Positions 1 to 61,038 of a DNA stretch of 61,038 nucleotides are shown here, one piece after another. The notes under the pieces are model-generated. The model did no database searches. It was given only the letters and a program-made list of their open reading frames with translations, and had not been told where the DNA came from. Source of the stretch: Catajapyx aquilonaris. Lineage: Eukaryota. Positions within the stretch are counted from its first letter, which is position 1. Each line of letters begins with the position of its first letter. The DNA lies in contig JYFJ02000553.1 of the NCBI GenBank assembly GCA_000934665.2, positions 62,001 through 123,038 of the forward strand, read 5' to 3'. Made by a program: the position numbers and the translations under genes.

Positions 1-440
1 ATAGAGCTCTAACAAGCGTGGCCTCCAGTGCAGCTTTCCACAGCCTGGGCCCCACCTCTATAGCCGATAACCCCTAGCGAGATGGCAAGGAATGGCACTT
101 TGGAAACCCCGAGGACAGGACAACGTTGTTGCTAGGGCGGCTCTCAACTCTCGTGATTCACTGCCCCAAGTTGGAAACTGCCAATTTTTCCTCCCGTTTT
201 CAACCTGCCCTCCTTTTTTTTTTTTGTTGGTAGAATCGACTCAACATTGTCCAGGTGGCCCCTAGGCCTGCTAACAACTCTGCACGGTTGGCAATAAGTT
301 TCGCCAAGTGTTTTTTTGAAGATGGCTGTGAGACAACTGAAATTAATTTTGGTCTGTTTCTGCCGCAAAACCCCCCCGAAAATTTCCATTCAGCTCGTGT
401 CCAATGAAACGGTCTTGCGGTCGTGGCGAGGCGTACTTAC

Positions 441-531
441 CAGCTCGGAAACGAGAGGAATCGACTTGCGCCGGGGTCGTATGTCCGGCATGCTGTCGAT
501 GTTGCTGTAGAACGGGTTGTCTCCTGGGTGG
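441..531 (-). CDS. unc-13: unc-13/Munc13 internal coding exon (91 nt), just upstream of the C1 domain region
   Basis: Minus strand reads ctctcattgcag|c CAC CCA GGA GAC AAC CCG TTC TAC...GAG CTG|gtaagt, giving HPGDNPFYSNIDSMPDIRPRRKSIPLVSEL. This matches the conserved Unc-13 IDSMPD..R.K.IPLVS.L motif. Canonical AG/GT; phase 2 in, phase 0 out. Not listed in the ORF track. Confidence 0.95.
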
Positions 532-746
532 CTGCAATGAGAGCAACGGAATTCCGGCCATTGTCATCTGCCTATCGCAGAAACGGCTCGTAAAACCCAT
601 GTGGAGCCGGCAAACAAACAGTAAAAGGGAGACCCAAATAGCCTCAAGGTATTTTTGTGGCTGGACTGGTATTCAATAAAATTGGCAAATTCTTTAAAAA
701 TCGCCAAATTTCATATAATATTATGTTAAAGTTAGCGAATTTTTTT

Positions 747-848
747 AGAGGAGACGCTCTGTGAATATTATACAGGGTGACTCTAAAGTCTGGACACATG
801 GTTGGTCGACAATTGGTCACCCTGTAGTATTCACAGAGAGTCTCCTCT
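747..848. repeat. Inverted repeat (~33-35 bp arms); inner part resembles a tiny Tc1/mariner-type MITE
   Basis: Left arm agaggagacgctctgtgaatattatacagggtgac (747-781) pairs with gtcaccctgtagtattcacagagagtctcctct (816-848). The core is ta-CAGGGTGAC...GTCACCCTG-ta. Confidence 0.75.
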
Positions 849-1235
849 TTTAGTACTACTTTTTAGTAACTACTTTTAAATACTGCGCTTATGAATAATT
901 TAAATAAATGGCCTAAGTTGAGTTCTTGAAGGCAAAATTTTTCTTTCCTTAAAAAGTACAGTTTGCAAAAAGGTATCAGCCCCGAAAGTGCCTGAATCAT
1001 TACCGACTATGTCATCAATTTCACTCAAATTTGCATGCAACTTCCCCAGGCAAAATTGGAAACCTACAGCAAATCCCCCCCCCCCCCTCTTCTCTCACGC
1101 TTTTGGTGAGGGTGGGTGGGCCTTCGACAAAAAAAAAAAAGAGAAAAGCGGAGAGGCAGCACAGGCATTATAAATAATTCATGGATCCGCAAAATCCGTG
1201 CAAGATTTCCCCAGAGTTGGTTGCAACATACGTAC

Positions 1236-1276
1236 CTCGTGCGACTGCCGCTGTCTCCGGCTCCACTGCCGCCATT
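1236..1276 (-). CDS. unc-13: unc-13 short coding exon (41 nt)
   Basis: ctcttgttgcag|AAT GGC GGC AGT GGA GCC GGA GAC AGC GGC AGT CGC ACG AG|gtacgt gives NGGSGAGDSGSRT(S). Phase 0 in and phase 2 out exactly bridges the giant exon (phase 0) and the 441-531 exon (phase 2). It resembles the remembered NGG...HPGDNPFY linker of insect Unc-13. Confidence 0.9.
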
Positions 1277-1715
1277 CTGCAACAAGAGCGGAATGGTAAA
1301 TATGAGCACGGTTGACACGCTGACAAATTACCCCTTTCTTTTTTGCAGGTTACAAATTAGAGTCGGCTCAAGTCCCCCAACTCAACCCTTAAACCGATAT
1401 CTGCCAGAGGTGCTGGGTGTTTTATACCAAACTCCACGGAGAAAACTGGCTGGAATATTCCAGCGGAAATATGCTGGAGACTCAAGAGACAGACACGAAA
1501 AGCTGCCTCTCGGCAAAAGGTGAAAGACCACAAGTCGTGGTCAACGGTGCGTGCCTAGAAATAGCTCGAGCGAGATTAGTTTTGGCGGACTGAATTGCGA
1601 GGAATGGCGCGCTGGGCCAGGAAAACAAGGACGACCGTGGCTTTTAATCAAGGAAATGCAAGACAGCTCAAAGGAAGAGGAGGAGGAGGAGGAGATATAT
1701 ACACGGTGCACTTAC

Positions 1716-1724
1716 AGCTCTCTG
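1716..1724 (-). other. Candidate frame-preserving microexon (9 nt QRA, or 6 nt RA)
   Basis: Minus strand ccttcctgcag|ccag|cag|agagct|GTAAGTg shows stacked AG acceptors 13/9/6 nt before a consensus donor, inside the phase-0 intron. Confidence 0.35.
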
Positions 1725-1980
1725 CTGGCTGCAGGAAGGTGCGGGATGGTTCAAGTTCCAGGTAATGAAATTTTTTTGTGTGTGTGTCTGAAGGAAATAT
1801 GCACCAGTATAGGTCTCGGGTAATTCAGTGTTGGAGACCCTCTCCGCGCTTCTAGCGTTTATTATGACTTGATGACGCCAGTGCATGGAGATGAAAGGCA
1901 GCACGTACTGTACACTGTTAGGACCAAGTGGCCAAAATGGCTCACTCTGCACTTGAAAACAGCGCATGCTTCTGTTGAGC

Positions 1981-2322
1981 AGAAAATCGACACTGCAAGA
2001 AAATTAGTAAAATAATGCAGGCAGAGTCTAAACTTTATCTGATCCATTTTATCGATAATGAATATGCATAAAATGGTTCTTCGAACTAAATGATGGCAGG
2101 TAAAAGATAGAATTACAGCCAGGGATTAGCCACTTCACTTGTGATAGAAAAATCGACATTACAAAAAAAAAATGCCACATAATGTAAAAGTCACAATGCA
2201 GACAGAGTCAAACTTTATCTCAACAATTTCATTCGATAATGAATAGGTAGAAAGTGGTTCTTAGAACTGAATAATGGCAAGTAACAGATAAGATTATAGC
2301 CAGGGATTAGCACACTCCACTT
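1981..2322. repeat. Diverged tandem duplication, two units of ~165-177 bp
   Basis: Units 1981-2145 and 2146-2322 share aaaatcgaca...cagagtc..aactttatct...cgataatgaata...tggttctt.gaact...atggca...agccagggattagc in the same order. Confidence 0.85.
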
Positions 2323-2517
2323 TCAGTCAAGTGCATGCCTGATTACGATTACCTCGCGGATTTAATACGCGTGATTACTTGCCATTACGGTGTATCAGTG
2401 CCTGCAAGTAATTGCACCTCTTTCATTAAAAACTCAATCCTTTTACGTCCGATAAATTTTTACTGTCATTTTTTTGAGTGTGAAGTAAAACGCACAACAC
2501 ACATCTGGTGTTTAACA

Positions 2518-2912
2518 GCAATTGAATCGAGCAAAAGAAGAACAGCACAAGTTCATTTTTTGCAAAAATGAGATTATCATGGGATGTGGTAGTCCTTGTC
2601 CATGTGCATCGTTTGATGGAAAAGAAACACATGCCACTTGCATGAGTAAGGCAGGAGAACGGGACAAAGTTTGTATGTGTGCTGGAAGAACAGCATATAT
2701 CCCCGGATTTGTGCGGTTTTTCCGTCTCATTTGAGTTAATTAATGTATTGAGTACCAAATTACATTTCTGGAAGCGTATGCCTGTCTTCTAATATAGCCG
2801 AAAGTATGAACTGTCAGTCGTGAACGGTAAGCTCTGTAATCAGTTTTTTGTCTCTCCTGAAAAAGTTGCATTTTGTGACATGTGCTGTTCTTCTTTTGCT
2901 CGATTCAATTGC
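2518..2912. mobile_element. MITE-like element, ~395 bp with 32-bp perfect terminal inverted repeats
   Basis: gcaattgaatcgagcaaaagaagaacagcaca (2518-2549) is the exact reverse complement of tgtgctgttcttcttttgctcgattcaattgc (2881-2912). No coding capacity and no clear target-site duplication. Confidence 0.7.
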
Positions 2913-3194
2913 CCAATTGTTGTGATGGAAATTTTGACGAATGCTAGCACAAACTGCTCGAGCATTTTTAAAACATTGGGACCAAATCGTGGGGGTTTAG
3001 TCATCTTTAAAAAATAGTAAAGGCGTACTATTCATTCCGTCCAAGTTATAGATTTGACTAGATCCAAAGCCAGGCTTTTGCCACTACGGACCTGCCTTAC
3101 TCTAGGTCACCTTAAACCCTTTGTGGACAGGAGCGAATAACTAAGGTCGTCGGAATGAAAGCGCCCACCACGTCTCTCCTTATACCTTTGCCCG

Positions 3195-3212
3195 CTCTCT
3201 CTCTCTCTCTCT
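3195..3212. repeat. (CT)9 microsatellite
   Basis: Directly visible. Confidence 0.9.
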
Positions 3213-3791
3213 ATTTCGAAAGGTAATCTTATGAATTATGGAAAACGAGGAGAGCTTCGCCTCACCAATTTCTCACTCCTACTGCAAAGTCTGCCAGGCC
3301 TCAATAATTTCTAACGCGAGAGAAGCCCAGACCACTCACTGTTTTACGTATTCACAAAGTTCTCAAAAATTCTGGAGCTCCTTATCACCGCCATGCCACA
3401 CCCGGGCAGGTTCTGAGGCTCTAACCGGGCTTTGCAGCTGTGATAACTGATAAGCATGTTGCTCTTTCGAGCTCCGTGTTAGCATTAGCTTAAGGAAACG
3501 TGCTTTCTCATGGTGTGCAAGTGACGTAGTCACGTCCTCTCTTCCGGGATAATTACACCGTCTTATAAGCATTACACTCGGAGTGAGCACGGATATTGTG
3601 ATTTTTAACTTTAAAAAGGATCGCAGCTACTGATCTTCATAAATAGCGGGATCAGTAGCCGTTATTTAACGACCTGTTACATGACAGTACCAGGCTTTAA
3701 ACTTACTTTTAGAGCACCTCGGAGACAATCGGAGCAGCATTTTTTTAAAATAGCAAAATCGCTGATTATACTTTATTTTTGGCACACTTAC

Positions 3792-6700
3792 GCTTTCGAC
3801 CTGTTGTTTCTGTGCGCTTTCTTCCGCCTTGCGTTCTTTCAGGGCTTTCAGCAACTTCCATTTGCTGCCAGGTGGAAAGTCCTTCATGTCTTGAGATGTC
3901 TGACTGAGTGTGTCCAACTTGGCGCTCTCGTCGTCTCCTATTCTGCTGTCTGCCGTGGCCTGCGATTCTCTTCGTCCGATGGACTCCGTTTCGGTCGGAT
4001 GCCGCTCGATTGTGACCTGGGAGTCATCATCTTTTTCGGATGCTAAAAAAACGGCACTTGCACTTCCACTCATGCTTTCTTCTGGACCTGGAAACTGCGG
4101 TGTCTCCAATTCCTCCACAGGTTCAGGCTCTTTGGTTGTTTCTTCACCCGCGTCTTCAACAGTGTCTTCTTCATACGGGCTTTGTCTGGGGCTGTCTGGA
4201 CCGCTGGTTTCTCCGGAAGAATGTTCCTCCGGTTCTGGCTCACCTTCGAACCCCAGCAGTGACGAGGAGCTTGGTATGCTGGTGCTCGGTTTTTCCTCCA
4301 CGTTTGTTCGTGAACTCTCCCGCGACCTTTGCTCTGACCAGCATCCGCTCGAATGAAAAGCGGATTCGGAGCTTTTGACGCTTCCGTCGTCGAAACCATG
4401 GTGTTCCCGCATTCTTTCAGCTCCAGAAGCCAAAGGTGGACCGCTACTTTCGGTGCTGGACATGTAGCTTCCAGTCAGCGAGTCATCCGGATGTTCATGA
4501 AAAGAGCTGCGGAATGAATCGTGGCGACTGTCACTGAAAAATGCTGATTCGGCGGACATGACGCTGGCGGCCATGTCGTCGTCTCCTTCAGCAGCCTCGC
4601 GACTTCCAGGTCTTTTAGGCAAAGGTGGCGGCTCTCGAGGTGGCACTGGAGGCTCTCTAGGTGGCACTGGAGGCTCTCTAGGTGGCACTGGGGGCTCTCT
4701 AGGTGGCACTGGCGGAAGCTGCATCGGCGGTTGTACCGGCGGTGGCTGTACCGGCTCCGGTGGTGCCATTTCAGCCGCTTTTGCCTTCGCTTTCGCCGCA
4801 GCTTCTCTTTCCGCCAGCTTCTCCCTGTACTTAGCTTTAAGCTGCAGCTCTTGAAGCACCAGACACATCCTGCTCTTGGTCTCTTCGTCCGGTTCTGGTG
4901 GCGGTTCCTCCTCAGGAGGCATGTACGGCTCCGGCTGGAACACGGCCGGAAACCGCTCCAGCTCCTCCAGCTTGCGCATCTCGTAGCGATACCACTCGTC
5001 GTCGCTGTCGATGCTCTCCTCTGTGCTTTGTCTCCGGGACGTCCCGAAAGAGGAGCTTGTGCGGAAAGAAGCTGTGCTTCGGTTGTCATCATCTTCAGAC
5101 ATCGCTCGTACGGGAACTTCCAATCTGTTCCGCGATGTTTTCCCACCCTCCACGCCATCTTGTTCCCCCGAGCTCCCAAGGTCGGAGTCTCGAAATGTAC
5201 GAGCGGTATTGTTGAATGATCTGGATGTTGGTGACACTGGTATGATGCCGGCCCCCGCGATGTCTGGCAGCGGAGGACCTTCCTGCTGGTCTTTGGTGGC
5301 CTCCCCGTCCGGAGGCTCCTCCAGTACGCTGGTGGAAGGCGCGCTGCCTGAAGGAGTTGTCGCCGGGGTGCTGTAGCCCTCCTCCAATCCGGTCTGTTCT
5401 TCAGAAAGGGTGGAGGAGTGGCGTTGTCTGTACTTGCCCAGAGCCCTTGACACTGCAAACTCTCCTAAAGAGCTGCCCAGGGTCACTGGTGGCAATTGGA
5501 TAGCGCCACTTCCGCCTTCAGGACCAGGGCGGTCCTCAGACGAAGCGCGTCTTGCATCACCAACTGTTGCAAATAACGCTTCAGAGTCGTCATCCGGAGC
5601 TTGAGCATCAGACATTGGCTCCAGTTCAGACTCACTTTCGTTGCATTCTGACGATGACATCCGCTTGAGCGCTGCTGGTCTGACCCGAGCAAACATGCTT
5701 TCAGGGGCAGCGGATTCGGCCGAAATGTAGCTGTCTTCACTCTCGCTTTCGGAGTGGACAAGATGACGTCCTGACGGGCCGCCCCAGTCAGACTCGGACT
5801 GCTCTGAGTCTGACAGAGATTGGCTGCCCTTCCGTCTCGACTTTAGTATCATGGACATGCTGGACAGGAGCGGATTCTTCCGCTTCTTTCGCGGAAGAGA
5901 ATGGGCGTGGTTCCTATCTCTCAGTCTGGCGGGTATGTCTTCTCTCCTGACACCCAGGGGCAGAGATTGGGATCGGTGTCTGCGACTCGTCAGATTCAGG
6001 TCCGGAAGCCAGCTGCTGACTGACGTCATGGCCGATTTGAGGCTGGACGTCCTCTTTGGCTTCTTCTTGCTGCCGTCATCCTGCTGGTGGGACGGTTTCA
6101 TGTCGGTGGCGATGGAGATGTAGCCCGATTGGGACACTATTATGTTGCTGGAGTCGTAGTATTTGTACGCCGATGGTGGAACTTCGTGTTGGGATGGTCG
6201 ACGTGACTCGGCCCCTTGTTGTTGTTGCTGTTGTTGTTGTTGCTGCTGCTGCTGGGGAGCGTTCTTCTTCTTCAGCTCCAGGTCCAAAGTTGGTCTCTCC
6301 GAACGCTGGTTGTACATATAGGCACGCATGTAGGCTTCTTCTTGATATGTCGAGTGCTGCGTAGTGGAAGGGGGGTAATTTGCTGACTGAGAATATGCGC
6401 CCGCTGGATAATTTATGCCCTGAGAGTATTGAATGTATGCGCCTTGCTGTTGTTGTTGTTGCTGCTGTTGCTGCTGTTGCTGCTGCTGTTGTTGTTGCTG
6501 CTGTTGCTGTTGCAATATCTGCTGCTGCTGTTGCAGCATTTGATGTTGCTGTTGCTGGTACAGATGCTGTTGCAGTTGTTGATTGTGATGATGCTGCAAT
6601 TGATGGTGGAGCTGGTGCTGGTGTTGAAGCTGGTGCTGGATCTGGTGCTGATAAGACGTTTGCGAATAGAGCGCCGGATATGACCTCTTCTGCTCAAAGT

Positions 6701-9605
6701 AAGCCCCAGCAATCTGATGCTGCGCGGGAAGCTCGCTGGCCGAGACAGTGGTCAGAATATTTTCCATAGACTTCATCGACCCCGTCATGCTTCCGTGCCT
6801 ATGCTGCGCGCCTTCTACCGGACTCGGCGAACGTCCGCGTCTTTCGTCCCTTCCTTCCGTCAAGTACGAATCGTAACATGCCGTGTTGGTCGGGTAATAA
6901 GACAATGCGTCTGTCAGATGCCCAGTCGGATACGGATCTTTGATTCTGGTCTTGTCCGACTGCTTTCCAGTGGACATTAGCGACGAGGAGGTGGCTATGA
7001 GCCTCTGGGCGTCGTCTAAAAAGCAAGACGTCTGAGGAATGTTGTTCAGGTCCATCTTTGTGGTCGATAGGGACGCGTGCAAGGGACGAGGACCTTCGCT
7101 GCTGACAACGGCGTAAGCGGTGATTAGACCGGTGTTGGCACTGGTATACACAGCCGTGGAAGCAGGTCTCTGAGTTCCTGCCAGCGAATAAATCACCGAG
7201 CTTTCTGCGGCAGCGGCTGCATCGGCGCTGCTGCTGTGGTGTCGACGCCGGACAGTTGCTGTGCTTCCGATGCCGTCCAAAGGTGCGTTGGACAAACTGG
7301 ACACGTCCGACAAGCTGGATATGCTGGTCAGATCACTCTGACTGGTCTTGACAGGCATGTCGTCAAACGGGGACACTCTCATGGTGGATTCGGATAGTGA
7401 TGCAAGGGGTGTGGGAGACAGAGAACTGATAATGGACGATGCATTTGTGGTGCTCAGGTAAGGGCTGCTGTACTGGTTTGAGAGGGATAAGAACTGGCTG
7501 GTGCTGTCCGTTTCGGACAAGGTGCTGTCGGTGGTGGTGGTTGGGATGCTGCTGAGGTACATGGAATAGGGACTCGTTGTCTTGGCAATCATATCGTCAA
7601 GCGTGCTGGAGAAAGCTGCGTAGCTGACGGACGTCGAAGTGTCGTCCAAGTATCCGGAAAAGGCTCCGGAGGATGCGAGGCCAGAAAAGGTCGGGCTCTT
7701 GGACCTTCTAAGCAAAGTGGAGGATGAGGTGTCGGTCAGGGAGGCGTACGGGGAGGTTAAAGGCAGGCAGGTGCGAGGCAGCGCGGAGGCGGCGAGGTCA
7801 GCGGCCAACTTGGCACTTTTGCTGGGACTACTGGGCGACTTTTCCACGCTGGACCAGCCGCTCAAGGAAGACACACCAGAGTCCGACTTGGCGCCGTACC
7901 GTACCGGCGACCCGGACTTGAGGCGATTGGGCGACCTGGGCGACTTGGGCGAGGCTCTACTGGGCGACTTGGGAGGTGTTGTCCTGGGTGACCTCAACGG
8001 ACTGGTGCTGCTGACCTCCCCGACGCTTTGAAGGAAAAGGGCGGTGTCCACCTCCAGGGCGGACGTTGGAGTTATCGTCGGGGTGCGAGGTCGGGAGGTC
8101 AGCAACGAGCTGCTTAAGCTAGGCTGCAGCAGACCTGAAGCCTCCAAAGCGCTGCAAAAATGAGGGCTGGCAGTACGAGGGCTTCCGATGTACCCGTCCT
8201 GTCTGGTGCGTACCGACCCAATGGATGCGGACACACCCGGAACCTTCTCACTGGACGCCGAGTACACCGTTGGAGAAGCACAGCTGACCGATTTGTACGA
8301 CGCCGCTTTTAGCTCGAAAGACTGTGCCGAAGCCAGGCCGGACAATGGCGATCTGTCCATCATCGCCTTTTCCAGCAGGTCGGTGCTGCCGGCCAGGGCA
8401 TGAAGGCCTGGTATGGTCAGCGGCGACGTGTTGAGTCGCTGCTCGATGTCGCTGAGCAGCGACCGGGTGGGCGACGCGGATGGTTTGTATCCAAGAGCAG
8501 CCGCGACCTCGTTGTCCGTCGTGGTGCTGTCCGACGACAGCTGCGAACTGGACCTGCTCTTGAATCCGGCCGTCAGTTCGTTCAGCTTGCTCATAAAATC
8601 CCAGCCTTCTTGGTCACTCTCGGCGTATATTTGCCTCAGCTGCTCGTCGATGACACTGTCTGAGCTCTTGGCCCCCGCTTCGCCCCTCAGCTTCTGCGGA
8701 GAACCAAGCAGCTTGTTCTGCAGCTCCTTTAAACTCTTCGAGTCCCTCTGGAGCTTTGAACTGAGCCTGTCTATCTCCTGAAGCTTCTGCAAGGCCAGCT
8801 TGTCCAGCACGCTGAACTTGGTGAGCTCGGCCAAGTCCTGCTCGCTGACGCAAGGGGAGTTGCCTCTATAGTCCTTGTAGTCCAACGCACTGAACACTTC
8901 CTGGCTGTCGTTCTCTTCGCTCTTCATTTTATCTTCCTCTACCGCCGGCTTGATCGCCTCTGCCTTGCTTTCCTCCGCGTTTTCATCCGCCTCCCAGATC
9001 ATCCCCAGTTCCGGATCCGTGCTTCCGGACGCCTGGCTCAGATTGTCTCGATGGGCATTGTTGAGGCTGCGATAGAAAGCCTCGTCCAGCTCGCGGTTGG
9101 AAGCTGCGGCGGCTGCAGCGGCGGCGGCGGCGGCAGCGACGGCGCTGTCTACAACATCCGGCTCTGCAGGGGCCGGCTCCGGAGGAATAACTTCCGTCAG
9201 ATCCGGCTCCTTGATTTCTTCTTCTTCTTCCTCCTGCGGGGAAGTGACAGTGACGGCCGTTGTGGTCGTCGCCGACACTTCATCCGGAGGAACGTCCGCC
9301 GCGTCGGTGACGGCCAGCCCTGCCGGAGGTGGTCCCGTGGCGCCCTCGCCCGTGGAGTAGTACTCCAGAAGCTGAGATATGACGTTTTGCTGCTCGTACA
9401 GCAGCACTTCCAGCTTCTCCAGCCTCTCCCACATTTTGATGTACTCTTGGGAAAGGAGATCCAGGGCTCTCCAGGCGTACCGCAACTCGGTTTCCAGGAT
9501 GTTGAGCCGAGTGCCCAGGCGCTCCATGTAATCGCCCAGGAGATAGTCGATGCTTTGGATATAACTCTGCTGCGCCGATGAGGCGCAGCTCTTGAGGGAA
9601 TCCAT
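3792..9605 (-). CDS. unc-13: unc-13 giant isoform-specific N-terminal coding exon (Unc13B-like), ~1938 aa
   Basis: Part of the 2012-aa ORF. ATG at 9605 is in good context (ccaacgATGg) with an in-frame TAG upstream at 9752-9750. Consensus donor GAA AGC|gtaagt at 3792 (phase 0). Islands recalled from insect Unc-13 long isoforms include RLNILETELRYAWRALDLLSQEY, RRQSTEESIDSDDEWYRYEMRKLEE and SKWKLLKALKERK. It splices in frame to the downstream unc-13 exons. The 5' exon boundary is unresolved. Confidence 0.88.
4632..4715 (-). repeat. Coding 21-bp tandem repeat, 4x PPVPPRE
   Basis: Four near-identical ctctct/cg-aggtggcactgg units on the plus strand; protein LPPVPPREPPVPPREPPVPPREPPVPPREPPPLPKRP. 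Confidence 0.9.
6216..6651 (-). repeat. Coding CAG/CAA polyglutamine tracts (Q13 at 6216-6254, ~Q23 at 6444-6512) and a Q/H-rich region
   Basis: ttg/ctg runs on the plus strand, translated in the unc-13 frame. Confidence 0.9.
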
Positions 9606-12600
9606 CGTTGGGCTCCCCTCCTCTCCTCTCACGCGATTGTTCCTTCGGTGAGGAAGAGTCGGGGCACTGTCGTAAACACAATGCACATGGCGAACACAAC
9701 ACACTGAATGGCAGGAGCACCAAGTCGATGTATCGAATCTCGGAGTAAACTACGTCCTTGAAAAACTGCAGTCTCCATCCACATTTCGTTGAAGAAGCCT
9801 AAAATCAGAAGCAATGCAAAAAAAAACAATGTTTTATCCCTTCGATTTTCTCCTCTCAAGCCAAGCCGAAAAAAGGTCTGTACAGATATATGGACGCCCG
9901 GATTCAAGTCACAATCGCGTGAAAACAATAGGGGCACATTGCAGCCCGTGTCTTTGTAAACATGACACGATTGCCGGCCGGCCGCCGGAGAGTCGTTAAT
10001 CTCCAGGCTTTTGTAAGCCGGGACCGAATAGAAAAAAAAACAGGCAACTGTTCACTCACCCAATAAGAATAGGCCCGTTCAGCAAATATGGGGGGCTTGA
10101 ACTGGGGAGATTCAATTGAGGTCAATTGAATGCCAGCCTTTGCGTTTACAAGCCGACGACAAATGTATACACGAACCAATTTTTTTCTCCTCGTTAATAC
10201 GCCGCATTATTAGACGCTGCGGTTTTCCTTTCCAAGAGAAGCGTGTAATTAGCCGGCAAAAGGAGCAAGTAGCATCCGATGCAAAGAGGGGGACAAAATC
10301 AATTCCTTTCCCCTTCTTCTCCAAAGGTGCAGTACATGTGCGGTGTACCCCAAAGCATAATAAGATTTCTCCGGGAGATGAATACACGCGGAATTAGATT
10401 CCTCTCAGTTGTAGCCTCAGGAAGGAATATCGTGCCGCAATAGTCGCCGCTTCAGAAAACCCGCAAATCGATAGTAGCAGCAACTGTGGTGGAATGCTGC
10501 TCGGTTTTTGATGTGTCTACGGTACATACATCTCAGCTCTTTTCCTCGCATACTTCTATACAATTATTTCTAGCTTATTTGCTCCTTTTCGGTCCCGCGC
10601 ACTAATGACATCAGACTGATTACTGGCCCCGAATTCAGACCCCCCAAGTATAGTGAAAGAAGACTGGTGGGGATGTTGAGCTCATTACGCTTATCAGGTA
10701 CTTTTTTTGGACCCGTTCGCTACATGGATGGAGCCATAAGAACCATGCAGCAAGCCCTAATGCGGATTAAATCACTCTCCCCACCGCCACCATCATTGAA
10801 AAAGCAGCGGTGCGGTCAAAATGCATGCTGTATGCTGTTTGGGTCCAACGTTGCCTGGCTAGTGCTGCAGAGCGTTATAGTAGAAGGGGGTATAATGACA
10901 GTGCATTTACTCGGGAAAGAGACGGTTAGAGTGCCGGGGGGTTGGATTATTTATTCACGTACAGTCCATGAGAATATTTCCGATACTGCTTTTTTTGCAG
11001 AATGATACAGGGAGCAGGTAGAAAAAATCGTATCGGAAAGACCATCAGATAGTAATATATGGTTGATTTATTAATGAGGCGGGTAATGAAGTTATTAAAG
11101 GTTGTTCGGGCCCAATTAGTAGCTGGCCTGCAGCATTGTTGTACCGTGGGCTTCCCAATCGATCGGGGGGAATTTTAACGATACTATTTCTCACTACAGT
11201 ACAGTATACGGACGGCTAGTTGACCTCTTTTCTATGTTCACCTACAGTATACTCAAGTGTCCCTTCTATGAAAAAGAAAGAGGGGCCTTTTTGAAGAAGC
11301 TAAACTTTTCATAACAAAAGGATTGTGACTGCAATCCGAGGCAGCTCCATTTGATTCGAAAGGAAAAGACATGCGAAGGAAAATTTCCGAGGCCCGTTTT
11401 CTGACAAGGCACAAGGACTTGGAGGAGCATAAAAGCAGAGGATTACCCCTTCTGAGCTCCTGGGGACCATAGGCACTGTATAACAAGAAAGAATAGGTGA
11501 GAGGAGTGCACTTCCTGTCCTATATGTGAAACTATTGCTTGTCCGTAGCCCCTTGAGACCCTAAGCCGGATTTTGGAGGAGAGAGGGAAAAAAATCCGGA
11601 GAACCATCCGTGCAGCTCTATCAGTGCTAATTGCAGACACTGTGCCATTAATATGTGGCACACGTGAGGAAACTTTTTGGGGCCCTCCAGAATTTATGGG
11701 CTTTTGCCCTTTTCTGGATGTTCAGCGCAATAAATAATTCCGGCGGCGATTATTAAACTCTTCACGCGCTCCCGAACTTGAATGGGTTGGAAATTATGCT
11801 AAAAGACCCCCACCTTCCCATTATATCGAGGCATAAAAATGCCCGGAGGCGGTTCCTTTCGCACAGTGTTTGAATGCAATCGAGAGAGCAATTATGAGGA
11901 AACAAGAGCGGGGGGTTCTACTTTTTCATCTCTGTTCAAACATGCACTAGCTCGTTTTATAGGACATTCAGGAGATAACACGCTCCCATCCTTGACAGAC
12001 ATAATTTCCGCCTGAAGCGCCTTATCTGGCCCGGGGTAAAATCTGTTAACTTTAAAGTCGGATCCGAACATTGCTATGTGGAGCTAAGCTCAATGACCCA
12101 AAGTTCCATTAAAAGCTGCTCGATTCAGCAAAGTGGTTCAGATCGCGCTGGAATGATCGCTAAGCTTCCATGTGTTAGTTCAAAAGTGCAATATATTATT
12201 TAGATGGTTCCAAATATACGGTAAATAAGCAGGCAAAAAACCTCCTCATGCGGTTTCGTGGCTTCAATTTTATTTGTGGGCTCGCTCACTCCTAACACCG
12301 TTATCGTATTATTGCTCGGTGAGCTGTGTAAACAATGCTAATATTATTACCATTTACGCTCTGTCAGTATCAGAGTATAATGTATAATGTCGTAATTACA
12401 GTGTACCACTAGTATGGCAACGATGGTAAAAACTGCAATATATTCAGCTATATATCGGGCAGTATACTTTACCATTGTCAGCATTTAACTTGATCAAGAA
12501 TAAAACAGCGTGTTTCAGAGTATAACGATTAACGAGCAGCCATCTGTTCGTGTCACCGATTGTACTAAAAACTTTACGGCAACAATCTACGCCTAAGTGT

Positions 12601-14689
12601 TCAAGTGTTACAATGCACATGATTAAGTAATTTAAACAGTTACTCTGCCAATTGGGTGGGTTATCCTGTCTATAATGATTCATTCCCTCCCACACACTGC
12701 ATTTAATATCTTCATTGGGAATACAAATATTACAAACAAATATTTAGCGAAATGAATAACTATTTTAGCACAACCGTACAGTACATCGGACCCATGTGGT
12801 TGTTGGTGTACTTCAATCGACAACACATCAAACTTGGCTGATTTTATGTGAATTTCAGGCACGTGTTAAAGTACCCTCAGGTAGAAATACACGTTCCCAC
12901 AACAATGCTCCAGGCTTGTTACTCGACGCATTTGCATGGGTACTACGCGCTGTGGTGTCCAGAAGTGCTCTAGAGGAAAGCTCGTCCCCTCTCTATTTTT
13001 TTCTCCCTTTCCTTCCCCTCTCCAAAGCCCCCAAAAAATCCATGACGTACAAGCAATTAACGTTGGCCGTGACACCTTCAGCTAGACGTAAACGAATCCT
13101 CCGCGTATAAAGGTGAACTGGTATCCAATTTTATTGCGTTCCAGAGTAATTAATTTTTGGACCAGAATCTCCGGAGTAGTGTTTCCTACTGATCAATGAC
13201 GCCACTGGGAAAGAGTGGTGCAGGGAATTACCAGCGTGATTACTTCTATGGCCCAGAAGAACTTGCCAATAAATCATTGCTTAGATATTGTTCTCTGGTT
13301 TTAGCAATTACCGGCTCGAGGTTGAGGGGGGAAAGAAAAAGCCCAAGAAATCATTTTCCGGTGAAGAATTTACTGAGGGGAGATCGAAAGATTGAAATCT
13401 CTCCCCCGTATATTGGCGGTGCAAAATCCGGAGGCTGAATGGCAAAATCTTCCGTCCCCTTGGAGCTTTAGCAATAATGTCTATTTGCACAGAGGAAAAC
13501 TGTACGGTCCGCAACGTTTGTGCAACATACTCTATCGGATATTGGCTCAAAGCAATCAAAATGTGACGAACGCGATTATCCTAAGCCCCCTTCCGTCCAT
13601 AACGAAATCATCTCTGGCGGGAATAGTCACACAAGCCTGAAACCAGACTCCGTGTGTATACTGTCACGCGTTCAAACACAAAGTATAGCTTTTCGCCGCC
13701 AATTTTATTTTTTTCAAAAACCTCCCATGGATACTCCAATACGGGCCATCCGATACATACAAAGGCTTGGGGATGAATATCATTTTTCGGGGAACCAGCA
13801 CACTTGACACGCTCATGGTTTCATGCCTCTGATGAAAATGAATGGCGTACCGGCTTCCTGTACCGAGCACATTTTAATGCGTGTTATTAACAGGAAGTGA
13901 CCTCTCGACATTCACGGGGGTTCGAAATTTTTTAAATCTCCTATATTACAGGTTGATGCATTTCACATGTCCCTAGCAGACAAATTAGCTCGATAAACCA
14001 CTTCTTAGGTATGAACTTGAGGCAGTGAAACACCCTGTAGTGTTCATCATGCTTTTTTGCGCAAATACGGCGGGTAATATTCACGTCAAACGCGGAGGCA
14101 AACATGAACAAACAGGCCAAACGCGGTTAACCGCAACTACTCTCCAATTTATGCAATTACGGTACTATGAAACGTCATTTTATCACGTAAATGAATTACA
14201 AATTGGAGAGTTTTGACCTTGTTACGCAAACATGACTGGCTGTACGGGCCGTCAAGCACAACCCAAGTCAATTAAATTCGCAGAGTTAGTAAGCATTCAT
14301 CTCTTGTTAATGGAGCTACTGTATAGTAACATCAGTCATCATTTTTTTTGTCCTCCAAAAAATGAGAGAGGATGGGTCCAACTACATTATGGACACACAC
14401 ACACATGGTGGGTGCCATTATGTAGACAACAATGTGGTGAGCCCACTCATAAAATTAATGCGAAGCATTTGCACTACTATCATTGCGGCTTATGTAAATA
14501 TCCGATCCGGGGATCATTACAGCATTTTTATTGTCTGCACATGTGGGCCTCCATTTACATGCGGTTTTCCAATCAAATCGACTATTCATCCCAGGCCCCG
14601 ACCCGCACATATTGTTTTTCCATAAAGACGGCAGGAGGAAACCTGCTTTTGCTGCGCAGAAAACGACCTGAGAATCCGGAGTCTGCCTG

Positions 14690-15110
14690 GCAGAAGGATG
14701 GTTTTCATTACTCAGGCTCATCTAGTACGGCAATTCCCATTGGGGTAATCGAGGCAGGAAAGGACTTGGGATGGGTTCCATCTGTAAGTGGCCAGTGGAC
14801 GACCTCCCACTCTGATCCCCAGGAGAAGAGCCAATTTCCTTCCACACTGCACAGACTTTCTTTCCAACACTGGAAAATCAGACGAGATTCCCGCCCACCC
14901 ATTCCTCCGTAATGTTAATCCCTACCCTATTTTTCTTCTGCAGCCTTTGAAGGGGCTGTGTAACAGCCAGCATCAGGAAAATCACTGAAGGAAAAAGGCG
15001 TAAACCTGGATATCTCCATTACTTCCAGATTCTACCGAATGCTCTAATATTTGAAGCAGAAGAAGAAATGAAAGAAAAACTGGCTGCAATTTGGCTATCT
15101 CTAACTTCCG
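14690..15110 (+). mobile_element. Decayed CR1/L2-like LINE ORF2 C-terminal fragment
   Basis: IEAGKDLGWVPSVSGQWTTSH..EKSQ..LHRLSFQHW resembles the (E)KDLGV.IS..L.W..H...KA...L..I.RSF consensus. By-eye match only. Confidence 0.4.
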
Positions 15111-15153
15111 ATCGGCCCCCTCACACAACAATATGATTAAGCAGTGTCCTTTT

Positions 15154-15361
15154 GTTGACGCTCTTTACTCATATTGTTGGGATCATTTCCATGGAAACTT
15201 GAAAAATGGGAAGTTCAGAAGTGCATTCTAGGATGTCCTTTTACTTGATGGCAATTAACAATGTGTCCTCCATCACCGCAGGCCTAGAAAAAAAGCGAGT
15301 GGCTTTTTAGACCTGCGCCCTAGAAAAGATGCGAAGCGTATATAGTGAGGGCTTTTCTAGT
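15154..15361 (+). mobile_element. Helitron-like repeat, 3' portion with duplicated terminal hairpin ending CTAG-T
   Basis: Homologous to the reverse complement of 21261-21440 (gttgac...tttactcatattg...atttccatggaaac.tgaaaa...ttaacaat.tgtc...caggcctagaaaaaa...gcgaagcg...ttttctagt). A GCGAAGC hairpin followed by CTAG is typical of Helitron 3' ends. Confidence 0.65.
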
Positions 15362-16399
15362 TTTTCAATCTTTAAAAATGCAGGCTACATGCATCATGAT
15401 TATAGGCTAAAGCTGTTGAATTTGTAAGCTTAGCATTATCAATAATTAGCAAATAATCCCATTACAATCCATTAAAAATATTCCCACCATTGTGACGCAA
15501 GAGGGGTTTGAAATTACATTTTGCTGTATCGACTAGGCCGAGTTGTGACGTCCTTTGGTGCCTGTAGAAAACCCAATACTCCGGGGTCCCGGTGTACAAC
15601 TGGCTCTCCAGCCAAACCAAGTCATTCGTCACGGCTTCCTTGCCCTTCGAAATCTGCTAATTGCCATTCGGTTGATCTAACCCTTTCAACAGTAGCCCCC
15701 GTCAATGGGCCGATAGTTTGACCTGGTAACCTGCATTTTTCCACCCCCAACACTTCAGGCCTTTATGGACACAGAGAGGGGGGGTCGAACATTCCCCTGC
15801 TTATCTCAACACGCTTTGAGCTCTCTATGATTAAAATCGATCAGATTTCTGTCCACATTCCTCTGGAATCCGATTCTCTACGTTCCCCCCAATTTCTATG
15901 AATTCCTCCTAAAGTTGGACTCACAATAAAATGTTGTAGCAGACAGTCATGATGGACAACATTTCCAAAAATAAATATTCCTTCCGGCACATTTTCCCCT
16001 GATATTTTTTTGGAATTGAGCACATTATTGCGAAACACATTGTGTAGCATATATTATCCTGTTTTTTTCCGAATCTAGCCCCGGATGCCTAGGGCAACAA
16101 GCGTCAACCTTGGCTCTACGCATGTAAATTTAATGGCGCACCTGACGTGCGCATAATAGTTCCGGCACGTAAGTCAGTAATTTTATGTCCCGTGTTGCGA
16201 TACCAAGTATCGCGCCCTCGATTCCATTCCAAGTGTCCTTGTCGGTTTGTCCATTTTTATTCCGAGAATACTGTTATACACGGAGCTGTCGGCCGCTTGA
16301 AATGTGATAATTGCATATTTCAGCACGCCCGCCGCCCTGAATTGAACATCAATATTAATGGTGTCAAAAGTGCATGACCCCCCCGCGAAGAGTGAAAGC

Positions 16400-16650
16400 C
16401 GACCTTGAGTTCATCCTGAGCAGGCCAGCACCCAACAGCCACTCTTGGACGCCGGGCTGTATAGTTTCCAGGCGCAACATTTTTGGTGAGGGGAGGTGGG
16501 TCTCACCAATTTAAGGAAAACGTGACTGGGTCTGGGAGACGTGAGGTTGACAGTGGCACAGGGTCAGCAACCTCTACCTTTGCCGCTTGCCACACCCATT
16601 TCAAACCCGCCTTGAGGATCGATCCCCCCTCCGCTTTCCAGAGAGAAGAG
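16400..16650 (-). mobile_element. Decayed CR1-like LINE fragment
   Basis: Minus-strand GSILKAGLKWVWQAAKVE ... LKLVRPTSPHQKCCAW ... PGVQEW resembles GV.I...L.W..H / LVRP.LEY...W / E.VQ motifs. By-eye match. Confidence 0.3.
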
Positions 16651-18149
16651 GAAAAGGGGAGGGTTGGCAAAATTTTGGGCGAGGTGGGGGTGGATGCAAC
16701 TTCCGTCCCCGGAAACTCGCAACTCGGTTTGGGAGAGAGCTACAGCAAAACGTGATAATCAGACAGGATCCCTACAAACAATTGAAAACTTTAGCTATTG
16801 AAGATAGTGAGTGGACCATTTTTTAGGCCCGCAATTTAGATGGTCTGTACTGTACTACTAATTGCAGCATAATCCGTGCCAAGTGTGGGCAAGCAGAGAC
16901 GGCGGCGTCTCAGTGACATTGGGAGAGATTAGCCACGGCACACTGCTGCTACACCTCGACACGCAGGACTAGAGGTCTTGGGAAGACTATCTCCTGAGGA
17001 TGCCACGTTTTGTGGTCGATAGCAACTGGTCTCACAAGGAATTGGGCCCGATTCCAAACCCGCGGGAGAAAACCATGCCGCGCAATAATGATCCTCTGGC
17101 AAAGAACATGTTGCTCTTTTTGCTGCTAATGTCAGGATTTTCGGTCTGGCGCCTTAACTTTAGGTCTGACTGTACCTTTTATAGGTCAATGTCGAGATAC
17201 ATTGTTTGTTTGTTTTGTATGTTTTATATGTAGGTGATCGACTTGTCTCTGGGTTGGTATTGTGGTAACACAAACACTGAAATTGTGAATCGAGTTTGGA
17301 CTGGGTTCCCTCCTGGATGTTCCTAGAGAGAAGTGTAAAGAGTAGATCTGCAATTGTTGTAAGGGATATTATGAATGACAATTGAGGCGCTGACATGGAA
17401 AAGGGCATAAGTCACAAAGAGAAAATAATGTGCATCAAAGAGAAAAAGGGTGCCTATACAACATCGTATATAAACTCCTAAATGTTTTTTCTTTGACTTT
17501 TCATGACTCTTTGTAACAAAATCCAACAATAAGGAAGCTTTTGTGTAATAAAATCTGATTTTCGGTGTTCCCAAAACTGTGTTTTTTTTGGCCTAGCCCC
17601 TGTAAAATATTTTTTGTGCCGTATGCCATTTCCCATGTCAACGCCTCAATTATTTTTCTGCCTGTTTCCTGAGTTGTGAACATTCTGGTTTTACTGTGAC
17701 GATTTTTCAACATGAATTGGCCACAAAACATTGCAGCTCAGCTTTAAATTTTTGAATCGCGTTAGTGGCCTGTCAGAATCAAAGCGGAACTTTCACGTTG
17801 TCACTGAGCACCACACTTTGTAAGTGCTGTTCTAGGGTTCAGGATATATAATCCGACATGTGCTGAATACATTTCTCGGTATGAGATTTCACTCCATTCA
17901 TTTTACCCATTCAAATGCATGAGCCTGGGCAGTCCGAGACCCCGTTTGAAAAATACTAGCTGAATACGAGTCGCCATTAATAATTCTGCGAGTGCGCAAA
18001 AACAGAGCAATTTAGCAATTTCGGTCCGGTCTTGTTCCACTGGAGGTAGTGCAGAGATGTCGCTAAATATAACTCCTAACGGGGCCAAAGGAACAGGCAC
18101 GTTGTGACATTCTACAGGACGCTTTACAGAACAGTCAGCTCCGCACATT

Positions 18150-19150
18150 CTATGTTACAGTTGGCATACAGCAAGAAAATCGGTGGGAATTTTCGCTGCT
18201 CGAGTAAGCTTCAATTCCAGCTTCGTTTTTCAATCACACTTGACATCGAGTTAAAAATTCAATTCCGAAGGGTGAAAACCACTAGGGGGGGAGGGGTAGA
18301 GAAAGTCAACCGAGTCCCTTCCCGGCTCCGCAACATCGTTTGTAAATCAAATTCAAATACAACAGGACGTCTGAAATGAAAAGAGGCTGGAAAAATATAA
18401 AAAAAGGAGGACGTCGGACACTATTTCCCAATCCGGGCGATGTCTACCTGTCATTGTCTGTCTACAAAAGAAGTCAAGGCGGGGCTTTTTGCAAAAGAGA
18501 CGATTTCAGGATCGATCTGATCCCGATTGCGTGCCACAAGCAAACCGATTTGAAAACCTGCTCGTATTAAGCCTTCGCAATACCTATGATAAATGATGGG
18601 AATACCCTTCTTCTCATGGACTGTATATCGTTCTGAAGACCTCTATCATTTGCTCTATAGGTAAATTGCCATCTATAAAAGTCCTCTTGGAAGGAGGCTT
18701 CTGGACTAGAGCAGCAGAAGAGCGGCTCGCCTCCAGGGAAGTAGTGAAATGAGTTCACAGACGGCCGTAAATCTCATGGAATTGTTGATGAATGTTCTGT
18801 TTGAGATAGTCCGGGAGAGAAGCGCGCGCCTTAAGTGCGGAGAAAACCGGGGCCCTGACCAAACACATAACTCTCGGGTCTTCAACTAATTCTGCGAGTA
18901 ATAGCACCACTGTCGACAATAAATTGCGAATCGGGAAGGTGAAAAGAACCGGCTCGATATTAGTGTGATTACATCCAATAGGTCTTTTTTGCAACACCCC
19001 GCAGGCGTATAACAACACCTTTTTTTTTTAAAAAAAAGAGAGGGGTGGTGGAGGGGCAAAATGTGCTTGCTCTGCACACATTTCCAGTGCCGTGGTCGAT
19101 ACATCCATAATGGCTGGTATGAAGTGAAAATAAGCCGGCTCATCGCCGCC
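18150..19150 (+). mobile_element. Decayed RNase H-bearing LINE (R1/I-like) fragment
   Basis: Ordered degenerate motifs across frames: ITLDIELK (GV.LD..L.F), RRTLF, GKLPS (G.LPI), FTDGRKSHGIV (YTDGSK..G.VG), HNSRVFN (H.SVFQAE). Many stops and frameshifts. Confidence 0.45.
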
Positions 19151-21260
19151 GTACTAAAATGTTTGCAAATGTCTACAGCTCTTCCCTAAATTTTTAAAAA
19201 CTGGTACCGGTGTGACACGGTTCATCCCCGGGACAGAAAAGGGCCTGGAGTGTTGCATCAGACAACAATTCATGAAAATGGTAGTGCGCTACGGGTCATC
19301 CCCCCCAGCATATTCGGATAGTTTTTCTCTCGTATATGTTCAATGTTCATACAATACAAAAGGGGCTTTGTTATCTATTCATTTGCAAACGGCCGTTACC
19401 CCCATGACGCAGATAAAAAAATGCACTATAAAAACTCCTTGGAACTAACATATTGCAATAACAAAAATCGAAATGAACAAACCAGGATTTGCAGCCATTG
19501 TGCAAAATTTTCTCGGATTCCTTGCAATATTTCAATTTTCGCTATTTTGGCATTGTTACTTGGCATCGCAGATTCTCGGAAAATCAGTCGTCTTAACTAG
19601 TTGCTGCAAAGGCTGCCGCCAGTTCGATGATCCTTTGGCGGTTATAATAATCTTCACTGCGCTGATGCATTTGTATCGCAAATTGAACCTTCCAAATATG
19701 ATGAGGATTTCTGGAATATTCGCGCGGTTCCATCTATCCAACAAAGCAGCTCCGATCGCGTTCCTCCCAGGCGCCCAAGATGTTGGATGTTGATTCTCGG
19801 CCTGCTTCCAACAACACAGCTTCTCTCGAAGATCGAAAAAAAAGCTCAGTCAAAAAAGGGAGGGAATTCCCCTCTACTCTACCCTCTCCAAAAAATTCCC
19901 TTTTTTCCATCTCAAACCGGGGCTGAGCTGTCGGAGGAAAAATTGCGAACATGTTCCCCAGGATTCAATAAGAAGGCAAAGGCGGATGGCTGTTTCAACC
20001 GAGTGCGCAGATTCAGAGACTGAGAAGAACGGAGTAAGTGATGGAAGGAGACTTGGACAAAAAAAAAGGAGGGGGGATATTTTACCGCATTTCCTTCCAG
20101 TAATGAATAGAGCGGTGGCTTATCGCATTTTAGAAGAAAAAAAGGGGAAAGGAAAAGCGATCAAAGAGACCTTTACCACCCTCTCCGCCCCCTTTCAAAA
20201 GCACTGGAATTCGAAGAGGTGGGTGATCATGCAGAATCAATTTTTTATTTGAACAGTAGAAAATTTTATCCTGAAGATGCAATCAATATTAGTGCCATTA
20301 TTGGCGCTTTTTCTTCCTGTTCTTCTTGCACATTGATGCTTAACTATTTTAATCAATCACTCTTTGCCCCCGTTTAATATCGAAGCAGCAGCACGATATA
20401 CTCCTACATAATACTGCAGGGGCCATTGATACATCGGAAAAAATTAATGAATCTAGGGGAGGGGCATTCGCGTGGCCTCAAATGCGGTTGGTCGATTAGA
20501 TTGTTGGTGGGTTCAGGAGCGGATGAGCTCCATTTTGTTCAGCCGGGCTTGGCAAACAAGTCGGGTTGCTCCAATTTCTCGGCTAGTTTCATGCAAGTGC
20601 CTGGTGGGTACCTAGCTCCTGGTTTGGCATTACAGCTTTTTCCTGGCCTGGAATTAGTTAGGCTTGTTGCGATCAATTAACATGTTAAGTCCGCATCGAG
20701 GAACCGCCCATCGCATGTATGTGCAAGAGCCACGTATGGTAGACCACCGGTAACTGAATCATTACGCTGTCCCAAGTAGACGGGTTGAAACACGAGCCTT
20801 TCACTTATGCATGGCCTACCAGATGTGTTTCAAATTGGGTTATTCGGTAAAGCAAACAAACGACTGTGTACCCACAGACCTCATGACCCACTGGTGCCCT
20901 CTTTTTAGGCTCTGTTCTAGGCCAGTATGGCACGTACAGTGTAGCACTACGTCAAAGGAAAAGTCACGCTTTGGTCGATGCACGTGGGGATTTTAAAGTT
21001 TGTACATAATCCTCAGTGCATGCACAGACAGTGTGGAAAATGACACGCCCAAATCCAAAAAAATTGATGAACAACTCAGAGCATACCTTCATACCCCCAG
21101 GTGGTAGCTCATCAAAATAATGGCGTACTGTAGCCTACATTAATTTAATGTTCGTAATGCAGGTGCAAAAAAAAGTACGAGACTCATAAAAGTATACATT
21201 AAATGAGAGCAGCACAAGTCCATTTTCATGAAGCATACAGGGTTATCACATTAAATAGTT

Positions 21261-21440
21261 ACTAGAAAAACCCTCGCTTCGCTCCCTTTTTTCTAGGCCT
21301 GAGGTAATGAACGACATATTGTTAATCGCCTTACTATATAGTCAAAGGACAACATGTAATGCAATAATTATATTCTGAAACATCCTACTTTTCACGTTTC
21401 CATGGAAATGGCATCAGCAATATGAGTAAACAGTGTCAAC
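21261..21440 (-). mobile_element. Helitron-like repeat, 3' portion (second copy)
   Basis: Reverse complement ends caggcctagaaaaaagggagcgaagcgagggtttttCTAGt and is homologous to 15154-15361 and 53734-53804. Confidence 0.65.
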
Positions 21441-24400
21441 GTGATTAAGGCGCAACAATCGCACACTTAATGACCTCTCTTACTCCTGTATAGCAACAGA
21501 CCTTGCCCTAATCAAATTATTCAAGATGATTTCCCATGTTGCTAAATAATACTAAAGAATTTAAGGCAAGGCAACTGCCAACTTCACTCCGAACTGTACT
21601 CTGGCTTATTGATTAAGCACTCCCCCCACCTCGTCAGGAGCAAAAAGCGAATATTAAATTTTTCCATTAAGGTGGGGGGCGCATAGAATGACACTTTACT
21701 CCAGCCCCCCGTTTATTGCAAATAAAACATGAGAACCTAGGAGCCGGTTTAGTCAAGTTCACCCGATCAAGAAATATTTTCCCTTCAGACATTCTGCATC
21801 AAGTAACACACAGCAGCGCCTCACAATCTAATTAGCACTATTGTACAATTATTTTTTTGCATAAAGAAAATGAAAGAACTTCCAGTCGACTGCCAGGAAA
21901 ATTATTCGTCGTCAAAGAGAAAGCGAAATAATTTGTCATCTCCGCACAGCTTTTCTTCGCGATGACAAAAGCTGTGACTTCTCTTGGTTCAAATTGCAAG
22001 CCGGTGGGCTTGGGTCACTTGTTGCCAGACCAGTCATTGTGGAAAGTCGATAATACTAGTCCCGGAGTAGGGGCGTGGATCCGAAGAAAAGTTGCAAATG
22101 TCGCTTCACAATGGGGCCTTTTCAAAGTGCGGGGGAATGTCTAAGGAGAAGCCGGGCTGTCGAAGGGAATTTATGAAGCGTCACGCAGAACTGAGTTTTT
22201 GCCACCATGGGCCCGGGTTTATAGGGAACGGGCCTGGAACCCACCCCAGATCAATACTGTTAACAGGCAATAATTTAGCAGCTTTACAATGCTTCTGACC
22301 GGTGGGACATTGCCCACCCTGCTTTTTACCCGCGTCTCCCTGTAGCACTCAAATATTTATTGATAGCACATCGCTTTTTCATGCTATAGCAAAATGCAAA
22401 TGAGCAGTAATGCCTTCGGGTGTAAACGCTTATTTTTATACGTCGCATAAGTCTGGCGGAAATCCCCAAGTAGAGCCGAGCACGACTAATAAATACCAGG
22501 CATGTTCCGGAGCTGCGCCGTAAACAGCTTAAAACGACGCACATTTTTATGCAGAAGAAATATATAAACTGAACTTTTTTTCGAACCCTTCTGGGCTAAC
22601 GTTCTCCTATAAATCATGCAGCAGACTTCTCATCTCGTATTCGGTCCCCGGTAGAAGATGGAACCTCTGTGCCTGACACGTGGACCGTTCTGTCAACCAT
22701 ATACCAATACCCCTCCTCTTTCTGTTCAGCCCCCTATATGTTTCAATACCGTTGCAAATTGGATTATTGTAGCCGGGTACACGTAACCAGGCTCGGCCAG
22801 GAGATAATGAGATGTGTGAACAGTGCTATGTACCTTCTCTCTGTACAGACCTCGTTCGGCTTGGTTATTTTGGGTGGAGAGAGAAAATTTCCACCGACCG
22901 CCTGAAGGGGGCCGGCTCTCTCTTTTTTTAGAGTTTTAAAGTAAAAAAAGGAGAAGAGATTCGACTAGAACATGCACCGAAAAAGGATCACGCCGTTTCT
23001 GGCGGGCTTGTTTTTCTTGCTAATTAAAACTTTTCCATTTTTCGGTGCGTGCTATGTCTATGAAGAGACAGAGCTTTCCTTGTACAAACCGGCGAGGTCA
23101 ACCGTTCTGTTGTCAACCAGAAAACCCAATCATCAGCGACACTCGCTAATTACTTTACAGTTTGTTCATTAGCAGCACGTCACTTGCAAAAGTGCAATGG
23201 ATGTGCATTTGGAAATGCACAGGGGGATGTCAGAGGCTAAATTGCTACATTTTATCTGCTGCCTGCCACCAATCTGACCTCCCCACAAACAAATCAGCCG
23301 ATTCGTGCAACCCCTACCCAGTGATTGCTGACATGAAACACACCTGTACATATCTCGGTTTGCCAGGCAGCGAGTGATAATTGGAAAAGTATGGGGGCAT
23401 CTAGGGAAAGATAGCAGAAGTGTGTGGCAAAAGTTCCTGATTTAACCAAACACGAAAGGGTTTACAAGTGTACAAACTTGTCAGCTACGATGCGATTATC
23501 CGTATGAGTCGATTAGCCGAATTTTGCCATTTCGTGTAAATGCTTGCAATAATCCGTAATCCTGGCGTAATATGGTGTATGAATATGCAAATATTTTTAG
23601 CACATATTCTTTTGCGATTGGTGACAGCAGCAACTTTCGTCCACACTCGGTTGCAGTTGACGAGACCGGTCTGACTTTGTAGCTCTGCCTCTTCGCTAAA
23701 TACGTGCCCTGTCCGTGCGGAGGACATTCTCAGACTTAGAACCGGCACTTTCACGCGAACACGCCAACAATCGTTGCAGATTTTTTTCTGTACCGGCCTC
23801 TTACTCCAGCTAGACCACCAGAGGGCCTGGTGCGAAAAGTAGAGCTAGTGTAGTGACGGACTCTCACTTGCGAATCGTTGCCAAATAGACTTGTTCACCA
23901 TTCTTATTGCAGGCTCTTGTTCCAAGTTGGACAAGGTCCAACATGCTGAGGAAGCAACAGAGTGGTCCATTTTTTTTTGCCGTCCGCACGAAAAGAGCAT
24001 CCTGATCACCTGATGGTCTTTGCCCCAGGTCAAAACCCCACAGACCTTGTGCGCAGCTTCCGCCTACGTCGGATCCGTTTCATCCTCAACACTCACACAC
24101 AACAATGCAATGGTACAATAGGATCACACTATCACTGAACTCTCCATAGCCACTCCCGCACTAGGCCGGGCCCATTTGACCATTAATTTTTTTTAAACAA
24201 TTTTTGCGGTCAGAGAGTCGGCCCCGGCGACGGCCCAGTCTCGCAACCCAGGCCCAATGCTCTGAAACTGCCTGCCTACACCCCTGCCCAGCCTGCCCCA
24301 ACACACCGGCGCATTCGCCGGAGCTTTCCGGGTATTGATTCCGCCCAAGCAGCCATCTTGTGTGGGACCCGTCCACAGGGGGGGAGAGGGTTTGAGGGGG

Positions 24401-27400
24401 CGAAGTTTTAAGGGGGGGGATTTCTGTTGGAAAAAAAAAACTAGAGGACCAGGAGAGAGACCATGGGCTGGCTCTTCAAATCCCAGCAGTCCTACACTTC
24501 TTGTTAGCTGGGAGCAAACCAGGATGTAGTAGGGTGCGAACTATTACTGTAAATGCGCCACGTGAAGCGTCCTTTCCGCCTCTCCCCAGTTGGGACCGAG
24601 GGACGAAGGGGGGGGGGGGGTCAACGACTCGGGACAAATTCCTAGTGTGCCAGCCAGTGCCCTATATTTTAACAAATGTGCGGGGGGAAACATTGCGGAT
24701 GAAGACTGCGTTTTTATTTCTGAAGAGGGAATTTGCGCATAGTGTCCGATTCGTGGACAGTAAACTTGCGAATTTCTAGGGAAAAATTAGCTAAACTGTC
24801 ACTACAATGAATATGCAAATTGGGGTCAAAATTGCAATGATTAACTGCTACAACACGTTCTCCTATGAAATGTCCTAGAACAACTATTTAAAAATATTTA
24901 TCCTGGAATAGTGCAACCTTCAAACTTGTCGTCCCAATGACACTGCGCTCCAATTGTTCGTGTGTTAAGGTGTGCTTTGATTGCAATGCAATGTGAACAA
25001 ATATCCTGCAAGCTAGGTGATCCGTCAAGCACCGGTTGCTTGAAAGTGGCGTAATCTGCAGGATGATCCCTCCCGATGCCTAATAATATTCACCGGATTG
25101 ATGATATGAAAATTGGCATGCCCTTACTGTAAAATGTAAGTTGTAAAATGTCGGCTTCTAAATATTTCATTACATACTTAGGCCGGGTTTCATCAAGTTG
25201 GTTAAAATTTAGAACCTCGGTTATAACAAGAATTGACATAGCATCCATTGTTGACAGCAATCAAAAGTAAGGATTTTCCGGGAAAAAACTCGGATTTATC
25301 ATATAACCTGCTCGGTAAAACGGGGCATAAACCATAACTTTTAAAAGCACAGTTTTTATTGACTCACACATAAAATAAAATGGGGATGTATCAGAGGGAC
25401 AGGTCGTGGGTCGGTACCCTCAGTTCCTGGGCGCATTAGTACTTATGCAATATTTGAAAGCTATTACATATTTTAACGTTTGTGTAAAGTGCTGCCTTTT
25501 CAAACGCGCACCGGATGTAATTAACGACCCGTTTGTAATTGCTAGAAAACACGCCAGGTTCGGAATTAAGCAATTGCGTGCCCGTTAACAAGGTCATGGC
25601 ATTGTTATTTTTTTGGTGGGGGGTCAGTCCCCGGAAGCTGGGTCCAAAAGATCTAGGCTATCAATCGGTGTTGGGGAAAAGGGGGTCTGGGAAAAACGAC
25701 GTCCCCTCAAACCCTAGAGAAGCAACAAAACTCCTTAGATATAGGGGGAAAAGGTGGGGGTAAGATATCGACCATTCCAAGTCGGTAGGGTGGGCTCCAT
25801 CTCAGAGTACACGAAGAGAAAGCGAATCCCTCGCATTTTCTTTTCCTTTCTCCTTCTTCCCCTTTTTTTATCCGGAGCCAAAAGTTTTTGAGAGGCGCAA
25901 GGAATTCCGAGGGATTATGGCGCCCGAGAGGATCTGCCAACTTGCACACTTTTTCGATTACAACGGGGGGACCCCCCTTGTACGTACCGCCCCCACTTTT
26001 GCAAGCTGGAAAAATTCCTGGACTAGTTAGCAAGGTGCTTCATAGGCCAGGGAACAAGCGCGTATACACTCATATGTTTGCTTTCACAGCCGGCAAACAC
26101 CCCCGAGCCCTCAGAGCGATATGGTCAACTCGCGACTGTCCACTTTTATTTCCTCTTCAGGCCGAATATACATGGTAGAAATATTGTACATGGTGGCCCA
26201 CATGCACATTACTCATAAGAGGAAAAACAATGCAAAATGAATATAGCCCATTTCATCCCGAAATCATAATAATGAATAATTAAATTAACATGGACTTGGG
26301 CAGTGTACCATCCTGTACGGCAGCTAGTGAATATTGTAGTTGTAGACACAGAAGTGTTTGCTTTTCTGTGGGCGGTGTAGATCTTTGGTACCGGGTAGCG
26401 TACGCATGCGGGACTGCAAGAAAGCTCATTGATCAGGGACCTGTCAGCACGCCAAGAAAGTTTTTGGATTTTTGCAGGGAGGGCCAGACAGGCAAAGGCG
26501 GCATGCACGCACTCAGGATGTCCAGAGGTCCACGTCGCATTTTATAACCCACCCTCAACCCATAGCAGTACCTCAAATCCTCCAGTTCCGTTTAGACCGG
26601 AAGCAATGGCGGCCAAAAGAGTTACCGTACGCCACCGATCGAGATCACACGGCGCTTCGGGAGATCCATGCTTATCGCAGCCATTAACGACTCTCTTCCG
26701 ATACAGCTCCGCCACACTTCTTAGTTAGTACAATACTACTTGAACATGATTTTTTTTACACATTTAAAAACATTTGTATCCCACAGAGATTTCTCCCAAC
26801 TAAGTCAACAACTTGTGATATGTACAGATGTCAAATTCTTACACTATGTGAAGGTCGTCATCTTGAGGTGAACGCATGCAATCAAAAGCTCTACGTGATA
26901 GTGTGATAAGCCAGCATATAATGACTGCAATCCGACATTTGCGGCCCTGTTCGTGCCGATAGTTGCGCATTTTAGTTGATGGAGTGCCCTAAAGAAATTT
27001 AAGCCATTTAAAAAAAGAGGTTACCGATAAGTTCTAGAAAAGTGATAACCCGCCCGGTGCTGGCTTAATGTAGCAGTTTTCAGTGATTAATTATTTTAGG
27101 TGGCGGTACTTTTGCACACGTCAGGATGAAAATATGCGGGAGTAATTATTTACCACCTTAACGACGGATATGGTTGCAAGGAGCCTGCAACTGCACGAGA
27201 CGATATTAAATCAAGACATTTCGGTTTGTTGACCTCAAATTAGATCCCTCGAAGCCTTACAAACACGCAAAATTTGACGAAATGACCGGGTCAATAAACT
27301 GCACACCTAATGGACGCGCAAACTTGATTCGCAAGAACACAAACTCACTTCCTAATCATCCGGGACCTTATTATTATTACAAGGGACCCTGAGAAATTTC

Positions 27401-30400
27401 TTCCCCCATCCTCTAGAGAGATCCGTAGTGAAATAATTATCTCGGCAAGACACCTGACTGCTAATTTGTCGAAACACGAGCAGTAGCAATTAGTCAACTT
27501 TTCTGATTACCCTTTACCCTTTGGAGAGAGAAACGGGGGTACAAATTGATTGACTTAAATTCCCCCCCACTTCGACATTGTTTATCCTTCCCCTAAGGCT
27601 TTGATCCTACTCGACTTATTACACGCGTACTTGACTGCTTCTGCCATTATTATGCAAAGCACTCACTATGCTCCCACCAAGAAAATATGCTCCGCTCAAA
27701 TGAGCGGTAACAAGTCGGATTTTCTTTCGAGGCTAGGTGTATGGAAGCAGGTGAGCACGTTTTGCGTAATGAAAATTTAACGACGTCTGGGAAGTGGCGA
27801 CCTCCGAGAGCAAACAAGCGTTCTCCCTAATTCTGCAGATGGGGACCCCCCCAGCTTTTCGGATGGGGAAGAGTTTGGACCATCGGATTTCGACTCCATT
27901 AGGTTGGTACGGCTGGGTATTTCCACTCTCCGAACCAGCGAAAAGCCTCTTGTACTTTACCCTACCCCCAGCAAAGCTTTAGGTTTGTGGATTTACAAAC
28001 TACTTGATGCTACCCATCGGAGGTTTGTTCCAAGGACGAGCATAATACACTGAGTTAGTTCAATCTGAGCTAAAAACCGGACACATGACTCTCGGTTTTT
28101 TTTTCCAGGCTGTGGTTTTTCTCTGGCTTTTCTCCTGGGGGAATAGTGTGCCTGAGCTATAAGAGATGTATAACCGGGGACAACATCACGCGCGTGCATG
28201 CTGCACCCGCAGGCACTACTCGTAATGAAATTTCCGTCTGCTGCGTGGTATTTATGCAGCAGGTTGTGCCATCAACGCGTGGGAAAGCATCCAGTTGTGT
28301 TTTCATTGCCGTGTCAAAACGGTTCCTAAATATTATTTCCCTTGCCCCATTTACGGCAGCGGGGGGGTTCTTGCACCTTTAATGCAAGCCAGTACTCCTT
28401 AAGGCCATAAAATACCTTTAATGGCGGATCAAGAACCCCCCGTCACCTCAACACTTTGGCTAAAGTGTAATAAGGTACAGTACATTAGGTGGTGATGTGA
28501 CACAATGAGTCCTGACTAGAAAATTGAATCCAGATTGCAGGGGTGTAATAGAGTCGTAACCTCGTGTCATCTTTAAGTGAAAAGGAGCCTTTGCAGCGTA
28601 CGATAAGGCAGTGTTCACACGCAGAACAGGGCTTTAAAACAGTTTATTAATTGTGCCGGCGTTTCCAACTGGTTGCTGGAGAAAACAATTCGCACAGTGA
28701 ACTGTCATACGCGTGAATTTGCCAGAGTTTCACTGAACATCCCATCTGCTTTATAAGTATTAAAACATTTAATGAGCACTTTTACGGTGCTGGGTCACGT
28801 GCTGTGAAATATTTATTAATTATTAATAACCGCCATTTGTTATTAATAAAATCGGCTGTTTTCCCTCATTATTTGGATTAATCTTCAATGGAACCAAATC
28901 AATACCCGACAATGCAGCAATAATGTGCTGAGTAAATGGGGCACTATATGCTGATGCGCTCTGAATAATTCAAACTGAGACCACATTATCTGGGCCTCAC
29001 TCGATACCTGCTGTCCGTGAGAACACCCTTGTCGTGGATTTCTCGAGGTGGAAAACCCTGTATCGACATGTCCCCTCTTGATACCTTTCGCCCTGATTGA
29101 TTATTGATAAACGTCTCCTGTATTTAGCGCTTTTGCACCACGAATAAGAGAACATGCTGAAACCTATCACGTAAAAGTCTGCGTGCTAAACCTTGCAGCA
29201 GCATAATGCATAATTAAATTCGACGCACTGCATTACTCCGCATATTGCTGAAGGTCAGCACCGATGCTTATAAGATAGGGCGCTGCTTCATTTCCGCGGA
29301 ATTTATTGCTCAATTAATGCCTTTGTTTCAAGTGCCTCTCAGGGGCTGGCGTGATAGCTTGACATTGTCTCTTTCCTCTCTGGTCTTTTCTCTTTCTCTC
29401 ACGGTATTATTATTATGCTACAACCCAAAACCCAGATGAAGTTACTATGCTGCGACACGAACCCTTTTTCATGCTCTAGAGGACAAGAAGTTTCAAAAAA
29501 GAGCAGAAGCTCCTTTTTCAAAGTGCAGTTTGAGGTGTCTGGAGGGAAAATCCCCTAAAGGGTGATATCTCCTTTCCAGGCTCTTTGCATGCAGTTCAAA
29601 AGCTGTTTCAGACAAGTGCAGGGAGTTAACTCGTATTACGTTTCAGAAGACGGGTTGAAAAAAAAAATAGGCGACAGACCAGACAGACAGGAAAAGCAAA
29701 ACCCTAGGGATGTAACCGCAAAAGGCTTGACCTCGAATCAGTGACATTACGACTGGCGGGGTTCATTACGGGACTATTGTACGGATAAGAAATGGAGAGT
29801 GCTGGGGAGGTCTCACTTCAGGGAGTCGTTTGTGCAGTTCAGAATAGGTCGTTAAGGGTGGTAAAATGCTGCTGAGTCTATTTAGAAGCATAACTATAGC
29901 AATTTCCGCTGCTCCGTTGCACATTTGCTTGAACGGACCGAGGAAAACACATTGTTTCAATCAGTGGATTTCGCCAGGACTCCAATTGATTTCACCTGCA
30001 TGGCACAGATTTGTCTTATACGTCTGAGACTCCGAAGAAATTTTCCAGATTACTTACAGTTCACCTGACTACGAATTCCCTACACACTACTAGAGATCCA
30101 AAATCCCATGATGGTAGTCTCCCTGAGGGAAGATTACACTGGGGCGAACATGCGTCTTTGCTGACGAGCACATTTCCAATGCAAAACGAACGAAATGTTG
30201 CACTGTAGCCTATACATTAATTAGCATAAATTCGAGCCCTTGCGACTGACTGTACATAATAAATTATGGTCAGTGGCTTAATCACCCACAAAAAATATTA
30301 CAATAGTAATCAGTCAGCACATTAGACCACATCTGCTGTATTCTGGGCCATGTTTGGGGGAAAAAACACAGCTGCGCAAAAAAACAATGGCATTCAAAAA

Positions 30401-33400
30401 TACATCACTGTCACAGCTTGCACTGCACATACTATTGTGATAGAATCGACGTTTGTAGCGTTAATAATGCATAAATCACCCTTAATAAACCGCAAACATA
30501 ACGCTTGGAAAACAATGCGTGCTGCATACGCATGCTATGCAACTGCGCTTCCTCGGCGCATTGCAGTGACATTTGCCCACTGCAGGTATTTATTTGATTA
30601 CAGTTTTTTTTACAGTTATACTGTATGTACAAAAGGCATCAGAGAACGATCGTTTTACTTTGTTGCACAGTGCATGATTTATTAAACGGCGTTTAAAAAT
30701 GGTTACACCTATCTTGTTTGCATATCTCCCACGAACAGTACGTTGTTCATTAACTACGTGCCACATTGCCAACTTCGTAATCATCGCAAAAGCCTGGAAT
30801 ATGTGTAAATTTTCTCGCTCCCAGTCCCAGTCAAGTTTCATCAGGACCACAAATTCTGCCAATGCAGTCCCAAAACTTTGAACAACACGTGACGTTCGAG
30901 CCAGCCAGCCGCCGACACACATAAAAAATGTGACAGATATCAATGTAATTCCCGCGGGTTCATCCTGATCTTGCTGACCATTTGGATTCTTCCTATTGAT
31001 CCTGCCAGGCACGATCGCCGGGAGACGTGGATAAACACGACCGGTGGGTATACTGTAAGTCCACCCCCTCCACTTCACCAACTTTCCCGTACACTATACC
31101 CTTTTCCCCCCCTAGGCACATCCTCACTTTATCGAATTACATCCAAGTGGCATTTCTAAGCCCGGTTCATCTTGTGGTTATTGAATGTTCCGAATAGCTA
31201 ATTAGCCGGAACTTGCTGGGCCCCCTATATCCTAGAGAGAGAGAAGCGGACTGTACCAGTGCTTATTAGTGAAGCTGGTGGAGTCAGTTCGGCCGGGAAA
31301 TGTGACTCCGGATGAAGGCTTGTCGCTAAGCAGAAAGTGCGCTCTTTCTTTTTTCATTTTTTTTTCGGGACAAGGGAGTTTGCACAGTTTCCCAGGACTT
31401 GAGCCTTGCACTGCAGCGACACCTGTATTTTCCGCCTGTCTGATCCTCTTCCGGACGTTGTTTTATGGTGAAATAACCCCCTCCCTTTTCAGATGCATTA
31501 TGTCTAGTAATTAACTATGACGGTTAATTAAGCCTCAGTATTTTACAGTAACAGGAACGTGATTTATATCTATCCGTATAATGCCAATCGTTTCATTTGA
31601 TGAGAGGTAATCCTTCAAAGCTACACACATTTCAGTGTGGCGTGTAAGAACGATTCATAACGAGCCAGGAAGCCAGGATGTTCTGTGTTTTTCGATGGTA
31701 CTAAGGTAAAAAAAATCATTACACCCAATTGACCCAGTAAGCTTACTATAGAGAAATATATGCTTAAACGTCACACTGAAACGTTGCAACTAAACTTAGA
31801 ATGTAAGTCATGATACTTTGCGGCCTTGACTCGTCCTGTACTTTCAGCACCGTGCAAATTGAAATTCCCACGGGAAAAAAGCACTAGTTAACGATAAGGT
31901 GCACACCAGCTGTGGGAGAAATCTATGAGGAAACTAGGCGATATCGAGTCCCGCCATGTTTAGCAACTTTCTCCGTTACGTATAGGAAACTAAGGCATCG
32001 GTTTGCTGTCTGGGTCGATAAAATCATTGCTGACACTAATGGTTTTCGCCAATCCTAAATTAAGGTTCGCCCAATTTTTTTTCGCGCTTTTCCACTCTGG
32101 CTAGCTTGATCATTTTCTTTTGCAGACAGCAACATTTTCCATCCAAACGAATGAAAATACCTGTCATTTTTGGAGGGGAATACCCAAAGCTCGCATCTCA
32201 TCGGTCGGCCACAGGGCGAGTAATCACTCCTGGATGGAATTTGACATCAAAAGAAGGATGGCTCTATTCGTCACCAAGATCACCAACCAACAGTTTATCG
32301 ATCAACACTAACCTCCTTTTTTCGCTTGCAAAAAAAAACTCGCTCTATGTCAACACGGCTTGTAATTTATCCTCTAGGGGTTTTTTTTTGTAAGTTTCGT
32401 CTTTTTGGGGTTGGGTATGGGTTGGCCCGGGCTGTCACGGTGGTGGGGAGGATATGAGAAAGGAGGTGGGGTATTCTCCAAATGCAAGTTCGCAGGAAGC
32501 CACTTACGTGCATCCACTTTGTCAATTCCTATACTTTTTGAGCAGTGTCAAACTCCTTTTTTCACATTTTCTCGAAGAGTCAGCACCAGACTGTACAAGA
32601 AGGATGGGCAGACTCAAAAGTAGGCCGACCCCAAAACGCGTTTTTCTGATTCAAAAATTCAACAATATTGATCTGGGTGGGGGGTGGGGATGGGAGGAAC
32701 ACTCATTATTGAATAATTTTACCTATTCGCTCCGGCTGCATGTACAATGGAAACCAACTTGCACGAGGTTGGACCGAAACTTTCACACCGCTGTGGCCTT
32801 CCTTTTTCCCCAACTGCATTGTGTTAGATCAGTCTATTTTCCGTCCGACGCCCGCATAGACTCAATTACTTCTTATATCAGAAAAGCACTCCGGAAGGCA
32901 TCTTTCCATTGCATGTCTGGAGTTAAATTTAGAACTAGGCAGTGTATGGCTTCACCTATTTTTTCTTCTTCTCCTGGCCCCTTTCAAGATCGTTGTGGAG
33001 TGATACAAGAGTCGGGGTCTAATACTTACAAACGATTTCCACTCCCATTCACCAAGATTTATGCAGCAGATCCGCGAGTAAAGCTCTACAGGGTGCTCTT
33101 AGCAGCAGGACTTTTGGCACCCCAGTGTTCACCACAAAGGGCTGAATCGTGTCAGGTGTCTTAATCACTGACTGAAAATAAGGCTTCTGGTTCTTGCGGC
33201 CGCGTCACGAAGAGAATCTAAAATGGGGAACGTTAACTCGGCTCTGCTTCGGGAGGTCCGGAACTAGGAGGGGAAAAAAATATATTTACAACTGCTTTCC
33301 GTGGCGAGATCGTGACTTACTTGCTCAATTAGGACTCGAGTGTCGGTGTTCAGATAACTACGGACTATTTATGCAGTGTATGAATATTCTCCTAAATTGC

Positions 33401-33998
33401 CTGACAGATGCAGCCAACTATTGGGCAGCACATGTGAACTACCTGCCACTCAAATTAATATTTGCGTAAAAGTTGATGCGTTGTTATTATACATTGACGC
33501 GCAATCGTTGCAAATAAAATAATGTCATTATCACTTATTATTAGGCATATTCACTGTGTCACATTATAAACATTCCCATTGTTATTTCGATCAAGCAGCA
33601 AACATAATTAATCCTGATTTTAAAAAGCAAAAAATATAGTGTAAAAACCACCTGCATATTACTTCTTGCGTGTGTTTGGTTCTCATAGTATGTGACGTAG
33701 GCGGTCAGGAAATCCTTCTAATAATAGCCTGGTAATAATTAGTTGCGAAATAGCTTTTCCGGACGTTCAGGCAGGGTTACCGGGAATTTCCAACTGATAC
33801 GTGCATCCACCAGTCCCGGGAATTGAATCTGGATTTAAAACTACGGAAAATAGGATTTTATATCTACCTCATGCGCTCGATACATTAATTAAATTAAAGA
33901 CGAACGTGTTGTTTCGGTAATATTTTATTTAATTTACAACTGCAGGACCCATTATAGTGCATTTAATGAATTCCAATCCATTTAGGGTATATTTTGAA

Positions 33999-34091
33999 TG
34001 CCAAGTTTCAGCACTCTCAGTAGTCTGAAAGTGGGTTATGTAGCCATGACATACAAACATGCAGAGAAACTTTACCATTTATACTGTAAGA
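33999..34091 (-). mobile_element. Helitron-like 5' end fragment
   Basis: Reverse complement tcttacagtataaatggtaaagtttctctgcatg...ataacccactttcagactactgagagtgctgaaacttggca matches 53807-53893 and resembles arthropod Helitron 5' ends (TC..TATAAA..GAAAGTTT..TGT..AACTACT..GAAACTTGG). Confidence 0.6.
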
Positions 34092-37000
34092 GAAAATAGG
34101 CAATATACTGCCAGTTATGCTACCACCTTTGCTATGCGAGTCACATAACTCACAGAATATTCCATAGCAACACGAAAATTCAGGAATATCTGTGTCCAAA
34201 CTGGAAAGCGCTGGAAGAAATATCTGCAGCCAGAAAAACACAGCGGCAATTTGTCTTCAGCATTCGCACAAATAGGCTGCACTCACGTGCAGCAGACGAA
34301 CGTCAGAATTACACTTTATCTACATTACAAGCGGACCTGCATGCTGCACAAAATTCTTGGTCGTTTCGCACGTGAGATACGTGATCCGCCTACAATGCTG
34401 TGTCGGTGTGACTTGCAATAAAGCATGATTATACCCAGCTTGAAAAATTATCTTGACATTTCTACCTGGTTCCGTTTCCAAAATACTAAAGAAACTATGC
34501 ACATTTTCGTGATTAATTTTCAACGCAGCATTTGATTTAATCGTTCCGCAACAAGTAAGTGATCAGGAGCTAAAAGTCACATTCGATCTCTTCATTTGGA
34601 AAGCATTCCTCGATTTCCAGCTAACTCGACGGGGATGCCTTCATAAGCCCTGAGAGCCCCCCTAATATCCCACCACCCCCGCGGGAGTTGATGAAAATGT
34701 CGCGTGCGTGCCATTGCCACGTTGGATCATTACCCTGGTCCCACGCAGGGAGAAAGTACATTTTGCAAACAACAAAAAAATGCGCCATATAAACTCAGAG
34801 GAGACCGGAGCAGCATGCGGGGAGGCAAAGGCATCAGTTCCTTCAACTCCACTACCAGAGCAGTTCTTTTTCGCAAAAAATTTTCCCCCGGAAAAGAAAT
34901 CGAATTTCAGGAGTTTCTGGAACGGTACCGGTGGCATACAAAAGAGTGTCCGGGACTATAAATTGGGAAACAAAGCGCATTGTTCCTGAAGCTCGCTGGA
35001 TTAAGACGGAGTGGACATGCTGGTCGAAGCTGAATCGACATTCTCGAAGGAAACGGGGCTCGAAGTTAAGGAAGAAGAAAAATCAGCTCTTGTCAGGCTC
35101 CCATGTTTCAGTATTCAGACTGCGAAAACTTGTCGCTAGTGCAGTAATTAGCGATCGAAAACTAGAAAACCTCCTGAAGCACTGTTTTTCCAGAGAGGAA
35201 ATGAAAAGTTTGGGGCCGCTCCAAAAACTTGGAACTCAGAAAGTAAAAGGGGGGGTTCCTCCCCTAGGGAAGGGCTTTTGTTTGGGCCGAAACTAAATAC
35301 TGCATAGTTGTTCCAACTCATTTGGGCAAACGCAACAAATCCAAACGGGGAATCCCCCCTGCCTGTTTTGCCACCTACCAAGTTAGTGTAGCGTGTGAGC
35401 CATCCGAATTACTTACTGCCGGATTACTCCGCGTGACTTGCCCGCAAACCCTGACATCCTCCCCGGAAATTTGATGCAGGAGCCTGGGTATTCAAGCGTG
35501 GGTCATTTAAGTCTACGCAAAACCTAATCTACGCGAAATGCTGTGGCCTCCGCATAAACTATATGGGCGGGGAGGACTCCTAGAAATTTAATCCTCGAAC
35601 ATAAATGCGAGACAAGCGGATTTCGCAGATAAATTGTTGCAGAGTGCGATGGTGACATTGGCCACAATAGAAATGGCGCAGGAGGCGAAAGCCTCCCCAC
35701 TTAACAGTGGAAACAACCGTCCCACAAAAAAACAGGTTCAAACACTAACCGAGAGAGAAAAAAGTTCGGGACATTCCCGCAATTACTTATATCCCTAGAC
35801 TAAGCTCCGAAATGCGAGGAGATTCACAGTGAAATGCGTAATTTCTTCCTCTAATTAATTACAGCATGTTCTCTTCGTCCACCGCATGCAATTTCAACAA
35901 TAATTCCGAATATTGCACCGCACCTAACGAGTCTTATACTATTTACGAAATGGGGCAGTCACTTTAGGTAGGTCATGCATTTGTTTAATCTTGCAAATGA
36001 TTACAGGGCACCGAATCCAATCAATTAAACACACCTTTCCCATCTACGTGAGCAATATTTCATACGGTTTTAGAGGCAGCGAATAGATTACAAGCACTAT
36101 TGTGCCATTCATTTAGGCGTCAACAATGATAATACCCACATTAGTGGTGGTGTTTGCCTGACGTCACACATAATAAACAAAATTAACTGCGGACAATGCC
36201 AGTACCAGTGTACTATAACCCTATTCATTTCTTGATCTGGCGAACATTGTGAACCAACCTGTATCCTCTATTGGACACCTAGACTTAATTATTTACTGCC
36301 TTGCTATGGACCTTATCGGAATAACACTAAGTTCGAGAGTGATACTCAAGATATGGCGCTACAGAGCGACTAAATACACCAGTCACTCGTCTGGCGAGCA
36401 AACTTAGCAGCTTTCCATGACAAGATGGCGGTTCAGGGAAAAAAAGACAAAAGCGACAAAAATGAAGTGGTGAAAATGTGATATTTATCTTTGTCTTAAT
36501 GCAGAAGTGGATTTTTCGGAATTTTAAAATGATCCCCATATGGAATCAAAAACTTTCATGATACTGTACTTTGTTCTCCTTGCAATTTAAAAAATTTATT
36601 GAAAAATGTAGAGAAGGACTAGACCGGATGTCCAATATATTGGCCATCTGATTTTTCAAAAGGTGATTGCAAAAAAAATGAAATTATTAAACATGTCTTC
36701 TACACCTCCCCTATACAGAGCGTTCTTTCCGAGTATTACTAAATAATTGCATGAATATCTTCTCGGGTCTCCTGTGGGTATATTTTTGACTTTTTATTTA
36801 AAGAACAGGATGCGACACACTCCAGATCACACGACAGAGATGGTCTTTCAATAATTTTCTCCGGTGTTGCCTCAAAGCCCACCAACAGAAAAGGAGGAAG
36901 AGAGTGATGAAAATCCTCACGACAGACTTATCGGTTCTTCCCAGCACACTAGGTCTGGAGATAGGCCCGTGAAAGGGGGGAGGGGTCTTAGGGCATCAGA

Positions 37001-39199
37001 GGAAAACGTGCTCCTTTCCGCCTTGTGGAACTCGGCGACAGACTGAAGGATTTATGTGGAATTGTATTGTCCGTCCAATCAAGACACCCCTCTCTTTGAA
37101 CTCCATCTCAGCAAAGTCTTCTCCTTTTCCAGTGGTCTCACACGCATGACTCCGAATGGCCTTATTTTCGTTTAAGAGTGGGGCACAATGGATGCTCCTT
37201 TATAGCCCAACTTGCTGAGACTGTAAATCAGAAGTTCCTGGAAGTGGGTAATACCAGGTAAAGAGACCCGTAAATGCCATGTGCGTGAGGTAAGAGGCAC
37301 ATATGCTGTCAAGTTTGCACGATCGTCAACACCAGTCGCCTAGTTACGAGCAACTTACCAATAGCCTGTGGTTTACCAATCGTGGTAAACTTACCGTTTT
37401 AACCAAATCAAGGCTCAATAAGTTACCATGGTATCGGACAAACAACCAGTGCGCTTGTGGCCTATAGGGTGTCAATGCGTTTGGGTGGTCGGGAAATCCC
37501 CGCAATCAGATTGCCTGTATAAATGATTTTGAGCGGTTTTCACTCTTCTGGGCGCTTGAACTAGCACCAACCCTTATTGATTGAAAAATTTATTTCAGCT
37601 GACATAATCACTCCGTTCATCAACCAATTTTTAGTCGATTTGAGTATACTTTTAGCTGTAAGAGTTGATCGATTGAGCCATTTTTCAAAAATTGCGCTCT
37701 ATTTCAGCTTGTTTCGAAGATGGAAAAACGCCCATATTATTACGTATGAAAGTGGGGGAAGTGAAATAAAACCTGTTGTTGGATGTCGAGTGATTATAAT
37801 TTTTGAAAATAATTCACACCGAACATTTATCTCCCCCATGCTGCTTATCGGCCCTTTTTCTGTCGAGCCATTCAATTCAGAAAATACTTTGCAACAAAAT
37901 CACTTTAAACGAGTGGTTTTTCCCTGCAATTTTCCCTCATTTTGTGTCCGCAAATTGTTCCTAGCGTTTTCTACGACCCAAGAGAAAATGGGGCTAAAAC
38001 CACTTCCTCTTCAGCACAACAACGCCTCTTAAAATACACATTGTCATGGCATTCTCGTCACCCCATAGTTCACGACAAAGGCTCGAAAATTGACACCACC
38101 CTGCAATGAAAGTGTCAGCTCCCCTTTTGCATCCATTACTTTCTCCACACCCCCATGTTTGTGCACTACCTGAGCTACGACGAAAAAAAAAGCTCCTGAG
38201 AAAAACAAAGTGTCTGGCACACCCGCTCCAGGTTTCTCCTGAGAAGAGCGTCCCATTAAGAAGCTGCGGCAAACGGCCCCATCCTGCATTAAACGCCAAG
38301 CCTCGTAGGCACCAGATGAATATTTCAGAGGAACAGGAACGCAGCCAGCAGGTAGCAGACTCCGGAAAGAGGACCTCTCTCTATACACACACACAGAGCA
38401 GCGTTTCTCCCCTTCAGATCAATACCGAGCTTGGCCTGAGACTATCCCCCCAATAGAGGGGGGCAAAATGATTAGCCGCCACTACAGGAACTGCCACCCC
38501 ATGACGACTTGCGAGATTGCCGGTTCCTATCCCATCACTTTATAGAACAACCCCCTTTCTAAAAATAATATGGGAGGATTCCCCAGCAAGTGGTGGACAA
38601 ATCGGTGTGACCCACCCTTGGATTGGACTGTTGTTTTCTTTTTTTTTTCGGTGGAACACGATTGATGAGGGGGTAATGGCGTCGGACACGTGTCGGATCC
38701 AGAGGGGCCTTAGGACCTCACCTAAACTCATTAGTCGATTCCCAGATGGATGGTTCTGCGACAGAGTGGTATCCACGTGGCTTTTTAACAGAAGGAAGGT
38801 TTCCTTTTGTTGTATTGACCAAGAAGTCTGCCTGTCTCATTTCGCGGGTGCTTGAACACGCAAAGGGTTCCGGACACGCACGGTTCCTCCTAACTCGCGA
38901 TATATTTACTCAAGACACACGCTTCGTCTTTGTTATGCACCAAAGTCCCTCAAACTTTGCCTGGCGATACACCACAAAAAAAGTTAAACTCGCCTGAAGG
39001 GTTGTCCCTTAGGGTGTTGGACGGTCAACCTTTCGAAAGAACGAAGACGCGGCAAAGATTGAGAAGCTCAACATCTAACCCAAACTGGTGTGGAGCATGA
39101 CAAAAATTGTGGGAACATGAGTTAACGTTAACTCAGGTTAACATATACCGGTACCTTATGTTTACAAAGCCACTTTGAAGTTGCATTTTAAGCACAAGC

Positions 39200-39850
39200 T
39201 TTCCACCCTCAGGTCAACTGATGCAAGTTTATCTCACCGGATAATTCGGACCATGTGACTAGATTTTCGAGTAACTTCTGAAGTAGCAGGCGCTCCCTAG
39301 AAACCAGGTTTAGGCTATAAGGTTGTTGCATCAGGGCAATTTGCATGCTCGGCTCCTTCCTCGCTCGGTTTCGCAATACCAGCCAGAATAAACGCTTGCT
39401 CAAGCATTTTCCCTTTCCCCTCCGATATTCAGCGAAACATAAGTAATGAACTTTGAAATACTCTCCGGTGGATGGGAGGCGGGCGCAAATTACTACAAAT
39501 CAAACTGAGCTCTCCGAGTAAAAGTTACGCACTCAACGTGACTAAAATGAGCTCCCCCGCTCTCTCCATGGAAGTTTACTGCAAAATGCATAAAACGGTG
39601 AGCCAAAATTGACCTCCATATTTGAAGCTGGTCCCCGTGTAACAAGGTTTGATACACTGAATGAGAATTCAGGGAATTATGCATGGCATAGTTGGCGTCA
39701 AAGTGAAACTTCTCTTTTGGTCATTCCTCCATAGTCCTCTGCTGCTATAGTGTTGGCAGACTATCAAGAGGAACGTGAGACGTTTTCCTATTGACATGCC
39801 AGCGAGCATTCCGCATTCGAGCCATCAGTCTCTGTCACCATGGACGAAGG
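39200..39850 (-). mobile_element. Decayed LINE reverse-transcriptase fragment (CR1/L2-like)
   Basis: Ordered minus-strand motifs: ECGMLAGMS (Q.GFR.GRS), GDQLQIWRSILAHR (G.LL.WI.SFL..R), LGELSLI (LGP.LF), CFAEY (FADD), LLQKLLENLVTWSE (LQ.DLD.L..WS). By eye. Confidence 0.4.
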
Positions 39851-42800
39851 AAGCACAGCTTGCTGGGAGGGGAGGGAAGACGAGGAGACCTAGGCTCTTC
39901 CTTTAACCTAATCAACCGCTCCCTTCATCCTCAGAAAACTCGTACGTCTCTCCCCCTTCCACCCATCAGAATAATCACCGATAATATATTATAGAACGGT
40001 TCGGAGTCGCCTAAATTTTGAATTTTTCATGCGGCGTGCCTTTCGTGTTGGCACGACATCATCGATTCCGGAGATCTAGGGTTGATAACACGCACTTTGT
40101 AACCCTGCCAGTAAAAGCCAAATGTGTTCTGCTTGGAAATGGGGGATGAAGGAGTCAAGGAGGGCACAAAATAAAGTCGTGTTTGTTTCTGTTCCGAACC
40201 TTTGACTTCCAAGTGTCACCTGTCACAAAATATTGGGAATTTATTGTCGATTCAAAGACCTTACTGTAAGACCAGACGTGTCTCGACTCCACCGCAAATG
40301 TACTGTACAGTCCCATCAAAGGATTTCCAGAAACCATGTAAACCTTTCATGATCCACCATCATTATGACCATAACAGTACATTGGTGCTAAATTTTCGAT
40401 TTCAAATCACAATCATTTATGCTGAAATTACTAATTAGAATGAGGTAGGGCCAACCCATCCTTTTCCCCCTACGTCACGCCCCGTCACACTAATCTCAAC
40501 AGCCGCCTGCTACAGAGAATGCCGCACTTTTATGGATTTCCCCCCAGCATTTAGTATGCTGCATGCAGCAACCTCACCCGCACCGATTCAAAAATAAAAG
40601 CAGGAGGGTACTGCACACTGTTTAATGTTGGATGATAGCATTCGAGGCGGCAGAAAACGGCGTAATTTACACACCTAGAATTAATCCGGACTCTGCGCCA
40701 AATAGTAAAGTAAAGGTGTCCGCAACCTTCCGTGCGGTTTCGTGGTATGAGAAAAAAAGCCTTTCCGTCACACCCGACATTATCCATCATCTCAAAACGT
40801 GCACACTTTGAGAATCTCCGGATTACCTCCAACTCCAATCTAGTCTTGGCATTTTCACCGCGCTTAAGCCTTTGAAGGTAAGCCGTCTGAATTTCAAACG
40901 GAATTCCAAATCAGTTGGCGTTTCTCTACGTGCTTTATATCTGTCCCAACCCCACCCACAAGTGCATATATATTTTGGGATCCCGGTTTTATATTACCCT
41001 ATTTTTTCCTCTCAGGAGGATCAATGTTCGTGGGCGTCAATCGAGGCTTCTCCGGACTTTGGACAAACTTAAACGCAGCTTGGGTGCTATCAATCTTCGG
41101 TGTCTGCTCTTTGAGGTGGATGCAACACAACTGGGACCCCTCATGGTTGCAGGCCCCCTTTTTTGAGTTAACAGGACGAGCCTGAATTTTCTTGATGCAA
41201 CCACAATCAAAAGTTTGCGTTTTGAAGGCTTGGAAACATGTCCCAAAAATGTGGCTTGTCACACCCGACAAGCCAGAACCACGATCATAAGCCTCAATTT
41301 AACACCTCCTCTCAAAGTGCATATCCATCAAAAATTAAACTATTTGTCAACAACACTAACCACAGGTTTATTGGGATTTAAAAATCCTGTTTGTATAGCG
41401 GGATTTGTCCCTTAGGGGTTGCGGTATTTTTGACAGGCCTTTTTAAATATGAGAATATATCTAAAAAGCTGTAGCGGTCACTGTTTCGCTTGTTATATGA
41501 CACCCATGGCGTTGTCATCCTTGTCTACTGAAGCTTTTTTGTCACAGGTCGCTGTTGATACTTGTTGTGTAATAAAAGCAACAACGCGTTTCATATGCAT
41601 GAAACTGCGAGCATGAAGTACACTGTACATCATGCGGAATTTAATACTCATTTGAAAACACAACTATATTTTCTGTGCTTCTGGAAGCATGTTATATTAT
41701 ACAAGTTTGTACTCGTTTTTAGACACACCACCATGTAGCATAATTTATAATATAATTGCGATATGAAGTGAATTATTACGTATCGAATACGTGCCCTTTG
41801 CTGCCATCAATTATTTTCGCAAAACTTGCCATTTGTACTGGTTAAAACGGCTGACGTACGCTGCTGATGTGTCATTTTGTAAACTGCAAGCTTCATCAAT
41901 CCGTTCGAGTGTGTCATTCAGGATTGTGCACGCCTATGAGAAACGTGAAATATTTTTTGCATTGCATCGTGTCAACGAGTAACTCGCTGACGAGTGTGTC
42001 AAGCGGGATTGAACACTCTTCGTGTGCATTTGATAAACGCGCTCCATCAGTTCGAATGAATCTTCACACCGGCACGCTTTTGTTTTATTTGCTTTAAAAT
42101 TTCCGGAATTGGCCACCCATTTTTCATCAATTCAGATGAGAGTCCTACATACACACCTAATTATATTTGCGCAATTATTAAGACCTTTTCATGCCATACA
42201 AAAATTCGCTAAATATCAAGATGAAGCAAAAATTAATTTCGAGTGCTGCCTAGAGAAGACTCTCTATTGTTGGAAGAGATAACACGGGGACGTTGGGAGT
42301 TCTTCGTCTGTCTAAGTGAACACTATACGCCTAAAAAATTAACTTGAAGCGCTTGTTAGATAGGCATCTTTTGCTTGAAAGGAAACGTTCATAACCCCTC
42401 GGGGAATAATTTTCCAGAAATCCATACTAAAGTGCCTCTGAAGATTTCACTTCTTGCACCTATTTCGGAACCAAGGGGTTCTAACTGACGCCAGATACCG
42501 CAACTTTATGGCGTTATGCTAGATGTCTGGAAAGTTCTGAACTAGATTCGGTTTTAGTACATAGTTCTCAGCCCCTTCAACCCAGCAAAACTTGAATAAG
42601 TCACACGAGATTAAAAAAGTGACATGCTCGACAATCAATGAGGATGAGATGAAATTGCGCTGTGGACGCCTGCAGCGGAGTTTTCTCTGAACCTTCTAAC
42701 AAACCATGTTAATAAATTTTACTTTGACCCCAATTATCTGCGCCGCATTCAAATGAGCGTACCTATGGCTCAAGGTGTTATTCCGATCCCCCAAGCGACG

Positions 42801-43352
42801 TAAAAGGCGGGTAAATTATTGCCGAGGGGAAATTATACGAGTTCAAAGGGAACCAGGTGACCGAATACAGAACATTCAATTAAATCTCTCTATGTCAACA
42901 CAAAAAAGGGCTGGAATCAATTTCTACGACCGCATTTCATTAGTCAGAAAACGCCGGGAAAAAATTTTTAAACTCGATTTAAAAATAAATTCCTGCCAAC
43001 CAAACTCGACCGGATTTTAGGGCAAAGGGAGTCGCGGAATTTGCTTGATCCCGCTGAGAATCAGACAGATGCACAGAGGCTTCTAGTGGAAATCAAAACT
43101 ATAGGACGAAAGCAATTAGCTTCTTTCCACCCCAAAAGGAAGAACCCGGTTTTCCGCAGAAGCGAGGGTGCTATTAAAATGATTTAACGCAAAACTGGGC
43201 AGGAAATTACTCCAAATTAAGAGCCATGACCTCTCCTATTATAGGTCTGGGCGACGGATCGACGGAAAACAGTGCATTGCTGTTACGACGAAAATGTACC
43301 GGCGCGGCGCCGACATTAATTTGGTTGTAAGTAGGGCACAGGGAGCTTTACA

Positions 43353-43373
43353 ATGATGATGATGATGATGATG
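43353..43373. repeat. (ATG)7 microsatellite
   Basis: Directly visible. Confidence 0.9.
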
Positions 43374-44799
43374 TGTTATCTGTTACTCAGACTGATGAGG
43401 CGGTCGGAAACATCTGATGCTGGGCGATGGAGATGCGTTGCCTGGAGGTGTCTTAAGAGCTTTTTCGGGTTCGATGTGCATGGATCTTTATTACCCGGCA
43501 CCTTGCGTTTAATGCAGTGGAAATGCGGCTCTAAAGCTGCCTGGCGCCTTGAAGGCATATGCGGGTCATTTACTCGCGTGTGTGGCAGGATGAGAGAGGA
43601 ACGTGTAGGGGGAAGAAACTGACAATGAGTTATTGCATGGTTGGACTAACTAAGCAACACACCTTGAATCGCCTAGGGCAATGTGGTCTACAGTGCGGAG
43701 CGCACACTAACAATGCCGACATGCTTGTAAATTTCACATCAACCTTTGCAAGTAGGTACTTCTGACATTTTCAAGCACAAAAATTGCTCAGAAAGTAAAA
43801 GGAACACTGTTATATTTCAGTAATATGTATAAAAGAAAGATAATTGCTATAATACCGTAACCAAGAAAATAGTTAAATTCAGGTTGAGCCTTCTATCAAT
43901 TATTTACAATCTCTATGTATGATAAACAAAGTGTGTATGTATGATAGAAGAGCAGTAAAAGACATGTTTGATATTTTGCCTCTTTGTGTATTTTGTAAAA
44001 CAAGCGATATAGGTTAAATTATTGATTCGTAACCCGGTTTTAGTTGTTTACCTTCAATAAATAAAGTACGTAAAATAGCCTATTTGTCTCTATGTGCTGG
44101 GTAGGCAAATAACTAGCTTTGGTAAAATAGCATCACAGTCGAAGCACATCCAAGTCTCTTCCGTATATTTACAGCAGCTGAATGGGTTTTCTGAATCGCT
44201 ACATACTGCCCAATAGCCATATGACTCGAGGAAATGCTAGTATTTCAGCCAGAAATCACTCCATCTGTGTACAAAAAAAAACTCTGAATTGTTCGTGTTT
44301 TTTCCAGGGTTGAAGAGCAGTTATTGTGAAGCCAGGAAAAGCCCTACTTGCGCTATGACACGACCGGACACGACGTAATCAAAGGACAGGAGACATCCGG
44401 TTCGGTCCGTCAATCAACCGGGTTTACCACATGTAAGACCCGTTTTTTACTGGTATTATAATGTTGTTACCTATAGCAACGGTAATGCTGTTTTCATTAT
44501 AGCAATCCGGAATGGCAGGAAGTGGGGGGGAGGTAAAAAAAAGCGTCTAGGACATCACTGTGGGTGTACACAGAGATATGTACTGTACACTACAATAACA
44601 ACGTAATCAGTGTCATTTTTTACCTTGCAACACCAGCATGTGTTGTTTTTAAATAAATAATCGAAATTGCAGCAGCAAGCGTTTCCGTCCGTTGGAACAT
44701 AATATTATTAATGTAACTTTATTACAACAGTGTGAGTGGAATCACCGAATCGCTTTGCCATTATTGTAGAGAGCACCCGGTGTAATGGCCAAGATGGTG

Positions 44800-45620
44800 C
44801 TTTGCATATTGCGCACAAGTGTCTCCTTACGACAAAAGGAGGCACTTGGTAGATAAAATCACGTCCGGTCCTCCTCAAAAATGGACTATAAACCAACAAT
44901 AATGAGAAAGTTTGAACAGGCGGTCTGAGAAGAAACTCTCCTGCCTTCTGATCTCCTGCAAAAGGAGGCATAAAAGTGTTCAGAGAGCATCGTTTTCAAA
45001 GTCTCTTAAAAATATATAACGGAGAAGTTTCGATGGAGAGAAACATCTTATCGAAGCTTTCCTTTTATAGAATATAAGGGAAGAGAGAGTATATTCTTCA
45101 AATATTCCGTTGGCAATGCAGACCCAGATCAAACGGACGACAGAGTGTAGGTTTTATCTCCAGAAATGGAGTATTCTTCGGGGCTATAAAAATCGCACAA
45201 AAAAGTTGAGTTAAAGAAAAGGCGGCAGATGGACCCGGATTAAAGAGGTTGCTCACCGAACCTTCAGAATACAACTTTTCCTGAGGATCGATCCTGCAAA
45301 AAAAAAGCGAAGCCTTCTCCAATGAAGCAATAAAAGCGAGTGGCAAAGGAAATCGAACACGCTTCTGCCTTTGCAGCCATAATATTTAATTTACAACTAG
45401 CTTATATCTACGGAGGCCAGCAGGTGTAGACAGTATACTGCAGACGAAAACTATGGAAACCCGCAAAACCAGTGCTCCAAAAAAAAGCACAATTTGTAAG
45501 AGATTACCGACACAGAAAACTTTTGCTGTTGCAACTGCTGCAAAATTATTCCCGCGTAATTGCCCCTGGAAAATATTAGAGCCCGCCTTCTGGCGACGGA
45601 CGACACTTGGCAAGCTCCAA
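44800..45620 (-). mobile_element. Decayed LINE reverse-transcriptase fragment (RTE-like)
   Basis: Ordered minus-strand motifs: QLRGNNFAAVATAKVF (NYRGISLLS..GKVF), ILSTPAGLR (L...Q.GFR), LAFIASLEKAS (LAFIDLEKAFD), PLIF (SPLLF), FAGDQ (FADD). Confidence 0.5.
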
Positions 45621-48600
45621 AAAATTGTTAGGTTAAGATCTTGAACTAAGCCTCTCCAAACTAGAAGCGGGGGAAAAAAAATATTTCAGCTGCTGAGTTG
45701 TGCTATTCATTTCACAGCTGCGTAACTCGAGGGCTCGGTGGTTTCCCACCGTTCATTGCGATTCTCTTCCGGGCCCAAACTTTCATTGCAAATTACAACC
45801 CGGATTCCCAGTGCAGGTGCTCCAGTTTCTTCACCCCCCTTTTCGCCCCCCTCTATACCTCTCTCCAAACCGCATTCAGAGGAGAAAACCCTGATCGCAC
45901 TGCAAAATACGGCACTAATCTAATAACGCCGCCCGGATTCAGTAAGCACTATCTTGATGTCAATGAGAGAGACTCAACTTGGAAGTCAATTAGTACGGAA
46001 AAGCCCTCTGTAGACTGCATGTTAATTTTCCATGCCGTGTCCAATCTGTCGTTTGAACCCGTTTTTTGGGGGGTCAAAGAATTTTTTTGGGCATCAGTCC
46101 AGTACGGGTTTTACAGCCAACTGTGCCGCATCATGAGCCGAATTAATTCCCCAAGCGCAATGACACAGAGCTGCCTGATAAAATTCGGGATTCGGGTCTG
46201 TTTATGCGGTCGGGTCAATGTCATAATTTTGCATGCTGATGAAACGGGACAGGCGAATGCGAAATGGCTATAACAGGGAGGGACGACAAAAGAGGGACTG
46301 ATAGCCGCATGTTCAAAAACAGACTACAAGAACCTAGCATTAAGCCAGAGATCATCAGGTAAAATGCCCGACAATCAAAATAGAGTGCTGGGATTGTAAT
46401 ATGAAAATGCACTTGGTCGACGAATCGACACGATTTTTGTCCGTATAATCTCTTATTGCAAGTAGTGAATTTACACATGCATTCACCTATATGAGTCGAA
46501 CTGCTCGGAATGAGTTCGACTTTGCTTACGGATTCCCATGGGAAATTCCATCTCAGAAGCGAACCTCACTAATGACACCATTTCATAATGAAATCTCTTC
46601 CTCTCTCCATCCAGCCCTTTCTGTTGGATTTCATTTCAAGGGGATAGAAAAATTATTGAAAAAATTTTTTTGCAGCTCGGCGGTGCAGCCAACGGGTGCA
46701 AGTTTCGCCAAAGTCCGTATTTAATTCTGATGTTGGCAGAAGCCTTGCCAACGGTCTCTCAGTTTTTTCCAGTTGGAGGCTCCGCAAAATCCGGGAGGCC
46801 CATATTACTATACATTATATGAAAAAGTGTTCCTCTGAGCGTTATATTTTAACGAGATAATAGTCTCTTCAGAATTAGTAGCCCTCTAAATCACTGTAAG
46901 CGTTCTTACAAAGTGAACAAGTGGGTTTAGCAAAAAGTTGGGAGGCGATTTTGTACACTTTTTTGGTGGGGCCAGAACCTGAATCAAATTAACGGAAGAG
47001 TTTTCAGTCCTTAACAAAAAGCTGAGAAAAAAATCAAAAGGTGCTGCGTGGATATGCCAATTATGCCCATTTGTAAAGCAATGGCCATTTCTGTGCATAT
47101 TTAATTTTATAAGCCTACATGTCTGTACACTAATTTGAAATAAAACTGCGGAAATCGTTAACGACCGGTATTTTTCAGGCCATTGACATCCATTTCGTCG
47201 CTTTCCTTCCGAGCTCTGCGTTATTAATGTCCAAACCTCGTTTTTTCACTATTATTTTCGCAATGGGAAGTCGCCTTATCAGAAATGTAATCGAAACCCA
47301 TCGTACTTCCACGAAAGCAATCAACAATTTATGTCTCTCCACAGTACTCGTTTTGATTTCTTTATTGCCGGTAGTTTTTTTTCCAGCATCATCTGTGATT
47401 ATGTCCGGTCATATCCGGTCTCGCTCCAACCTCGCTTTTGAAGCAGGGACATATATGATAACAAACAGAGCTCCAAAAACCCGGCAATAAATGGCCAGTC
47501 CTTTAAAAATCCACCCATTATTATTTTATACCCTGCACACTACAAAAAACTGCCTTTTGTTTATGGAATCATATTATCGATTAGTAATTCCGTTCGTCTA
47601 TTATAATGACTTTTTTTGCAATTATGAAACAATTAACCCGGGTATAGGTTCCCCAAAAATCCATGGCTATTTGGAAGGCCTTGCAAGGCTGTTATTTCAT
47701 TTCTACTATAATGAAGATGCTATCTGCTGCTCAAACGGGTTCTAATGTGCTTTTCGCCTGATTACAGGCGTGAAATCGGGCCGTACCCTGTACGGCAGTG
47801 GTATTCAATCCGAGATTTACCTCGCACTAATGCCCCGTTCACAAGGTACAATCCCTCGCAGTACATGTAACAACACCACAAAGGCCCTAACCTGCACGTA
47901 GCGTAATTATTCTTATTACGAAGAGCCCGGAATTAAATTGCACGTCGTGTTCATGCCCACCTAATGCATATTTTGCATGAGATAACTTCTTTAGCGAACT
48001 TGCAAGGTCACAGATTTAGGCCACAACTCCACAGGGGTCATACTCATGAGCCCCCGAGTACTCGCTTTGTGCATGAAACAGCAGGGTCTGTGGCGTTTAT
48101 CCTAACACTCTACAGCAACCCATGAGCCTCTCCTGTTTGGAGGGACCGCTTACTTTCAGGATGAAATTTTTTGGAAACTGTTCCAGAGTGCAATAATTAC
48201 GTCCGGCAGATGAATTAAAGGTGCGCATTCCTGTGATGACAACCTGCAGTAAATAATAATGTAATTATTCGACCTACAGTTCTAGAGTTGTGCAAAATTT
48301 ATTTCTGCACGTTTAGCTCATATTTCGGGCAATGGCCATAGTTGCACGGTTACACTGAGGCTACACGTGCCACGGAGTAGGCAATTAAGATTCGCTCTGT
48401 ATTCAGGCCTAAAACTAACAAGGCTCCTAAATAGAGTGTACTGCAAGGCGCCGGGAGTAATATCCCAAGACCTACTCGGCCGCAAATGGCTAGACGTGCG
48501 TGCTAAAAATACAAAAACCTCCGTACTCAACCTTGACCAAAATTCGGTCTAACCCTCCATAAATTACGATGCAACGAAATTCCTAGTGTCGTCCTAACCC

Positions 48601-48749
48601 ACGGTTGGGGACTATAGAGGTATAATATCTTCAACTCTAGCTCTCCATTAGAAATAATTCCTACCCCCTTACCCCGAGATATTTCCAGGAAAAGATGCTC
48701 CAGGGAGTAGAAAACCTTTCGAATTTTCCTAATGACCTCCCCACAATCA

Positions 48750-50100
48750 ATGGGAAGGATGTTCGAGAGCGGATTTTACCTGTTGATACCAGACGCATCT
48801 GGGGGTATTATTTCTGGCGGATGAAACCAGTGGCGGCGAGGGATTTTAATTAAGAGTCGAGGCTCCTTGAGAAGGTTCGTGACTGAAGAAGGTATAAGGC
48901 GGGGCCACTTCATCAGCACCAAAGTTGCTCACAGTTTTAATTGCCTGCTGTGAGGAAAGAAAACCGCTGCGGTAAGATTCGTGACACCGCAATGGGAAAA
49001 GGAGCAAATGTTTCCGGATGATTTATGGTCTTTTTGCCGCTGTTATTTTTTCACCTGCTGATCAATTTGAACGCTGGTTGTACCTGAGAAATCCGTTTCC
49101 ATCAGCCCTAGTAGTAGATAACGAGAGGTTTGGACGGAAGGGAAAAGCCGCAACTTTGCGTCCGTAACACGATTGCCCATTCCAACGTGGAGCCGATGGG
49201 CTTGGCTACTCAAGGGAATAATCGAGGGATCCCCATGTTGACCGGAGACCATCGGACATTTTCACTCGGATTAAAAGAGATTCTAGAAGCCCCCTATGGA
49301 ATCAAGTTGCACCGTTCCAGTTGTTTACCAGCACAAAGGTGCCATTTCTCAGCAGCACGAAACGAAGACAATCTTTTTGTTTGTTCGGGTTTGCCTTGCT
49401 TATACCTCATACCAGGCAGGGTGTGAGAAAGATCTATTGTTGACAATGCACTGGAAATTTTATCCCTCCTTCCAAATGTTTCAATGGGCCATTCAGTGCC
49501 GGGCAGACAATACACGTCATTTGCACTCTCGGAGATGCTCCCCATTTCGCCTTCCAGACAAAATGGATGCCATCAAAGGACTGTAAAGTTCTGTGCAACT
49601 GCGATGGGGCCCACCCTTCAATTATTGTAGTTCAATCTCACTTCCACGATTGACTGTAGAGTTTTGTGGCGGACCTCGGCACAAAAAGGGGAAAAGATTT
49701 GGGCTTCGCCAGGAAGCTCTTCCAAATCTGGGTCCATCCAGTCGGCGGAAGGGAGAAAAAAAGTGCCTGGGAGCCGTCCATTTGTAGATAGCAGACGTAT
49801 ATGAAACGGGCGAAAAGACGCCATCTCCGGGAATGATGGAGAATAATCCCATCCACCGGTTTATGGCACGTGGCGGAATATCCAGACTTTTTTTTACCGA
49901 CAATCCTTCAACCGAGACCCCCATTCCCTCAACGGTGGCTCGCAAAAATGTTTGGCGCACTCGCAGCATTACCTCCATTTTCATATTAATACCGCCCACA
50001 CCAAAGCATGCACTCAGACGAAGAGGGGCATAAAAAATCTGCTCCTGATAACAAACCATGCGGTACACTGGTTTCGACATAAGTTGAGAACTTGTCCTTG
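48750..50100 (+). mobile_element. Decayed BEL/Pao LTR-retrotransposon pol fragment (RNase H and integrase)
   Basis: Ordered degenerate motifs: PDAS (SDAS), LIKSRG (KSRVAP), LCVRNTI (FVANRV), HVDRRPSDIFTR (HV...NPAD..SR), PPFNY, CLGAVHL (C..TRAVHLE), HRFMARGGISRLFFTDN (RRF.ARRG.P..I.SDN), FILIPP (W.FIPP). Confidence 0.5.
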
Positions 50101-50619
50101 CAGTCGCGACATAAAACTCTTCATACTGAACCACGGCCCTAACTTAATCCACCTCTAAAATTTCCACATGCAAAAAAATTCAGGTGCAGCTGGCTGAACC
50201 CTGGATGCTGACACCGCCAGAAGAAATATTAAGGCCCGGGAATGCATTTTTCTAAAGCGTTACTTTTCACTCGTGTCGCTGGTGTCAAGGCCTCCGGAGC
50301 TATTTTCCCAGTCGGTTGTAAATCTTGCAAACTAAAGCTCATTACATCAGACCCCCCCTACCCTATGAATAAAACCAAGATATAATATTTTTTAATTAAC
50401 GGGAAAGGTTATGCCGACGCAAAAAAGCGTACCAGGTGTGCCGTTAATTACGTTGGTACCTTTTGTACGCGTACACAAAAAATGGGAGTTCAATAGAAGC
50501 GACATCCGTGCCAAACATCATCCGACACCTCAGGTGAGACACGGGCACAAAAGAATGTAAATACATCACCAAAATTCACTGATTATTTGAATTTTTTGTG
50601 TCACTTATTCATGTACAAA

Positions 50620-51050
50620 TTCCCCACGGTCGCACAATATCCTGCCCAATGAAATACGATTTCGAATCCTCTCTTCTCTTCGAAGTCCTCATAAGGCTTT
50701 CCGTTTGATGGCAAGGCCTCTCAGCCGCACCATTTCCTGCACCTGCATGCGGTTCGGTGCAGCGAAAATCACATCGCCTCCGGAGAGACTCGGGTCGCAA
50801 TTACACCCAAATTGAGTGCATCCTGCAGCATTCTAGGGTGCAAGCCCGTATAGTTAATTCGGCCGGCCAAGATATTCAGTACAATCCGACTAAATTGGAC
50901 CTTACGCGCAACTGGGACCAGTTGAGTCTGTCCAATTGCACAATTTCTGGTGTTTTTTTTTCTTTCGAGAATATGAATTCAGCAGGTCGTGTTCGAAGAA
51001 GCAGATGGGGATTTCTTGAGGCGTGGTAATGGCTGCTGCAGACCACTCTC
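50620..51050 (-). mobile_element. Possible LTR-retrotransposon integrase remnant
   Basis: CTEPHAGAGNGAAERPCHQTESLMR resembles T.PY.PQ.NG.AER...TL...R. Only a single motif supports it. Confidence 0.3.
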
Positions 51051-51600
51051 CAAGCCCAGCAGCCACCCCCCAAAAAATGAGAGAACATGGCCAGAAAAGT
51101 GAGCCAGCATTTTGGTGCAGCAGCCGACAGAGTTGGACCGGTCCTCATTGATCGCCCGGTACCCGAAATTTCCGGATGTGGAAAGCTGGGGGTTGGAGGG
51201 GAGAGGTGAAAGCACCGGAATGATCATGCGCAGTTTTGCACAACACAGCTCGGGTTCATACATTTTTTTTTTGGTCCTACACTTTCTCCCTCAGGAGAAG
51301 TAGGCTTATCGGTCAAGACACCTGTAGGCAATTTGATTGTAGAAACGGAGTTTGTTCGGGAGCACATGTTTTTCCTGGAAAATATCTGGAGCTTCAATCA
51401 GAGCCTGGGCAGACAGCGTGATAAATTACCTATCCGAACACGGAAGAGGCTTCCTGCCTTTTTCCACGACTCCAATCGAAGTGAGGAATATTCATCCAGC
51501 ACCAGGAAAGAGTTAATTAACTTTCAGATGCTAGGTAGGCAATTATTCCTTAATTGAGGGATCCGACAGAAATGGTTCAGAGTCATCGAATTTTAATGTT

Positions 51601-51700
51601 TGTACTCACCAAACGGCAGCGCACTGGCAGATATCGGTTGAAAAGAGTGGAAATAATTCATGTACTCACCTGGGAAGGAAACAAGAATCTCATTAGTCAC
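51601..51700 (-). promoter_or_regulatory. Candidate recursive splice site (AG|GT at 51670/51669) with a 60-nt cryptic exon (51669-51610)
   Basis: Minus strand: tgactaat (branch A ~-24), gagattcttgtttccttccCAG|GTGAGTACA, then 60 nt later ttG|GTGAGTACA. Same strand as unc-13. Confidence 0.6.
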
Positions 51701-53733
51701 ACTAGTCATTATCAAAGGTGTTGTACAAAAAAAAAGTAGGATTCTGTATATCCATGGTACAACCAAGTTTCTAGGTACAATGTCTCTGCCCATATTACCA
51801 TCCGTCCCTTGAAGTATGGATTTTCTTTCGTCCTCCCTGGAATATCAGAATTCTGAACCATTTCGCAACAATATTGCGTGGGGAAATTGGCTTTTTTTGC
51901 ATTCCAGAATAAAGCCAGGGTAGTGTTCCAGATAGAATATGAACCTCTCCCGCCTTAAATTAAAGAAAGAAATTTTTCTTTAACAATGGAATCTGTCGAT
52001 ACTATTTCTTTAGGCCTGGTTGCACCATCGCCACTTTCGGTTTCGAATGTTATTAACTGTTAGGCAGCACATAATTAATTTTTCTGGTTTTCGTTCCTTA
52101 CACACATTTTTTGTGTCAACCTTTAGCTTATATTATTTTCAATCAGTATTCCAGCCCATTTAAATATTTAATCAAATCGACGGAAATATCACTTTGCTAA
52201 TATCAATATTGATTCAGTCAAAAGACATTTCGTGTCAAATTATTGCATGCAAATTCAAATGGAGAAATAATGACAAACCACCAAAAATAGCTTTCTCGAT
52301 TGGAGTAGCAATGACCTCACATTTTACAAAGTTTCACTCATTTCCGGTCCTAATAATAACCTGTTCTGCCCCTGTAGTGCAATAAGGCGGTGTTAACGCT
52401 TCCGTTGCAATAAAGAAAGGGCTACACCGTTTATTGCTTAGATCCCTCGAGAGCCGACAGAAAGACCTCTTACATATTCTAAGAAATGATGGTATAAGCA
52501 ACTATAGACAGTGCCAGCCTGCTCGACAATAAACGGCTTTTGTCAGGCTCACCCCTCCGCTTTTGTTTATACACACCCGACTGCCTCTAACGCCTTCATT
52601 TTACGACCTGACGCGGCACTTGGACGACTTGCCAAAAGTGTACAAAGTGGATGCATTGGGATTAAAGAGACCGAGTTTAAAACGCTGTTTACACGGACGA
52701 GCAACGACTCGAAATCCTGCTTAGAAAAAAGGTCTCCCGATAACCATTTTATTTTGAGAAAATGGCAAGGCATATTGGAGCCAACTTGCACGCAAAAAAA
52801 AGAAAGTTTGGCATCACGGAAGGCAAGGGTAATGAGTTGAAGTGCGGCCTGAATACTCTAATGAAGGCAGGGGACTGGAGGTACGCTTCCCCGGAAATTG
52901 GTTCAGGGAAGGAATACGTCTCGAGTCTGCTCGTGGGGAAGGTAGGGACACGGGTTACCCGGAATAATAATGTACAAGCTGGTTATAACAGACTGCAGCC
53001 TCTCTAGAGAGAGAGCCGAATGCGCAGTGAAATCACTTTATCCTGTCGCGTACGCAACCCAATAACTTTCCTTGAATTAACCCTACACGACTGATGGATT
53101 TCCCAAATCCTGTGGCTTGGAACAATTGTCTGTGCCGAGGGTTCACAATGGGTACAAATCGGTAATTAATTCGAATCGCAAATTGGGATGCAATTAGCAA
53201 GTTTTTTTTGGGGGGGGACATAAAATGTAAAATGACCCGCTGGTTTTGATTAATTGGAGCAGGCAGAACCATAATTCAGTCGAGTTAGGTGGACGCGAAC
53301 TCATGCCGCGTGAATCCGGGGGAAAATCATACATTTTTCTCACTTTACAACCTGGACACCTGCTGCCCGGCACATCCGGAGTTTTCATTGTGAACGCCAT
53401 TTTTTTACAAAAAATATATGGTCGCCATACTGGTCCATCCAATTCATAACATCTTTCTAGAAATATCGCTTATCTATAACATCCTATTCGTGGTGTTTGA
53501 CCGAGTCCTCTGATTGGTCCCAGCATATTGTTACCGCGACGCTTCGTATTGGCCCGCGTTCTACGCATGCGCAGTGAGTGGAGACAACACTGGTGGGTGG
53601 GAGGGGAAACGTATCCATAAGATCGCTGTCGGCCGGAGGGTCTACTTCGCTCTCTCAACACCCTTTGTAAGCCAGTTAGCACAAGTGTCAGGTTACGTGT
53701 TCTGATAACAGGGCTGTTCGAAAGCCAAATCGT

Positions 53734-53893
53734 TTAACAATATGCCTGCACCACCACAGGCCGCAGGCCTAGAAAAAAGCGATAAAAGCGAGGGTTTTAT
53801 TAGTTAAGTATAAATGGGAAAGTTTCTCTGTATGTTACGTCCCGGCTGCCTAATAACTCACTTTCAGACTACTGAGAGTACTGAAACTTGGCA
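53734..53893 (+). mobile_element. Helitron-like 3' end directly fused to a Helitron-like 5' end
   Basis: 53734-53804 matches the 15.3 kb and 21.3 kb hairpin/CTAG ends (here ttagt); 53807-53893 matches the 34.0 kb 5'-type segment. Confidence 0.6.
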
Positions 53894-56804
53894 CACTCAT
53901 GGCTGATTAAGGGAAAAGTCAGAAACCCAAACTTTTTTTTAAAATGTCTGAGCCCATTTTTTAAATTTTGAGATTCCGGTTTACGTCACTAGTAAAATAT
54001 GCATCTGATTAGGTGTTGTAGAGACATCTTGCACAAAAAAATACCCGGATTGACGCTCACCCGGTCGCTTAGCTAAAAGCCCTCTCTGGGCGTACTTTTA
54101 CCTCGTTGGCGTCCTCTTATTAGGGCACTTGAGTCAATATTCCGGCAGGCAGAATGCGGGCTCGGCAGGGGCTCAGAGAGGGATGGGTTTTTTTTCCCCT
54201 CCCCCCAGCAGCAGCCCTCCGGAGCGGGAACATTGTCCGGTGCGAAACTCTGCGAGGGGCGCCAACCCAATTTCATGTGATGAATATGGATGGACGCCGC
54301 GCCGGGGCCTGGACTGTAGTTCATACTCATCTCTTTTCCTCTTGGAGGAGCCTGTCCGGATATATTATGCGGGTTTTTTTTCTGGTTATCGACTACCCCC
54401 TCGGACGCATACGCATAATTTGGACCCGATGCGTAAAAGCCACTTGTGGAAAACCCTGGGTCTACCGGAAAAACCGGGGCCTGGATTAGTCGTGCAAACT
54501 ATGAGGGTTCCGTCCGTCGAAATTAATTTTCCCTCGGCCTGCTGGTCCTATCCTTTTGTGCTGGCAGTCCAATTCCTTGCTCGGAAGCGGCATTGTTTAG
54601 CAGACAATGCGAGCCGCAGTCGGGACGCGTCCCGAAGAATCGCATTGTGAGAGAGGGGGCCGGAAAGGGCAGAGGGAGGAACTCTCCGGATGGTCAGAAA
54701 CAAGTTGAGCTGTGATTGCCCCTGCTTTATTAGCGGTCTTGATCGTCTAAGGGACAAGACCGATTTGGCGCAAGCCTTTTGTTAGCGGACGCGCTTGAGA
54801 CAAAGGAAGCTAAAGGCGAAATGACAATTTGGCAATGGTTGTGTATTGGCCACAAAATGCGGTAAAAGCGCAATCATTTTAATTTCATTTTAATGGTTGC
54901 TGGTAGTTCAAGTGGCGTAAGTTATTTGCGGCACTGTAAAATTGCAAAATTGCGTTATTTTGGTCGAGTGTAATATTGCAAACAAAATTGAAATTAAATT
55001 ACAGGCAGCTGACTCTGTTACGATCCATTCGGCTGCAAAATTCGGTTATATTTTAAAATGTTACAGTACAGTGCACAACAGCCACGATTAACTTCCAACT
55101 ATGTGTGCACGCTCCTATAATTCTTCCTAGACTGGCAGTAAGAGCATTATTTTTTTTTTAAATAATTGTAGTCAAATGGCATTGCAGGATTTTCATTTGT
55201 GCCTAACCAGACTGTGGAATAATGCGCAAACTATCTCTGCAATGCAATTTTCAGAAGTGGCGCAAAACCTGCAGGCACGTAACTGGGAGGCAGCAACAAA
55301 CAAACAAAAAAAATCTGGAAGGGCCAAAATGAGGTAAACAGTGGAATTGCCACGATTTGTGCTGCAGCTGCCGGCAACCACGTAAATGCAGAAGCCTCGA
55401 TGACATTATGCAGGGTTGGGGGTGTTTTTTGTGTCCCCCCCATAAACCTATCCATGCGCCATGTAATGCATTAGGAAGGCCGGCGTAAAATCTTCGGAAC
55501 GCCATTTGTTGGATATTTAAACCCTGTCGTTTGGTTGCTTGGACCGTGTAATAATAATTTACATCCCAGCCGGACCAGCCCCAGCAATGCTTCAAACGGC
55601 TGCGGAAGCACCGCTTAATGCAAAACAACACACAACAGGTCCCGGAAAAATAATAATAAAAAATACATGTACGCCGCACTTTTTTATCCGTTCATTTGAA
55701 GCCCCGCCGCATAATTGAATCTGACAGGTTAGCCCCACCAGATATTACCTGGGACTAGTCCAAATGACATCGGCGGATTACCCGAATGAAACCGGCGGGA
55801 TTAACCATTCGAGGGGCGGCTCAACTTATGAAGGACCTTAGGTAATTTGTCCGCCTACCCCTGCAGGACTTGGACAAATGACCCGGTGCTGATATAAATT
55901 GTGTGGCGATTTCGCCCCCTCCCGCCCCGCCCTTGGCCACCTGACACTGGCCAGGTCCATGCAACCCCACAGTCTTCTCTCGAAATGCAGCTTTCGGTCC
56001 CAGGGCATTCATCACTTCGGCCCTATCGCCATCTTGCCCCTCTGAAAGGAGGTATCCGTCTGCTGAAGGGCCGATTCCAGTCTTGGTGTCATGTGGATTT
56101 AACGGTCGAGATGCTGCGTTATCGAACTGTGCGAGAGGGCTGCAAATGATCATGCTCCCAGATATTTTTGTTAAGAAATTTTTTCTCTCTCCCTACATGG
56201 CTAGCTCGTGCTGAGTGAAATATTGGTTGCGTTGGCATTTTGTCATTTGCAAGTCACGAGCTTGGTTTTAAAATGGGCTGTCCGGCCGTTTCTTTTACAG
56301 TAAAAATGCGACGTTGCGATAATTATGTTGCAGGCTTGTACTTAATCACAGGGCCTGAACAACGCGGCGACCTAGATTTGAACTTTATTGGATTCCTCGG
56401 GTTCACGTTATCCAACTATTATATTATGATCTGATATAGAGCCATGTATCCCCACTTGGAATAGGAAGATTATGGCATCTCAGTTTGACTGACACTCTAT
56501 CACATAAAAAGCTCAAAAGAGAAAAGCAGGGGAGGATCTGCATTGGGACAGCTCAACAGACAAAATGTTGAACTTGGAACTGACGCTAGTTTATCAAGCT
56601 CAATAGTTTTGACAAAGAATCGCGTAGAAAATGGACGAATATAATTGTCACAATATATTTTTCAAGCATGACGAAGACTGCGCAAGTGAGCATGTATCCT
56701 TAAGGTATGGGTATATACATATAAGGATAGTAATTATTTCTTTCGAAATGCTTGGTTGTGAGTTTAAGAGTGCAAAATTATAGAATGTCCAATGATTTTA
56801 TGTT

Positions 56805-56844
56805 AGTATTTTTGGCCATAAGCCNAGTATTTTGGCCATAAGCC
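56805..56844. other. Probable assembly join: single N (56825) flanked by a ~20-bp duplicated overlap
   Basis: agtatttttggccataagcc N agtattttggccataagcc. Confidence 0.85.
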
Positions 56845-56979
56845 GATGAGACCTACTTTTGGCTTCTTTCTTATAAAAGATTAGAACGTCTCATAATACC
56901 AGAATTGAATTAGGAGACTGCCAAAATAATCAGCAGACGGTTTTATTAGATTATCGGGTTTAAGAAGACCAACTTTCTT

Positions 56980-57400
56980 CCTCTCATTAGTCACAATATC
57001 CTTAAAGGTAACGCTCAAAACCCATTACTTTTGCTTCACCGATTCGACCTCGAACGTTTTTCACCCAACATATCGACTGGGGCCATCTCGACACTTAAAA
57101 ATCACCGGAATTACCCCAAAATAACCCGATGATAAATAGCCCCCTCGATCCATTTCCTCTCCTAGACTTGTCGGTCCAGGCAGACAAATCAACCTAACGA
57201 TCCTGTAACTCAGGCTGTAGATGCAAGGGCGGTCTTTAAGGGGAAAAAAGAGGTGTTCCATCACACGAGACGGTTGATCGGAAGACGAGAGATCGAGACC
57301 ACTCAAAGAGACGTTCAATTTTTTGTTCTCTCTTCTTAACAAAAAAAAGGAGGTCGCTCTATATCCTCTTGCTGTTTGCGTTGAGATCTCATACAGGAAT
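56980..57400 (-). mobile_element. Decayed L2-like LINE reverse-transcriptase fragment
   Basis: GLDLSSSDQPSRVMEHLFFPLKDR..I resembles LLDLSAAFDTVDH.ILL.RL...GI. Downstream GP and GYCD* (YADD-like) occur in the expected order. Confidence 0.4.
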
Positions 57401-60139
57401 AAGGAAAGGGAGGGCCAGAGAGTGCTCTAGAAAATGGCGAGTAAACAGGATACGCGCATATGGGGATGGAGATCGAAGGCACTCCAGAGAAATCCTCTCA
57501 CACCTATTCTTGGTGTCAGAGATTTATTCCGGGGCTGTTAGCGAGGAGGAAAAGAATTCAAGTTGACAGCGACATGAGCGGAAGGGATCTCAGGAGTTGT
57601 GATGAAGGATCTGGGCAATTTTCGCCGAGAGTTTCGTGGGAGGCGAAATGGAGTGAAAATATGTGGCTGTGATTTTGCAGAACTGTGCCCGCAAAATTAA
57701 TTAAGACCAGCTCAGGGTGTAATAAAAATTTTGGTGCAACTATAACCCCAGTATAGTGCTATTGCTCCACTAGGGCTGCCGTTTAAGTGGACGTTCTTTC
57801 CGGAATGTTCAATTGGCCTGGTGGGAGAGGAAAACCTCATTACTGGATCATATATCCGGTTTTCAACGGGACCGAACAACTGCCTCATCCGCAATTATCT
57901 GGATATAGAAGTGATCAGGCGAAAACCTCTTACGTAAGCTCCCGGTAGGCAGAGTCCAAACGATATCTGCTGCGCAATGAAGCGAAGAGGAGCTTCATTG
58001 CTATTTTCACTCTCATGTAATTACTTTCGGACCTGGACTGCAAGTACGTATTTCAGAAATAATTGCTGGGGCCTATGATCAGTATATAGCCGGAGCTCAG
58101 TGCTATTGTACTTAATTACACTCTTGTTTCAGTCGTAATTTTTAGTGCATTGCAGTACGTGTTAGTTTGATTGCAAAGCGGAATTTTTCACCGTAAGGTG
58201 TGAAATTACCTCCGAATTAAAATTCAACAGTAAATGCTCAAATTAATTGGCTAATTTCATAACACCACTACAATAATGTTTTGTACAAAAAATATACAGT
58301 GCAGGCTTTTATGTTTTAACCATCTTCAAAATAGTCCAGTGTTTGTAGTAAACACGGTAGTTTACCATCAAACAACCTGGATTTTGAACACACTGAAATA
58401 TCGCATCTTATTTTAAAATCGAGCAAATTGTGCCAAAATATTGTAACGCTTTTGAACATTGCAATGCAAGGCTTTGATTAACGCCTAGTAAAGGTACGTA
58501 TTAATGACAGCGTAATGTTATTGTTGTGTACAAGGTCAAAGTGCTTGGCAAGGTTTTGCCTTTTCAGTTTCTAAAAAAGTAAACAAACTTGTCTAGAGGT
58601 AACTCCGACATTTCTGTAGCTAAAACCGTACTTGGGTGTTGATAAAGTGCTTAGAGGCGACAAATCCATTCCGACCTCATTTTTGTTCAACAAATGGGCA
58701 GTTTTTTTCCGTGGCTAAATTACTTTTCGTAACCCATTTTGCAGGCCGTGATAATAGGCGACTTGGAGGTCAGGGCTTGACTCCCCCCAGCTGGTGGTCG
58801 AAACTATGTTCCGTGCAGTTAATTTTCATTAGCGCAATGTCGTAGTCGGCAAACTTTTTTTTAGCAGCCAGGACACCCGTAGTGTAACCAGGAAAAAGTG
58901 AGAAAAAAAAGCTCCCCACTTTCTAACAATTGCATTTGTTCCCCAGTAAACCTGTAGCTTAGGGACCCTACTGTACATTTTGAGCTCATTACAAGGCATG
59001 AACTAGGGTGTTTTCCCAGCACTTTGAGAGGAACGCCATTTTAAGCGACAGACCATATTTTATTCACTTTTGCCTCGGACTGGAAGGAATTTATCGTGGG
59101 ATATAAAACGCCCCGGCGATACATCATCGGCCTATCAAAGGACCCACACTAAAACATTTCCTGGAAGCTGACACCTGCTTGGCTAAGCATACCAAAATGG
59201 TCCCAGAAGATATACTTTGGTCAGGACTGGAGCAATCTTGAGCACGAAAAAGCGATCTAATGGCACCATGGCATATAAAAAGAAGGAGCCGTGATGTACG
59301 ACCCTTTCATACATATAGTGCCCCTCCCAGTATAGTGTGTGTATATCAGGAATCCGGATCACGAATAAACGACGGACTCACCGATACTCCTCTAAATGTG
59401 ACTTTGAGTGGCAATAGCTTTGCCTTGATGCTAGACAATTTTTTTTTTCCTCCAGCCGCCAGCATCGATGCGGAGAATGAACTACAAGTTTGGCCGGCCT
59501 ATTATGTCTGTGTGATAGACTGCGTCATGAACCGCGCCCTTTATGTCTCCCTTAAGCGACATATCTTTGCATACATATAGAGATCGCAACGGGCGCGTCC
59601 TAGCAAGGAATTGCCTCGTAAGTTTCGTTATAAGAAAGCCAACCTGAGATTCAGAACCTCCCAGAAAATGGGACTTGGTATAGCTATCTTGAGCCAATAT
59701 TGTTGGGCTGCCACGTATGGCAATCAATTTTAATATCCACATCGGAAAGTAATGGCATGTCGTTTCGTAATATTGCATATAAATTAGCTGTGCCTTGGAC
59801 TTTGGCCTCTTAAAAAATTCGTATCACGCACGCCCAAACATTAGGTAGAAAATCCCTCAAAATCGGTCATACCCTGCCGTAACTACAGTTCGACGCTTAA
59901 CCCTCCCGTCTTTATTTACCATCTTTCGGTAAGCCTCTTAAAGTTGAGCACCACCTCACAATTTAGGGGTTGGCGTGCCGAGAAGGGAGAACCACTAATA
60001 GGCGATCCGGTTACCTCAAAATGCCAGGGAGATGAGGGCCTGCCATTCACAAAAGGGCGAATCCTCATCTTGTAAGGTATGCAACCTTCGCATATCCATC
60101 CCCAATTGGAAATGGGAAGGATACTATCTCCATCCAATG

Positions 60140-60500
60140 AGAAATGGAGAAAATACTGTATATTCACGGAAAGCTCAAGATTGGATGCGTATATTGGACT
60201 CCCTAGTCACAGAGCCGGACATCAGGTCATCGCTTTCAATGCAGTATTGAGCATCGGTTGCTCACCTGTCGCCATTCGGTTCGGAAAATCACCTCTCTTG
60301 AGAAGCTGGGCTCAAAGCTAACCCTAGCTTGTAAGGAGAAAGGAGGGGATGGTGGGGGATCTCCAAGTGTAATTCACATGATGTAGCTCACTGGGAAAGT
60401 CTTCAAGGGTACAAAAGGTTGGAAAGCCCATCCCTTCTAGTCTCTCGGGCAGACCCAAGCTGGTAGGTGGCGCCGAAAGCCTTAGCAGAGACGCTCTTTT
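60140..60500 (+). mobile_element. Possible LINE RNase H remnant
   Basis: IFTESSRLDAYIG (IYTDGSK...VG) followed later by GWKAH (WVKAH). Weak, by eye. Confidence 0.25.
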
Positions 60501-61038
60501 CCGACGCCCAATTGCTCCTGGGGAAGACGTGAGCAGACCACGAAACTAAACCCAAGCTTTCTTTATGCCTCGGGTCTATGGCCTGAAACCTTTAGAAAGA
60601 GAAAAAAATATATACGGCTAGGTCTGAAAAGCAGGTTGTGTTGGTGTGTACCAAACTGGACGCGTTAATCTTGGGGAGATCCAATTTGTAAAACCGACGG
60701 TCATTACTTCTCCCACGATACTGACTATTACTACATCCGTTTGCCATATAGTCACCCCGGATAGTGAGGATAACACAACTACAGCGTGGAAAAAATTCGG
60801 TGCTGGGTTTGGCAGACGTCCATGAACGCGAGTTAGTCCGCATAGATTAGCACGAGGTTGCCAAAATGTGGGTCCTACACAAACATCCAGGAACAATTTC
60901 ATCCTACTCTTAAATAGTTGGCCACATCTACGAAGAAATCTCAAAATTCAATGGGGAAAGTCCTGAAACTGCCGAATTTGTGTCATAAAGCAATCGACAT
61001 TTTTTAGAACTTGAAATTAATTTTTTCATCTAGAATAG

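What the first reader, a model, noticed from the sequence alone, without database searches (positions are those of the whole stretch)
51601..51700. Recursive splice site (ratchet point) with a 60-nt cryptic exon deep in the unc-13 intron
Seen: on the gene strand, a branch point TGACTAAT, a polypyrimidine tract and CAG are immediately followed by a consensus donor GTGAGT, with an identical G|GTGAGTACA donor exactly 60 nt downstream. It was the only such strong AG|GT site I found when scanning by eye. Established: long introns of Drosophila and vertebrate neural genes are removed stepwise at AG|GT sites defined by short cryptic RS-exons that often carry stops. If included in phase 0 the exon reads GTG AGT ACA TGA (a poison exon); in phase 1 it is open (GEYMNYFHSFQPISASALPF). 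Inference: recursive splicing, possibly coupled to A/B isoform choice or NMD, in an unc-13 gene. I am not aware of this being described for unc-13.
Basis: partly seen in the sequence, partly recalled or inferred. Interest (0 to 1): 0.72.

Follow-up and report, generated by a model that had tools for sequence, protein, structure and literature searches.

The report
Candidate recursive splice site upstream of unc-13
A textbook-looking "acceptor fused to donor" splice signal with a 60-base cryptic exon sits far upstream of an insect unc-13 exon and is probably a recursive splice site, but no RNA data or related genome could be found to show that it is used.

Summary
On the minus strand a CTAAT branch motif (A at -24) and a 16-nt pyrimidine tract lead into CAG|GTGAGTACA at 51670|51669. 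An identical G|GTGAGTACA donor lies at 51610|51609, bounding a 60-nt exon-like unit. It is the only AGGTRAGT in the window and the best of 404 AGGT sites. The 8-mer alone is at chance level (1 seen, 2.68 expected). The compound signal is not (about 5e-4 to 7e-3 per window, a rough post hoc estimate).

The gene is unc-13. A 2027-codon ORF (3666-9749, minus) is the Unc13A-type N-terminal exon, followed by the exons 1276-1236 and 531-441.

A second insect isoform class, with an N-terminal C2A domain, joins the A-type class exactly at the 1276 exon. It has no exon in the window. If this species has it, the site lies in an intron of at least 59.8 kb. This is inferred, not shown.

The 1276 acceptor is phase 0, so an included exon reads GTG AGT ACA TGA.

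Against: the Drosophila TT at -5/-6 hallmark is absent. No sequencing run was listed, no whole genome is held, and no related DNA reaches the site.

Best reading: a recursive splice site with a cryptic poison RS-exon (about 0.5). It is a new member of a known kind, of modest interest.

The parts
51692..51699 (-). Branch-point-like motif TGACTAAT; the branch A of CTAAT is at 51693, position -24 from the acceptor
   Evidence: Drosophila ratchet-point branch points lie mostly at -36 to -21 (Duff preprint).
51672..51687 (-). Polypyrimidine tract ttcttgtttccttccc (15 of 16 pyrimidines); T at -6 and C at -5
   Evidence: 14 of 20 pyrimidines in -21..-2 by the criterion.
51664..51671 (-). Ratchet-point core AG|GTGAGT, junction 51670|51669
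   Evidence: only match in the window, both strands; first of 404 AGGT sites.
51610..51669 (-). 60-nt exon-like unit (candidate RS-exon); phase 0 reads GTG AGT ACA TGA
   Evidence: Phase 0 follows from the neighbouring exons.
51601..51610 (-). Second donor G|GTGAGTACA, identical to the first over 10 nt; junction 51610|51609
   Evidence: U1 duplex -10.6 kcal/mol, against -9.0, -9.1 and -10.5 for the window's three gene donors.
3792..9605 (-). Coding part of the large Unc13A-type N-terminal exon of unc-13: ATG at 9605, donor 3792|3791 (AGC|GTAAGT, phase 0). Candidate acceptors upstream of the ATG at 9799|9798 and 9704|9703.
1236..1276 (-). First exon common to the A-type and C2A-type isoforms (NGGSGAGDSGSRT.); acceptor 1277|1276 in phase 0; the likely final acceptor of the long intron
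441..531 (-). Conserved common exon (HPGDNPFYSNIDSMPDIRPRRKSIPLVSEL); donor 441|440

Best explanation
The site is an intronic recursive splice site (ratchet point) of unc-13 with a 60-nt cryptic RS-exon.

Proposed path, all steps inferred:
1. Transcripts that start at upstream C2A-type exons beyond the window run through an intron of at least 60 kb. That intron also holds the alternative Unc13A-type exon.
2. The unit 51669-51610 is recognised by exon definition through its branch site, pyrimidine tract, AG and downstream donor.
3. The upstream exon is ligated to 51669. This removes the 5' part of the intron and recreates a donor, xxx|GTGAGTACA.
4. That regenerated donor, in competition with the identical donor at 51609, is spliced to the phase-0 acceptor at 1276.
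5. Use of the regenerated donor leaves no trace in the mRNA. Use of the 51609 donor includes 60 nt with a TGA at codon 4, giving a product expected to be degraded by NMD.

Shown here: the sequence signals, the gene, and the phases of the neighbouring exons. Not shown: transcription through the site, use of the acceptor, and the position of the upstream exon.
For: (1) All the signals of a functional acceptor sit directly against a near-consensus donor, and a second strong donor lies 60 nt downstream. The site ranks first of 404 AGGT sites on both strands. The compound signal is expected about 5e-4 to 7e-3 times per window (rough, post hoc).
(2) It is on the unc-13 strand, 41.9 kb upstream of the A-type exon.
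(3) The premise of a long intron. 13 C2A-type unc-13 proteins came (named there as termite, bug, mealybug, lacewing, bees, sawfly, beetles, mayfly, soldier fly and sandfly). In three same-species pairs the C2A-type and A-type proteins become near-identical from the residues of the small NGG exon, which is window 1276-1236. 0 of the 13 C2A-type N-termini hit the window (best E 0.16), so their exons, if present, lie beyond 61038.
(4) 55 of 55 ORFs of at least 100 aa between 9.8 and 61 kb have no Pfam family, and no Rfam family matches. That fits intron or other non-coding DNA.
(5) Weak strand signals for minus-strand transcription: GGTRAGT occurs 7 times on minus and 0 on plus, and the minus strand has 1.8% G>C and 2.0% T>A skew over 10.1-61 kb (p 0.008 and 0.001).
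(6) Literature. Ratchet points are tandem acceptor-donor pairs with a cryptic RS-exon of about 50 nt (PMC8605326, introduction read). Recursive sites occur in most fly introns over 40 kb (PMC6110457, abstract). RP-sites are enriched on the sense strand of introns over 50 kb in mosquito, bee and beetle as well (PMC2773006, passages).
(7) Phase 0 at 1276 puts a stop at codon 4 of the unit, which fits a cryptic exon that must be skipped.
Against: There is no RNA evidence of any kind and no upstream exon in the window, so 'intronic' is an inference from other insects.

TT at -5/-6 is present in 196 of 197 Drosophila ratchet points but not here (T at -6, C at -5). The window's acceptors at 1276 and 531, and the candidate at 9798, do have TT.

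The core 8-mer is not enriched.

No second ratchet-point-like site exists in the remaining roughly 50 kb.

The two donors are identical in their intronic halves. The regenerated donor could be weaker than the RS-exon donor (U1 duplex -6.9 to -13.6 against -10.6 kcal/mol, depending on the unknown upstream exon end), whereas typical cryptic RS-exons have the weaker donor.

The length of 60 nt is a multiple of three, unlike most cryptic RS-exons.

Conservation could not be examined. Related loci reach at most 8.4 kb upstream and show no such site there. No non-coding similarity to the window was found; the only matches below E 0.01 are CAG/CAA-type repeats in the coding exon.
Confidence: 0.5

Rival explanations
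1. It is a conventional small exon that happens to begin with GTGAGT. It could be a non-coding 5'UTR exon of A-type transcripts started further upstream and spliced 51610>9798, or a regulated cassette or poison exon. In that case it is included in stable RNA rather than serving mainly as a splicing intermediate. This overlaps with the 'expressed RS-exon' class, of which Ubx mI and mII are the known examples.
For: The unit is fully exon-like, with a donor as strong as the window's real donors. Its length of 60 nt is a multiple of three. The A-type exon has candidate acceptors upstream of its ATG (ttttag|G at 9799|9798 and cattcag|T at 9704|9703), so it needs some upstream exon. Nine termite-like loci also show an acceptor-like cag|G about 470 nt before their ATG.
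Against: A random exon starts with GTRAGT about once in 2048. In Drosophila there are fewer than 50 expressed RS-exons against more than 500 intronic ratchet points (PMC8605326, introduction). A nearer candidate donor for the A-type 5'UTR exists at 10060|10059. In phase 0 the unit cannot be coding. The resemblance of the 9798 acceptor to the termite one is not above chance (score 20 against a shuffle mean of 19.3; 117 of 300 shuffles reach it).
Confidence: 0.15
2. It is a chance or unused motif. The region is intergenic or regulatory DNA upstream of the A-type promoter, or it is intronic but the spliceosome ignores the site.
For: The core motif is at chance level. The site was picked after the fact by a reader looking for such motifs. 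No upstream exon is in the window. The TT hallmark at -5/-6 is missing. A candidate first-exon donor at 10059 could mean that A-type transcription starts near 10.1-10.3 kb. In Duff's data only 6% of fly introns above 11 kb were recursive.
Against: The joint occurrence of branch motif, tract, AG|GTGAGT and a second G|GTGAGT at +60 is expected only about 5e-4 to 7e-3 times per window. It lies on the gene strand. The C2A-type isoform class is found across the named orders and joins at 1276, which makes transcription through the site likely.
Confidence: 0.3
3. It is a pair of intronic U1 snRNP binding sites that act without splicing, for example by protecting the long pre-mRNA from premature cleavage and polyadenylation. 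The acceptor-like sequence upstream would then be incidental.
For: Two identical, very strong U1-complementary sites lie 60 nt apart. GGTRAGT is found only on the gene strand (7 on minus, 0 on plus).
Against: This does not explain the branch motif, pyrimidine tract and AG placed exactly against the first site. AATAAA shows no strand bias in 10.1-61 kb (37 on plus, 38 on minus). The total of 7 GGTRAGT is below the shuffle expectation of 11.0.
Confidence: 0.05

Closest known systems
Drosophila intronic ratchet points with cryptic RS-exons (kuz, Bx, luna, Ubx RP; Burnette 2005, Duff 2015, Joseph 2018 and 2021, Pai 2018)
   Same: An acceptor and donor are juxtaposed as AG|GTRAGT. The branch A falls within -36..-21. 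A short downstream cryptic exon has its own donor (60 nt here, about 50 nt typical). The host is a neural gene with a probably very long intron. The cryptic exon carries a premature stop in the relevant frame.
   Different: C rather than T at -5 (TT at -5/-6 in 196 of 197 fly sites). GTGAGT rather than the commoner GTAAGT. The RS-exon donor is identical to the ratchet-point donor, not weaker. The length is a multiple of three. The organism is not Drosophila: its unc-13 N-terminus is only 43-45% identical to the nearest named insects. No RNA or conservation evidence exists.
Ubx microexons mI and mII (expressed RS-exons, 51 nt)
   Same: A short exon of 3n length that begins with a donor consensus, so that splicing to it regenerates a 5' splice site; inclusion or skipping is decided by donor competition.
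   Different: The Ubx microexons are coding and are included in some isoforms. This unit has a stop at codon 4 in the only frame compatible with the downstream exon.
Vertebrate RS-exons and poison exons in long neural genes (Sibley 2015; Blazquez 2018)
   Same: The RS-exon is defined first. Its inclusion yields a product expected to be degraded by NMD. The outcome depends on competition between the regenerated donor and the RS-exon donor.
   Different: A different lineage. The role of the EJC, of promoter choice or of the upstream exon is unknown here.
L-M-R layout of C. elegans unc-13 and the ub/b isoforms of vertebrate Munc13-2 (recalled, not taken from a call)
   Same: C2A-type exons lie upstream, an alternative N-terminal exon with its own start lies in the middle, and the common exons follow. 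This is the layout inferred here.
   Different: For this window the layout is inferred from protein isoforms of other insects, not seen in its own DNA.

Membership tests
Intronic ratchet point (recursive splice site), Drosophila definition | [quoted passage not shown] | tested here: met
   CAG|GTGAGTACA at 51670|51669; first of 404 AGGT sites.
Intronic ratchet point (recursive splice site), Drosophila definition | Prominent pyrimidine tract with TT at -5 and -6 (196 of 197 fly ratchet points; Duff preprint) | tested here: not met
   The tract is strong (15 of 16 pyrimidines), but -6 is T and -5 is C. The rule is known only for Drosophila.
Intronic ratchet point (recursive splice site), Drosophila definition | Branch point at about -36 to -21 | tested here: met
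   CTAAT with its A at -24. This is a sequence motif only; branch use was not tested.
Intronic ratchet point (recursive splice site), Drosophila definition | Lies on the sense strand inside a very long intron (over 11 kb, typically over 40 kb) | tested here: inconclusive
   It is on the unc-13 strand, but no upstream exon is in the window. An intron of at least 59.8 kb is inferred from C2A-type isoforms of other insects that join at exon 1276 and have 0 of 13 hits in the window.
Intronic ratchet point (recursive splice site), Drosophila definition | Downstream cryptic RS-exon (about 50 nt) ending in a donor | tested here: met
   A 60-nt unit ending in G|GTGAGTACA.
Intronic ratchet point (recursive splice site), Drosophila definition | The ratchet-point donor is stronger than the RS-exon donor, so the cryptic exon is skipped | tested here: inconclusive
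   The intronic halves are identical. The U1 duplex of the regenerated donor is -6.9 to -13.6 kcal/mol depending on the unknown upstream exon end, against -10.6 for the RS-exon donor.
Intronic ratchet point (recursive splice site), Drosophila definition | The SA|SD motif is conserved among related species | tested here: inconclusive
   The metagenome pattern scan gave 0 hits. The 14 related loci reach at most 8.4 kb upstream and are distant relatives. No genome of this species or of a close relative is held.
Intronic ratchet point (recursive splice site), Drosophila definition | Exon-to-ratchet-point junction reads, sawtooth read density, recursive lariats | not testable with these tools
   No sequencing run was listed for 46601-56600, so read laying could not be used.
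Poison (NMD-coupled) exon | A premature stop in the frame set by the flanking coding exons | tested here: met
   Acceptor 1277|1276 and donor 3792|3791 are phase 0, and phase 0 of the unit reads GTG AGT ACA TGA.
Poison (NMD-coupled) exon | Inclusion in a fraction of transcripts, stabilised when NMD is blocked | not testable with these tools
   No RNA data.
Expressed coding RS-exon (Ubx mI/mII type) | Open reading frame in the phase of the flanking exons | tested here: not met
   A stop at codon 4 in phase 0. The open frame (GEYMNYFH...) is incompatible with the phase-0 acceptor at 1276.

The most novel reading that the evidence does not exclude
The ratchet point and its equally strong RS-exon donor form a tunable switch specific to transcripts from the far-upstream C2A-type promoter. 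Whenever the regenerated donor loses to the identical downstream donor, a 60-nt stop-carrying exon is included and the C2A-type message is destroyed by NMD. Transcripts from the internal Unc13A-type promoter never meet the site. Recursive splicing would then set the ratio of unc-13 N-terminal isoforms, which in flies govern how release sites couple to calcium channels.
Probability: 0.08. Interest if true: 0.6.

Novelty: new member of a known kind. Interest (0 to 1): 0.3.

Why it matters
Recursive splicing is documented by RNA data mainly in Drosophila and in a few vertebrate genes. For other insects only motif enrichment has been reported (PMC2773006, passages). A verified site in a non-drosophilid unc-13 would add a case in a core synaptic gene whose N-terminal isoforms are functionally distinct.

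The case would also be unusual because the two competing donors are identical and the cryptic exon is a stop-carrying 3n unit. That makes it a natural test of the donor-competition model.

As it stands it is a well-formed prediction, not a finding. The library search for 'recursive splicing' together with 'unc-13' returned 2 papers, and neither links the two. The held supplements of PMC6110457, PMC8605326 and PMC10156609 contain no unc-13 or UNC13 entry. The supplementary tables of Duff 2015 and Joseph 2018 were not available to me and could list a fly unc-13 site.

Tried and rejected
- Whole genome: none is held, so genome-wide copy number and the upstream exons could not be examined.
- Sequencing runs: for window 46601-56600, kind rna, none was listed. 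The single search was then spent, so read laying could not be used.
- Earlier notes of this scan: nothing by place, by sequence or by words.
- Metagenome pattern scan for the architecture (14 specified bases, a gap of 44-56, then 8 specified bases): 0 matches.
- The search for related loci with an 8-row N-terminal alignment: 14 loci. Most were termite-like by their N-termini, with upstream flanks of 0.6-8.4 kb. There was no AGGTRAGT upstream of the exon on either strand. The gene-strand matches, in 5 of the 14 loci, all lie downstream of the start of the match.
- blastn of those upstream flanks against the window: only short chance matches, apart from CAG/CAA-type repeat matches to the coding exon.
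- Resemblance between the window's candidate acceptor at 9798 and the termite acceptor: not above chance.
- Tandem-duplication origin of the second donor: no similarity beyond the 10-mer (804 of 2000 shuffles reach the score).
- Repeat membership within the window: none.
- Pfam on 55 ORFs of at least 100 aa in 9.8-61 kb: 0 families. Pfam on the big ORF: 0 families. Rfam: 0 matches.
An empirical count over the window's own positions replaced it.
- One literature search with insect genus names was too loose to be useful.
- The open-frame peptide GEYMNYFHSFQPISASALPF was not searched. The phase of exon 1276 rules that frame out.

Full report
**Observation**

- TGACTAAT lies at 51699-51692. The A of CTAAT is 24 nt from the acceptor.
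- The tract ttcttgtttccttccc lies at 51687-51672.
- CAG ends at 51670 and GTGAGTACA starts at 51669.
- The same G|GTGAGTACA recurs with its junction at 51610|51609.
- The enclosed unit, 51669-51610, is exactly 60 nt.
- Phase 0 reads GTG AGT ACA TGA. One of the other two frames is open.

**Is it more than chance?**

AGGTRAGT occurs once on the two strands of the window, against 2.68 +/- 1.65 in dinucleotide-preserving shuffles. The 10-mer, at up to one mismatch, occurs twice against 2.28 expected. The core motif by itself is therefore ordinary.

The conjunction is not ordinary.
- Among all positions of the real window, 0.6-0.9% have both at least 14 of 20 pyrimidines upstream and a CTRAY motif in the branch window.
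- 2.1-3.2% of positions have a GTRAGT 25-105 nt downstream.
- Multiplying these as if independent gives about 5e-4 compound sites per window, or about 7e-3 without the branch motif.
- These figures are rough, and the criteria were chosen after seeing the site.

On two simple proxy scores (pyrimidine content of the acceptor, match to the donor consensus) the site is first of 404 AGGT sites on both strands, and nothing else comes close. The region is not repeated within the window. Beyond the 10-mer there is no residual similarity that would point to a tandem duplication.

**The gene**

The 2027-codon ORF at 3666-9749 (minus) matches the N-terminal exon of insect unc-13 proteins. Of the scored candidates, 239 proteins have E<=1e-3. 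The best are termite, cockroach, beetle and hymenopteran proteins at 43-45% identity over at least 93% of the first 500 residues.
- Of the first 60 homologues, whose N-termini were printed, nearly all start at the methionine of this exon.
- Of the 205 proteins held, 114 carry the Y(M/I)(E/K)RL motif within their first 80 residues. One partial model carries it further in.
- The exon ends at 3792|3791 (AGC|GTAAGT, phase 0).
- It is followed by a 41-nt exon at 1276-1236 (cag|AAT GGC GGC ..., encoding NGGSGAGDSGSRT).
- Next comes the highly conserved exon 531-441 (HPGDNPFYSNIDSMPDIRPRRKSIPLVSEL).
- The motif GSKWKLLKALKERK at the end of the large exon is shared with the long Drosophila isoforms. 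It is absent from the 2871-aa D. melanogaster isoform that starts MTHY.
- A figure legend in bioRxiv 10.1101/2025.01.10.632340 (passages read) says the calmodulin-binding domain is present only in Unc13A. I therefore call this exon Unc13A-type. That the motif is the calmodulin site is my inference.

**Is the site in an intron?**

The window holds no exon upstream of the A-type exon.
- No protein or 46 hits beyond 9800.
- 55 of 55 ORFs of at least 100 aa there lack any Pfam family.
- Rfam finds nothing.

A search with the common region of a termite unc-13 revealed a second N-terminal class in named insects of many orders. It starts with a C2A domain (MSLLSVTVKKARY...); 13 such proteins were collected.
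- In three same-species pairs (Zootermopsis, Chrysoperla, Onthophagus) the C2A-type and A-type proteins become near-identical from the residues encoded by the small NGG exon. That exon is window exon 1276.
- None of the 13 C2A-type N-termini has a match in the window (best E 0.16). Motif scans for the C2A core and for the RWHWAYNK helix found nothing convincing.
- The A-type exon is only 2.5 kb from exon 1276. The C2A-type exons, if this species has them, must therefore lie beyond 61038.
- Their last intron would then be at least 59.8 kb and would contain both the candidate site and the A-type exon.
- This matches the L-M-R layout I recall for C. elegans unc-13 (recalled, not from a call).
- It remains an inference: the species could lack the C2A class, as the Drosophila isoforms listed seem to.

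Weak independent hints that the minus strand is transcribed:
- GGTRAGT occurs 7 times on minus and 0 on plus.
- The minus strand shows small G>C (1.8%) and T>A (2.0%) skews over 10.1-61 kb.
- AATAAA shows no strand bias (37 against 38).

**Mechanism**

If the premise holds, the signals match the RS-exon model described for Drosophila (PMC8605326, introduction read). The unit is defined as an exon, the upstream exon is ligated to it, and the regenerated donor then competes with the RS-exon donor.

Both donor 3792|3791 and acceptor 1277|1276 are phase 0. Any coding exon that splices in frame to 1276 must therefore end in phase 0. Inclusion of the unit would then insert GTG AGT ACA TGA, a premature stop.

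U1-duplex energies rank the donors as follows.

| Donor | U1 duplex (kcal/mol) |
|---|---|
| RS-exon donor, 51610\|51609 | -10.6 |
| Big-exon donor, 3792\|3791 | -9.0 |
| Exon 1276-1236 donor | -9.1 |
| Exon 531-441 donor | -10.5 |
| Regenerated ratchet-point donor | -6.9 to -13.6, depending on the unknown last bases of the upstream exon |

The outcome of the competition is therefore open. This differs from typical cryptic RS-exons, whose donors are weaker.

**Comparison with known ratchet points**

The Duff et al. preprint (10.1101/006163, whole text read) gives these figures.
- Recursive introns span 11-133 kb (mean 45 kb).
- Removed segments span 2.6-63.6 kb.
- Branch points lie mostly at -36 to -21.
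- TT at -5/-6 is present in 196 of 197 ratchet points.

Here the segment from the site to 1276 would be 50.4 kb, and the branch motif is at -24. Both are in range. Position -5 is C, however, so the TT hallmark is not met. The window's other acceptors (1276, 531 and the candidate at 9798) do have TT. Whether the rule holds outside Drosophila is unknown.

Pai et al. state that recursive sites occur in most fly introns over 40 kb (PMC6110457, abstract). Shepard et al. report sense-strand enrichment of RP-sites in introns over 50 kb of mosquito, bee and beetle (PMC2773006, passages). These two papers raise the prior for a real site in such an intron.

**What could not be done**

- No whole genome is held.
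- No sequencing run was listed, so there are no junctions, saw-tooth or lariats to examine.
- The scan's own notes were empty.
- A metagenome scan for the architecture found nothing.
- The 14 related loci reach at most 8.4 kb upstream. They carry no such site there and share no non-coding similarity with the window.
- Nine termite-like loci show an acceptor-like cag|G about 470 nt before their ATG. The window has ttttag|G about 190 nt before its ATG. The similarity between the two is not above chance.

**Literature on unc-13**

Two papers in the library hold both 'recursive splicing' and 'unc-13', and neither connects them. The held supplements of three recursive-splicing papers contain no unc-13 entry. 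The supplementary tables of Duff 2015 and Joseph 2018 were not seen.

**Verdict**

- I put about 0.5 on a functional recursive splice site with a cryptic, stop-carrying RS-exon.
- I put about 0.15 on an ordinary (or expressed RS-) exon, for example in a 5'UTR.
- I put about 0.3 on an unused or chance motif and about 0.05 on a splicing-independent U1 site.
- It would be a new member of a known kind.
- Interest is modest (0.3) until RNA evidence exists.

Noticed in passing
window 3666-9749 (-): The Unc13A-type exon holds long glutamine runs (about 6200-6650), four tandem PPVPPREP units, and serine-rich low-complexity stretches. Pfam finds no domain in it. Its N-terminal coiled-coil-like block DYMERLGTRLNILETELRYAWRALDLLSQEYIKMWERLEKLE is nearly invariant across insect orders.
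   Followed up: partly
window 33999-34085 and 53807-53893: An inverted repeat pair, 90 nt at 84% identity and 19.7 kb apart, brackets the candidate site. On one pre-mRNA the two copies could pair. They could equally be two copies of a small mobile element.
   Followed up: no
window 15154-15293 and 21287-21440: A second inverted repeat pair, 154 nt at 75% identity and about 6 kb apart.
   Followed up: no
window 2014-2140 and 2195-2322: A direct repeat of about 129 nt at 84% identity in the 2.5-kb intron between the A-type exon and exon 1276.
   Followed up: no
window 37353-37395 (-): Two G|GTAAGT donors lie 36 nt apart on the gene strand (ACG|GTAAGTTTACC ... TTG|GTAAGTTGC), with no acceptor directly upstream. 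GGTRAGT occurs 7 times on the minus strand and never on the plus strand.
   Followed up: partly
window 9700-10060 (-): Candidate acceptors ttttag|G (9799|9798) and cattcag|T (9704|9703) lie upstream of the A-type ATG. A strong donor TGG|GTGAGTG lies at 10060|10059. Together they suggest a short 5'UTR intron and possibly a promoter near 10.1-10.3 kb.
   Followed up: partly
proteins P0123-P0203: Insect unc-13 has at least three N-terminal classes. One is A-type (coiled coil, KWKLLK motif). One is C2A-type (MSLLSVTVKK..., RWHWAYNKI motif), seen in 13 proteins of many orders. One is the MTHY/MWYD type, seen only in higher flies in this list. No Drosophila protein in the list is C2A-type.
   Followed up: partly
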